A stretch of 64,000 nt of DNA from Schizochytrium sp. TIO01. Its lineage: Eukaryota > Protista > Bigyra: Labyrinthulomycetes. This document shows, piece by piece, positions 1 to 64,000 of the stretch. Made by a program: the position numbers and the translations under genes. Within the stretch, counting starts at the first letter, position 1, and each line of letters starts with the position of its first letter. The notes under the pieces were generated by a model, which saw only the letters and a program-made list of their open reading frames with translations, was not told the DNA's origin and made no database searches. Location of the stretch: NCBI GenBank assembly GCA_004764695.1, contig SMSO01000034.1, positions 3,720,001-3,784,000 of the forward strand. Direction: 5' to 3'.

Positions 1-663
1 CGTCTCATTATATTTCAAAAGCGCACATTTGGCACCAACGCTCCACAAGGCGCATCCCGTCTTTTGGGCATTGACTGGGTTCTAGTTACAAGAGGTTTGT
101 TCGCTCTTGTGGACCGTCTTGCTAAGGGCCCAAAAACATTTTCAGGGTTTACACCAGAGCGATTCATTGATATCTGCATTCATGTTATTCACTTACTCAA
201 CCTTCTCATTAGCAGTGATTTGCAGGATGAGCGATCGCGAGTTCTGTTTTTGCTAGAAATCTTGAAGCATAGAAAGGTCGTGGAAGACCTCGTGTCTGTA
301 CTAGAACGAGACCCTTCGCTTGTGGACCTTGGTGGCCCTCGAATCGTACAGCAAGATTTAGGCAACCTTCGTCACATTTTGACACATTTCATGGGAACTG
401 TGGCTTTGATTGAAGATGAGCAGGCCCAGGAGCTTACAGGGGCGAATCGTTCAAAACGAGACATGGAGATTCTTGGACATTTGGCTGAGAGGGTCTCGAG
501 CCTTCGCTTGCGTCCGCATGACAGACTCCGTGATGGTTTCCAGCGCTATGTCGAGACCCAGCATGAACGTGCTCTTTTGCGAGACTTTATTGTGCGAACG
601 ATCTCAGACTGCAATTCACTTCATGTTTTTGAGAACAAAGTTTTTTCGGCACGACGTCGATAA
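1..663 (+). CDS. 3' part of an ARMH3/C10orf76 (DUF1741)-like armadillo-helical protein, truncated by the window edge
   Basis: Frame 1 is open from base 1 (RLIIFQKRTFG...) to TAA at 661-663. It follows the ARMH3 C-terminal pattern as recalled: RLxxFQK, W...LxxL, NLRHILTHF (cf. NIRAIINHF), LRLRPHDRL..FQRYVE..HE (cf. LTLKLQDxLDQYERYSE). Confidence 0.6.
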   Translation, partial: RLIIFQKRTFGTNAPQGASRLLGIDWVLVTRGLFALVDRLAKGPKTFSGFTPERFIDICIHVIHLLNLLISSDLQDERSRVLFLLEILKHRKVVEDLVSVLERDPSLVDLGGPRIVQQDLGNLRHILTHFMGTVALIEDEQAQELTGANRSKRDMEILGHLAERVSSLRLRPHDRLRDGFQRYVETQHERALLRDFIVRTISDCNSLHVFENKVFSARRR

Positions 664-1276
664 TCATGTTTCTCTAAAAACAACAGTAAAATTAATAAAA
701 GGAAAGTTAGAAAAAAGAGGTAGTGAGTTATACTACCATCCACCATCATATCTTTCAACTGATTGATATCTATGGTTATCTGAACATCAAATCGTAGGAA
801 TAATAATTTCTCATACAACAGTGCAATTTACTCAACGTGGTTTTAGCTAAACCCGAGTTGAGCAAGTACACTAAGAACATGACATGTGGACTACTAAAAT
901 AATTTCAACACAAATCATTACTGTTTCTGTCCTAATGACACCTTCCACCTCTACCACTATCTGGCATCTCCATCGTCCCTTTTCCTTTGTTCGATATTGT
1001 CAACCCAACGTAGAATAACGACCTTGAAAGGAAGTCAATGTTCTAAGTTTGAGTGACGGACCACCTTACCTTAAAATAATAATAAAAAATCATGGATCTT
1101 TGTTGCACATTCGTTAGCTCTTCGAAATACTACTGAGACCACCATCCTCAACGCAAAGAGGTCCTTTGTTTCGTTGATGGTGGAAAAGAAAAACACAAGG
1201 AAATTAGCAAAAGGAGAAAATTTCAAAAAATGAACGAGGCATTCAGAGTACCCAGATGCAAAAAATGTGTTGTAAT

Positions 1277-4200
1277 TTAGGCAAGAGTGTCAGCAAGTCT
1301 GTACTCTGAGATGAAGTCTTCAGGGATGGATTCGACCTGTTCAGCAAGGACCTTCTTTCCTTCTTCAGAGTTTTTGAGAGCCTCCACGGTCTTCTTAAAC
1401 AGCATACCGACCATGTGGTTAGACTCTTCCTTCATCTTCTCAATGATAGCAGGGAAATCGGCGAGCTTGAGGACATCCTCAACAAAGAGGTGTGCCAGCA
1501 GGTTGCCGTAGTGCTGAGTACACAAGGGGCTATCCATGCTCTCGTCCGCCATAAACTCGAAACGTGCTCCAAGTCCAGCGACGAAGTCCTCCTCGTTGAG
1601 AAGCTTCATCTCCTTGGCCAGATGCACAAGTGCCTCCGGCACGTGGCGTCTCTCGGCGTCCTTCTTCTCTACGATCATGTGGCACGCCTGTTTGATGATG
1701 AAGAGCTTGAGCTCTTCCTCGGACTCAACTTGCGGCACGAGTTCCGTGAAAGATTCTACGAGTTCGGATGCCATGTTGAGGTGCACGTACTCCTCAAGAG
1801 CTCCACGCACCTTGTTCTCCATCGTTTCAGTATCAATGGCTGCTACCTTGCGCTTGGGCTGCGCGCCACCCGACGGTCCTGTCGAGCGCGGCAGGTTTGA
1901 TGCTCCAGCCTTTCCAGCGTTACTTCCTCCCGGTGCGAACCGTCCTGAAGGTCTGGCCGTAGCAGTTCCTAGTGCTGGTGGCCTCTGGATTCCTGCTCCG
2001 GAGGCTCCGGGTCTGAAGCTTCCTGCTGCTCCCCCAGGTCTCATGGCACCTCCAGCAGCTGCTCGGAGTCCACCAGCTCCTCCCGCAGGTCCTCCTGCAG
2101 CGGGTCTGGCTCCACCAATCTTGGCGGCTCCACCACCTCCGATCTTGTATCCTTGTGTGGTGCCCATAGCAGATCCCTTAGCAACCTGCTGGATCATAGG
2201 TCCCGCGCCTGCACCGGATCTTCCAGCACCTCTGTCGCGTCCGAACCCTGCTCCTCCGCGTGCCGGAGCAGCTCCCTGGCGGCCGCCTGCAGCACCACTC
2301 CGAGCTGCTTGGCGAGCCTTCTCTTGCTCCTCGCGAGCAGCGTCCTTGTGAACGTCTTCGATCTTCTTAGCCTTGAGCTCTTCGCGACGTGCCTGCCACT
2401 TGTTGCTGCGGAGGTCAATAACATCCATGATCATGAATCTGTGTCGCGCGTCAAGTTTCTTGTTAGATGCAATGCGGCGCATCTTGGCAAAGTACTCCTC
2501 CACGAGCTGCTTGGTGCGCGGTACAGGGCTGGAGTCAAGGGTGGCGCCGATGGTCGTGAGCAGTTTACAGAGGCACTCAAGGTCCTCTTCCTCAGGGACC
2601 TCTTGCTTAGGGTTCAGGATCTTGATGATGCAGGAGTGCATGACCTTCTCCGTGAGAATCTTCTTCTTGAAGAGCTCACCAATGAACTGGATGTTACCAA
2701 GCACCTTGCGCTTGATCTTGATTGCCTCATACTTGGCGTCGCTGAACTTCTCCTTCACCTCAGCCTTCTTGTCAGCGTCGCTCTCGTTCTCGAACTCCTC
2801 CTTGAGCTTCTCGACGAGGGCCTCAGCCTCCTGAATCTGTGTCTCCTTCTCGAACTCCTCTTGGCACTTGTTCAACAGGATGCGCTTGAAGTCCGTCATC
2901 TTGGTCGACACCTCGCGTGCCTTCTCTTCGCTATCGTACGGTCCCATAAGCCTGTCTTCGTCAGGCTCCTCAGTGTCGTCAGAGGCGGTCCAGTAGTATT
3001 TGCCGTCGTTCTCCACGATCTCCACGAAGTCCCATTCGTGTCCCTTTGCCTTGCTCTCCACGATTACCCTGCACAGGTCCGCGTAAAGCTCTCCAAACTT
3101 GGGTTCAGCAAGTGCCTTGTCAAAGATCGCTGCCATGGTCTCCTTGAGCATCTTCACACTCTTCATCGGAATCTCAAGCATCTGCTTCGACAGCCGCTCG
3201 AACTTCTCCAGAGTCAGCTTGTTCAAGATACCGTTCACCTTCTTGATGGTGCCCTCGAGCTCGTTGGCAGCTGCCTTGGGCTTCCAACCCTTCTCTGTGG
3301 TCTTCAGTGGCGCCACACGCATGCCCATGTTAGGCGGCGGCGGCAGCGGCCTTCCACCAGGTCCCAGAGGGGGGCCGCGGGGGCCTCCAGGTGCTCCACG
3401 GCCTCCTCCGCCGCCTCCGCGGTTCCATTGTCCACCGCCTCCACGCTGGTCGCGAGGACCGTTCATGTTGTCAAAAGCACGACGGTTTCCGCCCATCGCA
3501 GAGTTGCCACGGGCAAGGGGCGGGCGCACGGGGACAATGTCGAAGGTAATCTCGTCGAGCTCGCTAGGGCAGTCGCGAAAGCGAGTCTTAAAGCCCATCA
3601 GCTCGGCAACCTCGTACACAATCTTGCCGGTTTCGTTGCGCTTCACCTGCACAGGTACCACGGGTTCACTGTCCTCGTTGCTGGATGCGGCCGCTGCTGC
3701 GTCCATTTCTTGCTGCTTGAGGAGCTCCTGGTCGCGTTTCTTGCGCTCCTCATCGGCCTGGTCTGCCTTGCGCTTGAGCTCAGCCTCCTTGCGCTGCTTC
3801 TCGGCCTGCTCCTCCTCCTCTTGGAGCTTCTTGCGTTTTTCGTCAGCAACACGCTGCTGCTCCTCGAGTTGAGCCTTGGCATCAGCCTCCTTGCGCTGTC
3901 TCTCAAGCGACTCAGCGTCAGCTGCCTCCTGCTTCAGCTTTTGCTGAAGTGCTTCAAGCATGATGTTGCTCTTGGGCTTGGCAGCTCCGGCGGCCCCAGT
4001 TCCGTTCGCTGTGTTGTTGGCTGCACTGCTGCCAGCGTTGGTGCTGGCAGTAGTAGAGGCGCTTTGCTGCTGCTGCTGTTGCTCGGCCTCCTTGTGCGTG
4101 GGAGAGGGGAGCACTGCCTTCTTAGTCTTGGGGTCAATGATCTCGAGGATCTTCTTCTCCTTCTTGACAGGCGCCGCAGCCTGCTGCTGCTGATGTTGCT

Positions 4201-4678
4201 GCTGTTGCGGGGCAGCCATGGGAGCTTGCGCGAAGTACATTTGCTGCGGGTACATGTTGGGGGGACGCTGGTAATACATGTTCGGCTGCATGGGGCCCAT
4301 GCTAGGGCTCACGCCGGGGCTTCCTGCGGCGGATCCATCATCGCCGGAAACTGACCCGGGCCCGCCCTGGGCCATATTCATGTAGTACTGATGCGGGTAA
4401 TAGGGCATGCTGGGGTAGTAGGGCCGGCCGGCCGGCATCTGCTGCATGTTCATGGGGCCGCTGCCGGGGGAGTTCATCACGCCGGGAACAGGGCTGGGAG
4501 CAGACCCGGCGCTGCCAACGCTGGCGTTATCGCTGCCGGGTGCAGACCCAGGGCGCATCACGCCGTACGGAGCGACGCCAGGGTACATCATGGGAGAGCC
4601 CATCATAGGCTGCTGCTGCTGCTGCTGGCCTTGCTGCTGCTGGTAGCCGCGGCCCTGCTGCTGCTGAGGAGCGCTCAT
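1277..4678 (-). CDS. EIF4G: Eukaryotic translation initiation factor 4G (MIF4G + MA3 domains)
   Basis: 1133-aa ORF with a Q/P/G-rich N-terminus, KKILEIIDPKT motif and eIF4E-binding YxxxxLphi (YEVAELM, 3596-3616). MIF4G core: KVNGILNKLTLEKF...FKRILLNKCQEEF...LGNIQFIGELFK...EEDLECLCKLLTTIG...RHRFMIMDVIDLRSNKW. RGG linker, C-terminal MA3-like helical domain, strong codon bias. Confidence 0.97.
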   Translation of the reverse strand: MSAPQQQQGRGYQQQQGQQQQQQPMMGSPMMYPGVAPYGVMRPGSAPGSDNASVGSAGSAPSPVPGVMNSPGSGPMNMQQMPAGRPYYPSMPYYPHQYYMNMAQGGPGSVSGDDGSAAGSPGVSPSMGPMQPNMYYQRPPNMYPQQMYFAQAPMAAPQQQQHQQQQAAAPVKKEKKILEIIDPKTKKAVLPSPTHKEAEQQQQQQSASTTASTNAGSSAANNTANGTGAAGAAKPKSNIMLEALQQKLKQEAADAESLERQRKEADAKAQLEEQQRVADEKRKKLQEEEEQAEKQRKEAELKRKADQADEERKKRDQELLKQQEMDAAAAASSNEDSEPVVPVQVKRNETGKIVYEVAELMGFKTRFRDCPSELDEITFDIVPVRPPLARGNSAMGGNRRAFDNMNGPRDQRGGGGQWNRGGGGGGRGAPGGPRGPPLGPGGRPLPPPPNMGMRVAPLKTTEKGWKPKAAANELEGTIKKVNGILNKLTLEKFERLSKQMLEIPMKSVKMLKETMAAIFDKALAEPKFGELYADLCRVIVESKAKGHEWDFVEIVENDGKYYWTASDDTEEPDEDRLMGPYDSEEKAREVSTKMTDFKRILLNKCQEEFEKETQIQEAEALVEKLKEEFENESDADKKAEVKEKFSDAKYEAIKIKRKVLGNIQFIGELFKKKILTEKVMHSCIIKILNPKQEVPEEEDLECLCKLLTTIGATLDSSPVPRTKQLVEEYFAKMRRIASNKKLDARHRFMIMDVIDLRSNKWQARREELKAKKIEDVHKDAAREEQEKARQAARSGAAGGRQGAAPARGGAGFGRDRGAGRSGAGAGPMIQQVAKGSAMGTTQGYKIGGGGAAKIGGARPAAGGPAGGAGGLRAAAGGAMRPGGAAGSFRPGASGAGIQRPPALGTATARPSGRFAPGGSNAGKAGASNLPRSTGPSGGAQPKRKVAAIDTETMENKVRGALEEYVHLNMASELVESFTELVPQVESEEELKLFIIKQACHMIVEKKDAERRHVPEALVHLAKEMKLLNEEDFVAGLGARFEFMADESMDSPLCTQHYGNLLAHLFVEDVLKLADFPAIIEKMKEESNHMVGMLFKKTVEALKNSEEGKKVLAEQVESIPEDFISEYRLADTLA

Positions 4679-6352
4679 GATGGTTGATTGGTTTTTTTTT
4701 TTTAAATCTAGTGAATGCTCAAATGAGTCGTTCTATAGAACGATCTGGTCGATGAATGCCGAGGTCTAAAACCCTACGCAATCGGATCACAGTTTGTGCA
4801 TTTTCGCATAGTCGTCAAGAATCAGTCCATCCATGTATTTGTTCATTGATTCGAATATGTCCGTATAGGGGAAAGTAGCGAATACAGTGATCGTAATATT
4901 GTTGTTGTCCGGTCATCAGAGGATGATTGTGATCAAAAGAATTTCCAGAGAGTAGAACCACCACAGTCGCGATGCGAAACGCACAGTAAAGAGGAAAAGA
5001 AAGCAGAAATTCATATGGTCAACATAGTAGAAATTCGAGCACAAACCAGGTTTTCCAATGTTAGTTAATCTGTTGTTCGAGGAATGCAAGTAGAATGGAT
5101 CAAGGCTAAGCAAAGCCAGCAAACACATTTATGAAGCAACTGAGAGGCCTGCCTAACTTTATAGTGAATAACTCTTTAGCTTAAGCAAGCAACAACAAAA
5201 ACAGCATCTCGACAACAGCCCGGAGCGACCGTACTGCGACCAATCCGAAGCAGGTCACCACAGCTCGATCCCCGCCCATCATGTGAAATCCCGCATTCTT
5301 TGCGTACTCCCGTTTGCTCATAAGCTTGCTCTAGATGCTCCAGCCAAGAAAGAAGAAGAAGAAGACGAATACGTACCTAATGAATGGCAGAGCCAAGGGC
5401 CAAGAAGCTCGGAGCGGCGAGGCTACCTGTGCCTGCTGCTGCGCTGCCTGCCTTCTCGCCGGTCGGTGGGCGAGGAGGAGGAGAAGAGGGGTCGGTTCTT
5501 CGCGATGCAACTCGAGGGCCCAAGCCCACGGCGCTCGCTGTCTCTGCGGCGGAGCGGTCTCCGGCGCTGCCCAAGAGCCTCGAGACAAGAGGTTTGTTTG
5601 GCTGCTAATCAGAGCTGTAGCCGCTTCTACAGAAACAAGCACCACCAACAAATAAACAAATAACTAAACAAATAAACACTATCGCAACAAACGACCAACA
5701 ACCAACAACTGAAGAGGAACGCTATGCGCGCTCCATACAGCCCCCCTTACCTACGAGCTCCACCTCCCTAGGACAGCCTTTGGGAACGATAAAGACTGAA
5801 TGCCCTGAAGCTAACAAACTTCATAATATACTAGTATTATGTGATCGATGTCAGCATTTTTTAGAACAGCTGGGGTGTGTGATAAGGCTTATAGCGGGGG
5901 AGAAAGAACGGGTGAGGAGAACAGATACTATTTTCTGTGAAAGAAGAAAACAAAAAGAACTTGAAGGGCACTCGCTCATTCTCTTCGTGAGTCGAACTAT
6001 CTTATCTTACGCGCTCCATCCCTCAATAAATAGCTGGCATGCCAGCCTTTCGCAGGGCAGCACAGCCGTGCTCAGCAGTAGTACCCGCCGATTAGCTAGT
6101 TAAGTAACGCCACCTACACTCCATGTGCATGATTAGTTCTTTTCTATCGAAAAAATGAAGCCTCTGCCCGATTGATGATGTTCCTTATTTTTCGCTTATT
6201 GGTGTTCTTTTCTCTTTGTTAGCTTCTTTCTATATCGCGAGCCTTAGGAGTTCTTTCTTTCGTTCTAACTGTGAATAATAAAATTATATCACATGAATCA
6301 ATCGATTTGCGCGTATAAGAAAGAGAAAGCGGATGGTGGGCAGCACGACCAA

Positions 6353-6428
6353 AAAGAAGAAGAAGAAGAAGAAGAAGAAGAAAAAGAAGAAGAAGAAGAA
6401 GAAGAAGAAGAAGAAGAAAAAGAAGAAG
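6353..6428 (+). repeat. Imperfect (GAA)n trinucleotide microsatellite
   Basis: About 75 bp of GAA repeats with two AAA interruptions, read directly. Confidence 0.95.
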
Positions 6429-9315
6429 CGGAGATAGAGCTTATCTACGCAGCTGATCGTGACGAATTTGCAGTGGTTCGTATGGCCCAAAACAAACTAT
6501 TGACGGGAAATCTTGACAAACACACGAGTGCTTATGAGCAATCGGGCTTTATGATGTCATGTCATGGTGATCGACACCCAAACTATTGAGCTTGCAGTTC
6601 TTTCCTCGTTCCCTTTTTGAACAACCTTATCTCTCGCTATCTTGAAGAAGAAATTGAAAGAGATCGTTCTTTTCTTCTTATTTTTAAACATAAGAGTTCC
6701 TGCCTGCTTGTCCATCCCAGCCGTTCTTTTTTAATTCGGGAATACTTCGAATGCAATTCTTCGAGATACTTTTCACTCTCTCGCTAAGAGCGCCTGATTA
6801 GCTGCAGTGAAGTGCCGCTCCGCAAGTAGGTTATAGCCGCTCTACAGTAGGATAAAAGGATAGTGCACAGTAGTCTACCATACGCTATACGCACTGCAAG
6901 GGTCGCCAAATGACTGGCATTGAGCCCAGCAGAAAGTAAAGTCAAGGATATCCTCCAAGATCCCACGGCCAACCAACGATCGCTGCCTCCTCACATTCAA
7001 TACACAGTAGCTACTGTAAACAATAAAAGTCTTTTGTACTACTGCTTAACGACCTGAGATGGCGGGGATCCATAGATTAGTAAACAACCATAGATTGGGA
7101 TCCGCAGGAAATGCTCGCCACCAACCACCACCGCAAAAGCGACCTTCAGATAGGCAGCAGGAGAGTACTTGATAGTAATACTTAGAGACGCGGTTAAGAG
7201 GTGTTCTTCGCCAGTCGAATTATCTTTAATTTTTTATATTTCAGAAATTCCCAGTTAGCTTTTTCTTATAAAGGTTTGCAATAGTAGGTGATAGCTTAGG
7301 TAGATATTAGGATGAACGTATATGACTTTTATTAGTTTTTATCTTTCTCTTTTTCCCCTTTTTTTAAAATCATAGAAGAAACCTGAGCTCGTTCGTACTT
7401 AGGTAAGCTTACTTTACTTATTATTATTTTGGTTTTAAATTGATCAGTAAAAAGGATTCTTGAGAGCAGGTTCGAAAGGTTTCTTCTTCTTTCTTTTTCT
7501 TTCTTTTCGACAGCGTTTCCGCTGCACACACTCTTTTTTCTATTGGTCAACAAATATAAGCTTATGCTTGGTTTCCTAATGTTCTTCCGTAATTCGCTCG
7601 TTCTGGACATTTGCATGGAGGCTAGATTAGATGATGATGTTCTTCTTCCGAGTAAGATGTCCGTAGTACCTACCAATCGCTGTACACAGTATTAAGACTC
7701 GTTTGCTGACCTGAAAGCCATATAAATATACTACTTGATGAATTGCTGGATGTCAAGCTAGAATTATGTACCTGGCCAGCGTGCATGCAAAAAAACATTG
7801 CAATACGATTAACGCCCTGGTAAAGTGTCTCATGAGCTCCAACTTCTTATCCATTTTGGTCTGTACTTCATAGAGTGTGACTGGCAAGTACATTGTGTTT
7901 TGTTATAACACTTACCTAGCTAGAGGCAAGTCAACTAATAGGCACCTAGTATCATTTTTATGTCGTACGATACAACAACAAAAAAACTTTTACATTGGTC
8001 ACATCCATTGAATATCTTCGAAATTAAGTGAATGCTCATCAAAATTAAAATTATTCAAGAATTTACTCGTAGAGGAACTCAAACGTCTTCTTCAATATAT
8101 ACATATATATGTATTTATTTCAGTCTATTCATACAGTTGAAGATTTATGCCAATTCCAACCAATGGAAGAACATGTGTTCGTTGCGGCAAAGCTTGCTAG
8201 CATGATCATTCAACATTCAACATTCTGCAGCAGAGTTAAACAACTCTGGCATGCTTTGAAAACCCGACTGGTGAAGTGGGCTCAGCAGTGCAGTCTAGTT
8301 GTCGGGGCTTGTGGGTTACAATATTGGGGTTCATTCAGACATCTCTCGCTTTTGCAGTAATAAGCTACTTGGAGTAGTAGTACCAATGCTGCGATATAAG
8401 ATCTCCACATTTGTCGGATTGACTCCGATATATATATCAGCAAGTTGGCGTTTGCTGGCTGGGAAGAATCTGCTTGCTCGAACGCATTTCCGCTTACCTA
8501 CGATAAACCATACTACCTGGTACCCGGCTATCACACCACACATGAACAGGCATTTTAACTATCTAGGTCTCTATTCTCTATAAGACATCTTCAAAACATG
8601 TACCAATGATTAGTCACGAATTCGAAACAACAAAAGGCAACACTGCAGGCAAGTTGACAGTGTGTCAATGGCATGGGCCCGGACGCAGGTCTCCTCCGGA
8701 ACTCAATCCAAAGTCTTGAAGCTGCGTTTGTGCGTTACCCCTTTTCCTCAAACTTAAAAGAAGGAGGCTCAGCAATTTTTGAGAAAGGAAAGCTGAGGTA
8801 TTTCGGAATCTCAAATCTCTACTTATTGAGTGGCTGTAAGCTGTCTTGCTCTCTTCACGAATCGCAAGAGGAAATAAGCATTGCATCAACACTGACGTAG
8901 TGCCAGAACCCCCCCTCTGTCCTCATCAGTCGCCAACACCAGAATCTCCGCTCATGTCATTCTGTGCACATTGCTGAGTCTCCGCGTCATCCATGGTTTA
9001 TTATTCACCAGCATCGTCACCCAGGAAGCTCTGATACGATCTTTACGTATAACTAACTAGCATCTATATAGCCCTCTACCCGAGCTTGTTTCGTTCCCCA
9101 CATCAAGCTTGTCAGAGAACAAATAGGACGTTCTGTTCTACTGGTTTCTGCGTTCTATTGGGATGTTACGTGGTGGATCCGTGTTGGTTCCGCCCAGCCA
9201 GTGATTGATGGAGACCATGTTGCCGCGGCCAGTGGCGAGAACTGCGTAGAATTAGTCAAAGTCTTCACTGGAGAGGACACGAAGAGCAACTCGAAGTGGC
9301 ACGAGGACAAACACG

Positions 9316-9897
9316 ATGTCGGACCCCCTGGCATGCCGCACGAGCTTCTGCGACAGGTGCGGAACTCTTCTCGCAACACCGGACTCCGACGTGGTGACAT
9401 GCGTGTGTTGTGGCCGCACATGCTGCTATGGAGGTGAGTGGACATGACACGCAAGGCCTACTTGCAGACCAAAGACTGAGGACGCAAAAGGGACGAGCTA
9501 ATCAATTGATGTGCATGAAAAGACGAAATGACTAACTCAGAAGGATTGTATGATACTCTTAATCCTCTCGATTGTGCTGGCGATGATGTTGATTATTTTG
9601 ACTTCACATTAAACAGACTTGGACAGCCGCAACTTAAGGATAACCACTTTCGCCGAGACCCAAAGCGACCCGAAGTGGGCTAAGCGCTACCTCGCTCGTC
9701 GTGATGGTATTGATGATGACCTCGATGGCAAATTTGGAGATGCCTCCCAGCGTCGCGCTGAGGTCGACGAGACCTGCCCCAAGTGTGGCCATGACAAGGC
9801 TACTTTCTACACCATGCAGCTCCGCTCAGTTGATGAAGGTCAAACTGTCTTTTACGATTGCCTCAAATGTGCTCACACCTGGAGTCAAAACAACTAA
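9316..9897 (+). CDS. RPA12: DNA-directed RNA polymerase I subunit RPA12, join(9316..9433,9617..9897)
   Basis: Exon 1 (not in the ORF track) is MSDPLACRTSFCDRCGTLL...TCVCCG, an N-terminal Zn ribbon. A phase-1 intron GTGAGT(9434)...AAACAG(9616) joins in frame to a TFIIS-like C-terminal ribbon, CPKCGHDKATFYTMQLRSVDEGQTVFYDCLKC. Confidence 0.93.
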
Positions 9898-10865
9898 ACG
9901 ATTACTCCAAAACACTGCGGGGAAACATGGCCCGCGCTCACTTGTTCTTCTTCTCTCATCAAGATGCGTCCAACAATCTAAGCTACAGCCATTCCTCTTG
10001 TATAGTGGCGTAGCTTCTTCCTTCTTAAATCAATCGAACTGCCTAAGAGGCATGTCTCTTAAGGTCTTTCGGGCCTTTCACAGTTGTTGTCTTCCTCGGT
10101 GCACATGCAATCTCTTCCGTCTCAAGACAGATTTATGGGTGCCCGCCAGGAAACCCAAACCGTTTTTCTATAGCAGGACCAGTTCTGATTTCGAGCACGC
10201 CCGTGATTTAAACCTGCGATGAGACATCGACCTGAACAAGAACGCCTCAAACTATTCACATACATATCTACGTACTTTTCACGTGACACTTACGAGCACA
10301 GCAGCTAGCAAAGATCTATGCACACACTAGTTTTTCCTTTCTTCTCGCTCGCGGTGTCCTTTTCAAAGAATAATAATATTTTTCTTACTTTACTTCATCT
10401 CGATATGTCCAAGTTGTTTCCAATGTCAATTCAAACACTTTTACTTTATATATGAGAGGTCCACGAGTACGTGCGCAGTTTTGATTCTTTGCCAGTTTGC
10501 TTCGTGTACAGAGGGCAATACAAAGAAATTCTTAGAAATATTTGACAAAGTTGCACACGCAAGCAGCAACATTAGCAAGAGCAAGAGCAATATAAGCACT
10601 CCTTTTGAAGTATCTTCGCGTGGGAATATAATTGCATACCTGTAAATAATCACGAATTAAAATGATCAGTATGATCATTGTACGCAAGTTGGATTTGAGA
10701 TATAAGTGGTGAAAGGTAAGAGAAAATACAATACATGAAGAAAACATGCTACTCTAAGTAGTCCCAGTTGTTGGACAATCAATTAAAATAAAGGCAATAG
10801 ATGAGGAAAGAGCATCTAGAGAGTGGTTAGCTAAGCATGCAGACACGCAAGCGCGCAGGAGGCAA

Positions 10866-11888
10866 TTATCGGCTTAGTGTCTCTTCAGCAACGAGATCCC
10901 ACTTATCGATAAAATTCTTGCGCCACAGTCGGACTACACCGTCATCACCCGAAGTAGCAAGCACTGTACCTGTTACGTTCCATTCGCACCGCCATACCTC
11001 GCTCTTGGTTGGAAGCTCGGCCTCCTTTTCAAGTTTAGTGTAGCTAGAGGTCTCCGAGTCCCAAGTCAGTTTCCAAACATTTACACAGGAGCTGTTAGAT
11101 GAGGCCGAAGCAATCAGGTGGTAGCTACGACCAAGGTTGGGCGCCCACGAAACATCGTTGATTGCGCCCATTGAGTTGCGGTCCGTTTCAATCCACTGGC
11201 AAATTTCCCAACGGCGAGTTGCTTTGCTGCGTGACCAAACCATAATCCGAGATGTGCTACCAACCACGAGCATTTGTTGGTCAAAGCGGGACTGGTTCCA
11301 GGACAGACTTGTCGTATCGGAGATGCGCTCGCCTCCCCTCCGGTCAGGCACGGCCTTGAACTTCTCGCTCATAGTCCAGTGCTCGAGATTCATAACATCT
11401 TCAGCTGTGTAAAGACGGACAAAACCGTCAGTAGAACAGGTTGCGAGGCAGAGACCAAAGTGACGAGGAGCAAACTGCATGTCATTGATGGACTCACGCC
11501 CATCGCCCTTAAGGGAGGCCACACGTTTCCAGCTAGACTCCAGAGCCTGGGATTCACCAGCTTCAGCACCATTTCCATCCTTGGGCTGCTGTGTAGATAA
11601 CTCCTTACGTTTCGGAGTATCCAGCTCCTCCCAGATGAAAACCTGCTGATCGAATGAGCATGATGCTAGAACCTGGCCAAATTCCGGATGAGCCCACGCC
11701 AATTTCCAAACAGCACCGCGGTGGCCGCTCAGCTCAGCTTCCTTTTGCCAACTCCCATCAGCACCTTCACTCCAAATCTTAATTTTGTGGTCCGAGCTGC
11801 ACGTCGCAAGGCGGGTGCCATAATGATCGTAAGCTACATCATGAACAAAATCTTCATGAGTGCCCGCAAACGAAGTCACCTGTCTCAT
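10866..11888 (-). CDS. SEH1: Nucleoporin SEH1 (WD40; Nup107-160/GATOR2 subunit)
   Basis: HEDFVHDVAYDHYGTRLATCSSD, WAHPEFGQVLASCSFD, FAPRHFGLCLAT, VSWAPNLGRSYHLIAS and VWRCEWNVTGTVLATSGDDGVVRLW are SEH1 signatures (GRSYHLIA distinguishes it from SEC13). Confidence 0.95.
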   Translation of the reverse strand: MRQVTSFAGTHEDFVHDVAYDHYGTRLATCSSDHKIKIWSEGADGSWQKEAELSGHRGAVWKLAWAHPEFGQVLASCSFDQQVFIWEELDTPKRKELSTQQPKDGNGAEAGESQALESSWKRVASLKGDGRESINDMQFAPRHFGLCLATCSTDGFVRLYTAEDVMNLEHWTMSEKFKAVPDRRGGERISDTTSLSWNQSRFDQQMLVVGSTSRIMVWSRSKATRRWEICQWIETDRNSMGAINDVSWAPNLGRSYHLIASASSNSSCVNVWKLTWDSETSSYTKLEKEAELPTKSEVWRCEWNVTGTVLATSGDDGVVRLWRKNFIDKWDLVAEETLSR

Positions 11889-13714
11889 TATGACAACCTC
11901 ACAAAATCACACTTGCCTGACGCAAGCGCAAGCAGTTGATACAAATATATCTTTTCAAGCTTGAGCGCGCCAGTCAGGTTGCTTTTGTCGTTGCCGTCGC
12001 AGGGGTCGTTATTGCGAACCCTCGTCAGCGGCAAATCCTTCAGAGAAGCTGGACTAGCTAACTAACCACCTGGTCTAAAGAATCGCACGGGAACGAGCGA
12101 CTCGACCTAGGATGGGCTCTCAAGCAGCAGCAGAAAGCGACGGTTCTCCGGTGCTTCGTGACTGCTGACAAGCCTCAGCCAAGCCAGCCAGCGAGTGAGC
12201 AACAGCAAAAACAATCCAAAGATGAACGGGCTTGCTTCAACCTTCGATGATTCACAGTCACCTTATTGTACAATGAGTACGTATCTACCTCATTACTCTA
12301 CTTACTCTGTTACTACTCAAAATAGAACGAACGGAACACTCCTCCTACTTCTTATGTATAGGTGGTCATTATAGCCTATTCCTCACCTTGACTACGAATA
12401 GGCCTATCTAGCTTTCCTTAAACCAAATGCTCTAACCTAACCTGCTCTCTTTAACCCTAACCAGCTGACCCTTTGCTCTCTCCTTGTTCCTCCTTAGCCC
12501 CCATTCCCCTCATTACCCTGATTATGAACTAAGGTATAATTCACTCATGGCCACTCTATAACCCACTTTCATAGCGTATTACGTATTATGTACCGAATTT
12601 TGTAAGTACAACAAAAACCCCTGACCCCCTCTTCGACGGCGAACCAAGCCCATATATGTCGCGATGCGGCCGTAATTCAAAAGGTCCAATATTCCTCTCC
12701 TTATGGCGTGGGAGAAAACCTAACCCTGGTCTAATAGGCCTGTTTTTCCTCACCGCCGCCCCCACCCAAATAAGGGGGGAACAGGGGGAACTCAGGGTCG
12801 GGTGGCCGCGAGGGCGGCAGCAGTAACGAGAAGCACGGAGACGACGCAGCGGGTACGTGCGCCGGCCAGGATGGAGGCTCGCGGCGGGGGCTTTGAGGGC
12901 TGCCACGGAGAGCTTGGAACCACGGAGGGTGGCTTCTGAGCTCTCGGGGTGGATCTCTGCTCTTTTGCCACTGGGGTAGCCCGTCTGGCAAGATGCAGGA
13001 TGAAAATGGATGGATGGCTTTGCATTCGGGATGACAGGCACAGCGCCGGCGACGAGAGACTACACTCGCCAGGGCGTCTGAAAAGACTGGCACAGCTACA
13101 TTGGAGATCTACGAAGAGGACCTGAGATATGTCACACCAGATACAGCTTTTTGGCGACGGGCCAGCCGAGATGGAACGAGGTCTCGATGGCGTTCTCTCC
13201 ACAAATTACATTTCAATATATAGTCCTATATATTCTATATGTACTCGCATACCTTGGCTTGCCAAGGACCAGCAATACCACTACCTCGACTTATTTCGAC
13301 GCTCACGCGGAGAAGTCGTGTACACGGTGAGCTAGTTTCCTGCGCCTGAGGACGCAATTGCGAGGGGAGAGACAGCCGGCCTTTTGGTGTGCAGAGCGAA
13401 GAATGGCCAGAAAAGACCGCTCTCGGAGTCTTTGGTGGTCGCCACTCAGTGTCTTTGATAGCAGAAGCACCGTAGCTTTCTTTTGCAGAGGTTGACAACT
13501 CTGTGCCCTTGTAGACCCGAAGACAGCCTCGACTTGGTGTGATCATCCGCACTGCCAACCATTCGTTCATTTGACCATTCATGTACTCTTGATCAGACAT
13601 GGCGCTTTATGTGTACACGTACACAAGAGAGAGAAGATTATAGACACCGTGAAGACTAACACTTGTGTATTTGCTTGCAACCTTGATAAATACAGAACCG
13701 CTCCTATAGCCAAA

Positions 13715-14296
13715 ATGGGCCGCAGCAGCACCTACTCTTCGGAGCCGGCCAACCCGGCCACCTCCTGCAAGGCCCGCGCCTCGCAGCTCCGCACCCACTT
13801 CAAGAAGATGATCAACGTGGGTCGCTTTATTCGCGGCATGAAGGTTGAGGCTGCCACCGCCTACCTCGAGCAGGTCCTCGACAAGGAGCGCGCCATCCCC
13901 TTCAAGGTCCACCGCGCTGGTTGCGGTCGCCACTCCCAGGCCAAGATCGTCAACGCCCCCGGTGATCAGGTCGGCTGGCCCGTGAAGTCGGTCAAGTTCA
14001 TGCTCGACCTCCTCTCCAACCTTAAGGCCAACGCCGAGTCCAAGGACCTCGACATCGAGAACCTGTACATTCGTCACGTGCAGGTCAACCAGGCCATCAA
14101 GATGCGCCGCCGTACCTTCCGCGCACACGGTCGCATTGGACCCTACATGCGTAACCCCTGCCACGTCGAGCTCTGGGCTGAGGTCAAGGGCGAGCCCACC
14201 CAGAAGGAGAAGAAACCCGAGGTCCAGCTCACCCGCAAGCGCATGGCTCAGCTCCGTCTTCAGAAGGTTCCTATTGGTGGTGGTGCTGAAGAGTAA
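13715..14296 (+). CDS. RPL17: 60S ribosomal protein L17 (uL22)
   Basis: ATG in a CAAAATG context at 13715. Motifs KARASQLRTHFK, GRHSQAK, WPVKS, NAESKDLD, HVQVNQA, RRTFRAHGRIGPYM, PCHVE. Extreme C/G3 codon bias. Confidence 0.97.
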   Translation: MGRSSTYSSEPANPATSCKARASQLRTHFKKMINVGRFIRGMKVEAATAYLEQVLDKERAIPFKVHRAGCGRHSQAKIVNAPGDQVGWPVKSVKFMLDLLSNLKANAESKDLDIENLYIRHVQVNQAIKMRRRTFRAHGRIGPYMRNPCHVELWAEVKGEPTQKEKKPEVQLTRKRMAQLRLQKVPIGGGAEE

Positions 14297-16796
14297 ATAT
14301 ATCATTGCTTTTCATGCGTTTTATTCTTTCACAATTGCGAGATTTCTTCTCTAAATACCACACTTGACATCTGACACACCTGTCGTTTCCTTTCACAATT
14401 TTCCCTTGTTGCTGGTGTTGCTTGTTCCGACTTGTTCGTTGAGATTGCAGTTTGTTTTGTTAATCCTGAAATCAGGTTTGTCTTGAGTGAAACACCATTG
14501 CTCTTCTCAGATTGAGGTGCTCAGTTGCTCTGATTCATAAGTGAAGGCAAAGCTTGATCTCAATGTACGTGATCTAGTAAAGAAGAAATCAACAAGATAT
14601 TATACCTCTTTCTTTCTTTCTTTCTTTCCATTGTAAATTTGAAGTCCGTCTCGTTGCGAGATTTTAGATGATAAGTCGTAAAAATATGATGTTGAATTCA
14701 ACTCTAAATACATGAGGAGCAACTGCATTTTGTACATCATATGAAAGCTGTCATAAGGTAGTATCGTTTACAGATACATACAAAGCACTAGCTGCACATG
14801 TGGCTCTCACATACCTTTTGGCGTCCACTACGTCCACTATCTATGTATTACTTGTTAAGACTAAAACTGCGAAGATTTTACAAGTAGAAGACATATAATT
14901 GGTAAGGTTGCATGTTGAGTGGCTTTAGGGCTCCTGGTTGGAGTTTGTTTATGAGTGGGCTTGCAGAAAATAGAACAACCAATGTCAAACAAAGCTTCAA
15001 TGGACGAATGCAAGCATTTCTGCTACTGTCATTCAGAATAGCCCTCATATATGTAATTGAACCGTTGCTTCTATAACTTTTGCAAATTGACGTGAAGTGG
15101 GTGATAGTGAGGACAGAGAGATAGAGGAAAAGTGCAGTTAGTAACTAACATTTAAGCTATCCTGGTTAAGTCTACTCACGAGGTGTGGGCAACAAATTGA
15201 CTATACTCCACTCGAGAGATTCTCGTAGATAACCATCTGCATATACACTTAACAATTATGCTAAAATAATATTATAGGAACAAACAAGCTCTCTTTACGA
15301 CGGCTCATAGAATTTTGTAACTGAGTGTACGTTCTGAAATTAGTCATCTAACATGAGATTGTTTCAGCAAGTTTCTTGATTGCTGTTTTTCATTTGTGAG
15401 CCATGCTTAGGCTTGGAATATTGCTAGGGCCAATCGAGTATGAAAATGCCATAAGAAGCATGCAAAGAAAGAGCTTGGAAAGAAAGGCAGGGTTGAAAAG
15501 TCACAGTGCTGAGATCCCGAATCGGAGTAGCATGTGGAGATGATATTGCTAGGGTTCTTGATGTACTATTATAAGGCCCAAAGAATAAGAAATCGTGATG
15601 AATTAGAACTAGACAACCAAATACGGGGTTGTGAAGCCAAGGAATTCAAGAATCAAGCATGTGCATAATATTTTATTAAACAAAATAAGTATGGTGAAGT
15701 CTATATTGATGAGTGCGAAACTTAGTTGAGTACTAACCTTTTCAACTATATTTAACAGATATAAAGTCTCACAATTATGACATGAGTCAACCCACTCCAA
15801 GAACGGTAGATCTTTAACTCATTAGCCAAAGTTGACAATGCTTCCCCGATGTTCTTTAAGTTGCTCATCTGCATCGTGCCAGATTTATCTTTCAACAATA
15901 TATAAGAAGAGAAAACTGTAACAGACACGCATTAGCTCAGCTCATCCTCGATTTAGATGTTTCTTACAATGATAGAAGAACGACAAAAACGCTACCAATA
16001 GTCTGCTGCGAAGAACGAGATAAGTATGCGGCGGCGCACGCCAAATTTAACAAGAGAAGACACTCACCTAAGACCTGGAAAAATAACAATAGTGGAGGCT
16101 AGCGAAAAGGGAATGCTTGGGCAAGCACGCATGCAAAGAGTGAACAGAAAAAGCAAACAGTATTTTATGGCAGCTTGGGGCCTGATTGATCTTCGCTATT
16201 GCAAATTCAATTCATGGATATTGATTAGAAGAGGAGCTTGCTGAAAAATGGATCTGGTCAACTAGAAGCTGACTATGAAGATGAAGTTAAGAGGCTTAAT
16301 GAAGGCTTAACAAAGACTTGGTGAAAAAATCGGAAGGCTTAGGAAGGCTTGATAATTTGGGCTTAAAGAGCTAGCGGTCTACTGTCCTTAGAACTCAAGT
16401 CCAAGGTAGAAAGATTTTGTTATGATTAGTAGCATAAGACGTACTTGAGTTGTGCTAGACAAAATTGATCAGGTTAGGCTAACTTGTCTCTAAACCCATC
16501 AATTTGACTCCACCATACTTGATTCTAGCATTCGTGTATGCAAACTTTTGGTTCATGGCTTCCTTCTCAGCCACGCAAGTCTGTTTGTCCAGTTCTACTC
16601 CTATGCAAGTCCTAAAGCCATGGCGTCTTCAAGTGGAATGCCTAGAACTCTGACAATGTTTTGCCAACTAGTTCCTACAATTGAAGATCTTAGCAAGGTC
16701 TTAAAAAGAGATCACAATCTCTCTCTTGCGGGGTTTCAATCACGCCCTCTTTTGATTTTAGATTTCGAAGAGACTAACAAATCTATAGAAAGAAAA

Positions 16797-16823
16797 GGAG
16801 GAGGAGGAGGAGGAGGAGGAGGG
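16797..16823 (+). repeat. (GGA)n microsatellite
   Basis: Direct reading. Confidence 0.9.
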
Positions 16824-17946
16824 ATGAGAAAGAAGTGTGAAAGGCGGCTGAAAAGACTGATTGATGATTCGTTCATGCCCCTCCAACTCAACCCTACACG
16901 AATATACATACACACAAAGAGGTTCTTTATGAGCCTGTAGAATGACAGAGGATAGATATCGATCGAGCAAGTCACCTTTCGATCTGCATTTTTGATCAGA
17001 CGAAATGAGCAATTGCTGAGAGCTGATCCTTGCACAGTCAGAGGTTGACTTAGAAGATGAAGGCAAGGAGCTTGGGTAGTATAATAAGACTGAAGAAGGC
17101 ATAATGGGTTAGCGATCTGGTGACCTTGGAGATGAACCCCCAGGTAACTTGGTTCATATTCTATGTTCTAATCAAGAGACTAAAACAGGCTTTATCTATT
17201 CTTGCGCAGGACCCAAAGGATTAGGTTAATTGGTTTCCCCAACCACTAGTTGCTGTCCGTAGACAATCCCTTGAATTACACTTTCGTTCCCAAGGTTCCT
17301 AGGTCCGACACTTAGCCACATCGTCCTCATATACAAGTCCAATAGTTTAGGATTTATAATACTGTGCCGAGGACTCTAGTAGGAATCTTGTCCACATGAC
17401 TCTTCGATTGATAATCTCGGCAGCAATGTTAAGAGCAATAGGGTAAACCTGTAATTGATGGAATTTTTTACCATTCTCATGTCTTCAGTGAACATGCATT
17501 GTTACCGCTGCCAGGCCCTCCGTTCTTTTCCTTTAACGCTTGACTAAGCTGGAAATTGAACAAATATTCACCTTTTTATGGGAGTGTAGTTTCTCAGCAG
17601 CTATGGTTGGATGAGTATAACATGCATGTAGGACCAAGGGAAACCTAGGAAACGAAATTAACAGCAGATACAACACTTGTAGTAAGCAAAGCCCATATTC
17701 CTCTTTCCCTCTGAATGCTTGAATTCAATTTGTACTCGCATATCTACAATAACAGAACTGGCAGTATGGTCAAAGAGATATGATTTCTTTGAGACTGGGT
17801 TGATTGAACATAACATGTTTCCTATAAAGCAAAAGCTAGTTTGATTATTTAGCGTTTAGCATGACCAGCTGGTGAAACAGAATCGAGCCAGTGCGTACAA
17901 ACTATTGTTATGGTTAAAAAAACAAGAGTAAAATGAAAATTGGAAA

Positions 17947-18999
17947 TTAGAGAACCAGAGTCTGCTTCTCGCAAGCTTGACCGTAGAATCCAGAGAAACA
18001 AGTGCAAACACCAGTCTCTGAATCGCAAATTCCTCTGTTTGAACAAACTGCACGCTCAGCAGTTCCCTTTTGTGTCTCAGTGACTGTTGCCGTGACTGTT
18101 CCTCCAACCATACCAGTGTAGTACGGCTGGCAACCATCAACGGTGCAGCCATCGACATAGACATTAAGAGCTGGCTGGTCGCCAGGTGTCTGGTCACTAA
18201 TGAAAGTAACGGTGAAAATAAGAGAACCAGTTGTAGCTGTGGTAACAGCAACGTCAATGTCGTCGATTGCACGCATAGGCAACGAAAGAAGTGCTTCCCG
18301 AATCGCAATGATAGAAGTACTTGCGGCAGTGTAAGGAATGGGACGAGTAATCCACTCCTCACCACGCCAGTCAGTGTAACCGAGTAGAAACTCTGTGGAA
18401 GTAAAGGTACCGGTGGAACTGATGGAGACAGTCTGAATCTCATCGACCTCAGCAGTTCCAGAGCTATCAAACACAGTGAGAGGGTCATTACCAAGTTTGC
18501 ACACGCGGTCGGCGCATGCGTAACCCCCCCAGCCGGCGTCGCACTTGCATACCTGGATTTTGGTGGCATCCCACTCAGCATAAGTAGTCAAAGTGGATCC
18601 ATCATAGTCTAGAAATTCAGTCTGGTCCAAGGTCTCACATGTACCATGACCATTACAGTTGCCATCACCAGGGCAGGAAAGACGATCACAGCCCTCCCCC
18701 TCAAAGCCATCATCACACACGCACTCACCAGACGAGCGATCACAGGTGCCCCGGTTTCCACATTCAGCATAGTAATGAGCCTCCCGGCCAGTCACAGAGG
18801 TGTCGGGGATGTCTGCCCAGGCCTTTGTGTATGGGCACTTCCGCTCACTGCAATCACCCTGCATCCAGTTTGGGTAGCACTCGCAGACATCATCTGCGCG
18901 ACAGCGACCATTTCCACTACAAGAGTTAGGGCAAGCACCAAGCACATTGGCAGGAATGACTGCAAGGACCGCAATTACTACAAAGAGCGAGGTCTGCAT
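17947..18999 (-). CDS. Tubular mastigoneme (flagellar hair) protein, Mas/Ocm/Sig family; secreted EGF-like protein
   Basis: Signal peptide, then CPNSCSGNGRC, DCSERKCPYTKAWAD, AHYYAECGNRGTCDRSSGECVCDDGFEG, WDATKIQVCKCD, C.LGNDPLT, an EIQT beta-rich domain and a terminal CSNRGICDSETGVCTCFSGFYGQACEKQ EGF. This is the architecture of stramenopile mastigoneme proteins. Confidence 0.88.
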   Translation of the reverse strand: MQTSLFVVIAVLAVIPANVLGACPNSCSGNGRCRADDVCECYPNWMQGDCSERKCPYTKAWADIPDTSVTGREAHYYAECGNRGTCDRSSGECVCDDGFEGEGCDRLSCPGDGNCNGHGTCETLDQTEFLDYDGSTLTTYAEWDATKIQVCKCDAGWGGYACADRVCKLGNDPLTVFDSSGTAEVDEIQTVSISSTGTFTSTEFLLGYTDWRGEEWITRPIPYTAASTSIIAIREALLSLPMRAIDDIDVAVTTATTGSLIFTVTFISDQTPGDQPALNVYVDGCTVDGCQPYYTGMVGGTVTATVTETQKGTAERAVCSNRGICDSETGVCTCFSGFYGQACEKQTLVL

Positions 19000-21900
19000 C
19001 TTGGAAATAGTTCAAAAAACACACTAGTTTGCAAGCTTCACTTGTCGATCAGTAATCGGCTGTGATCAACAGCTTATTGCAAAGCCAGCAGAAACTTAAC
19101 GAGTCCTTTCTGCTTTCTGCGCCGGTCTTTGGCTCCTCTACTTCGACAGCTCGTGCTTTGTAGCACAGCAAATTCTGCCGCGGTGTACGGGATTTGCAAA
19201 CGTCAGTGCCTTTCTAAAGACCTTAACTCAGTGACTGCCTTCAAAGCTGCACTAAACACTCTCCTACGCTATTAAAAGGTATTGCAATACCTTGCTCAGC
19301 CGCTCGACAACTGTCTGCTGAGTCTTGCCGGTCTGCACGCTCCGCAAATAGCGATTCTGCTGAGTTGCCTGTTTGAGTAGAATTACTATTCTTTTCTTAG
19401 TGACCAACTATCAAATTTTACCGTTTGGACAACCCACTGTCTCTCTACCTCTCTCATTTCCTCTTATTCGCCACTTTTATCACCGCGGTGTGCCTTACTC
19501 TCTCATTCCCACTAGGTTGAATTTCCGCTTGTTGCTCTTATTGATAAAATAAGTTCAACGGTCCTCTTAGTATGTGACTGGTCGAAGATTTCTAGTGTGA
19601 CTAGGTGGATTATGTCACTGAGCGGAGAACTGCACTCTGAGAGGAGTATGGGGAGGTTCAAACCTTCGTTTCAACTTAATTTAAAAAAAATAATAAAAAA
19701 AAGCAAAACTCAGCTTCTCTTTTTTTTCTTTTTTTAAAATTCCTTTTTCCTTCTTTCTCCGGGTCCCTTTTTAGTTTAAAAACACACGCAGAGAAAAAAA
19801 TCATAACAGGGGAATGAAGCAAATTTGAGAAGGAGCATGGAGTTTGAGAAGCCTCGCGGAGACTAAAGAGACAAACAGGGCACGGTCGTTAAGTGGTTGC
19901 AAAGTTCACGGTTGCAACGGATGAATTTAGACCCGAGTTAGCCAGATAGCTCTACTTCTTTCAGCAGTAAACCCTTTCATCTTTCTTTCCACCCCTTCTA
20001 CTTTTTAATTTTATTGAGGCAAACAAGCTAGCTACCTTGTATTACATTTTCTCTTCTATTTTGCTCCTTGAAAGTGGAGAGCATTACTAAATTACTTGAA
20101 AAGTCCACATTGCTGCATCCGTATGCATCTGCACTAGGTCTTAGGGGTAACGAAAGGTTAAGCCGTCTTGGCTCAGCTCTTTATTACATGTTCGTTGCAA
20201 TCATTTCCTCGCCAACAAATTGCGACCAACCTCACCGTTTATTTATTGCCGTTTCAATCAACAGTCTAATGCCATAGAATGCTTTTTACTTACCTTTACA
20301 AAAACCAGCACACATTGGATTAGCACATGCCCAAAGGTTGTTCCTACTCATCTATTCTTTCTACTAAACAGCTAGAACAAAATTGAGCAACATAGTTGAA
20401 GACCCAGAACAGACAAACACTTATCAGTTGGTTGGTTATGTTGCATGAATTTTGCCTTTCAGGTTTGGTGTTGTTCTCTTCAAACTATTGCAGTAAAGTA
20501 AAAAACTATGTTCACATCAAAAGAGCATACTTTGGCTACGGCTGAACGTTTGTAGAATGTTTTATACCGGTATTGTGGTGATCGCAAACGGCATTCTGCG
20601 AACGAATGGGCAACCGAATCAGGGCAAGGTCCATATGCTGAAAACGGATACTTTTTCAATTTATTTTTTTTAAAGTAGCATCAAGAGTTAAAGAATGGAA
20701 GCATCATTAAACGACACTGAAGGAGTCAGATATTGTCCCTCCCCTGCTTGCATGTACCGAGGACAGTTTGGTAGTAAGCTTTATATCTAGCTCTCATGGC
20801 TCTCTAGAAGTATTTCACAGTTGTGTATTGTGTATTAATAATAGCATGAATGCTCTTAGTGATAGCTTTATTGATTCAATATCCACACGTTGCTGAAACA
20901 TGAGATCTATTAAACACTTATGACATAACTTACATTGTTAGTCCATACTTGCAGCTTCCGCACAAACTATGTGTGTTCATTGCTAAACGGATTGAGTTTT
21001 CTGAGAACATAATAACCTCTGCACTTAACAATGAAAAGTGCATATTAGTACATCCTCGACGCACAGTGGCGTGTAAGCCCTGATGTCTTGGTTGAGTAAA
21101 GCATCAAAACGAAATGACCCAAATTTGGTGAAATAGCTAGTAGACTATGACATTTAATTCATATTTAACACACTAATGTGTGAATATCATTCTGCGTTTT
21201 TGCTGGAAGCTTTTATCAAGAACAAAGATGTGCAGTGTTTTACAAGCCCATTTTTGCATGTATTGATGAATGAAGACCATTTTGAGAAGGGTGGCTTGTA
21301 GCAGTCAAATTAAGTTATATTTGCCTTTGAGTTCAAGATTTCACCAAGAAAGAATAGAACCTCAATAGCCCCTCCCATTACTTAAAGATGTCTTACCCAA
21401 ACTTGGCAGGGTTGATATGTTCACACAAAATTCTTACTTCGGTTTCCAAAAACTAGAATGGTTTTGCTTCGCATATATAAAAATTCCCAATCAAACTGAA
21501 CTAGCAAGACAGTAGATGGAGCTTAGGAATCAAGTTCCCTCTGGGTACTTACGAATGTGCCTAAGTTGTCATTCATTTTCCATGATATTTTTCTATCAGA
21601 CATTGATTGTATTGTTTTGTCGAAGGTGATTGCCTTCGTTGGACTACTATTCATCTTCAGCCAGGCAGACCAGTAAGGATTTAAAACAGCATATTTCCTC
21701 TTGCTTTATAAAAAATACCCCCTGTGAGTTTTTATTTGTCTATCCTTTTTTGAGCTCTTCATTTTGCTGTGACTCAGTCTGCCAGGTTCATACCGGTGTC
21801 TGCCGCTGCTATGTCTTTTATTGTGGTAGTTGTATTCAAACTTTTGCTCTTTTCTTTTTCTTTTTCAAAGAAAAGGACGAACAGAGAACGAAGCAAATAT

Positions 21901-23067
21901 CCAGCAGATTCTTCCCTCCAAGCAGCATTGTAATACTTTCTCCTATGCTTTAAGCTCAATCTCATTGTGCAACCAACCTTTCTTTTTTTTTTCTTCAAGC
22001 TGTCGCGCTTTAGCAGCTACTAGATATTTCCAGGAAGATACTACCGTCTTGTTGTATTTCACCAAGTCCAAAGACATAAGCAACAAGCAAAATTCCAGTC
22101 GATTCCTCTTAACTCTGAAGCGGTTCTCCAGACCAGATCTCAGCTTCTGGGGCTCTTCCAACTTCGAGATTCCAATCTCTCTTCAATTATATCATAAAGT
22201 CTAAGCAGAAGCAGTAGCAGCTACTGCTTTCTTTGTCCTATGGTCCAATCTTACCACACCTCCAAAGAATTAAAAGAAACAAAAACTGGTGGATCCCTTC
22301 ACATATCCAGGTCTCTCTTCTCTCATGTCGACGTTTCTCCAATCCCCCGTGCTCCCATTTGCTGTCTTCTCTCTGTAGGTCTTGCGCCGTAAACTCTTCG
22401 CCTACAGCCCTACAACTTAACGCTCATCTGTTGTTGCCTAAGTTACCGATAAGTTGCACGTAGTCAGCCTAGCAGCTTCACTAAGACTGGGCAATCCTGC
22501 GAGTGCTGTGAAGAAAATGTATGCGCATTACTAGAGTATCTAGTAGGCAGCGCCTAGTGCGTATTATTCACTCATATCATTCAGGGTATTCCTTCTTTCT
22601 TTTTTACAGTTAAAACACAAAAACTAAGGTCAAAGTAAGGAGGTGATTGTTGTGATATCATCGGTCCCTCTGAGAGGAGGAACGAACATCGAAGAAAGGA
22701 TAGCGAACAGTGAACCTAACCTAAACATGAGGAACGTAGGTTGAGCTTAAGAATTAAGCGGGGTTTCCCGAATACAACTGGTTGCAGACAGAAGTATATC
22801 TGACTGATCTCGATAATTGCATTGACTTCGTATCTGCTTGATTTTAAGAACAACAACAACAGAAAGAAACAGCTTTTTAATACATTGTATGGAGTACCTC
22901 TACCTACCTTATAATATAAGACATAGATGAATGATATGAACGAACAATAAAGTTGGGCAGAGAATAAGAGTGCGCTTAAATCAACTCTGGCGAGCGCAGT
23001 TCTGCATCTGAGAGACGCTCTCACGCATCGTCAGAGCTGCAGGCAGAACGCAGGCAGCCTGACCGGC

Positions 23068-24999
23068 ATGTGGGCCCCCGCACGATGCAGCTCGCGCCGT
23101 GAAGGCTCAGCGGTGCGGAGTGTGCTTTCGCGGCTGCCTCCCGGGCTCTCCTCGCGGTCACCCGGTGGCCAAGAGCGCCACTTGTGGCATGGACGTCCCT
23201 TCAACTCCGCTTTGGAGGCCCTTAAGGGAGCCAACTCTGTAGCAGATCAGCGCAGGGAAATGCTTGAGAAACCGCAGCCACCTAGCCAGGTCCTTGCGAT
23301 TCAGGCTGGAAACTCTGCAGTGGCAATTCATGCAGTTTCCGCATTCTCGACCAAACCGAACCTGGCGTCGAGTTTGGCATTGACTCCAAGCTTAGCATCA
23401 AATTTGGCAACTGCGATGGCGTCGAAGTCTCATGTGACTCAGAACCACCATTCTCAGAACCAAGGCCAGAATGATGTGCATCAGATGGCCAACGGGAGGA
23501 TACCTGGAGATACGAGGTTTATGCAAACTTCCGTGCAGTCTCTGGGAGGTGCCAGGCGCAGGGTCAAGCTAAGCTTCTCAGCAAAGAACCCCGAGGATTC
23601 AGGCACTCGTAGGCCCAATCTACGTATGCCATCAACATTTGCATGGTTGCTGGCAATGCCAAACTCGTTCACAACGTCAGCTACCAAACCTAGGAAACCG
23701 GAGATTGGCTCAGCCAGCAAGATTAATCCCTCAGCAGCGGCTGCGGCCAGCAAGCCGGGTTCAGTGGGAACTCAAGGCCCGGCAGGACCCTCGGGAGGCA
23801 GCAGTGAGGAAAGTGCTCCAGAGCATGCCGTGCACGGGTCGGCGGTGAACTCGAAGAAAAACTCGTCTCCTCCGCTCAACTGGAAGACCGTACAGCGAGC
23901 ACTGATGGGCAATTCCTTTATCACGTTGCTCAAATTCGGAGTGTGGTGGCAAACAGGGTCTGCTGCCATGCTCTCTGAGGCTATTCACACTCTCGCAGAT
24001 TCCGGAAATCAGGCTTTACTACTCGCTGGACTGCATCAGTCTTCTAATGCTCCAGATGGCCGCTTTCAGTACGGCTATGGTCGCGCAGCCTTTTTCTGGG
24101 CCTTGGTCTCCGCATTGGGAATGTTTTGGACCGGCGCAGGTGTAGCAATATTTCATGGAGGTTATAATTTGCTGCATCCCGAAGGTCATGCCGTGGAAAC
24201 CTCACTGGCATTGTGGGGTGTATTAGGCATCTCTTTTCTTGTTGACGGCTGGGTTCTGCGCATGACCCTGAAAGAGCTTTATGACACAAAGCCTCCAGAG
24301 AAAAGTATGTGGAAATACCTCTGGTCGATTCGTGACCCGTTCATCATGGCAGTTATCATGGAGGATACCACAGCCTGCACAGGTGTAATTCTGGCCACCT
24401 TGGGCGTTGGCGCAACCCATTATACTGGGTCCGTGTACTGGGACGCGATGGCCAGTTTAGGTATTGGTGCCTTACTTGGCCTTGTTGCCCTCCAACTTGT
24501 CCGTATGAATCAGAAATTCCTTCTTGGTCACGCAATTGACCAGGAAACCCTTAGCGGAATCCGCAAAATTCTTATCAGGCGCCCGTCCGTTGAGGCTGTG
24601 TATGGTGTGCAGAGTCAATGGGTAGGCCCATCCACCTTTTCGTACAAAGCAGAAGTTGACTTTGATGGTACATACTTGGCAGCGCACCTCGAGGACAAAT
24701 ATGCGCCACTTTTCATGACCGCTACCGAACGAGAGGACGTTGAAGTCCTGATGAGCTGGTATGCTGAGGACGTCACTCGCCTTGTTGAGCGCGAAGTGCG
24801 AGACATTGAAGATGCAATTCGTAACAAGTATCCTGCAGCTGCTTTCATCGAGCTCGAGCCAGATTCAAAGTATTCTGACGTCGAGGCCTTGCCACTTGAC
24901 CCAACATACAAGTCCCCGTATTATAACGATGAGCAAGAGGAGATGCGTAAGGTGGACTCTGAAATCGAAAGACAGCTGCACCGTACTAAATCTATGTGA
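23068..24999 (+). CDS. Cation diffusion facilitator, ZnT9/SLC30A9 (MTP7)-like zinc transporter, probably mitochondrial
   Basis: R/S-rich presequence-like N-terminus. GNSFITLLKF...GSAAMLSEAIHTLADSGNQ (TM2 HxxxD), YGYG, RDP..MAVIMED (ZnT9-type TM5), and C-terminal YKAEVDFDG and ELEPD. Confidence 0.9.
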   Translation: MWAPARCSSRREGSAVRSVLSRLPPGLSSRSPGGQERHLWHGRPFNSALEALKGANSVADQRREMLEKPQPPSQVLAIQAGNSAVAIHAVSAFSTKPNLASSLALTPSLASNLATAMASKSHVTQNHHSQNQGQNDVHQMANGRIPGDTRFMQTSVQSLGGARRRVKLSFSAKNPEDSGTRRPNLRMPSTFAWLLAMPNSFTTSATKPRKPEIGSASKINPSAAAAASKPGSVGTQGPAGPSGGSSEESAPEHAVHGSAVNSKKNSSPPLNWKTVQRALMGNSFITLLKFGVWWQTGSAAMLSEAIHTLADSGNQALLLAGLHQSSNAPDGRFQYGYGRAAFFWALVSALGMFWTGAGVAIFHGGYNLLHPEGHAVETSLALWGVLGISFLVDGWVLRMTLKELYDTKPPEKSMWKYLWSIRDPFIMAVIMEDTTACTGVILATLGVGATHYTGSVYWDAMASLGIGALLGLVALQLVRMNQKFLLGHAIDQETLSGIRKILIRRPSVEAVYGVQSQWVGPSTFSYKAEVDFDGTYLAAHLEDKYAPLFMTATEREDVEVLMSWYAEDVTRLVEREVRDIEDAIRNKYPAAAFIELEPDSKYSDVEALPLDPTYKSPYYNDEQEEMRKVDSEIERQLHRTKSM

Positions 25000-25680
25000 A
25001 AATCAATCTTTTCTTTAATCTAAAAATACTAACAGATATAGTCTTGTTAACCATAAAGTAGCGTCGAGTATCTCAAACATTTTCTCAAAGATACAAAAAC
25101 ATTCATTAAGCCCATACCACTCATTTCATTGCAGCTTTAGGCATCTCTGCGAAAACAAATAATGATCTTAAAGTAGTCATGCTCAGTAGAAACTGAAAAT
25201 TCCATCTTTTATTTCAATACCTTAAATTTTCGAGTAGGTTCTCGGCTGTATCTTCTTCCATTTTGGTTTCTAAAATCCGCGTTTTGTGTTAAAATTAGAT
25301 ATGAGGATGAACATATAGAGCAATCGTAATTATGACTTTATTTCCTATAAAGAAATCAGTAAATTACTATCTTATCAGTCGTCAATATTTGCTTTCCGAG
25401 GTAAATTGTAATAGGTAATCGCGAAAATAAAGCTCCTTTACATTATTTTGCAGTTTTAAAGACTTTCATTGTTTAAAGGGGTAGACTATTGAAACTTCAA
25501 GTAGGCTGGAATCCCAAATCAGACGACAAACTAGAGTACCTATCTGCACCACAGCGATGACAAGTAATCAAGTTAATTGATCACAATCATGCATTAACGC
25601 GAATTTCATATTTATCATTATGGTTTACTGAAAGTTTGAGATTCTCCTTGTGGAAAGCTACCTTCAAGCAACAAGAACAC

Positions 25681-28600
25681 CTATTTGCTACCTGGGCGCT
25701 GAGGGAGTGCAGGGATTCTCTTATTACGCGCAGGTACACCTTGGCGAGTGGCTGGCCGAGATACATCCTCTTGTCGAACGTCATCATCTCCATACTCGGT
25801 AGTCTTGGTTGGATATGGAGTTCGCACATATTTTTTTGCTTCCTCACCGACTCCAAAAGATTGCTCCTCAGCCTGGTTTGCGTTGACTCGAAGCTCAAGT
25901 TTAGCTACCTTATTTTCCAACTCATCAGCACGAAGCTTGTATGCAATAGCTTCCTTACGAAGTCGATTGCACTCAGTAATTAGAAGGGCGTTCTCCTGAA
26001 CTTGACGCTTTGACTTTTGATGTCCTCTGCGCTCCGACACGCGCAAGGCCTTCTGTAGTGTTTCTACAGTTTTGTGCATTTGGTCACGCTGGCGTTCAGT
26101 CTCTTCAACCGAAGATCTATTTGCACCTCCCAAGAGGGTATCGGAGCCTCCTTGGCCTGCATTGCTTCCAACGTCTGAATTTGTGTCAGGATTAGCTCCT
26201 GTGCCCATGTTCGAGAAGCTGTGATCCTGATCAAGTACACCACTTCCTTGGTTTGCACCTGCCGAGCCTAAGGATGCTGCGTTAGTTGGAGTACCTGCAG
26301 ATGGTACTGTTGGGAGAACTGGTGTCGAAACTGTAGTTTTAGTTTTACGAACAGACCATGCAGGTTCTTTAAGCACCTGGGTACGATACGCTTCCGCCAA
26401 AATGTAAATCGCTTGCTTTGTATCTGATGTTTGAGCACATGTAGTGATTGTATGAGCAAGACTTGAAACTTCGCGCTCCCGGTCCCTCAGATTTGCACGA
26501 AGCTTATTAACTTCGTTAGACAGAGCAACAACTTTCATTTGTTTGGTACTCATTTGGCGATCGGCAACCTTTTTACGCTCAAATTCACTCACAAGCTCAT
26601 TATACATGGCTTTAATGTGTGTCTCAAGCTTAGCAATATGTTCTTTAATTGGGCCTTTTTCTTCCATAAGCTTCTCAATACGATGATCAAGCACATAGCG
26701 GAAATTGTCCAAGGTCTTTTGGTTGGACCGAAGGTGAAGAATAGTTTTTTCTTTCTCTCGAAATGCAATTTCACGTTGTTCCAAGTTTGCCTCATACCGC
26801 CGTAACGTAGATTGCAAGCTTGAGACTTGCTCCTCTAGATTTTTAATGCGAGTCTCATCCTCAGCTTTGCTGACCTTCATAGTGCTCATTTTATTACGCA
26901 AGCGCTGAAATTTATTTTGCTGTTCCACAAGTTGACCTTGTTTGATAGCAAGGTTAGACCTTTCTTTCTGCACAGCAGTTTCCACTGCTCCCTTGAGATG
27001 CAACAACTCTAGATCATATTCTTGCTGCTGCTGAGAAATGCTCTCAGTGTGACGCTCGCGTTCCATCGCAAGTTCCCGTTCAAGCTGATCTACTTGTTTG
27101 CGGAGCTGCTGGACTTGCTCTCCAAGAGTAGTCTTTACCGTCTCAAGTTCATCAACATGTTTGGTTTCTTGTGCTACAAGAATTTCATCTGTCTTTTGGC
27201 GTAGATTTTCGATTGCTTCGGAACGCTCGTCAACACGACGGAGAGCCTCTCCAAGTCGTTTTTCGTATTCATTTTCGATAGTTTGCGCGGTGCGGACCCG
27301 ATTCGCCTCCATTTTTTGTTTCTCTTCTAGGTGCTTCTGGACAAAATGTTCATAGCGCTGCTGGAGTTCCTCGAATCGAGCACGTTCTTTGCCTAAAGAT
27401 TTAGTTGTCTCTGAACGTGCGGCCCGGACTTTTTCCATCCACTCAGTATCCTTGAGGTGCATTGCGTAATCGTGAGCTGTTTGTAAACTCAGCATTTCCT
27501 TTTTGGTGTCATCAATAGCTTTGATGTTATCTAGCCATTCGCGGTGTGAAACGAGTACGGCATCAGCATCGTTACGCCACAATGTCACACCGGGTCGGAA
27601 TCCACTACGAAGATTGAGGAGTTTTTCTTCATCTTCAGTAGCACCTGGATATGTTTGATAGAGTTTTTGGACAAAACATGTACCATCGCGAGAAGATGAG
27701 AACAAGAAACGACCGTCAAACGACCTCCTCAGACGAGTAATTGCTGCATTGTGAGTAGCAATTATTTCATAACGACCACGATGGACACTTAGGGGAAATT
27801 TGTAAATGCGAATAGCCCCTGTCGAGGTGCCAGCAAAAAGAATCTTTTCATCCTTGCTCAACAAAAGGCTTGTAATGGTTTCATCAGAGGTGGAGGCACG
27901 ACGTTTCCAAGATTGAGACACCTGAGTATCAATTTGTGAGCCACGTCGATCTACTCCACCCGATGAGGGTGAAGACATTGCCAATGGTTGTGTATTACTT
28001 GCAAGTGGCGAATCTTCCTTGACTCCAGAAGGGTGATCGCTCACAAATAATTGAATGGTTTCCACGCCTTGACTGATCTCACGCAAGGATCCATCCGTGC
28101 CAGCTACAATGACATGATCAGCGACTTGATTGATAGCTACCGCTGCAAGTTGGCAAGTCTCAAATGCAGTGCTGAGGTCATCCAAACGTTGTCCATTTTC
28201 TGTGCGACGTGCAAACACGGAACCATCAAATGATACAGAAACCAGAACGCTGTCGGTGTTGTTAAACACTGCTTCTTGAACTTTGCCTAGGTGCTCAGAA
28301 AATGAGTGAAGGAGTGTTGCAGTGTATGTACCGTAGAGATTGATGGTGAGGTTAGACGAGCAAATGAGGTAGTGTCCACCATGGCCAAAACGAATACAAG
28401 TGCAATTCTTCAGATAAAGACAGCCCTTTTCACGGAGTTTACCAAGCAGAAAATCATAAATGCGTACATGTTCTTTGAAGCCCACCACAATCAAAGAGCC
28501 GCTTGGGTGGATAGCTACTGCAACTGGATCACCAAAGCCGGGTGTAAGCTGATACGCGATTTCACAGTCCATTGTCTCATAATTAATCACGCGTAATAGT

Positions 28601-29814
28601 TTGTCAGTTCCTGCTGTTATCAAAAGAGGCCTGGGCCCGAGACAAACATCCATTGAAGTGACAGGTCCACGGTGCTGAACAAACGGAAAGGGCTTAAAAG
28701 GGTCTTCATTCTCCAGAATAATGTCAACATTGCCAAGGGGAAACAACAACAATGAGTTGCAGCGTGTACAGCAGACGAGATTGTCTCCACATGGAGATAT
28801 TGCAGCATCAGAGATAATCTCCTTCTTCGTTGTTTGGAAGGTTTTAACATACATAAATGGTTCTTCCTGTCCCTCTGTTGTCTCTTCATACACGAACAAC
28901 ATTCCATTGCTACCTGCAATAATAAAGCCCCGTTCATGTACTTTTAAAACTTCTGCCCGCACTACGTCACTTTCTTCTCTGACCTGGAGATGAATGCTCT
29001 GAACTGGGTTGAGTTTGATGCTTCTCGTTTGTGTGGCAGCTGATGCATCTGCATGGAAAATTGTGCATGTGCCTCGCTCATGAAGTACTAACAAAGTTTT
29101 TTCGTCAAACCATGCATGATCAATGAAAACTTCCCCGGATTCTTTCTTCGGTTGCATAGTCGGTTGCAGTTTCAGCTGCGAGTTTCCTCCAAGTTTCCAT
29201 AAACGAAGCATTCCAGGACCTGAGATAGAAATGATTGAATTATCTGTCGGGTGAAAATGTACTCGCATACCGACCATTGGATTCTGTGACCTTGCAATGA
29301 GCTTCTCTGCGTCCCATTTCCAGTAAAACACTTCATGGCGAGGCGGACCAGCAGACGTGAAAAGAAACTTTGAGTCACCTGAAAAGCTCATCGTAACAAT
29401 CTCACCAATGCTATTTGTTGGCCTCAGTTGGCGAAGTAGCTTCTGTGTTGCTACATGGAAAATAGAAATCATAGAACCCATACCAGCTTCGTCAGCTTCA
29501 TGTGCCACTGCAAGAGCCAATCGATTTGGGGCGATACACATTGCATGGATTTTAGCATTGAGTCGTAAAAAGGACATTTCCAAGGTTTCAATGTTCGAGT
29601 AAGCAACCCGCATACCAACTGGGTAAGCAATCTCTCTTTCACTCAGATAACAGATTGAGTCACGAATGGAACCAGAGACACCAACCGAGGCTTCCATGGC
29701 CAGAGTCGTGAAGACATTTTCAGGCTCACCTGCACTACAAACATCTTTAGAAAATTGTTCAGAAGTAAGTTCTTCATCGTTGCTGCCAGGCAGCCCTTTT
29801 TGTAGATCGCCCAT
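25681..29814 (-). CDS. CFAP57/WDR65-like cilia- and flagella-associated WD40 + coiled-coil protein
   Basis: About 1377 aa from the first ATG (29814; the ORF track start is TTG). WD40 repeats (YPVG, MSFSGDSKFL, FHPTDNS, HRGPVTSMDV, AIHPSG, FGHGGHYL, HNAAITRLRRSFDGRFLFS) are followed by a long coiled coil with NQKTLDNFRYVLDHRI (cf. CFAP57 NQELEKFKFVLDYKI) and ENALLITECNRLR. The start is uncertain. Confidence 0.85.
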   Translation of the reverse strand: MGDLQKGLPGSNDEELTSEQFSKDVCSAGEPENVFTTLAMEASVGVSGSIRDSICYLSEREIAYPVGMRVAYSNIETLEMSFLRLNAKIHAMCIAPNRLALAVAHEADEAGMGSMISIFHVATQKLLRQLRPTNSIGEIVTMSFSGDSKFLFTSAGPPRHEVFYWKWDAEKLIARSQNPMVGMRVHFHPTDNSIISISGPGMLRLWKLGGNSQLKLQPTMQPKKESGEVFIDHAWFDEKTLLVLHERGTCTIFHADASAATQTRSIKLNPVQSIHLQVREESDVVRAEVLKVHERGFIIAGSNGMLFVYEETTEGQEEPFMYVKTFQTTKKEIISDAAISPCGDNLVCCTRCNSLLLFPLGNVDIILENEDPFKPFPFVQHRGPVTSMDVCLGPRPLLITAGTDKLLRVINYETMDCEIAYQLTPGFGDPVAVAIHPSGSLIVVGFKEHVRIYDFLLGKLREKGCLYLKNCTCIRFGHGGHYLICSSNLTINLYGTYTATLLHSFSEHLGKVQEAVFNNTDSVLVSVSFDGSVFARRTENGQRLDDLSTAFETCQLAAVAINQVADHVIVAGTDGSLREISQGVETIQLFVSDHPSGVKEDSPLASNTQPLAMSSPSSGGVDRRGSQIDTQVSQSWKRRASTSDETITSLLLSKDEKILFAGTSTGAIRIYKFPLSVHRGRYEIIATHNAAITRLRRSFDGRFLFSSSRDGTCFVQKLYQTYPGATEDEEKLLNLRSGFRPGVTLWRNDADAVLVSHREWLDNIKAIDDTKKEMLSLQTAHDYAMHLKDTEWMEKVRAARSETTKSLGKERARFEELQQRYEHFVQKHLEEKQKMEANRVRTAQTIENEYEKRLGEALRRVDERSEAIENLRQKTDEILVAQETKHVDELETVKTTLGEQVQQLRKQVDQLERELAMERERHTESISQQQQEYDLELLHLKGAVETAVQKERSNLAIKQGQLVEQQNKFQRLRNKMSTMKVSKAEDETRIKNLEEQVSSLQSTLRRYEANLEQREIAFREKEKTILHLRSNQKTLDNFRYVLDHRIEKLMEEKGPIKEHIAKLETHIKAMYNELVSEFERKKVADRQMSTKQMKVVALSNEVNKLRANLRDREREVSSLAHTITTCAQTSDTKQAIYILAEAYRTQVLKEPAWSVRKTKTTVSTPVLPTVPSAGTPTNAASLGSAGANQGSGVLDQDHSFSNMGTGANPDTNSDVGSNAGQGGSDTLLGGANRSSVEETERQRDQMHKTVETLQKALRVSERRGHQKSKRQVQENALLITECNRLRKEAIAYKLRADELENKVAKLELRVNANQAEEQSFGVGEEAKKYVRTPYPTKTTEYGDDDVRQEDVSRPATRQGVPARNKRIPALPQRPGSK

Positions 29815-31206
29815 TGGACTTGCGCACAAGTTTGCCAAAACCTATCCGCTTCAAGAGTTGCACCGGCGTTTGCCGGTATTACACAGCAGAGTTATCTTCT
29901 CAGTGTAAGACAATGTAAAACTGTATTTTCTCACAGTGCCTTGAGGTTGTTTGCATGCCCGGGTTACTTCACAATGCCTGCTGCGCGTCTACTGTGTACC
30001 TTGATGAATGTATCTGCAAACAATTCACGTGGCAATAATTCTTCTCCGTCCTTGCTGTCACCCCCTACCCTCCTTCCAATGACGTTCTTAATTTTCACCT
30101 CGCTATTTGACCACTACAAACAAACTCCTTAATCACTAAATAATTACAAGCAATACACACATTTGCACGTACTATTCTGTCACGTCAGATGCAAGGGTGC
30201 TAGTAACAACCTTCTACAAAATCCCCAGTGCCATAGTAATCATAAGCACTTGACCGTTGAACATTATTACAAAGTTACGAGTGACTGCTTTGGTTGATTG
30301 ACACGAAGCTGTTGTTGCTCCGTCTCGTGCTGCCCAAGGAAAATCAATTATGTATTAAGCATGTGTTATGCTGTCAATGTTCTACCTGTACATCATGTTT
30401 TGGCTAAATTAGCCAGTAGTCGAAAGGTAAACCTCGAAGTGAGGAGCAACATTTCCTACTCTAAAAAATATTTTTTAATTCATAATAATTCGAAATCATT
30501 ATATATATATATTTTTTTTTGTAAATTGAAATAGTCTATAATCTATAGCTATTCTTGTAGTTTTTGATATGTAGGTACTCGACAGATGGCACAGACCTAT
30601 CGTTGGTTCTCGACGTTATCTTTCAGATCGTTCTTCAATACATGTAGTCCTCGTCATGACCTGCCATTTTGTTCTTCTCGCACGGCAAATAAAGATTTAA
30701 CCTCACCCTGCCTCGGAGAACCTTTCCGGAAATTTGTATTTGTCAGCGAGCTTGGCCGATTGAAAACCAGCGGATGCAGAGCAAATAGTTTCTCTGACCT
30801 TTGAAGAGTCATGACAGATTAGGACAAATAATAACATGAATTATAGGGGTACCTAATCTTTCTTGCCCCAAAGCTCATTATTTTATATTCTACTATTTCT
30901 CTTAGAGTTCTTCGAGACTTCGTGAAGGATTGCGCTAAAAAATGAAAATCAGGACAACCCATTTTTAACTAGGCGTTTTTGATAGCCCTGTATAGGCCAC
31001 CTACCAGTGTGGAAGATGAGTGAGATCGTGCACAGGCCAAAGAATGGATACCTCGCGCAGACAACTAACCTTCTTCAAACCAAACAGAAGCCATTGTAGC
31101 AACGGGTCACGTTTACGAATCTTGCGCGAAGGAGAAGCTTTGTTCTTTCTTCAAGGAGTTCGACCTTGAGTGCAAACTCAGCAAAGAAGCTCTTATTTTC
31201 GATATC

Positions 31207-32625
31207 ATGACAGAGTCGACGCCCATTGACGATGGACCTACGCCGAGACAGCTCGCGGCGGTAAAAGCGGCTGCACAACAAGGAATCCTGGGGTCTGTTG
31301 GAGTTCAAAGTAACTCTAATTCTGAAGCGGACGGAGATGCTCTTATGGCTGCTCTTGAGGCCGAGGTTCGCAAGAAGCCTTTTGCATTCCTCTATGACGG
31401 CGACAAATGGGAAGCAAATTTGGCACACATGCGCGAGGAAACCTTCAAAGAGAAGAACTTTATGCATGCTTGTGCTGTAAAAGCAAATCCTTTGGCATAT
31501 TTTCTGACGCGCGCTCGCGATCTTGGCCATGGTGCTGAATGCGCGTCCATCTCCGAGGTAGTACACTCCCTCAGCGTTGGTTTTGAGCCAGACCGCGTGG
31601 TCTTCGATAGTCCATGCAAAACTGCTGCAGAAATCGAATATGCGCTGCGAAAGGGCGTGCATCTGAACATGGATAATTTGCAGGAGCTCGAGCGTGTGGA
31701 GCAAATCCTCACCCGCGTGGAGCTGGGTCCCAAGTCAATTGTAGGTATTCGTGTCAACCCTCTGGTTGGAGCTGGCACAATTGCGGCATTTAGCGTGTCG
31801 ACCGGCAAATCTAAGTTTGGCGTACCGCTTCAGAAATCAGGACCCGAGCGTGCGTCTCTGGTTGATCGTGTTGCTGCTTGCAAATGGATTAACGCAGTCC
31901 ATGTGCACACCGGTTCTGGTGGCATGGGCCTTGACCAACTTGTGATGGGCGTTCGTACCGCCGTGGATTTTGCACTTGCTGTGAATGAGAAGGCAGGCGA
32001 ACGTCGCATCAAGGTTCTGGATATGGGTGGTGGCCTTGCTGTGAACTTTCACACCGCGAATGAGCTGTCAGACTTTAAGCCTTATTCAGAGGCCTTGCGT
32101 GAAGCTGTGCCTGAGATCTTTGACGAGACCACTTTCGAGCGTGTTGTGACAGAGTTTGGTGCTGCGGCGCAGCACAAGTTCTCTATGATGGCCTCACGCG
32201 TTGAGTACACCAAGACCTATGATGGAGGCCGCATTGCTTTGATTCATGCAGGTTCTGATGTATTTATGCGCGCCTGCTACTGCCCCGAAACCTTTGTTCA
32301 CCACCGTGTGTTTACCTTTGACGCAGAGGGCAACGAGAAGTCTGTACCTGAGGGTGAGCGAGTTCCGACTGACATTGCCGGGCCTCTTTGCTTTGCTGGT
32401 GATGTTGTTGTGCGGGATGCCAAGGTTGCTCCTCTGGAAGTGGGTGACATTGTTGCTCTTGCGGATACTGGTGGTAACGCCATCAGTATTCAGACCACCC
32501 ACTGCAGCCGTCAGAGCCCACAGGTTTTCGTGTATTCAGGAGAAGACGACAAAATTGTTTTCAAGCAGGTTCAGGAGATCCAGTCTGTTGAGGACTCCGT
32601 CAGGCAATGGAAGTGCATGGCTTAA
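31207..32625 (+). CDS. Fold-type III PLP-dependent decarboxylase, diaminopimelate decarboxylase (LysA)-like
   Basis: AVKANP (PLP lysine), GAECAS, VFDSPCKT, GIRVNP, SKFG, HVHTGS, LDMGGG and AGPLCFAGD. Several conserved active-site residues deviate (see findings). Confidence 0.88.
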   Translation: MTESTPIDDGPTPRQLAAVKAAAQQGILGSVGVQSNSNSEADGDALMAALEAEVRKKPFAFLYDGDKWEANLAHMREETFKEKNFMHACAVKANPLAYFLTRARDLGHGAECASISEVVHSLSVGFEPDRVVFDSPCKTAAEIEYALRKGVHLNMDNLQELERVEQILTRVELGPKSIVGIRVNPLVGAGTIAAFSVSTGKSKFGVPLQKSGPERASLVDRVAACKWINAVHVHTGSGGMGLDQLVMGVRTAVDFALAVNEKAGERRIKVLDMGGGLAVNFHTANELSDFKPYSEALREAVPEIFDETTFERVVTEFGAAAQHKFSMMASRVEYTKTYDGGRIALIHAGSDVFMRACYCPETFVHHRVFTFDAEGNEKSVPEGERVPTDIAGPLCFAGDVVVRDAKVAPLEVGDIVALADTGGNAISIQTTHCSRQSPQVFVYSGEDDKIVFKQVQEIQSVEDSVRQWKCMA

Positions 32626-34044
32626 ACCTACCTTGATCAGCTTTCGAAAACCCAGGCTTCACGATTGAGTAGTAGTAGTAGTAGTCGTATTAGTAGCCAT
32701 TTTACTTTAGATTTACGAGGCCGACATTTCTCAGAGGTCTCGCTAAATTCCTTTGTATTATTTTGAGGCTGTTTTCTCGATGAATATTTGTCAATCGAAT
32801 ATACATCGCCTCTGCCCTGCAAACCTAGACCATGGTTTGTTCGATCGATTTTGACCTATCAAACCTACATAGTTATCCTCTTTCTCATGAAATGCACCCA
32901 CTTGAATATTTCAAGCAGAGTACTATGTTCATGTCGGCTGTCCCCTGCGAGATAATATAAGCAAATTTGATGTCCTATTCAAGAGTGTCTTCATAGTTTT
33001 TAATTAAATCTCTCTCGATGCCAATTGTGCCTTTTTAGGCCTTGGATACCTTGGCCACCTTTGTGATGTCTTCTGGCATCCTTTCCTAAAACCTTGCTCT
33101 TCATTCACACGCCGTCTCTAGTCTCGTCTCCTTGCAGCACATGTGCTAGGCCTGCTAGGAACTATTCCAATTATCAGCAAGGCGCCTGGTGTGATGTGGG
33201 GGGTATTTACCATATTATATTTATGTAAATGAAAAGTGTATATACCTAGGAGGGGGGGTCTCTTCGTTTTTTCCCGTCGTGACTTGCGACAGTTGGGCAG
33301 GGAAAAAAGGGAAAAGAAGAAAGAATGAAAGAAAGGAAGAAGGATAACTAGGAGAGCTTATAGCGCTACTATGGAGAAAAAATAAAGCACTGTGTGAACC
33401 CAATTGTTGATTTAATCGCTGTTTGTTCGATAGTAAGTGGCCAATTGTGTATTTATTAGCTAACTTTTGAAATGGGAAAAAGCTCATGATCAATAGAGGA
33501 AAAGAGAGAAAGAAAGTAAGAAAAAGCGCAGAAAAAGAGAGTAGCCAAATCAGAATCACTTAAGGCAGAGACAGCCTCGTAGGTACGTGCGTGCGGAGGA
33601 CTCTCACGGCGGCAGCGCTTGCGCGGGGGATACGGTACCCAGTCTACTCTGCAGCAAAAGGTCTTCCTTTGGCTCGAAAGTCTGAGCCCACAAGCTGTAG
33701 AGACGGGTAGACGGATGCAGGGATGGCTGGATCATGTGAGCATGAGGAGAAAAGCGGAAGTAAAGAGCGAACGACATAAGCGAGGGAAGAGAAGAGGTTC
33801 AATAGAAGAGTGTTAAAACCACGTTCAAGGTGGGTGGATATTTTTTCTCTTATTTGGTCTCATTCAATAGAGGTCGTCTGTCCAAGAAGTTATCGTTGGT
33901 TGGGTAGGCCAATGATCGGGATAGCTGAAGACTAACTTGCATGTGCTTTTGGTTGTTCCTGAAAACTTTTGGTGAATTTGACTGTTTTTACACTGCGCGA
34001 GGTTTCAGATATAAGTGGAGAAGCTTTATACACAGCAGCAAAAG

Positions 34045-34668
34045 ATGTCTGGCAAGGGCGGTAAAGGTGGCAAGGGCGGCAAGGGTGGCAAGGCCCCCGC
34101 CTCCAAGAAGACACCCCAGTCTCGTAGCTCCCGCGCTGGTCTCCAGTTCCCTGTCGGTCGTGTGCATCGTTTCCTCAAACAACGCGTTGGTAAGTGAAAA
34201 TAGGCTATTCTCACCATTTTCAGATGCTGTTTTGGTTTGAAAGAGTCGATTTATTCTGACACGAGCTTTTCATCACAAAATACAAAAAGGTTGAAAACTA
34301 ACGAATTGACTGTGTTCCTGCACTCCTGAATATTTGATATATGTAAAACTGATCAATTGTACTGGGTTTACTTGATGTCCACGATGGAAACAGCTCTCAA
34401 GCAGCGTGTTGGTGCCACTGCCGCTGTTTACACAGCTGCTATTCTAGAGTACCTCACTGCTGAGGTGCTCGAGCTTGCTGGCAACGCCTCGAAGGATCTC
34501 AAGGTGAAGCGTATCACCCCGCGTCACTTGCAGCTTGCCATTCGTGGTGATGAGGAGCTTGATACCCTTATCAAGGCTACCATCGCCGGCGGTGGTGTGA
34601 TTCCCCACATTCACAAGTCACTCATTAACAAGCCAGGCATGGGCAAGAAGAAGGAGCTCGGCATGTAA
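34045..34668 (+). CDS. H2AZ: Histone H2A.Z, join(34045..34189,34394..34668)
   Basis: Exon 1 [10 protein letters not shown]...[20 protein letters not shown]. Phase-1 intron GTAAGT(34190)...AAACAG(34393). Exon 2 [73 protein letters not shown], with the diagnostic H2A.Z docking domain. Confidence 0.97.
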
Positions 34669-35541
34669 GCCTTTCCAGCTTAATCTCTCATCCTTAATTT
34701 CCTTGTGATTAATTTTTTGCACGTGCATCATCACTCGAGTGCTGTGCTCTACCAGTGCATGCTGCCGATCAATATATGCGACTAGCACTGGAGATGAAAA
34801 TGGCACGCAAGGTGATCACAAAGGAATCCCCAAACACAAGTTAACAGACCTGGGAGGAGCCTCAAACATATGCACATGAAAATTATGGCTCTTTCATTTC
34901 CTATGAATGACATGCGCAAAGAAATGGATGGCTACCAACGTTCATCCCAAGTCTTCTTTTCATGTCTTTGATACAGCCGTATTCTATATATTACAAGGGA
35001 TCTATCCACCTCACATTCTCAGAACCACGTAAACGTGTTCTAGCCCCTCGCCAGACCTGATGAGTCCTTATCAACTCTGACAAACTCCCTACGGCGCTTC
35101 TCTCTCGTTTGTATAGCCCGAGTAGCATTCACTCACACATTCGTCACATACCTACAACCAACCCAAACAAGCGATCGCTATGCCTTTAGCCACCATACAC
35201 TCTCACTCAAACACGTCAACATGATTCTCCTCCTTTAAACCACACCATGCACATGAGAGCGTACCGTGAGCTTACTCGTATACAAGTTAAAGAAAAAATA
35301 CACATACCTACTTTTACATTTCTTTTCGAAACCCATTCTCATTTCGCAAGTATTTAATTGAAACTACAAATATAGTTGCGGGTATGCACTAGCATTTCTA
35401 TGAACATATTCGATATGTCTCAAAATCCAAGAATCTTCAGAGCAAATTCAACTGTGAACATTTCCAATATATGGTACAAAAGGGCACTTGAGGGTCACCG
35501 CAGAAGGAGTTGGCATTTTCTTCCAGTATTGAGGCCAAAAT

Positions 35542-37833
35542 CTAAGGTTCAGAATGGGAATCTGATGCGAAACTTTCGGAAGCTGAGAATGATTCCAGTT
35601 GTTGCATCCTAGCCTTGAGAGATGTTTCGATTGCTCGAGCATTCAGCCGGAAAAATTCAAGTGTGTCAGATTCTGTTGTACGCGTTTCTAATGCAGATGC
35701 TACACTTTGACATTCGCGCAGAATTCCAATCAAATCGCAGTGCCGAAACAGGTTTCGGACAAAGTCCACCCCAGACTCTGTCCTTGTTGACCTCTGTAAG
35801 AGAACAGAGACGATTGATGCAGCTTCACATGCACAATCAGCGAAAGCATGATCAGTCTCGTATGTCTCAAGTTTTTGTAAGGTAATTAAAACAGCATCAC
35901 AAGCATCGACGAAATTTACAGCATGCGTCAATCTATGAAGAAGCTTTGCCTGATAAGTACCTTTTTGTGAGACTGCAAGGAGGAAACGCACCGATTCACG
36001 CACACAAGGTCGCCAGGCTGCATGCCCAGTAAAATAAAGTACACGAAGTGGAGCTTCGAGAGCTACAGGATATTGCAGCAGTAGTTCACAAGTCTCTGGA
36101 AATGTTGCCGCATGGCTGAGTATACGCAAAGGTACCAGAAGAGCCGAAGGCTCAAGAGGCTTTTTCAGCATATGCATACTGAGCACAACCACAGATGTAA
36201 GGACCTCAGGCTCTCCATCTGCAGGGCGATCGTAATCTTCCAAGGGGGGCAGCGAGATTGCTTTAAGAAACCTTGTCGCAAAGCGATGCAGTATCCCGGC
36301 GCGGGTTTTGTCTGCCTCAACATCACGCTGACTTTCATTAACTTTGCTATTTTCTGCGGAGGAAACACGTTGGAGACAGAACATGGCTAAAGAAAGCATT
36401 CTTGTGCGGCGAGCTTGTGCTGACGAGAATTCCCGTTTAATTGTATTAGCTCCTGCGCCACCATGTCGAACATTTGCTTGGAGAGGTTTGTGATTTTTGT
36501 TTGAGGACGTCTCAGATTGCGTTTCTGCAATAAGTAAATGCAGTGCATGCGATAGCCCAGGAAGAAGCTTGTGAGCAAAGAGATCTTCGGCAGGTTCTGT
36601 GACTTTGAATGATGAAGCTGAGCTGTTGGACGTCATCGGGGCAGCGAGAAGAACCTCTGCAAGCCCATCGATGAGAAGCATAAGCATATGACGATCTTGG
36701 GCAAACTCTTGTGAAGATTTAGCACGAGCTTGTTCAGTCTCACTAGCCCGTCTAGCTTCAGCTGAGGCAGCTTCTTCTTCACGGCGAGATTGCGTCTTTT
36801 GGCGTCGCCAAGACTCGACGCGGAATTTTTTCTTAGCATTTTCAAGCTCTGCACGAAGACGGTCCAGCTCATTAGACTGCCGAGCCAAGTCAAGCTCAAG
36901 GTCTCCTGTTCTTGTCTCGAGACGGTGATTCTTCTCTGACAACATTTTGATCCGGTCTTCTGCATTGGAAAGTTGTTTTGCGCGCTGCCGTGCGAGCTTC
37001 TGAGCACTTTGAAGTTTGTGTGTAATTGTTTCTCGCTGGCTGTGAAGTTTATCTTTTGCTGATGCAAGTTCCTCTTGAACGGAGTCACGTAGTCGTTGTT
37101 GGACGAGTTCAGCATCCTGACGCATCATCCTCTCTTCTTCTTTAAGTCTTTGATCCATGGCAGCTTCGCGTTGTGCCAGAATCGCTCTGCGGTCATCAAG
37201 TTCTTGATGCGCCTGTTCAAGAAAGAGCTTCTCTTTTGCAATTTCATTCTCTCTTTCTGCCAGCATGCGGGCCTTGATCTGAAGGCCCTCACTAAGGCAA
37301 ACGAGTTCATCGTGAGCCTGACTTAAACTGTTGAAGGAAGTCCCATGAGTAGCATGAAATGTAGTATTCACATCATCGTTGTGCTCGTGATCATCATCAT
37401 CATCAAGTTTACTCTGATCTGCATAAAAATCTTCAACCATGACTGAGCGCGCCCCATAGTGTCTACGGTGGATCTCAAAGCTTTCATGTTCATCCTCTGT
37501 CATTAATGTTGTTGTTTGAATTTTATCAGCGTCATGATGGTGATCGACAGATACGCCAAAGTTTGGATCCCGGCGATCATGGACCTGCTCAAAGGAAAAA
37601 TCTAATTGGTCTGTTGTTAGCTCTGATGCCGATAGAGTACTAGATGGGCCCAACGCAAGAGTGTCTGCTTCGGTATATTGGAACCCACTCGCAGTTGACG
37701 CTGCGAGGTAGTCTTCAAGGTCTGAAGATGCTGTGGACGGTGAATGCTTCGGCCTCGATGCGTTCACAGCGACCACTTTCTGTACTGCAACGTGTTCGCT
37801 GTGCAGAGGAACTGTCGGCTGAGAGTCGTCCAT
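35542..37833 (-). CDS. Coiled-coil protein with helical C-terminal domain, possibly CCDC138-like
   Basis: 763-aa ORF: acidic disordered N-terminus, ~200-aa coiled coil, then an ARM-like C-terminus ending SVLLQRSTR...FFRLNARAI, loosely like CCDC138 (SIILQKLSK...FLCINLNSTL). The gene is very likely real; the family call is tentative. Confidence 0.6.
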   Translation of the reverse strand: MDDSQPTVPLHSEHVAVQKVVAVNASRPKHSPSTASSDLEDYLAASTASGFQYTEADTLALGPSSTLSASELTTDQLDFSFEQVHDRRDPNFGVSVDHHHDADKIQTTTLMTEDEHESFEIHRRHYGARSVMVEDFYADQSKLDDDDDHEHNDDVNTTFHATHGTSFNSLSQAHDELVCLSEGLQIKARMLAERENEIAKEKLFLEQAHQELDDRRAILAQREAAMDQRLKEEERMMRQDAELVQQRLRDSVQEELASAKDKLHSQRETITHKLQSAQKLARQRAKQLSNAEDRIKMLSEKNHRLETRTGDLELDLARQSNELDRLRAELENAKKKFRVESWRRQKTQSRREEEAASAEARRASETEQARAKSSQEFAQDRHMLMLLIDGLAEVLLAAPMTSNSSASSFKVTEPAEDLFAHKLLPGLSHALHLLIAETQSETSSNKNHKPLQANVRHGGAGANTIKREFSSAQARRTRMLSLAMFCLQRVSSAENSKVNESQRDVEADKTRAGILHRFATRFLKAISLPPLEDYDRPADGEPEVLTSVVVLSMHMLKKPLEPSALLVPLRILSHAATFPETCELLLQYPVALEAPLRVLYFTGHAAWRPCVRESVRFLLAVSQKGTYQAKLLHRLTHAVNFVDACDAVLITLQKLETYETDHAFADCACEAASIVSVLLQRSTRTESGVDFVRNLFRHCDLIGILRECQSVASALETRTTESDTLEFFRLNARAIETSLKARMQQLESFSASESFASDSHSEP

Positions 37834-38249
37834 TATCTCTAAGCACTGGTGTGTACAGCCGGGGAATCAAGCAACCACCTCGAGAGCAGCTCGCCCAAGC
37901 GTTGCGACGCAATTCTGCTGTTTTGTCGCAGCCGTTTTCATACGGGGTTAGCTTTTGCGCAACGCATTTCGTTTTTTTCCTTCTAAGCCTAGTACCGTTC
38001 CCTGAAGTACTAGTACCACCACCTCAGCTTTATTCTAGCCATTCTAGGTCTCAACACTTGCGATTCTGATGATCTTGAGGCAGAAGATGAAGACTGCGAC
38101 GAAGAAGATGACGAGTGAAGCCAGTTTTTTTCTTTCTAGTTCATTCTTTTATAACCTTCAACACGTTTTCAAGTCTTTTTTAACTTCATTCACAAACAAG
38201 AAAGCCAAAACAGAATCCCCTTTTGTTTCTTTTCTTATAATAGTCCTAA

Positions 38250-39198
38250 ATGCAGGCTACCAAGGTACTTGTCGCATGTGCGGACTGGCTTACGCTACCA
38301 AGCAGGACCGCACAGATTTTCGTAGTACCTTGAAGTTCATGGTGAAAAGGTGAAAATGGGAACGACTGGAATTTTGTTAACAAGTCGGAGGTTTGCAAAA
38401 CCTTTATCGGCGAAAGTTGCGGCAGTGTCGAGATTGAAAACTCCATAGTAGTACAAGTGTTCGGGTCCCCCACCGGAGAAACTTTAGCAACAATTTCCCC
38501 GGGAGGCAACTTGAACGCGACAAAGTTTCCTATGCATACTGAGAAGTTGCTCGATAAGGACTCCGTTGAGTTCCTTCTCGCCATCAATGAGTGAATGAAT
38601 GATATTGTGGTGAAGGTTTCTACTGGTCAGTACGTGCAATCCGGAGAGCAGGAGCAACAGAACCGAGGTACCAGACCTGGCAGGAAGAACTAGAGTACCA
38701 GGAGCGCATGGAGGAGCTCAAACTAAAGAAAGCTTGCCGAGATGCCGAAGAAGTCCGCCCGGTTGAGGCAGACCCAGGCAGAGAATTCCTTCGAAATGAT
38801 GGCCGCTTACGGAGGCGACGAGTCTGACCGTGACAAGATCCACTGCATGGATTACCAGTGCAATATCGTCGTTTTCTCCATTGGTGATTCCTTGCTTGCT
38901 TCAGGATATCAGAGAAGGTCGCTCACAAATGCAGAGTGGCCGCGCAAAGCAAACCATTATGGATGCACAGAGAGATTACCATCTCTCTGAAGTTGCTTTG
39001 CGATTGCTGGGCCGCCCTGCACGCGACAAGGAACCTCCCAAGTTTGGAATGAAACTCTATTTTGCCAAGTACGGCACCACGCCTCCCAAGCGCAGCCAGT
39101 TCGTGGATGGCGCGCCTTGCCAAGTCAATTCTTATATTGCCAAGGACCTTGACCTTCTTGAGCAAGGCATTCATGCATTCATTCATTCATCAGTGTAT
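38250..39198 (+). pseudogene. Decayed KilA-N-domain gene of large-DNA-virus type
   Basis: Frames joined by hand give MQATKVLVACADWL/YATKQDRTDFRSTLK/GENGNDWNFVNKSE...TISPGGNLNATKF..TEKLL..SVEFLLAINE*..DIVVKVSTGQY/WQEELEYQERMEELKLKK/...DRDKIHCMDY.NI/...LSEVALRLLG...KFGMKLYFAKYGTTPPKRSQFVDGAPCQVNSY..KDLDLLEQGI. G-x-LNATK...EFL...IVVK matches KilA-N. There is an internal TGA (38592) and several frameshifts. Confidence 0.65.
39096..39198 (+). repeat. Direct repeat copy 1 (87-bp unit + 16-bp CATT microsatellite insertion)
   Basis: CCAGTTCGTGGAYGGCGCGCC...AAGGACCTTGACCTTCTTGARCAAGGCATTCAT...CAGTGTAT recurs at 40996-41082 with 6 mismatches, all transitions. Confidence 0.95.
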
Positions 39199-39493
39199 CC
39201 AATAAAGCTCTGCGAGTAAAGAAATCGATGAAAGTTTCTAGATTGTTAACACTCATATAAAACGAAAATGTAGTACCTCTAGATCTTCCTGCACTCAAAA
39301 TTGAATTGGAGGAGAGTGATGAGTCAGTCATCCATGCGTCATCAAAACCCTCTTTCCACCTTTGGTTTTTCATAGGTACCCTTTTATTTTGGTTTTCACC
39401 ACTCAAAAGAAGACGGTCACCGCTGACTAAGGAAGTTTCGGATTCTTTTATAGAGACAAAAGTGAGAGTGTGAAAGAAGAGGAGGGAGAGAAA

Positions 39494-40923
39494 ATGAGAA
39501 AGGACAAAAGCCGCCAAAGCCGCAACAGTGCGACGACAAACGGGGGCGCGACAGGAGCCAAAGCGCCAGGCAGTCGCGGGAGTGCGTCGTTCCGGAAGGT
39601 CGGTATTGGGCGTTTAGATCCCGTCCCTGAGAATAACGCGATGGAGATTCAAGCAGACCTGGACGATGCGGAGAGCAGGCGCCGCACAGTTCTACAAGTA
39701 TTTGATGATACGTTCGATCAGCTCCAAAGAGAAAAGGAGAAGATCAAGCAACTTGAAGAGGCGGCTGATGAGGGCAACGAACAGGAGATCTTTGACAAGC
39801 TATTTGGTTTGAAGAAAAAAAACTGAAGAACGTTGAAAATTACTACGATAAACTAATTGAGCACCAAGCGGCTCTCAGACGTGCAGTAGAACTTCACATC
39901 GGATTAACGAAGGCGGCCACTCAGGAGGTCCAAGACCATAGGGTGTCACTCAAACTGATCACACACGGTGATAAGCGGTATTTTGAGGTCAATGGTTAGA
40001 TCGAAAGATCGAAGTATAGTACTGGCGTTCGTCAGAGCGTCTACTATGCAGCAGCTGACACGGGTGGAACGTACCTCACCTCGGTCGATGAAGAACCTCA
40101 CGATGCTCATCGAAATGCTATATACTATGATGGAAACAACCTCAACTTTAAGCTTTTCTTTTGTGACGAAAAGGCGGCCAGACAATTTGCAGTCTTGATT
40201 TCCAATGGCCGGAGTCAGCAAGTGAACGCGGAGGTGTCTAATTTGGAGGAAACGGTATTCCCTCAAGACCTCCGTAACATTCTTACGACGATTATGATAC
40301 TACGCATGAACCAGACTCGCCTGGTATCTCCCACGCATCTTCAATCTCTAGCAAGACTTTGGCCGACTTGTCGAGTAACCTGGCCAGATTTCAATGCATT
40401 GAACGTTCTGATTTAGTGGCGCGTGGCAGAATACAAGTCTGTCACCTTGTGGATAAGAACGAAGTTAAAATCATTGAAGGTTTCTCTGATGATGACAATA
40501 ATAAGTTATGTTTTACCCCGACTCTTCACGCTAACCTCGATGGGAATTGGAAGAGGGACGGATATACCCCCCCCCCCCCCCCCTGACATACTGATCGAGC
40601 CCGTTTTAGGGACGCGAGAGGGCCTCGTTGTTACCGCTCCGGGGGTTATTGAAAACCCTGGATTCACCGATGACCAACTAGAGGAGCGTGCTTTGGTCTG
40701 GCTCAAAGTGAGCTTTCCTTTCAAAGAAGACTTCATTCTTTTTGGGAATCTACTCAAATTTGGTAGCATCGTTGATCCCGAGGAGGACCTACAGTCGTGG
40801 TGTTGGGTTATCTACACTTTTGTCCACGTTCTTGACAAAGATCAGTTTATGAAGAATGTTGATTGGAAAGCAGAACGCACGAGGGAGACATGGGAGGAAA
40901 GGGGATTTGATCAAATAAATTAA
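39494..40923 (+). pseudogene. Crinkler (CRN/CR)-type effector with HNH-like nuclease domain, disrupted
   Basis: The joined ORF has a coiled-coil header, then YFEVNG*IE...GVRQSVY..A...AIYYDGNNLNFKLFF.DEKAA.QF / DYD...DSP...SSISS...FQCIE...VCHLV...DDDNNKLCFTPTLHANLDG / ...LKFGS...TFVHVLDKDQF..NVDWKAE.T..W. This tracks the oomycete CRN C-terminal domain as recalled (GVRCRxY, AIWY, DYDP, YQRIE, ESCHL, NNRLALSRxxHxxxDG, LKEGS, TFVHVxD.xxF...WK). Lesions: A8 frameshift (39815-22), TAG (39997), frameshift near 40290, C17 run (40567-83). Confidence 0.78.
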
Positions 40924-40995
40924 CCGTCTGAACTTTAAAAAATGAAAATAAATTATCATTAAGGCAGAATGTCTCCGGACCGTTTATATTCTCAA

Positions 40996-41082
40996 CCAGT
41001 TCGTGGACGGCGCGCCTCGCCAAGTCAATTCTTATACTACTAAGGACCTTGACCTTCTTGAACAAGGCATTCATCAGTGTAT
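40996..41082 (+). repeat. Direct repeat copy 2; encodes QFVDGAPRQVNSYTTKDLDLLEQGIHQC, followed by I-stop
   Basis: Starts exactly 1900 bp after copy 1 and retains the likely original stop codon of the KilA-N gene. Confidence 0.95.
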
Positions 41083-42231
41083 ATAATTAACAAAACAAAA
41101 TCATATTTTTTCTCTGTAGAGTTATTTTTTTATTATCAATTTCCCGTTTCCGCTATTGAAAACACTGTACTAAGGCCTTTAAAGAAATACAACTTCTAAA
41201 CTGCCCGATTTTTGTTTTCAATCGACCCAAAACTACACCTTATTCAATACAGAGCGACTCTATGGTAGATAGTGAGTTTTTGCCACCTTGTGTTAAGAGC
41301 AACTGAGCGCAAGTAGAGCGGAGTCTCGCAAATGACTTCATTGTTTACTTTGCAAGGCTCTAAGTGATTGCAAGTCGCAGCTGCCTGAAAAACGATTTCC
41401 TTTTCTTTAAGAAAAATGACCAGCGCACAAACGAATGTAAGCATGGAGACTCCAAGGGTCAGTACTCTGCATGGGGCACTGTTCGCAAGGAGAAGAGATC
41501 ACTTTTCATTTTCCTTCTTCGTTTTTGTGTTAATTATGTCTCCCTTGTTTTCCGGTTTCTGTTATTACATTAATTATATTAAAACGAAACTTTGTGTATT
41601 TATTTATTCTGAAATGGTTATTGTGAATCGATTGTTGGGTCGGGGTGAACAGCACCGATCTCGTATGCTTTGTGTAGTTGTCGAGCCTTCCTGAGTAGAA
41701 TTATTGCAGAGATTAAGAGCATGGGCAGAGACAGAGGCATATAATTGACGCTACTTTCTTTGAATTTACTGTTGTACTGCCTGTACTTGTCCATCCAAAG
41801 TTCTGAGACCCGCTCTATAGTATTAAAAGGTAAGAAAAGAAGAAACAGTGCTTTTTGTTGCAACATGGACTCAGCACATGGACTCGAAAGATATAAAGTG
41901 ATTTCGTAGAACTTGTCTGTGATAGTTGAAAAGGTGATGATCTCTATTGACACGATTGCAGAAAATTAATTCAAAGGTTTTCTGTTTGATACAAAAGGTG
42001 AGTTCACTTATGTTTCAACTATGTGTAACAAATAACATGACATCTTTGCAATTCATGTGCATATGACAAGCGCGCAGATTCAGATTACAAATTAAGATTA
42101 CGCAGTAGTTGCAAAAAAATGTTTTCTAAATGTGTTGTTAGATATACAGCAAAAGCCTAGGCGACATGGGAACGTGACGATGGCATGATAACGTGAGCCT
42201 AAGAAAGGAGGCAAGCAGTATTTCCAAGATT

Positions 42232-42588
42232 TTAAGGCACAGCGCGAGACAGGTTTGCGTCCTGGGTCTTCTCGCGCTCGATCTGCTCCTTGATCAAATC
42301 TGTTTGCGCATATGACCCAGCCACATAAGATTTCGGAATACCACCACGTTCACGCACAGCGTCCGGGATTTTGTACTCCTTGGTACCGTCCGGGTGCTCA
42401 ATAACCTCCCACTTTTGATTCGCTTTGCTAGTGGCCCAGTCCATAATAAAGTAGCCGCTAATGAGTGGGATGCTCACGTAGAAAGCAGTCATCGCTAGCT
42501 GGCCTTTGCGTCCAAGCGGGATGCGAGTCGAGTGAATTTTGGCCTTGAGTGCCTGGTGCTTTCGGTAAAGATCGCGAAGGAACTCCAT
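42232..42588 (-). CDS. Small (118 aa) single-TM protein of unknown function
   Basis: ATG in an ACACCATGG context. Basic N-terminus (KIHSTRIPL), one hydrophobic helix (LAMTAFYVSIPLISGYFIMDWA), coding-like codon usage, divergent from the GT41 gene. Confidence 0.75.
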   Translation of the reverse strand: MEFLRDLYRKHQALKAKIHSTRIPLGRKGQLAMTAFYVSIPLISGYFIMDWATSKANQKWEVIEHPDGTKEYKIPDAVRERGGIPKSYVAGSYAQTDLIKEQIEREKTQDANLSRAVP

Positions 42589-43435
42589 GGTGTCTAACTT
42601 ATTTGATCTCGTTAATCTCAAACTTGCAAGAATGCAGGGTAAGACCTTGTTTTAGAGAAGCGGCGGCTCTGATCTTGTCTCGCGAATAAAATATATGAAA
42701 GCAGTGGTGCTCAGTACACTCGCACAGGAGCAACAAAGCGAGCGCTCAACGCTCCCGACCGCACGTCTACCCAGCAAAGCTTACAGCCCTCTTGCGAGGC
42801 TACAAGACCCTTGCGACCCAATTCACAAGCGAGTCAAAGTCCTGCGAAGTTGCACTAGTAGAGTTTTGCAGGAGCTCTTGAATAATCAATCAGCAGCAGC
42901 AGTAGAGCCTTGTTTATCTCTTGATCCATCCATGGCTTTTTCAAAAGTAGTCTATTTTAATTAAAAGGCTTATTGAGGTGGGAATGCGGGGAATGGGGAA
43001 TGAGGGGAACCGACTGAACGTTGGGTCAATTGGGGCAAATGACACACGATTCTGTTTAAGTCGATCAAGTCCCATTATGAAAACGCAGAACCTGAATCGT
43101 AAGCCTGTTGGTGAGTTTTATTCGCCAACGGTTGAGACCAAAGGTGCTTTGACAACCTCGAAGCTTGCTTGCGCCAAGTTGACGAAGTTCAAGCGCTGGG
43201 CCAGTTTCGCTTTTGCGCGAGCTGCCTCAGTCACCATAAACTGGGATCGAAGATTGAACGACCGTTGAAAGCAAAGTCATCGCACGAAAGTCAACTGCAA
43301 AGGAAACGAAAGTCACGGCGCTCAAGTCTGGCCTACGGATAGACAAAAGTGGGGTTCAGGCATATTTGCTATCCAATTCAGGAGTTTGCAGTCAATCAAC
43401 TTATCAGGCGAAGTCAAATGTCACAAGTTTGCAAC

Positions 43436-46400
43436 ATGAAAAACGTCCTAATCTATGCATTGATCATCGTGATTCTTGGTGTCGCCGGACAGTCTGATCA
43501 CGTTGGTACAGACACTGTAGCAACTTCTGCCGCAGAGGAACTGTATGCGACCATACCTGAGGCACTTGATGGCATTTCAGATGACTTCTATCACAACTCA
43601 AGTGTTGAAACTCAATCAACTGCTCCTTCAGGAGGCGCAGGAAGAGTAAGTGAAGACGCCAGTATCAAGTGGAAGCGCAAGGAGGTATGGCTGCAACTTG
43701 TTCCAGGGACGAATGGCGAAAACTATACCGATCTTAATGCTATCTCTGCTGCAGAACAAGAGGTTGAGACAGTGGCTGTTAACTTTTGCGAGACATATGA
43801 GCTCGATCATACTCAGTGTGAAGAGGTATCCCAGCAGATTCGCGAAAATGCGCACAAATCACCTATAGGCGACTATCGGCTTGCGCCTGCAGTGGTGGAT
43901 CGAGCACTTCATGTCGAGATGTCTCTGCGCGACCCAACGAATGGGGAAACTTCTCAGGTATCACTTCATGTTGAGATTGACCAGAACCCAATTGAGGCTA
44001 CGCAAAAGTTTTGCGACGAGAGGGGTATATCCTTGGAGAGCTGTGAGAGCCTTGCGAACCAGACATTGCAAGGGTGGAGGCTGATCAGGGAAAAATCACT
44101 GCGAGCTTTGCAAAAGCGATTTGAAATAGGCTTAAACGCTGCAAACAGACTTGGAGATGGATCCGAAATGAAGTGGTCCGATGCAATCCTGGCACAACAT
44201 CACTTATCGGAGGTGGTGCAAATGAATCCAAGCAGCTGGCAAGCCTGGTATTCTTTGGGTAACATTTACAGTTTGGCCGCGTCTGATTCTTGGTTGGCCA
44301 ATATATTTCAGGAAAAGGACTCAACGATTGTGATGAAGAAATCTTTGGCGTGCTTTGAAGAAAGTCTCAGTATTCTTAACAAGAACTTAATTCCCAATTT
44401 GGATGTGGCACGTGCCACCTTACTGGGGTTTACTGGCGTGATGCGTTTCTATGCAGATGATGTAGATCTCGGCCGGGTGCGTCTCAAAGAGGCCATCGAA
44501 ATCTCGCGAGAGAACTTTGAGGCTTATGAGCGTGATTTTGATGATCAGTCAGCAGATGAAAACTATGGTGCGCTTAGAGACTTGTGGAGAAAGAAATGGC
44601 TGAAACATGTGAAAGACTTGATGACGCTGGAGGCTAATGTGGACAATGAGTTTGCCCTGGATAAACTCATTGAGCCAGAAAGCTATATTTCCAACCTTAC
44701 AGAGCGTGAGAAGCATGCGCTCGAAATGTACCGGGTTTTGCACTTTCCCTTCGTTCTAGAAAGCTCTGAAGACATAGATGGTCGTGTTCACACAGCTGCA
44801 TTTCAAAGACTTGAGCGCCTCTTGATGAAAGTGCGCACTTCTCCAGATCGAATTGGTGATCTTGATGGATACTTTGGCTTTTACTCTGTATACTCGGGTG
44901 CCCTGGAAAATTCCGTTCAAGTTAGAGAATACAGAGACAAGCTCGGTACACTGCACCGTCTTTCGATGCCGAGTCTTAACTATGTCTCGCCCCACTTACA
45001 ACGGTTGCAAGCATTACAAGAGCAAGGTGATATGATGGACAAAAATAAAAAGTTGCGCGTAGGATTTATCTCAAGCTTCTTTTATGATCATTCTGTGGGG
45101 AAGTTGCTTTGCGGAACGATCTCTCAACTTATTGACAGGGATGAGTTCGAGGTGGTGGTAGTGTCAACTGGTAGTATGAGACATGTGGCGAAGCGCGCAG
45201 GGGCCTGCTATGAAATGTGGGGAAAGCTTATTCGTGCCGAGAGCGTTCAGGATGTGAGCTACGGGCTTGCTAAGGGCGCACATCTGGTTTTTGAAGATAC
45301 TCCAGATGGTATTTTGCAAGGCATGGGGGCTTTAGCGGACCTTGAGCTGGATGTGGCAATCTTTGGCGAAGTTGGTCTGAACTTTGCAACCTACTTTTTG
45401 TCATTTGGGCGTATAGCCCCTGTTCAAGCCGCGTTCTGGGGACATCCTCTCACGACAGGCATGGGTTCATTTTCGATGGACTACATGATTACCTCTCGGA
45501 AGTTTTTTGCAAATGAGGGAAATGTTCCTGTGGAAAAAACAGCTGACGAAAGATTGCAGCTATGCGCCTCGGAACTCCATCTTTGGAACACCACCTGGGC
45601 ACCCTTTTCAGAGAGCTTAATCTGTACAGAAACTCTAGGAACCTACTTTGCAAAGGTTCCCCAACCTAGTGATGAAGATATGACTGAGGCACGAGAGATT
45701 CTCCGCGAGGCTTTGTTGCAGAGGAACTGGACCAAATCCTTAGAGGAGACTAATCTCTACTACCTTCCTCATAAGTTGATGAAGTTCCATCCGCGAAATG
45801 ATGCTCATCTTCGTGGCATCGTTGAACGCGACCCGAATGCAATCCTTGTGTTTTCGTCTGGTGAAGATCATGCTAACCAGAACATATTCTCTGTGTATAC
45901 GCATGGACGAAGACTTTTGTTGAATCGAATGGGCATTGCACCGGAGCGTACAATTTGGCTACCTGCTTTGCCAACGCCTGTATTCTTAGCGGTAAGCAAG
46001 ATTTCTTCTGCTGTACTTGAATCGTTTGGGTCCTTTGGTAGTGGAGTTACTGCTCTCGAAATTTTTGCTCTTGGGGTTCCGATGGTTTGTATGCCGAATA
46101 ACCAACTTGTCGGACCAAGTTGCGGTGGCATGTATAAGCAGATTGCAGCCCGGTCCGAGGATAAAGATGGTGTGAAGTCCCTGGAGGCGCTTACGTGCCT
46201 TGACGAAAAGCTCAGCGTCTCATCGGATGGCAAAATCAGCTCTTGCTACATTGAAGCAGCATTGAGATTGGCAGACACATCTTCCGGCTTACGAGGGCGT
46301 GCAGGAAAGATGCTTAAGGATAGTCACATGCATTTATATGAAGACGAAGAGGCTGTTCAAGAATGGAGCGACATGCTGCTTGCTCTAGGGAGCCAGGCAC

Positions 46401-46666
46401 GGTCATTCGACTTTGCATCATCTTGGTCTGTTCCAGGGTTTTGCACGGAGTCCCAATGCTCATCTGGGGTTCAAGACGAGGATGTCAAAAGCACCGACTT
46501 GAAGGACAAACAGAGACTTGACTCATTAATGACCTCCTCAGTATGGAAAAAAGTATCACCCCCTGCACCAGGTCCTCTCCCCCGGCTGCCGAAGAAGAAT
46601 AATACCTTCATTCCACACGTTGTGCAGCTCAAAGACACTTTTAAGAACCCTGCATGGCAGAATTAA
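43436..46666 (+). CDS. GT41-family (O-GlcNAc transferase/SPINDLY-like) glycosyltransferase with TPR-like region and N-terminal signal peptide
   Basis: MKNVLIYALIIVILGVAG signal and TPR-like NPSSWQAWYSLGNIY. GT41 motifs: KLRVGFISSFFYDHSVGKL, LDVAIFGEVG, RIAPVQAAFWGHPLTTG...DYMIT, KLMKFHP, FGSGVTALEIFALGVPMV. An alternative ATG lies at 43418. Confidence 0.88.
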   Translation: MKNVLIYALIIVILGVAGQSDHVGTDTVATSAAEELYATIPEALDGISDDFYHNSSVETQSTAPSGGAGRVSEDASIKWKRKEVWLQLVPGTNGENYTDLNAISAAEQEVETVAVNFCETYELDHTQCEEVSQQIRENAHKSPIGDYRLAPAVVDRALHVEMSLRDPTNGETSQVSLHVEIDQNPIEATQKFCDERGISLESCESLANQTLQGWRLIREKSLRALQKRFEIGLNAANRLGDGSEMKWSDAILAQHHLSEVVQMNPSSWQAWYSLGNIYSLAASDSWLANIFQEKDSTIVMKKSLACFEESLSILNKNLIPNLDVARATLLGFTGVMRFYADDVDLGRVRLKEAIEISRENFEAYERDFDDQSADENYGALRDLWRKKWLKHVKDLMTLEANVDNEFALDKLIEPESYISNLTEREKHALEMYRVLHFPFVLESSEDIDGRVHTAAFQRLERLLMKVRTSPDRIGDLDGYFGFYSVYSGALENSVQVREYRDKLGTLHRLSMPSLNYVSPHLQRLQALQEQGDMMDKNKKLRVGFISSFFYDHSVGKLLCGTISQLIDRDEFEVVVVSTGSMRHVAKRAGACYEMWGKLIRAESVQDVSYGLAKGAHLVFEDTPDGILQGMGALADLELDVAIFGEVGLNFATYFLSFGRIAPVQAAFWGHPLTTGMGSFSMDYMITSRKFFANEGNVPVEKTADERLQLCASELHLWNTTWAPFSESLICTETLGTYFAKVPQPSDEDMTEAREILREALLQRNWTKSLEETNLYYLPHKLMKFHPRNDAHLRGIVERDPNAILVFSSGEDHANQNIFSVYTHGRRLLLNRMGIAPERTIWLPALPTPVFLAVSKISSAVLESFGSFGSGVTALEIFALGVPMVCMPNNQLVGPSCGGMYKQIAARSEDKDGVKSLEALTCLDEKLSVSSDGKISSCYIEAALRLADTSSGLRGRAGKMLKDSHMHLYEDEEAVQEWSDMLLALGSQARSFDFASSWSVPGFCTESQCSSGVQDEDVKSTDLKDKQRLDSLMTSSVWKKVSPPAPGPLPRLPKKNNTFIPHVVQLKDTFKNPAWQN

Positions 46667-48154
46667 AGGTTTAAAGTCGGCCGGCTTTATTTATTAATCG
46701 AGGACCAAACTAATTAAATTCAAATGAAATGAGCTTGAAAGGATAACCGCATCTGTTACATTTTCTAGTTTTAGTTTAGCACCCACCCTTTGCAAATCAA
46801 TTGCAGACTGAATTTAAATTGGGGCTCTGTGTGGCGTCATTGCTCTCAAAGTAACTATTGCAGATCAACTTCTGCAGCGAAGAGTTCTTCAAAGCAACGG
46901 ACCCTGGGGAATATCTACTTACTTTGAGAAAGCAAAGACTCAAACATGTTGTTACCTAAGCTGTGTACCACAGGTTTACTAGGAGCTATTAGTATCTGGA
47001 AAGCACAAAGTTTCTGGATACAATTAATTAGGTTTTCATCCTGTCAGCGGGAAAAAAAGAAAATTGACGAGTCTAGCGTTCGTGAGGAATGGAGTAGGTC
47101 TCTCTGAACGTGTTGTTCTTTGTGAAGAATCCTGTTCAATAATTAGGACCAAAGACAGAAGGTACTATATGCAGTCTCAGCTAGATTTAGTAAAAAATAA
47201 ATGACAAAGTCAGATTCTTGGTAAAAGTATTCAGTAATGATGGTAGTAGGCAGTGACCTACGTTCGCAGTAGCTAGTATGGAATCTTCTTTGTGCAAAGT
47301 TCCGTTCTAGGTCCCATAAACAGTGGGTAGAGTTAATGGTATTTAGGATGTTTTAAAATTGCCAGGGCCAGGGATCTTCAATTCTTTAAACATTACACGA
47401 AAATCCAACCTGAAGAGAATCATTGAATAGACCTTGGGGTCAACATCTCTAAAAGGAGCCGGACCAAGCCCTTTGAGACCATAGGTTTTCATCTGTCTCT
47501 CCTTCATGCATGTTAGAATATTGGTGAAGACACTAGGTCACTAGCATATGATAGTATGTAAAACACTATCAGGTACTGAGTCTTGCTAGATCTCGGGGTT
47601 GTCCCACCATCCCACCATTACGTTATTCCATGGTCATCTTTGGTCAATATAACTTAGTCAGGCGTATGGTTAAAATTTCAAGCGAAGCATTCGTGAGGTG
47701 ATTTGAAAAGAACAGAAGGTACGCATTTGGGACTATAATACTCTGTCTCCACTGCAGACAAAGAGATGATTTCGAAAATCTATGGAGTCTTTCGAGCTTC
47801 TGATATTTTAATGAAATAAAATAAAATAAAATAAAATACCATATGTATATATAAATATTATGATTGATTGAGAGAATCTCAGGATGTAAGACACTCTGAC
47901 ACCATGATTTGAATGATCCATTTTGAGCTGGTCAGTATTCTTGAAAGATCAAATTATTGTAAGAGCTGCTTTGGTCCATGAAGTTAATTGTGGCTGTTGT
48001 TGACTTTAAAACCTCATCTAGACGCTCAAAAGCAGCCAGCCGCATACTCATACGCTCTTATTTCGTAGCAAACGCGGCTACAATTTCGAGCCATCGCCAG
48101 ACTGAATATCTTGCTGGATTAAGTAAAAGAAAACTTGAAGAAAAGAAAAAAAGA

Positions 48155-48483
48155 ACGAATGAACGAACGAATGAATGAATGAATGAATGAATGAATGAAA
48201 AAAGATAAAATTAGATCAAATAAAAACACTCTACCTAAATTAAAAAAATATCACTCACTTCGTGAGGAAAAGCCGAAGAAATGATTGGGAAAGAGTGGAG
48301 AAATTGGGCTTTCAGATTTGTTAATCAACTGGTGAGTGCGTGAACCGAAGAACAGTAGCTCGATCAGGCCCTCTCCGTCCGCCGCAATGAATACATAAAT
48401 GAATGACTGAATAAATAAATGAATGAATAAATGAATGAATAAATGAATGAATGAATGAATGAATGAATGAATGAACGAATGAA
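48155..48483 (+). repeat. Two (GAAT)n tetranucleotide tracts (48155-48198, 48387-48483)
   Basis: Direct reading. Confidence 0.9.
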
Positions 48484-50085
48484 CCCTTTTACAGCGTCCA
48501 CTCTTCTCAACTTTGTAACCTCATGCTAAGCAAGGAAGCGTCCGCGATGTGGCTCGGAAAACTAAGTTTCGCTTATGTCTCCTTACCCCATCGCTACCGC
48601 TCTTTCGTTAGTTTCTTTTAAAGCGTCCAGCAAAACGAGGCAGAGAACTTGTTATTAAAATTTAAGGGCTCTGAGACTTCTTCTTTTCTTAAGCTCATCT
48701 TCCGGTTTTACGCGGCTTAACACGAGTGTTCCTTCTTCTGGTTAGATCGACTCCTCCATGTGCAGTTGCCACTTCGGACTAGCTAGGGAGGTACGTAGCA
48801 GGGAGGAGGCTTCTCTTCTGTCTCTTCTGGCCGCAAAAAGGTGCTGGAGGTGCCTCCCTTAATAATCATTCTTCAGAAAGCGGAAGAACCATTTCTTAAA
48901 TTTCATAGAAAGAAAGAAAGAAAGAAAGAAAGAGATACACTGTGGCACGGAAAAGAACATCCCGCAAGAAACAGATGGTCGCTTAGCGCACGTGCAGCAG
49001 CAGCAGCTGGCCTGTATGTCATCGTTAGATCATGAATAGTCAGGCTATCAACAACTTGGGCCTTGCTGAGTTGAAGTGGCAAGCAGTCGCGGCGATTGAC
49101 CCTCTTGAGGACGGAGCGCCGAAGCGGCCACCGGCTGCTCCTCTCGAGTTCGGGGTGCTTCCTTCGGCTCAGCTCCTCCCTCAAGTTTAAACTTCGTTTC
49201 TGTGCCGCAAGCACGGCACTTTTTGTTCCTGTTCTTGTTCTTGTTCTTTTTCATCGTAGTACTAACAGTTGCTGCTGTCTAAACAGCTTCGCTAACAGCT
49301 TCGCTAACAGCTTCGTCGTCGTCGTCATCAGAACAAAGGCTCCTGCGTTTCAAGGGTCTTCTACAACTTCAAGCTCGGCTACAGCTTCACGCTCGACGAC
49401 TTCACGGTGTGCACGCAGGCAAGGACGCAAGCGTAAGCAAGGACGCAGGCTAGCTTCCGCAGCCTTCCAGTGCTGCTGTTCCGTCGTCCTGATCACGAAC
49501 TAGCCGTGAATCGTGAATTGGGAACCCGGGTCCTTCGGTTGTGGGCGCAAACTAACAAGGGACCCTGCCTACCTACCTGATCAAGAGTCATGGGTCCATG
49601 CATTTCAAGATCAAGGTTCTCGCAGTCGAGCTCCTCCCCGCTGATCCTGGCAAGTCTGCCTGTAGCTTGGGTCGGCAGAAGCTGCTCGCAGGAGTTTCAC
49701 GATCGAGTTCCACAGGCTCGACTTCGAGGTTTTTCAGAGGTTGGCGAAGGCAATTAGAGCAGCTCAAGCTTTGTCGGAGCAGCTTCAACTTCCGAGGGTC
49801 CTGGAAACTGGAACCATTCATTTCAGAGGAAGAAACTATAAAGTTAAAAACGCGCACCTTTTTCATGGAGACCAGCAATCAATTGGCCAGCCCCTTTGGG
49901 TCCCCATGCGGTGCGTGAACGAAGCGTGAACGAAGCGAGGACATGCCAAAATAAGGCTTGCCAATCGAAGTCTGTCCATGGCACCCAATGCTTGCTGATG
50001 CTTACTGACCGTTCCATTTCAACCAACCACTAGTTCTTACCTAGCTAGCTAGAGTGTCGCCAATCGTTGATCGAACATGGAGAGG

Positions 50086-50617
50086 GAACGCGAGAACGCG
50101 AGAACGCGAGAACGCGAGAACGAGAGAACGGCAGCGCTACTTACGCCTCACGCCTGTATGCATGTATCTATGACCGTAGGAAGGTTCCTCCTTACTCATA
50201 GTCGAGGCCAGAGAAAGAGAAAGAGAAGAGAAAGAGAGAAGCCCTTCCTTCGTTTACTTTCTTCCTTACCTACCTATCGCATGGTAGGTAGGTGCTACTG
50301 GTTCCAATCTTCCTTCCCGTAGCGTGCCGCCACGCGACGGCTGCAGGCGTGCTGGCGTGCTGGCTGGCTGTGTGGCTGGCATTCATTACAAGCATGCAAG
50401 CGCCGCGACGCTGGCCGTGAGGCTTCGAGGCTGTGTGGCTGGCTGCGAGACCTTTCCCGCTGAGCCTTCCTGCTGTTTCCATCTGTGGCCTCCATCCAAT
50501 CAATTCATGCGCAGGAGGGAGGAGCATCTACGCAGTGCCACAAGAACGAGAGAACGAGAGGACGGGAGAACGGGAGAACGAGAGAACGAGAGAACGAAAG
50601 GACGAGAGAACGGGAGA
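50086..50617 (+). repeat. Two clusters of the 8-bp minisatellite GAGAACG(C/A/G) (about 50086-50130 and 50542-50617)
   Basis: Direct reading. Confidence 0.85.
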
Positions 50618-51319
50618 AAGAAAGAAATAAGGAAAGTAAAAGGGAACTATAATAGTAAGGCAAGAGGAACTACTATGCCTATCTCTTTCTCTTTTACTAA
50701 AATAAATTTCAATTAATTAAAAAAATTAAATCAAAATAAATAATATGTATAAAAGATGAAGAAGGGGACAAAAGGTTTTGGGCGCTCTGCTGCTTCCCAC
50801 GGGAAGTCGATGGCCTACCCGAGTGAGCTCTCTCTCTCTCTCATTCTCAAACGAAAGAAGCGTTGTCTCGAGGTCCTTCAAGTCGGAGCGATCTCTCGTA
50901 GGCAAGTTCAAGAAGCCCGCAGCAGCATTACATTTATTTGCATTCGCAATCTCCGCATGGAGCCAACCCAAAGTAAGGAGATCTCAGGCAGCGCGTCTCT
51001 CGAAAGGACGGTGTCGATGAGACGATATGCCTCAATAATCGACACATGGCGCAACAAACAAACACAATGAAGAAAGAATACATACGTACTCACACAAATG
51101 AGTCAATCTACTAAGCTGGTTCAACAGCAGGGGCGTCGCGTCTTCTGAGACACACAGAAAGAGACAGATCCAACCAAATCCATCGCTCGCTCTCGAGGCG
51201 TGCGGCGCCGCTTCTTCGCTGCAGTCCTCTTCTCTCTCTCTGTCTCTCTGTCTGTAAGTTGGTCGCTCAGTCTATTCGCTCGCTCAGGTTCTCTCGCCGG
51301 CGGAGATGAATAGCGATAG

Positions 51320-51430
51320 ATGGATAGACAGAGAGATATAGCGAAGAGAGATAGAGATGGAGAGATAGAGATATTGAGTGATCGAGAGAGAGAGATAAAG
51401 AGAGAGAGAGATAGAGAGAGGGAGAGATCA
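51320..51430 (+). repeat. GA/GAGATA purine-rich microsatellite
   Basis: Direct reading. Confidence 0.85.
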
Positions 51431-51754
51431 TCGACGGCCTGCAGCCCTGAAAAGGAGGCATGGGAGGGGCCGAAGGAAGGAGACCAGGACCTCGCCGCTT
51501 AGGGCCCTTCAAGTGAGACTCGAGACTCGAGACTCGAGGCGCCTTAATTTTGAAACGAAACCAAAGTGGAAGAAGTTCGAGGTGGCCAAACTAACCCCAA
51601 CTGAGCACAGACCGCTTCTCTCTGCTAGCGAGTACCGCTACCAGCGCTGCTTTTGCTAGCAGTGATGGCTAGCTAGCTAGGTAGGGTAGCACTGTCGTCA
51701 TTCATTTCATGGCAGTGGCTGATTATGATACCTGTACATCCATCCATCTATATA

Positions 51755-51840
51755 TCGATCGATCGATCGATTGACTGACTGACTCACTCACTCACTCACT
51801 CGCTTACCAACTCACTCGCTTACCAACTCACTCACCTACC
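51755..51840 (+). repeat. Compound (GATC)n(GACT)n(CACT)n microsatellite
   Basis: Direct reading. Confidence 0.85.
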
Positions 51841-54800
51841 ACTGGCACGCCTGAAGGAAGAAGCAGGCAGGAGCTCTTCCTGCTAAGCGCTACGAGGCAG
51901 AGCAGCACACGGCAGGCAGCGCAGGCCTCTCAGGTGCGACGACTCACAGGCCGCCCGCCGCCTCAAGGAATCGGTCGCTCAGGCAAGCAGAGGGGGAGTG
52001 GAGGTGAGACGGTCGGCAGCCAGCCAAACCAGCGATGGATCGGTCGGGGGGCCAGTTCAACTCCATCAGCAGCATTGGCGGCAGCAGCATTGGCGGCAGC
52101 AGCAGTCGTAGCAGAGGAACCATCGATTTTTCGACTTGATTGCGGCTCCTGAGAAGAGCAGCCACATACATAGATAGATGCGTAGATACATACTATTTAC
52201 TTACTACTGGTTTCTTTCCTTTATGCCTACATTCGCTCCTACTTACGTACCGTAGGAAATAGGTAGTACTATGGAGTGTTCGAGCTGAGGAGGGGGCTCC
52301 GCAGAGAGTGAGGGAGAGGGAGGGAGAGGGGGACCTCACAAAGCAGCAAGCTGTGGATGAGAGAGGGGGACCCGCCGTGAGAGTGGGAAAAGGCCAGCTC
52401 TGAAGACACCCGCGGTCGGAAACACTAGCTCTGTCTCCACTGGACAGGGTTTTCTTGTTGGGGGTTCCTCAGACTCAAAAGCTTCTTCAGCGAAGGTGGT
52501 CGAGATACTCGGGACCTACACTGTCTCTCTTGCTTCAGGAACTCACTGTGGGAAAGTGAGAAACCCGTAGCCCTCACACTGAGCTTTTGAATTTTTATTT
52601 CGAAATAAATCGACTTCCTTCCGACAAACCAAACTTTGGACAAAGAAATAAAACTTTCAAAGAAAATAAAATATTGAAGAAAGATTCATTTGACTTTTAT
52701 TCTCTAGCTAGCTAGAGCTAGCAGGAAGGATAATTGCTGCCTCAAATAGGTACCATGCTCCTGCAGAGGAATTCGCTAAGAAAACTTCTCGTGCTTTCTT
52801 TTCTTTTTTTCTATATGCAGACGGAGGTAGTAGTAGTAGGTACGTAGGTCCTCCTCAGCTAGCCTTATCAAACCAGAGATCTATAAGAGGAGTTACGCAG
52901 TGCTGCACCGATGATTGAGCACAGAAAGTGAAGAAGCTCTGCAGATTTTTATTTTATTAAAAAAAAAGTACGTGATTGGGAGGATAAGGCGCCTCAATCG
53001 ATGAGTCAATCTGTCAATTGACATCTGAACGGCTGCGAATGCGAATGCGAATGTGTGTGTGTGAAAGAGAGAGAGAGAGAAGCACTCACACACAGAGAGA
53101 GAGGACTCCATTGCAATATTTGGCATGTAAAAACATGAAAACGAATTGAGCACAAGCCTTGAGTTTAATTTAATTTGTTCACATAATGCTGAGTGTCTCT
53201 CTCACAAGTCAGAATTAATGGGTTAGACTCTTTTAGCAGCCTGAGTAAGAACTCAAGCCAGAACAACCATTTACTCAGCCCTGGCCGAGTGAAGGAGAAT
53301 ACAAGCCTGTTACTTGAATGAAAGGAGGCCCTTACTTGCTTACCTATCCACCTACGATTGCCTGAGTGAGCGGTTGAACAAATGAATGAATGAATGAATG
53401 AATGAGTGAGTGAGTGAATGTACGCGAATGAATGGATATGAGTGGATAGGAACGCGAGTCGTGCTGCTCTCAACAAGAACGGCCATCTCCTGCCTTCCCT
53501 TTAGCCGGAGTCAGCTTTGCACTGCGAAAATTGGATTTCAATCTTTGTGCCGTACTCCGCCTTCTTTACTGTTCTGAAAAACGTGGCTTCTTCTCTTTCC
53601 TCTTCGCCAAGCGCAGGCAATCCAAGGAGTGAGTGCATAGTGCATGTGGATTCAACTTTGGTTTGCGTGAAAAGATCTTCTCAAGAAGATCGATCTTCTT
53701 CTCTCTCAGATGAACGAAAGATCAATCAGGTGTCGTCTTGCAAGCAGAAATCCACATCTCCCGCGACTCGACTCAGAGGATGTCTTGAAGATCACTCCTT
53801 CCTCAGGCCTGCGCAATCCCGCCCAACTGAGAACCTCCTCCAAGCCAAGCAAGCTTATGCTTGAAAGCCTGAACTTGAGTTGGGCTTGACAGCAATCAAA
53901 CTCAGCTCAAGCCGGGACTTGGAATTATTTGATGGACGCTGTGGCGTGAAGGCCGCCCGGGAGCGCCTCCGAGTCAGCAGACGGATGGGAGGCGAAGGCG
54001 TTAGCTACAGATGGGTGGATAGACAGGCAGATATAGAGAGATAGAGATAGAGAGAAAATGGATGGGGAAATAGATAGATCATCAATCAACCAATTATCAA
54101 TCAATCAATCAATCAATCGATCAATCCATTCTGAGTGACAGCCCAATAGCTAGGAAGCTACTAGATGGTCAACTAGCCAAAGAACTACCTGACTGGAGCT
54201 CTTTGGCGGCGTTATCGCTGCGACGCTCCAAGATTCGAGCGTGCATTTGTATGTTTGGTCCTATCTCAGACTTGGATTGAGAGTTATGAGTAAGTGAGGA
54301 AGTAAGTACCTTCCTACTTGACTTACTTACCTACCTACCTGCGTATTTGCCTATTTCCCGACTAGCGCAATACCCATCTTAGAAAGAATGAAAAGGGATT
54401 TCAACCTCGAATAAGCACTCCGAAGTGTCGCGAGATGGTGTTCTTCTTCTCGCATCAGCAAGCAGGCTTTCAATGAAAGCACTCGCTTAAGATCTTCCGT
54501 TGCCTGGAGCTTGAATAAAAGCCACAGCCTGCCTAGATACATCAACCAGTTGATTTTAATAAATAAATAAACAAATATAAATAGATAAATAGATAAATTA
54601 ATTGATTAATTGATTAACCGGTTTACCAATTGAATGCATTTGTTGGTTGGGTGGTTCACTCCAAGCTATTCATCCTTCTCTGGCGGTGCTCACTCCGTTA
54701 TTTCACTCAGTAGTTCACACTCTCTACCTCGCACTAACTCCTCTGCGGCAGACAGGCTACGGCAGTCACCTCCCTCGCTAGCCAACCGCATTGTCCGCGT

Positions 54801-57800
54801 AACTTTTTTCGGGTTCGTGGCGCTTGTTCAGTCTCTCAGGGCGGCTCAAGGCCAACGAGAATCTCCTGTAACGGGTCCACAGCCAGCGAATGCAAAGCAC
54901 ATTTAGGGCGTAGGCACAGCCTAAAACTCGCAGAACCGTTGCTGGTGTCCCTCGCCTACTCGAAGTTACTTATCAATTATCATTAAAGTATCACTCACTC
55001 TTCTATCATAATTTAATTATTTGAATTAGTTTGTTCATTTATACGGATAATGAAAATAAATAAAAATAGAAAGGTGTCATGAAAAAGGAAAAAGTGTCAC
55101 GAATTGAGGGGAAGGAAAGGTGAAAGACGCGATCGCTTGGTTCGCTGGAAAGGCTGATTCTACAAACCCAAGAAGAAGCCACGAATTCTGCGCTCGTTTG
55201 TTGCAAACGAGCAGTTGCGTCCATCCAGACTATGTCTCTATGTCTCTGTTTTGCTGGCTACGATGGTGAGTAACTAACTTCTGGCGGCGGCAGCAGCAGG
55301 TTCTTCAATCAACTGCCTGCCTGCCTGGCTGACTGACTGCTTGCTTGCTTGCTTGCTTGCTTGCCTGGGTGTTTTCGCAGTGCTTGCTGTGCAGCCGCAG
55401 CGCCTCCTCGACCAGCTTGAGCTCCGGGTGCTCCGCGCACTAATTAAATCTATCTTTTACAATCTGATCCATCCTCGAGGCGAAATTGCGGTTCTTCTTC
55501 GCGTTGGCGCAAAAAAAGATCGCGATCGCGGCGAAAGTCACTTTCTCTTTCCTGCTTTGGGCAGCAGATAGGTCTCATCTACCTACTTACTACCTGTCCA
55601 CAGTGCTTGGTTTTTGAGAATGTTGCGCTGCAAAGGCGGTCATTTCATGGCCCGTGGCTGGCAGGCGCCATCGCAATTTCGCAAACGAGCAGCAGCTTGC
55701 GTTTTCTATCAATCCGGAATTTGTACGCGTCTGGCTGGAACCTAGATTCTCGCAAGCAGGCAGTCACAGCACGGGGAGATAAGGATACCTAGCTAGAGGC
55801 ACCAAGCAGGCGGCAAAGCTGCTTTAAGTTTTCATTCCAATTCTAGCTCTAGAGAGAGATAAAAGCGAAAGCTAAACAAAACAAGGAAATGAGTAAGATA
55901 GTTTTTTTTATTTTTTTTTTTTAAATTTAAATCAAGGAACACCAAATTTTATAATAAAATGTTTTAAAGGTGTACTTTCTTAATACTGCGTAAAATAATT
56001 TTGTTTAGCTAGCTAGAATGGCAGACACTACTGCTCAGAGTAGTACAGCAGCAGCCTTCTCGTTGGGCCTCCTTCCTTGGAAACCAAGCCACTCAATCTC
56101 CTTCTTCCGTCTGTGATGATTTCCAACCTCTAGCTAGCTAGACAGCCTGAGAAGCAAATGACAGTACAATCGGCGAAGAGCACGAAGAAGAGAGAATAGT
56201 TTAGTTTCTTCTTCCTGAAAGCAGAGGAGGAAGGTCGGGAGGAGGAAGGAAGAAGAGGCACCCCTTTCTACCAGGCAACAGACAGAAGAACAGAGGCAAA
56301 GGCAGAGAGAGAGAGACAAGCGTGCGTGCGTGCGTGAGTGCGTGCGTGCACCCGTTGGAGAAGCCGCCGCCGAACTCGCCTTTCAACTAGTATTTACCAA
56401 ATCTTTGTTATTGTCATTCAAAGTTATTCGATTTCAATGAAAGCTGCTATGAGATAATACCCCAAATCAATTAAAAAAAAACAAACCACGAAGAATACCA
56501 GAACAGAACATTTGTCTATTATTCTTTTCCTGCTCCAAGAATGAAATATCTATCCTTAGGCTCTTCGTTCTCTCGCGGTGTCTTGTTTGAGTGATCTCGA
56601 TACAATCCATCCTCTCTGTATAAAGACGTCGAGCGGCTTCCTCCACAGAGGTCACGCTGCTCAGGTCATGACTCGTGAGGAGCGGTGGCGGAAGACAGTT
56701 GATTTAATAAATAGGGCTCAGACAGAAGCCGCGAGAGCAGTTAATGACTGAGCGCGTGAGCCGAGTTCTTCTTCTTCTCCTTCTTCTTCTACTCTTTCTG
56801 GCACCAGGATCTTCTAGGTAGCTAGCTAGCTGCCTTTACCTTCTTTCGCTCTCTGTTCCCTTTCTTTCTTTCCCTCCTTCCATCAGAGCCTCCAACTTTC
56901 CATCGAAAGATTTTCTTACGCAGAGACAATATATGACAAATCCTTCCTCCTTCCTCCTCTCTGCGCTGTTCTGGTTAGGTCAAGTCGAGCAAGCAGGCAA
57001 AAGCAGGCAAAAGCAGGCAAAGCAGGCAGGCAGGCGGGCAGTTCTTTGCTTTTCAGCTCCCTTCGACGGTGGATTTTGCCTCCGCGGCGCTTGGAGCTCT
57101 TATTCTTAGCTCCCTGAGCGCGACTTTCTTGCATTTTTCAAGCGAGTTCATCTTCGGGAGACGAGGGCCCTCAAGTTTCCGCTCCTTACTTCTTCATGAT
57201 TAGTTTTGCTGCAAGCGAGTTCAAGCAAGTTCAGAATTCCTTCCTCGCCGCTATGAACAGAAGAGGACGCATAGAGAGATAGACAGAAGGTACACAGACT
57301 CTCGTGCAAAGATGGATGAATCCAAGTCGCCGCCTCCTTCTTCTTCGTTTCCCTCTTTACCAGCTTCAGCTCGCGGGAGCCCAAAGCTTTCACGGCAGAC
57401 AGACAGGACAGACCTCTGACTGAGCTGGCTTTGCTCCTGTTTCCGAGAGAGAGAGAGAGAGACAGAGAGAGAGAAGCGCCCACGTCGGCCTCGTCGGGTT
57501 CAGTCAGGGCCTTCGCGCAGAAGAACTTGCTTGGCCAAGCTCGTCCATTCTCATCGCGCGTTGCGGAGATTGATGGAGAAAGGGGGAAAACGTGTCCTTC
57601 GGCGGTCAGTCAGAAAACAACGCAACGACTTCTTTCTTCGAAATTAAAAAAGTGGTTTGTTCATTTCGAAAACAAGGAACAGTCGACGGGACTTGAGCGC
57701 TGTGTCCAACTAAACCGCCGAGGAGTAGGAGGTGCCTACCTCAGCCTACCTGAAACTTGGCTGTTTGTCTACCAAATCGCTTCCCCTCCTAGCACACCAT

Positions 57801-58028
57801 GATTTTCCATTCGAACTAACGATCATCCGCACAAAAACCAGGAAGAGGTGGTATAGCGGTAAAAGTAATTCGTTGCGCGCAAATGTGGCAAACGACCGCT
57901 CGCCTGGAGCTAGCTAGCTAGTGCCCTCGCTACGTGAAACCGGAGGCGTTCGATCCGCCCGCCCAGCTTTTCGAAATTTCAAGTTACCTCCTCAGTTTCT
58001 TGTGCTCGATCATTGCGATGGGCACCAA

Positions 58029-58115
58029 CCTACCTACCTACCTACCTACCTACCTACCTGCCCAGAAGAAGAAGAAGAAGAAGGAGAAGGAGAAGGAGAA
58101 GGAGAAGGAGAAGGA
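58029..58115 (+). repeat. Compound (CCTA)n-(GAA)n-(GAAGGA)n microsatellite
   Basis: Direct reading. Confidence 0.9.
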
Positions 58116-58488
58116 GGGCGTCCTTCAAGCTGAAGCTGCGTTTTGCCGGCTTCGTGAAAGAGTTACACGTGCGTAGGTTCTTAATCTCTTTTTCACTCTC
58201 TCTCAATCGATTTCAATGATCTCTCTTTCAATGATCTCTCTTTCAAACGAAGGACAGAGGAGCGAAAGAGCAGAAGATCGAAAAGGCGAGAAAGCCGAGT
58301 CACCGTGATTCGTTCGAGGGCGGCTCGGGTGCTGGCTGGCTGGCTGGCGGCCTGCCTCCCCCTCGTAGCTCAGCGCAGAGAGGGCGGCTCGGCTCGATCG
58401 CGACGAACCTCGGCTGCGGAGCCGCGCCAGACATACCCGACGGTGGTGCCTTGACAGGAGCGGCCTCGGCAGAAAGAAGCAGCGGCAG

Positions 58489-58527
58489 CAAACAAACAAA
58501 CAAACAAACAAACAAACAAACAAACAA
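58489..58527 (+). repeat. (CAAA)n microsatellite
   Basis: Direct reading. Confidence 0.95.
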
Positions 58528-59077
58528 GCAGATGCGTACTACGTGAGAAAGGACGCGTCGTTTGCACCATTTGTCGTTGCTTTGACAGTCAATACAAAAC
58601 CAAAGAATTCTATTAATAGAATGATAGATAGGCGCGGTCTTTCATCTGTTCTCATGGCGTTTGGAGCGAAGACAGAGGGCAGCTTTTGGCCTCTTGCTTC
58701 GCCAAACAGCCCACAGCTGGGTCCTGGGGCTGCTAGTAGCTCCGGCAGGACCGTTTAGCATAAAGCCTAAGAAGCTAGTAGCAGGTAGAGTTCCGTGGCC
58801 GTTCCGATGCATCTAGTGGTACAAAGGAAGCTTGAAGGAATGTGGAGATTCTCCATCCTCGTTGCAGATTCTCCATCGCCCTCGTCTGCGGCGGCGGAGG
58901 TGCCTTCTCCTTGGCTACCAAGGCATACATAGTCAGTCAGAGGCAACGAAGGCCAACTTGCAGATCAGTGCGGAGGTCTGCGAGGCAGAATGGCTCGCTC
59001 GAAGGAGGAGAAGAGGCTGAAAAGAGCAGCAAAGATCAACCAAGCAACTCGTCTTAGGTCTCGTCTGAGTCAGGTGT

Positions 59078-59108
<31 letters not shown>

Positions 59109-61801
59109 ATCCGTCGTTCTCTGGGAATAATTAAAAGAGAAAGAAAGCGTCGAAAAGAAAGGGAACCAACCTCCAAGTTCGGTTGCTTCTCGTAGAGAAA
59201 TCCATAGGACAAGTCTTCGCGTTGTGCGCTTCTTCCTGCACATAGCAGGCGCCATTCCTACTGCTCGAGTCGCTGCAGAAACGCTGCTATTCGTTCTCTC
59301 TCTTCCGTTCCTCCAAAGGTTGCGCAACTTGTAAAAGAACAGCTTTGCTCCTGTTTTGTTTAATCTCGCCTTCGCTGACTTTCAGGAAACAACTTGAAGA
59401 AGATATTCGTTCAAGTGCAGCTCATGAGCTCTCTCTCGTTCTAGCTAGAGAAAACTAACCAAACAGGACCTTCGTTTCCCGCTCCGCAACGAACAAAATA
59501 CGCACAGCAGCAGCAGCAGCAGCTTGCAGCAGCAGCAGCAGTAGCGTTGAGTTGAGTTGAGTTGACTCGACTTGAGTTGAGAGTATCCTGTCAGAGGCCC
59601 GAATCTCTGGCTGCACAGCTTTATGCGGAGTATAACTAGGCGTAGGCTTTATTCATTTTTTCTGTGCGTTCTTCACGAAGGAAGAAGGCTTGAAAGTTTG
59701 CATTTAGATACATGAAGAGCCTCGAATGAATGTGATCTTTTTGGGTGAATTGTAAAAGAGTGGGATCAGAATCGTCCGTTCTTGGAGTTCTTGTGTAGAC
59801 ATGGACGTCACGATACCTGTCGGCGACGATGGTGCAAAGCTGTCGAAGGAATCGCCGTGGGATCCCTGGGCTGTTGTATTTTGTAGGTATGATGGCGATC
59901 TTTCTTTCTTTCTTTTTTTCTTTCCGTGCTGTGCTGGCGGCGTTCGAGGAGGGCTCTTTAGGCATCGGCTTCCGGTCCTTTCTGTTGGATTAGGTTTCCT
60001 GCGATTGTGAGCACTTCTGGGCTGTACTTCAACTCGCCATACCTGTACGCACAATCAACAGATGCATCAATGAATCAATGAATGAATCAATTCATTTTAA
60101 CGATTACTCGATCTTGAGGCGAAAGCAGCAGCGCTGCTGCTTCTGTGGCATCTTGGATCTTGAATAACCTGAGGTCTTCTTACAGAGAGCGAATGTATTT
60201 TGAAGTGAAGGTTTTTCAAAATTAAACAACTTGGCAGAACGAGGAGAGAGAACGATGGACAATTTACAAAAGTTAAATTGGCAATTCGATGATTCCATAC
60301 AAAAGGCGTGCAGTCTTGTGGCAATGAGATTGGAGGACTCTGATTATGAATAGACTCTTCTGCTATTCTGAGAGGCTGGAAAGAAGCACCACCTCATCTG
60401 AAAAGAAGCTTGTTCAAGTGCTGCCGAAGCTTTTGTTCTCTTTCTGTTCTCAAATTTGTCAGCTTTCATTTCATCGTACGCAAGTTTTAATGAACTTGAG
60501 ACTCAGCAATACGAATAGAAGGTTTTCAATTGCAGAGAATCACTGATTGGTTGATTTCTTATCACATGAATAGCTTTCCTTTGCTGCGGAAACACTCTCG
60601 TTAGTCAGAGGCAACTTTTGAAAATCTTCTATCTAAAACATTTTCAAGCGGAAACAATCATTGCTGCGGAAACGGCACACTTTGTTTTCTCGTTGCTCCT
60701 TGCGATGTGAAGGACTGATTGATTGTTTCGCCGCCAAGCTGCAGAGTGGACAGTTGGTCAGAGTCGTCTTTTCAAAAGGCACGCACAGATACATATCATA
60801 TAGAGAGCACTTAAATTTGAATTAAGAAAAATACTTTTTAAAAGAACACAATTCTTGAAAGAAAGATAAAAAGCGAACTAAGTAAAAGTCGTTGGCGATC
60901 TGGAAGAAGAGGCCTCTTTCGACCACGCAGTATTATACATTATAATCCAGCTAGTGTAGGTAGATAGGTAGGTGGTACCTTTCCTGGTTCGCTGCAAATG
61001 CTTCATTCAATCGCTGCTGTCTGTGCTTTTTGAATTGAGACAGGATGGATGGGCAGTTGCTCTCAAGGCGTTCTACCTACGGTGCCACCCCTGCTAGAAT
61101 CATCGAGAGCGGCCGAGCAAGCAGTCTGAGGAACCTCTTGAACAGCCTGGAGATGGGGCCACGTCAGTCAGTGGTTAGTTGTTATTGGCGCTCGCTGAAG
61201 AATTCGAAGAGACCAACTCCCAGTTTGAGCAGATGGGCACTTCCATCCATCCAGTCTGAGAGAAGGCCGCTCTTATCCATATTACCCACGCACTGACATG
61301 ATGATAGTGTTATTTAAATTAAATTTAAATTTAATTTTAAAAATTAAATTAATAGCTAAATTAATTTGATTAATAAATTCATACAAGTCAAGTCGCCGGG
61401 GATGACGGCAGTTCAAGCTCGCTCTCATCCCGTGCCGCGCTGTTTCTTACAAGTCTCTCACTTCTGACTCTGTCTCCGATCGATACTAAAGAAGTTCAAA
61501 GCAGAAGATCACTGCTTCAGCTGTACCATCCTCAGTCAAAGCCTCGTTATCAAGGCCATAGGTATACTACATTTATTTATAGATGTATATCCTATATCCA
61601 TGCACGCAATCAGTACTCGAGAACCGGCAATTCTCATCGCGGCACGAACTGAGCCTGGAGCAGAAAGAACCCTTCCTCGAAGGCTCACTCACGTCGATGG
61701 TCCTCGGAGAGAGGCCGCTCGTGGCGGTGCATTGCAGTGCAGCGCGAAGGGCAGGGAGAAGAGAAGCGCGTGAAGGTAGATCGAGCCAAGGGCTGTCAGC
61801 C

Positions 61802-61834
<33 letters not shown>
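61802..61834 (+). repeat. (CTGT)n microsatellite
   Basis: Direct reading. Confidence 0.9.
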
Positions 61835-61838
<4 letters not shown>

Positions 61839-62967
61839 TTCTATCTAAAAAACACCAGGAGACACCTGCTGTCCGTCGTGGCCCGTGCTTTGTTTGAGGC
61901 CTCAATGAACTCGATTACGTTTGTTGCAAACGACGTTGACGACGGAGGCCGCTCTCTTCCTCCTTGAAACTCAGAAGAACTCGAGCACTTTCCTGCTTTC
62001 GCTCTCTCGATCGCTCGCTTCACCAGCAGCGCCCTTTCTTAGCAACGAAGTGGGAATTAATTCATAAGAGGAAACGAAAGGCCCTCTTCTTTCTTGGAGC
62101 TGCAACGAGTCAGCTCAGTTGGAATGATTGTAAGCATTGTTTACTCGTCTGCTTGTTCATTTATACAGCTTGGGTCCTTGGAGTTGCCGAGCCGCCTGCA
62201 CAAAGACACAAAGAAGGGCTAGTTTCTTCTTCTTCTTAGTCAACAGGCAGTCAGTCAGTCAGTCGGTTTTCAAGATTCATGCCAACTGCGTGCCCGAACT
62301 CACTGGCGGGGGCGGTTCACGAGCCGCAATCTCGCGCCGCCTGAAGAGCTTTGCTGATGGCGATTCGTCTTCACTCATGCACCATGCATGCCTTACATGC
62401 GTCCAAAGATAACGTGACGTGCCGAGGCACCAGTCAGTCACACGAGGATTGAAGGTTGAACTTTGAACTTTCGGCGAGGAGCCCATTCTTCTCTCTGTAA
62501 TCTTCTCCAGTTTCCTCGATTTTGTTTGTTCCCACTGATTTTTACTTTTTTTAAATTTAAATTCTAAAATAGTAGAAATAGAAATAAATGAAATAAACTA
62601 GCCAAAAAACAGTCCTTTCTTTGCCAAAACCGCCATCTGAAAACATCGCGTGATGGATACATACATACATACATACATACATGCATACACACAGCCTTTT
62701 GCCTGTGTAAGGAGGGAGGAGCGCAAGCAAGAAAAGGCCACCTCCTCTGAAGCAAAAGGTCACCTTCGTTGCAACAGCAGGAATGAGCGATTCTTCTTTC
62801 CGGTTGGCTCGATCAATCAAGCCTCTCTGCGGCCCAGCTTGAAAGAATCTCTCTTCGGCTGCTCTGCCCGAGTCTTGAGAGTTGCACCTTCACGCTGTTT
62901 CCCGTCGGCGTTCCAGCCTTCTCTTTTCTGTCCTGGGACTTCCACGCGCTCGCACTCTCACTCATTC

Positions 62968-63135
62968 TGATTGATTCACTTATTTCATTCACTCATTGAT
63001 TGATTGACTCATTGATTGATTGATTGATTGACTCATTAATTGATTGACTCATTAATTGATTGATTGATTGATCACTCATTGATTGATTCACTCATTAGTT
63101 GATTAATTGATTGATTGATTGATTGGTTGATTGAC
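62968..63135 (+). repeat. Degenerate (TTGA)n/(CTCA) compound microsatellite
   Basis: Direct reading. Confidence 0.9.
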
Positions 63136-63523
63136 TTGTATCACTCTGAGATTTCCTGTTCACTCTTGATGAAGAAAGAAAGAAGGTCCTTTTCCCGTGC
63201 AAGCAAGCAAGCAGAAGAGAAGAAAGCGAACCTTTTCCGCAGCCCGCGCCTGCCAGCTAGCTAGCCAGCTCGCCCGCTACCTGCCACGCTAGCCCGATCG
63301 TTTTTCTCGCTCGCACTTGAATCATCGGCGAGGAACCTCAGCGCGGTAGCTAGCTAGCTAGCGAGCGAGGGGAACCCAGCAGGCGTGGGCCGTGGTACGA
63401 GAACGCGAGCTTTCTTCTCGGGACCGCTCGCGCAGCCAGCCGCCTCGCGGCCTTTCGGCCCTTTCCAGCCTTTTTAGCCTTTCAGGCCCAAGCGAAGCAT
63501 AATCAAACAACAGTACACAATAG

Positions 63524-63583
<60 letters not shown>
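63524..63583 (+). repeat. (TCAA)15 perfect microsatellite
   Basis: Direct reading. Confidence 0.95.
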
Positions 63584-63584
<1 letters not shown>

Positions 63585-64000
63585 GAAATGGCAACTGATG
63601 AGAAAAGTCTCTCTCACTCATCCTCTCTCATCCTCTCTGTGAAATAAATGCCCGTTCTGCTTTGCACCGTTCCCTCGCTCGCAGGACTGGATGCACCAGG
63701 TAGGCAGTCGCTACGCAAAATGCTACAACGGCGCGTCGCCCGGTTCTCTCGAGCACATGTTCTCTCTGGTACCCTGGTGAACGAGGAACACGAGACTCGT
63801 GTAGGCCTTGCTAGCTTCTACAGTAGCCCTGGCCAGCGAAGTGAAGCAAAGCTTTCTTTCTCTGCTTTCTCTTTTTCCCTCTCTTTTCAAGTTTCTTCTT
63901 TTTTCCCAATTCACTCATAAGAATGAATGAATTCCTGCTCCCCAGCCGCCTTGGGGCTGGGTGCTAGAGTTGCCGGTACTGGCTAGCTACCACACAGCGG

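What the first reader, a model, noticed from the sequence alone, without database searches (positions are those of the whole stretch)
39096..41086. Crinkler-type HNH nuclease cassette bracketed by an 87-bp direct repeat of a viral-type gene end: candidate mobile CR-HNH element
Seen: a ~1.8-kb segment (39199-40995) holding one disrupted ORF lies between two copies of the last ~87 bp of the KilA-N gene. The copies start 1900 bp apart and differ by 6 transitions; only the downstream copy keeps the in-frame stop (...GIHQCI*). Known: CR/Crinkler effector toxin domains include HNH nucleases and have been proposed to derive from selfish elements. Inference: the geometry fits insertion of the nuclease cassette into the KilA-N gene with an unusually long target duplication, or integration of a circle by recombination across the 87-bp homology. 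That would make the CR-HNH gene a mobile or homing unit riding in virus-derived DNA. Collapse of a tandem array is the alternative.
Basis: partly seen in the sequence, partly recalled or inferred. Interest (0 to 1): 0.8.

Follow-up and report, generated by a model that had tools for sequence, protein, structure and literature searches.

The report
Dead nuclease gene in virus-derived repeat
A broken copy of a Crinkler-type gene, predicted to encode a DNA-cutting enzyme, sits between two copies of the end of a broken gene that the marine protist host shares with its giant viruses, and it was likely pasted in once and then copied along with its neighbours rather than jumping on its own.

Summary
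The geometry is real. Two copies of a gene end lie 1900 bp apart (88 of 98 aligned bases identical, plus a 16-nt microsatellite insertion in the first). Between them is a 1786-bp segment with a nuclease-like gene broken in four places. Contigs of other strains tile most of the locus, so an assembly artefact is unlikely. The gene belongs with the HNH_2/CR-HNH relatives, has intact transcribed paralogs, and lacks the Crinkler ubiquitin-like header. The flanking gene is not shown to be KilA-N. It matches ORF 753/604 of the mirusvirus AurliV-1 and shares only its C-terminal domain with phage KilA-N/Bro-N proteins. The whole ~3.8-kb block (about 38.02-41.80 kb) is multi-copy, not only the cassette. 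Diverged paralogs keep the same cassette-to-repeat-to-tail junction, and cassette-less paralogs (gene end then tail) appear to exist. No cassette copy with another flank, no terminal repeats, no poly(A) and no transposase were seen. Best reading: one templated insertion with a ~100-bp duplication, later copied as cargo. A site-specific selfish cassette is not excluded (about 12%).

The parts
38020..41801 (+). Multi-copy composite block (edges approximate): virus-family pseudogene, repeat 1, cassette, repeat 2, tail
   Evidence: Summed contig depth 1.0x in the left flank, 1.0-1.2x in the right flank and 1.7-7.5x by segment inside, in 4 of 4 runs. Unique-flank contigs end at 38057-38264 and begin at 41692-41740. 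One paralog's homology stops at 41801 in 2 of 2 runs.
38250..39205 (+). Broken gene of the AurliV-1 ORF 753/604 family, with several frame changes and stops. C-terminal domain shared with phage KilA-N/Bro-N/AntA proteins.
   Evidence: Motifs along its length match the published viral ORFs by eye. A profile of phage relatives hits 38953-39165 at E 4e-12.
39093..39206 (+). Repeat copy 1 (gene end with stop), holding a 16-nt microsatellite insertion at 39168-39183
39207..40992 (+). 1786-bp cassette between the repeats; no terminal inverted repeat, no poly(A)
39641..40923 (+). CR-HNH-like pseudogene. Predicted layout from an intact paralog: coiled-coil N-terminus, small alpha/beta domain, HNH region, C-terminal domain. 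Broken at four places: near 39812-39820, 39997-39999, near 40282, and in the C-run near 40568-40584.
   Evidence: Pieces 58-95% identical to P0003/P0007; model of the intact paralog pLDDT 87.7
40284..40565 (+). HNH-like region; the family's conserved H, N and Q/E positions are kept
   Evidence: Alignments; fold rows dominated by HNH nucleases, each individually weak
40993..41090 (+). Repeat copy 2 (gene-end remnant, ...GIHQCI*)
   Evidence: profile hit E 1e-6
41091..41801 (+). Non-coding tail, shared with paralogs with and apparently without the cassette
   Evidence: no ATG ORF of 100 aa or more
35542..37833 (-). Single-copy left flank gene (763 aa, no Pfam family at cut-off)
42232..42588 (-). 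Single-copy right flank gene (118 aa, weak UcrQ hit below cut-off)

Best explanation
The stretch is a decayed composite in which a Crinkler-type gene for a predicted HNH nuclease, with its likely promoter, was probably copied once into the spot just behind the stop codon of a virus-family gene, most likely by a repair or replication template switch that re-copied the last ~100 bp, and the whole ~3.8-kb block was then likely duplicated to a few other places with the nuclease gene as passenger. Shown: the repeat, the broken genes, their homologies, the multi-copy state of the whole block, and paralogs that keep the cassette-repeat-tail junction. Inferred: the single event, the template-switch mechanism, the order of events, and that the block moved by ordinary duplication or as a non-autonomous element whose mover is unknown. 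This copy is dead. Intact paralogs are transcribed and would encode nucleases that likely act inside the cell, since no Crinkler ubiquitin-like header was found.
For: (1) Depth relative to flanks, 4 of 4 runs: 5' flank of the upstream gene 2.3-4.3x, gene body 2.9-3.5x, cassette 3.7-4.7x, tail 1.7-2.7x. This is summed contig depth, not a copy number. (2) An 821-nt contig of run X3 at about 2.5x depth, with 74 differences, spans cassette end, repeat 2 and tail (40328-41160). In X1, X9 and X13 cassette contigs run to 41001 and continue as a decayed version of the same repeat. (3) Cassette-less types: a joint from repeat to tail at 41146 in 2 of 2 runs, only 20-27 letters on the short side (placed at repeat 1 for X9). 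A half-depth contig with a copy-1-like 4-nt insertion runs on into the tail (X3 and X9). (4) No terminal inverted or direct repeats at cassette or block ends; 3 tests, the best hit lies 134 nt inside the cassette. No poly(A). No transposase or reverse-transcriptase family in the 12 window proteins scanned. (5) Both repeat copies carry private changes, and their ~10% divergence is close to the ~9% between this cassette and its paralog.
Against: No paralog contig was seen to bridge the 5' junction: at 39207 and 39219 total depth equals single-copy depth in 3 runs and is 0 in the fourth. Filled paralogs are therefore not shown to begin with the upstream gene. The paralog's tail looks more diverged than its cassette 3' end (about 13 of 74 against 5 of 69 listed differences; Fisher p 0.08; the difference tables were cut), which would fit separate insertions into already diverged targets. 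The empty-type joints are short. Output tables were truncated: 24 of 160 and 12 of 26 loose ends shown. In X3 the 821-nt contig is the only cover at 40850-40960, so it may absorb this locus's own allele. Depth over the viral-family gene may be inflated by episomal virus DNA. The block's right end rests on one paralog, and no genome was available.
Confidence: 0.5

Rival explanations
1. Collapse of a tandem cluster: the original order was virus-family gene, CR-HNH gene, second virus-family gene, tail, and a deletion removed all but the last ~100 bp of the second gene. The repeat is then two paralogous gene ends, not a target duplication.
For: The family is multi-copy: the repeat bins reach 14-18x flank depth and loose ends show in-frame, diverged gene bodies upstream of repeat-like sequence. 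In AurliV-1, ORF 604 and ORF 753 lie in tandem with shared N-termini and different C-termini, and ORF 566 is the C-terminal part alone. No paralog bridges the 5' junction. CRN genes are known in head-to-tail arrays (PMC5289972 section 11).
Against: Copy-1-like ends followed directly by the tail exist, so gene-end-plus-tail looks like the native unit. A tandem origin then needs a duplication plus replacement of one tail and gene body by the cassette. The homology of repeat 1 stops within a few bases of the stop codon, where the cassette begins.
Confidence: 0.3
2. Site-specific selfish cassette: the HNH protein nicks the end of ORF-753-family genes with a ~100-bp stagger, and the cassette is copied in repeatedly, always behind the stop codon.
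For: Filled and apparently empty paralogs both occur. Intact transcript-derived paralogs are 95-98% identical to one another. The tail of the filled paralog may be more diverged than the cassette (not significant). A 126-bp stagger has precedent in the R9 retrotransposon (PMC6895275 passage). A predicted-structure match to two Feldmannia species virus proteins (E 1e-16 and 4e-15) puts the family in giant viruses.
Against: The cassette encodes no reverse transcriptase, transposase or recombinase. R9 needs reverse transcription and there is no poly(A). Homing by recombination leaves no duplication (established knowledge, recalled). No second target type was seen. None of four CR-HNH motifs occurs in the AurliV-1/2 gene tables (cells cut at 400 characters, exact matches only).
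Confidence: 0.14
3. Assembly artefact: a cassette from another locus was spliced in through the repeat.
For: No listed contig spans the whole stretch, and no window-like contig was listed across the cassette-to-repeat-2 junction. No long reads were laid.
Against: Single-depth contigs of X13 tile 37500-39937, one bridging repeat 1 into the cassette (39145-39617). X3 contigs tile 41032-42600 with 0-1 differences each. Paralogs show the same 3' junction. The two repeat copies differ at 10 sites plus an insertion.
Confidence: 0.04

Closest known systems
[quoted passage not shown] 2016, seen only through PMC5289972 section 11 and a table row of PMC5714182)
   Same: 12 of 64 aligned relatives hit HNH_2 and 2 of 64 carry the Crinkler N-terminal domain. 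Intact paralogs give a weak HNH_2 hit at the right place (E about 0.1). CR proteins are known from free-living eukaryotes and with alpha-helical headers.
   Different: No ubiquitin-like Crinkler header; a predicted coiled coil instead. The host is likely a free-living thraustochytrid. This copy is a pseudogene.
AACRNL Crinkler-like genes carried by flanking hAT/mariner elements in fish (PMC12957317, abstract and section 8)
   Same: Crinkler-like gene without a host-targeting header, multi-copy with pseudogene copies, spreading as a passenger of neighbouring DNA.
   Different: HNH-like rather than ADP-ribosyltransferase domain. No terminal inverted repeats found. The neighbour is a virus-family gene.
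AurliV-1 ORF 753 / ORF 604 / ORF 566 family, with a homologue in SmDNAV (PMC12606086 supplementary file 3)
   Same: Motifs along the whole upstream gene match by eye. The table gives SmDNAV as top hit (1.6e-53) and a cyanobacterial KilA-N protein as a weak annotated hit. Host-virus gene exchange with multi-copy nuclear genes is described for thraustochytrids (10.64898/2026.07.28.741200 passages).
   Different: Here the gene is a broken copy between single-copy host genes and lacks the viral N-terminal extension. The viral neighbours seen (5 other rows) are not CR-HNH genes.
Phage/cyanobacterial antirepressor-like proteins (KilA-N, Bro-N or AntA N-terminus plus a shared C-terminal domain)
   Same: C-terminal domain: 33-37% identity over 67-84 aa, profile E 4e-12. 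These hits were first found with a motif from the window, so the E-values are optimistic.
   Different: The N-terminal domain varies among relatives (KilA-N; Bro-N and weak AntA), and the KilA-N part of the profile finds nothing in the window.
R9 retrotransposon with a 126-bp target duplication (PMC6895275 passage)
   Same: Very long direct duplication around an insert.
   Different: R9 encodes reverse transcriptase and an endonuclease; this cassette has no reverse transcriptase match and no poly(A).

Membership tests
CR-HNH (HNH_2) nuclease domain | Sequence homology to HNH_2 with conserved H and N residues | tested here: met
   12 of 64 relatives hit PF13391 at E up to 0.01, best 4e-5. H269, N288 and H297 of P0003 are invariant or nearly so. 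The paralogs alone stay below the curated cut-off.
CR-HNH (HNH_2) nuclease domain | Beta-beta-alpha-metal fold | tested here: inconclusive
   Top 10 Foldseek rows are HNH nucleases but E is 0.6-2.4. The top 14 of 20 VIA rows are HNH proteins (family names recalled), best Z 3.4, rmsd 3.0, 54 aligned.
CR-HNH (HNH_2) nuclease domain | Nuclease activity | not testable with these tools
   Needs an assay.
Crinkler effector (canonical) | N-terminal ubiquitin-like header (PF20147, LxLFLAK) | tested here: not met
   No PF20147 hit in 5 of 5 intact paralogs; the model has long helices at residues 2-108.
Crinkler effector (canonical) | Delivery into another organism's cells | not testable with these tools
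   No data.
KilA-N protein | KilA-N domain (PF04383) | tested here: not met
   No hit in the three pieces scanned, covering 38367-39216. A profile that includes KilA-N hits only the C-terminal part of the window gene. The published viral homologue has no Pfam entry. Decay could hide a remote match.
Cut-and-paste DNA transposon | Terminal inverted repeats and short target duplication | tested here: not met
   block edges are known only roughly.
Cut-and-paste DNA transposon | Encoded transposase | tested here: not met
   No such Pfam family in cassette pieces or paralogs.
Retrocopy / non-LTR insertion | 3' poly(A) or tandem tail; reverse transcriptase | tested here: not met
   Longest A run in the last 120 nt is 6; 434 nt of upstream DNA is included.
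Helitron-captured segment | 5' TC, 3' hairpin plus CTRR, insertion in AT | tested here: inconclusive
   A 7-bp-stem hairpin lies at 37989-38013; no convincing end at 41.8 kb; termini not mapped to the base.
Homing endonuclease element | Empty and filled alleles of one locus; cutting of the empty site | tested here: inconclusive
   4 of 4 runs carry the block at this locus; only paralogous empty types were seen.
Endogenous giant-virus element | Viral hallmark genes and a viral gene neighbourhood | tested here: not met
   Neighbours scanned are host-type: histone H2A, PLP decarboxylase, TPR/glycosyltransferase-like. Not all 35 ORFs of the window were scanned.

The most novel reading that the evidence does not exclude
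A header-less Crinkler HNH nuclease gene in thraustochytrids is a selfish unit that inserts site-specifically behind the stop codon of a gene family shared by the host, its mirusvirus and its skiavirus, leaving a ~100-bp duplication. It would move without a transposase and could shuttle between host and giant viruses, a living example of the proposed transposon-to-toxin origin of Crinkler domains.
Probability: 0.12. Interest if true: 0.8.

Novelty: new member of a known kind. Interest (0 to 1): 0.36.

Why it matters
As it most likely stands, this is a decayed passenger gene in a small dispersed repeat, which is ordinary. Two side results are useful. This protist has a small, transcribed, header-less CR-HNH family with predicted-structure relatives in a brown-algal giant virus. 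It also has many copies of a gene family shared with its persistent mirusvirus, and the two are physically joined here. That gives a testable case of host-virus gene traffic in a culturable organism. If the cassette proved to insert repeatedly at this target, it would be a transposase-free mobile nuclease unit and direct support for the selfish origin of Crinkler toxin domains.

Tried and rejected
No genome is held for the window, so paralogs were seen only as fragments of public contigs. Pfam, PHROGs and NCBIfam gave no family at cut-off for any window piece. Protein searches with two pieces of the upstream gene found nothing, nor did PDB sequences or annotated phages. Viral-contig scans with P0003, two upstream pieces and alignment A4 found no relative; a later motif scan gave only three phage contigs already held. 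Both metagenome scans were empty. The Atlas could not read the window piece or P0003. For a distant homologue it listed HNH_2 clusters at 0.86-0.89, a lead only; for the phage C-terminal domain it listed unnamed clusters. Whole-model fold searches were filled by the coiled coil or gave nothing significant. No Rfam match in 37500-42600. Earlier findings by place, sequence and words gave nothing on this element. Zhang et al. 2016 is not held, so whether it already lists thraustochytrid or phaeovirus CR-HNH proteins is unknown to me. Paper searches listed no description of this block; bioRxiv supplements are closed and may bear on it. Rejected: insertion inside the coding region (both copies have a stop); terminal repeats; one-directional mutation of the RIP type (transition counts are similar in all four directions).
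Full report
Observation. The repeat is there: 39093-39174 and 40993-41074, 1900 bp apart. With gaps it covers 98 aligned bases, 88 identical, and copy 1 holds a 16-nt microsatellite insertion. The local score is 61 against at most 15 in 60 shuffles. Copy 2 ends ...GIHQCI*. Copy 1 has its own stop behind the insertion (IHQCIQ*), so the 1786-bp cassette (39207-40992) sits just behind a complete gene end.

The cassette gene. One piece found an intact 425-aa protein from a marine-eukaryote transcriptome collection, 82% identical, in a cluster of 5 transcripts; three full-length members compared are 95-98% identical to one another. The window copy matches from 39641 to 40923 in five pieces of 58-95% identity, broken at four places. 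A full HMMER scan gave 91 relatives at E up to 0.001. I aligned 63 of them with P0003: 12 of 64 rows hit HNH_2 and 2 of 64 the Crinkler N-terminal domain. HNH_2 is the Pfam family filed as CR-HNH (PMC5714182, one table row). The paralogs themselves score only E about 0.1. The model of P0003 (pLDDT 87.7) has a long helical N-terminus and no ubiquitin-like header. It matches two Feldmannia species virus proteins (E 1e-16 and 4e-15, 22-23% identity). The HNH piece folded alone returns HNH nucleases in the top rows, each weak. So it works like a CR-HNH nuclease gene, is not a canonical Crinkler effector, and is dead at this locus.

The upstream gene. No library names it. A motif scan found phage proteins with the same C-terminal domain, joined to KilA-N, Bro-N or weakly AntA domains. 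A profile of these hits 38953-39165 (E 4e-12) and repeat 2 (E 1e-6), while its KilA-N part finds nothing. The closest match came from the gene table of the mirusvirus AurliV-1 (PMC12606086, supplementary file 3; rows seen). ORF 753 shares motifs along the whole window gene, such as DWEYVKKSEV against DWNFVNKSEV, TWQEELEY, HREITIS and VDGAP..VNSY (located in the window; comparison by eye). Its tandem neighbour ORF 604 shares the N-terminal part, and the table's top hit is an SmDNAV protein. The surroundings are host genes, so this is a small island and not an integrated virus. The host is inferred to be an Aurantiochytrium-like thraustochytrid, from this match and from unchecked earlier notes on the same genome.

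Is the locus real, and what is repeated? Twenty of 24 listed runs hold part of the stretch, from 12 studies. I laid 4 runs from 4 studies and 2 of them again on 40850-41950. All are short-read contigs, with truncated tables and dropped rare paths. Single-depth contigs of X13 tile 37500-39937, including a bridge from repeat 1 into the cassette; X3 contigs tile 41032-42600. Three runs lack 59 bp at 38462-38520, so they are not the window's own allele. Depth is 1.0-1.2x in the flanks and raised across the whole of 38013-41774: about 3x over the upstream gene, 4x over the cassette and 2x over the tail. With only repeat 2 as target, the repeat draws 14-18x, and loose ends show in-frame paralog gene bodies upstream of it.

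Filled and empty paralogs. An 821-nt contig at about 2.5x depth, 9% diverged, runs from the cassette through repeat 2 into the tail. In the other three runs cassette contigs continue into a decayed repeat at 41001. No listed loose end shows a cassette 3' end in another flank (24 of 160 and 12 of 26 shown). Two kinds of contig join a gene end to the tail with no cassette match: a single-depth one (joint to 41146, 20-27 letters on the short side, 2 of 2 runs) and a half-depth one with a copy-1-like insertion. One paralog's homology ends at 41801 in both runs. Against a simple picture: no paralog contig covers 39207-39219, and the filled paralog's tail may be more diverged than its cassette end (p 0.08).

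Mechanism. Gene end plus tail looks like the native unit, which favours insertion with duplication over deletion. The cassette has no terminal repeats, no poly(A) and no enzyme for its own integration. Homing by recombination leaves no duplication (recalled), and the one long-duplication precedent I read, R9 with 126 bp, is a retrotransposon (PMC6895275 passages). The most economical account is one templated insertion by a replication or repair switch (mechanism class recalled), followed by copying of the composite block and decay of this copy (0.5). Tandem collapse stays plausible because the viral family is itself tandem and shuffled (0.3). Repeated site-specific insertion is not excluded (0.14). 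An artefact is unlikely (0.04).

Comparison and novelty. CR proteins in free-living eukaryotes, with helical headers and links to transposons, are known (PMC5289972, passages and section 11). A Crinkler-like passenger of hAT elements is described in fish (PMC12957317, abstract and section 8). Multi-copy genes shared by thraustochytrid nuclei, mirusviruses and skiaviruses are described (10.64898/2026.07.28.741200, passages). The A. limacinum genome preprint (10.1101/2023.06.15.545109, passages) and the main text of PMC12606086 do not use the words KilA, HNH or Crinkler. Searches listed no account of this block; Zhang et al. 2016 could not be read and bioRxiv supplements are closed. Verdict: real geometry, a new member of a known kind, interest 0.36; the selfish-cassette case has probability about 0.12 and would merit 0.8.

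Noticed in passing
window 38462-38520: A 59-bp stretch present in the window and run X13 is missing in single-depth contigs of X1, X3 and X9, so the locus is polymorphic among strains.
   Followed up: no
window 37989-38013: A 7-bp-stem hairpin lies just left of where multi-copy depth begins; it may mark the block's end or belong to the flanking gene's promoter.
   Followed up: partly
P0003 model against the viral structure library: Two uncharacterised Feldmannia species virus proteins (B5LWM7, B5LWG2) match the CR-HNH-like protein over more than 300 columns, so this family occurs in a phaeovirus.
   Followed up: no
L001-L033: An unnamed C-terminal domain is shared by phage and cyanobacterial proteins with KilA-N, Bro-N or AntA N-termini and by thraustochytrid virus genes; no Pfam family covered it.
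   Followed up: partly
PMC12606086 supplementary file 3, ORF 753 row: The table lists a strong hit (2e-49) to a beetle protein annotated DDE Tnp4 domain, a hint that this gene family can sit with a transposase elsewhere.
   Followed up: no
window 41090-41401: A half-depth paralog contig joins repeat to tail across 310 bp in 3 of 4 runs, suggesting a copy present on one haplotype only.
   Followed up: partly
window 48100-64000: Dense microsatellite tracts and no ORF longer than 109 aa in the last 16 kb.
   Followed up: no

What the first reader, a model, noticed from the sequence alone, without database searches (positions are those of the whole stretch)
39494..40923. Hidden Crinkler-like HNH effector gene in a non-oomycete stramenopile, lacking the LFLAK header
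Seen: four frame fragments join into one ~475-aa protein with HNH-like residues still in place (VCHL at about 40437-40448; NNKLCFTPTLHANLDG at about 40497-40544). Known: this motif series resembles oomycete/fungal CRN C-terminal domains, which normally follow an LxLFLAK/HVLV ubiquitin-like header. Here the N-terminus is a basic segment plus coiled coil. Inference: a header-swapped CR toxin, possibly used in intragenomic or antiviral conflict rather than plant pathogenesis. Two lesions are in homopolymers and could be sequencing errors, but the TAG at 39997 and the shift near 40290 are not.
Basis: partly seen in the sequence, partly recalled or inferred. Interest (0 to 1): 0.7.

Follow-up and report, generated by a model that had tools for sequence, protein, structure and literature searches.

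The report
Dead copy of Crinkler-type nuclease family
This is a broken copy of a small, transcribed gene family in a likely marine thraustochytrid; intact members carry the predicted DNA-cutting (HNH) module of Crinkler toxins behind a coiled-coil head with a possible phosphatase-docking motif, likely for DNA conflict inside the cell, which extends a known kind of protein.

Summary
Observation confirmed. Four frame pieces (39494-40923) match five transcript-derived proteins at 81-85% in the core. The core is homologous to Crinkler-headed oomycete proteins and a Batrachochytrium protein. A relative's HNH domain folds like the VcaM4I, TagI and Cas9 HNH domains. The window copy is a true pseudogene. 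The poly-A shift stands in 7 of 8 runs laid, the TAG in at least 4 and the 40282 shift in 5; only the poly-C break is unverified. There is no LFLAK header. A coiled-coil head is the norm in this branch and also occurs in free-living chytrids, so no swap event is shown, and helical-headed CR proteins in free-living eukaryotes are published. Points I did not find in print: a conserved L-x-x-V/I-x-E motif (PP2A-B56 docking consensus) in 6 of 6 complete heads; a head that differs between copies more than the core does; structural relatives in Feldmannia species virus; and a repeated unit of about 2.9 kb. Likely role of intact copies: an intracellular conflict nuclease (untested).

The parts
39494..39826 (+). 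Piece 1: basic low-complexity N-terminus and first helix of the coiled-coil head; second Met at 39641 is where the transcript-derived paralogs start
   Evidence: helices 2-41 and 65-108 in the model of P0002
39614..39631 (+). LDPVPE: fits the PP2A-B56 docking consensus [LMFI]xx[ILV]xE, after a basic patch; same place as LS[TS][VI][DE]E in five relatives
   Evidence: consensus from PMC10970375 passages; binding untested
39815..39822 (+). Break 1: frameshift in an 8-A run
   Evidence: gap-free contigs in 7 of 8 runs
39823..40290 (+). Piece 2: second head helix and a ferredoxin/acylphosphatase-like alpha-beta domain (paralog residues about 115-201)
   Evidence: weak PDB matches to acylphosphatases, TM(target) 0.63-0.67, E about 0.07
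39997..39999 (+). Break 2: in-frame TAG
   Evidence: letter-perfect contigs in 4 of 8 runs
40282..40290 (+). Break 3: frameshift outside any homopolymer
   Evidence: gap-free contigs in 5 of 8 runs
40278..40586 (+). Piece 3: acidic/Ser linker and HNH core (His, Asn, His and Asp motif residues present)
   Evidence: fold of relative P0090
40567..40583 (+). Break 4: frameshift in a 17-C run; length not verified
40579..40923 (+). Piece 4: conserved C-terminal alpha-beta domain of the family, to the stop
39093..39174 (+). Direct repeat, copy 1 (82 nt): the last ~30 codons of the broken upstream gene
40993..41074 (+). Direct repeat, copy 2 (91% identical), just after the nuclease gene; also present in other copies of the unit
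   Evidence: contigs of about 92% identity run across it
38346..39219 (+). Second broken gene upstream; its tail resembles the C-terminal motif of phage KilA-N proteins (weakly supported)
   Evidence: independent profile test negative
38329..41201 (.). Approximate extent of the stretch shared with other loci; right edge seen in 4 of 8 runs, left edge in 1 run only
   Evidence: loose ends at 41201 (X1, X6, X11, X17) and 38329 (X3)

Best explanation
The window holds a pseudogene copy, broken at four places, of a small multicopy family whose intact, transcribed members are predicted HNH DNA nucleases of the Crinkler/CR (CRN13-like) type that likely act inside the protist's own cell in conflict with foreign or selfish DNA. 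Shown: the pieces, three of the four breaks in independent runs, intact paralogs, homology to Crinkler-headed proteins, no LFLAK header. Predicted: a layout of coiled-coil head, ferredoxin-like domain, HNH core and C-terminal domain. Inferred mechanism: the HNH core binds a metal and cuts DNA as its relatives AeCRN13/BdCRN13 are reported to damage DNA; the basic N-terminus would bring it to the nucleus; the head would be the control or targeting part that holds a toxic nuclease in check until triggered, possibly through PP2A-B56 at the LxxVxE motif. Copies likely arise by duplication of a ~2.9-kb unit, exchange parts by recombination and die often (birth and death).
For: Five transcript-derived members, four full-length. 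91 relatives at E<=0.001; 2 of 91 pass the Pfam Crinkler header cut-off and 3 of 91 pass HNH_2. P0002 versus the Pythium Crinkler P0080: 26% over 306 columns, E 6e-13. His in 81 of 91 rows, Asn in 90 of 91, Asp in 81 of 91; second His in at least 90% of 75 rows. Model of relative P0090 (pLDDT 95.6): best matches VcaM4I Z 8.6 (rmsd 2.5, 103 aligned) and TagI Z 6.9, then Cas9 HNH domains Z about 4, among 48,161 chains. No hydrophobic signal stretch at the N-terminus (by eye). Head 53-66% identical to paralogs against 78-100% for the core. A split copy among the transcript ORFs (P0004 and P0007). Relatives in free-living chytrids and a xanthophyte alga.
Against: No activity, location or target was measured. 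P0002 itself scores only E 0.13 on HNH_2, Foldseek finds no PDB match at E<=0.001 for either model, and the HNH fold test used a relative 29% identical to P0002. Canonical CRNs also often lack signal peptides (PMC5053185), so their absence does not exclude delivery to other cells. The transcript ORFs start after the basic segment and the LxxVxE motif, so these may not be translated in the intact copies. The uneven identity could reflect gene conversion in the core or chimeric transcript assembly rather than selection. The best structural relatives are viral, which fits a virus-side origin just as well.
Confidence: 0.58

Rival explanations
1. The family is cargo of virus-like or selfish mobile DNA: the nuclease serves the element (cutting host or rival DNA, or homing-like spread), and the window holds a decayed 2.9-kb remnant.
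For: Best structural matches are two Feldmannia species virus proteins, E 5e-16 and 7e-15. One of 2 metagenome loci has a tyrosine-recombinase-like ORF about 3 kb away (PF00589, E 5.5e-4, below cut-off). The neighbouring broken gene ends in a motif shared with phage KilA-N proteins. The nuclease gene is flanked by a duplicated gene end, and other loci share the right flank up to 41201.
Against: No relative found in viral contigs with 3 queries (exact-word scans, weak). No terminal inverted repeat or target duplication at the inferred edges, and no transposase or integrase in the unit. The KilA-type call failed an independent profile test. The other metagenome locus is too short to show context.
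Confidence: 0.22
2. Intact copies are delivered toxins, passed to prey, competitors or algal/animal substrates (for example through the ectoplasmic net), with the coiled coil doing the job of the LFLAK header.
For: Homology to Crinkler-headed oomycete proteins and a Batrachochytrium protein. CR headers of several folds were proposed to translocate (PMC5289972, section read). A fast-changing head fits a changing target.
Against: No Crinkler Pfam header or HVLV-type motif and no hydrophobic segment. Many relatives have little or no head at all.
Confidence: 0.12
3. The fold is kept as a non-cutting DNA-binding or regulatory protein.
For: Weak HNH_2 score; no activity shown.
Against: The His, Asn, His and Asp positions are kept across the family, as expected for catalysis.
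Confidence: 0.06
4. The window gene is intact and the breaks are assembly errors.
For: Two breaks lie in homopolymers; the poly-C length is unverified.
Against: Three breaks recur in independent runs from 3-6 studies, and 6 of 8 runs show a further 35-39-base gap in the same copy.
Confidence: 0.02

Closest known systems
CRN13-type Crinkler effectors with an HNH-like motif (AeCRN13 of Aphanomyces euteiches, BdCRN13 of Batrachochytrium dendrobatidis, Lagenidium CRN13; known here from PMC5289972 and PMC5053185 passages)
   Same: Homologous C-terminal region over about 300 residues with Crinkler-headed oomycete proteins P0080 and P0063 and a B. dendrobatidis protein; HNH motif residues kept.
   Different: No LFLAK/ubiquitin-like header or HVLV motif; coiled-coil head with an LxxVxE motif; separate branch at about 21-26% identity; host likely free-living. 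The named CRN13 sequences were not compared directly, so the 'CRN13-type' label is partly from recall.
CR (Crinkler-RHS-type) proteins with alpha-helical headers in free-living eukaryotes (Zhang et al. 2016; paper not held, known only through review PMC5289972)
   Same: Helical header on an HNH toxin domain, non-pathogen host, proposed role against invasive DNA.
   Different: I could not check whether this header or thraustochytrids are in that paper's tables; the B56-type motif is not mentioned in the section of the review that I read.
HNH domains of restriction endonucleases VcaM4I (6yex) and TagI (6ghs), and Cas9 HNH
   Same: Best fold matches of the family's HNH plus C-terminal part (Z 8.6, 6.9 and about 4).
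   Different: 8-12% identity; the upstream domain here is ferredoxin-like, whereas those enzymes carry modified-base readers (recalled).
Feldmannia species virus proteins B5LWM7 and B5LWG2 (uncharacterized)
   Same: Whole-core structural match, E 5e-16 and 7e-15, 21-23% identity.
   Different: Viral and uncharacterized; their heads and motifs were not examined here.
AACRNL (PMC12957317; abstract and Introduction read)
   Same: Crinkler-like toxin module with a degenerate targeting header in free-living eukaryotes, amplified with nearby mobile DNA.
   Different: ADP-ribosyltransferase rather than HNH; animals; hAT transposons, none seen here.

Membership tests
CR/Crinkler proteins, HNH (CRN13-like) C-terminal type | C-terminal region homologous to Crinkler-headed proteins | tested here: met
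   P0080 and P0063 among 91 hits carry PF20147 above cut-off; 26% over 306 columns, E 6e-13
CR/Crinkler proteins, HNH (CRN13-like) C-terminal type | HNH motif residues (His...Asn...His..Asp) | tested here: met
   present in the window piece and conserved in the family
CR/Crinkler proteins, HNH (CRN13-like) C-terminal type | HNH (beta-beta-alpha-metal) fold | tested here: met
   relative P0090: VcaM4I Z 8.6, TagI Z 6.9, Cas9 HNH; Foldseek blank; not tested on the window protein itself
CR/Crinkler proteins, HNH (CRN13-like) C-terminal type | Direct similarity to the named AeCRN13/BdCRN13 sequences | not tested
   not fetched; only a hypothetical B. dendrobatidis relative (P0083) was at hand
Canonical Crinkler effectors | LxLFLAK ubiquitin-like header (PF20147) and HVLVxxP | tested here: not met
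   no Pfam hit or motif in the window pieces or P0002; head modelled as two long helices
Canonical Crinkler effectors | Delivery into host cells and nuclear DNA damage | not testable with these tools
   needs experiments
PP2A-B56 LxxIxE docking motif | [LMFI]xx[ILV]xE consensus | tested here: met
   6 of 6 complete heads at the same position, relatives 30-49% identical; motif chosen after seeing the alignment; a match anywhere in 55 shuffled residues occurs in 2-29% of shuffles
PP2A-B56 LxxIxE docking motif | Acidic or phosphorylatable residues at positions 2, 7-9 and an upstream basic patch | tested here: met
   five relatives have Ser at 2 and acidic residues after; the window has Asp at 2 but none at 7-9; basic residues upstream in all six
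PP2A-B56 LxxIxE docking motif | Motif translated and exposed in intact proteins | tested here: inconclusive
   transcript ORFs P0002-P0006 start after it; four other branch members (P0010, P0011, P0105 and a P0018-type partial) include it in called proteins
PP2A-B56 LxxIxE docking motif | Binding to B56 | not testable with these tools
Mobile element (transposon or viral insert) | Shared ends with terminal repeats or target duplication | tested here: inconclusive
   shared right edge in 4 of 8 runs, left edge in 1; no convincing inverted repeat at the edges
Mobile element (transposon or viral insert) | Own transposase or integrase | tested here: not met
   none in 38329-41201; a recombinase-like ORF only near a distant relative
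KilA-N phage/viral DNA-binding proteins (upstream broken gene) | KilA-N domain and homology outside the search motif | tested here: inconclusive
   tail 43% over 54 residues with L017, but picked by the motif; no Pfam hit, pairwise E 0.27, profile test negative

The most novel reading that the evidence does not exclude
A distinct branch of Crinkler-type HNH nucleases in marine protists, carried in part by viruses or virus-like DNA, has a head that docks the cell's PP2A-B56 phosphatase through a conserved LSTVDE-type motif, so that a toxic nuclease is switched by phosphorylation (cell cycle or infection); heads are exchanged between copies while the nuclease core is homogenised.
Probability: 0.25. 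Interest if true: 0.72.

Novelty: new variant of a known kind. Interest (0 to 1): 0.4.

Why it matters
The window copy is dead and the general kind (CR-HNH with a helical header in a free-living eukaryote) is published. What is useful is a tractable family in a cultured, much-sequenced protist group that lives with persistent DNA viruses. It allows a direct test of what Crinkler-type nucleases do outside pathogens. If the conserved head motif binds PP2A-B56, it would be a concrete control mechanism for such a nuclease, and the Feldmannia virus relatives would point to viruses as carriers of the module.

Tried and rejected
Sequencing-error reading: rejected for three of four breaks. Stop-codon reassignment: one frame from 39796 to 40923 is closed only by two TAGs, but the HNH motifs lie in another frame and neighbouring genes read normally, so rejected. 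Tandem array: the 'goes back' joint in X6 is explained by the 82-nt repeat whose first copy lay outside the laid stretch. Expression of the broken copy: no RNA holder listed on record; runs X6, X11, X17 and X18 are only guessed to be RNA, so their cover is not used as evidence. Contig depth was not used as copy number. Homodimer job: no verdict. The Atlas gave no answer. Blank searches: PDB by sequence and by profile; PHROGs, PADLOC and NCBIfam gave no meaningful hit; viral contigs; prokaryote genomes. The whole-model wide fold search returned only generic coiled coils. Upstream broken gene: protein search blank, one weak viral hit, independent profile negative. The careful tree did not finish; the quick tree (74 rows; 8 near-duplicate or partial rows and all rows with short cores left out) was used, and no clade test was run. 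A helix N-cap remains an alternative reading of the LSTVDE motif. Literature: no paper held both Aurantiochytrium and crinkler or Feldmannia species virus and crinkler; crinkler with thraustochytrid gave 2 listings, not read. Zhang et al. 2016 and its supplements were not held and may already list this branch.

Full report
Observation. The breaks are an 8-A run at 39815-39822, TAG at 39997-39999, a shift near 40282-40290 and a 17-C run at 40567-40583. Two pieces, searched separately against 5.8 billion clusters, each found the same single protein, P0002 (425 aa, transcript-derived), at 85% and 81% identity. Its cluster has 5 members, 4 of them full length. The window pieces align to them in order. 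The paralogs' ORFs begin at the window's second Met (39641), so the first 49 residues are not confirmed as protein by them.

Are the breaks real? I laid 8 of 23 listed runs, from 7 studies. Gap-free contigs bridge the poly-A break in 7 of 8 runs (6 studies). Letter-perfect contigs hold the TAG in 4 of 8 (3 studies); 2 more have 1-2 unlocated differences. Gap-free contigs hold the 40282 shift in 5 of 8 (4 studies). The poly-C break is not verified: window-like contigs in 3 runs cross it with 22 letters on the right and show 2-4 gap letters. In 6 of 8 runs the same copy shows a further 35-39-base gap after 39675. One run may be the window's own source. The same runs also hold contigs of about 85-95% identity over the same places, which are other copies. 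So this is a shared, still decaying pseudogene of a multicopy family.

What the family is. P0002 found 91 relatives at E<=0.001 among 1.84 billion representatives. Of the 91, 2 carry the Pfam Crinkler header above cut-off and 3 pass HNH_2. Of 10 distant relatives looked up, 6 had organism names: a Pythium oligandrum and a Phytophthora oleae Crinkler, a Batrachochytrium dendrobatidis protein, two free-living chytrids and Tribonema. P0002 aligns to the Pythium protein at 26% over 306 columns, E 6e-13. The motif His is in 81 of 91 rows, the Asn in 90 and the Asp in 81; the second His is in at least 90% of 75 rows. A profile of 69 distant rows hits only the three core pieces among 2028 window fragments. 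Against this: P0002 alone scores E 0.13 on HNH_2.

Structure. The model of P0002 (mean pLDDT 87.6) has two long helices (2-41, 65-108), an alpha-beta domain (115-201), a linker, the HNH region and a C-terminal domain. Foldseek found no PDB match at E<=0.001; the weak rows are acylphosphatase/ferredoxin-like folds, which by size fit the middle domain. The wide search on the whole model returned only coiled coils. I therefore folded a natural 167-residue relative (P0090, 29% identical to P0002, pLDDT 95.6). Its best matches among 48,161 chains are HNH restriction enzymes VcaM4I (Z 8.6, rmsd 2.5, 103 aligned) and TagI (Z 6.9, rmsd 4.1), followed by Cas9 HNH domains (Z about 4); only 2 chains reached Z 5. 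Foldseek was blank for this model. In the viral library 2 matches passed E 0.001, both from Feldmannia species virus (E 5e-16, 7e-15).

The head. There is no LFLAK, HVLV or Pfam Crinkler header. In a quick tree of 74 cores the window's paralogs group with marine transcript and metagenome proteins (support 93), apart from the Crinkler-headed rows (midpoint root, no clade test). Every complete head in that branch is a coiled coil. Coiled-coil heads also occur next to the Crinkler-headed rows, in chytrid proteins P0077 and P0034, and many rows have almost no head. A swap in this gene is therefore not shown; heads vary across the whole family, as the review PMC5289972 (passages and section 11 read) reports for CR proteins. 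Between the window copy and its paralogs the head is 53-66% identical and the core 78-100%. This fits selection on the head, head exchange or gene conversion in the core; I could not separate these.

A conserved motif. Six of six complete heads (the window, P0010, P0011, P0102, P0105 and the L002 protein; the five relatives are 30-49% identical to each other) have L-x-x-V/I-x-E just before the coiled coil, after basic residues: LSSVEE, LSTVDE three times, LSTIDE, and LDPVPE at 39614-39631. This fits the PP2A-B56 docking consensus, in which acidic residues at positions 2 and 7-9 and an upstream basic patch help binding; the Cyk4 motif is LSTIDE (PMC10970375, passages). Cautions: I picked the motif after seeing the alignment. 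A match somewhere in 55 shuffled residues occurs in 2-29% of shuffles, and 17 of 91 hits have one in their first 55 residues. A helix cap is an alternative. The closest transcript ORFs start after it. Binding could not be tested.

Surroundings. The flanking genes look like ordinary host genes. An 82-nt direct repeat (91%) lies before and after the nuclease gene; it is the tail of a second broken gene at 38346-39219. A pattern from this tail found 16 viral loci; the 2 tested are KilA-N proteins, and one aligns at 43% over 54 residues. But a profile without the pattern did not find the window gene, so this call is weak. Other loci share the right flank up to 41201 in 4 of 8 runs; a left edge at 38329 appears in 1 run. 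No terminal repeat or integrase was found. Of 2 metagenome loci of relatives, one has a recombinase-like ORF about 3 kb away and one is too short.

Host. Likely a thraustochytrid. This rests on unchecked earlier notes for the same genome and on the general look of the window; I did not test it.

Mechanism. Shown: dead copy, intact transcribed paralogs, homology, no canonical header. Predicted: HNH fold and coiled-coil head. Inferred: DNA cutting, from conserved residues and from the reported HNH-dependent DNA damage by AeCRN13 and BdCRN13 (known through PMC5289972 and PMC5053185 passages; the primary paper was not read). Also inferred: action inside the producer cell against foreign or selfish DNA, with the head as a control or targeting part (0.58). 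Rivals: cargo of viral or selfish DNA (0.22), delivered toxin (0.12), non-cutting regulator (0.06), assembly error (0.02).

Novelty. CR proteins in free-living eukaryotes, helical headers and HNH C-termini are published (PMC5289972; PMC12957317, abstract and Introduction read). My searches found no paper joining Aurantiochytrium or Feldmannia species virus with crinkler. Term searches in three papers on thraustochytrid viruses (PMC12606086, 10.64898/2026.07.28.741200, 10.64898/2026.08.29.747986; matching passages only) showed nothing on this family. Zhang et al. 2016 and its supplements were not held and may list this branch. Verdict: a new variant of a known kind, interest 0.4. The B56-switched nuclease is the boldest reading left open (probability 0.25).

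Noticed in passing
window 38346-39219 (+): A second broken gene directly upstream, with other diverged copies in public runs; its tail resembles the C-terminus of phage KilA-N proteins, but an independent profile test was negative.
   Followed up: partly
window 38462-38520: A 59-base stretch skipped by contigs in 4 of 4 runs, while one run also holds a contig with it: an insertion polymorphism or a second copy.
   Followed up: no
window 39676-39714: The broken copy shows a further 35-39-base gap in 6 of 8 runs, so decay differs between strains.
   Followed up: partly
window 39796-40923 (+): Two of the shifts cancel, so one frame is closed only by two TAGs; the HNH motifs are in another frame, so this is a coincidence.
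   Followed up: yes
P0004 and P0007: Two ORFs called on one transcript number cover the two halves of a family member, each with an off-frame end: likely another broken but transcribed copy.
   Followed up: no
L003 3-1313 (-), 2904-3935 (+), 6819-8126 (+): A relative of the nuclease lies near a tyrosine-recombinase-like ORF, an unknown membrane protein and a glycosyltransferase 61 gene; possibly a virus-like element.
   Followed up: partly
BFVD B5LWM7, B5LWG2: Two uncharacterized Feldmannia species virus proteins are clear structural relatives, so this giant virus likely encodes Crinkler-type HNH proteins.
   Followed up: no
window 43343-46666 (+): An 1107-codon ORF with a signal-like N-terminus, weak TPR and weak glycosyltransferase 41 matches: a possibly secreted O-GlcNAc-transferase-like protein.
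   Followed up: no
window 17947-19011 (-): A 354-codon ORF with a signal-like N-terminus and cysteine-rich EGF-like repeats, by eye.
   Followed up: no
window 48000-64000: Gene-poor stretch rich in tetranucleotide and 8-nt tandem repeats, unlike the gene-dense first 47 kb.
   Followed up: no
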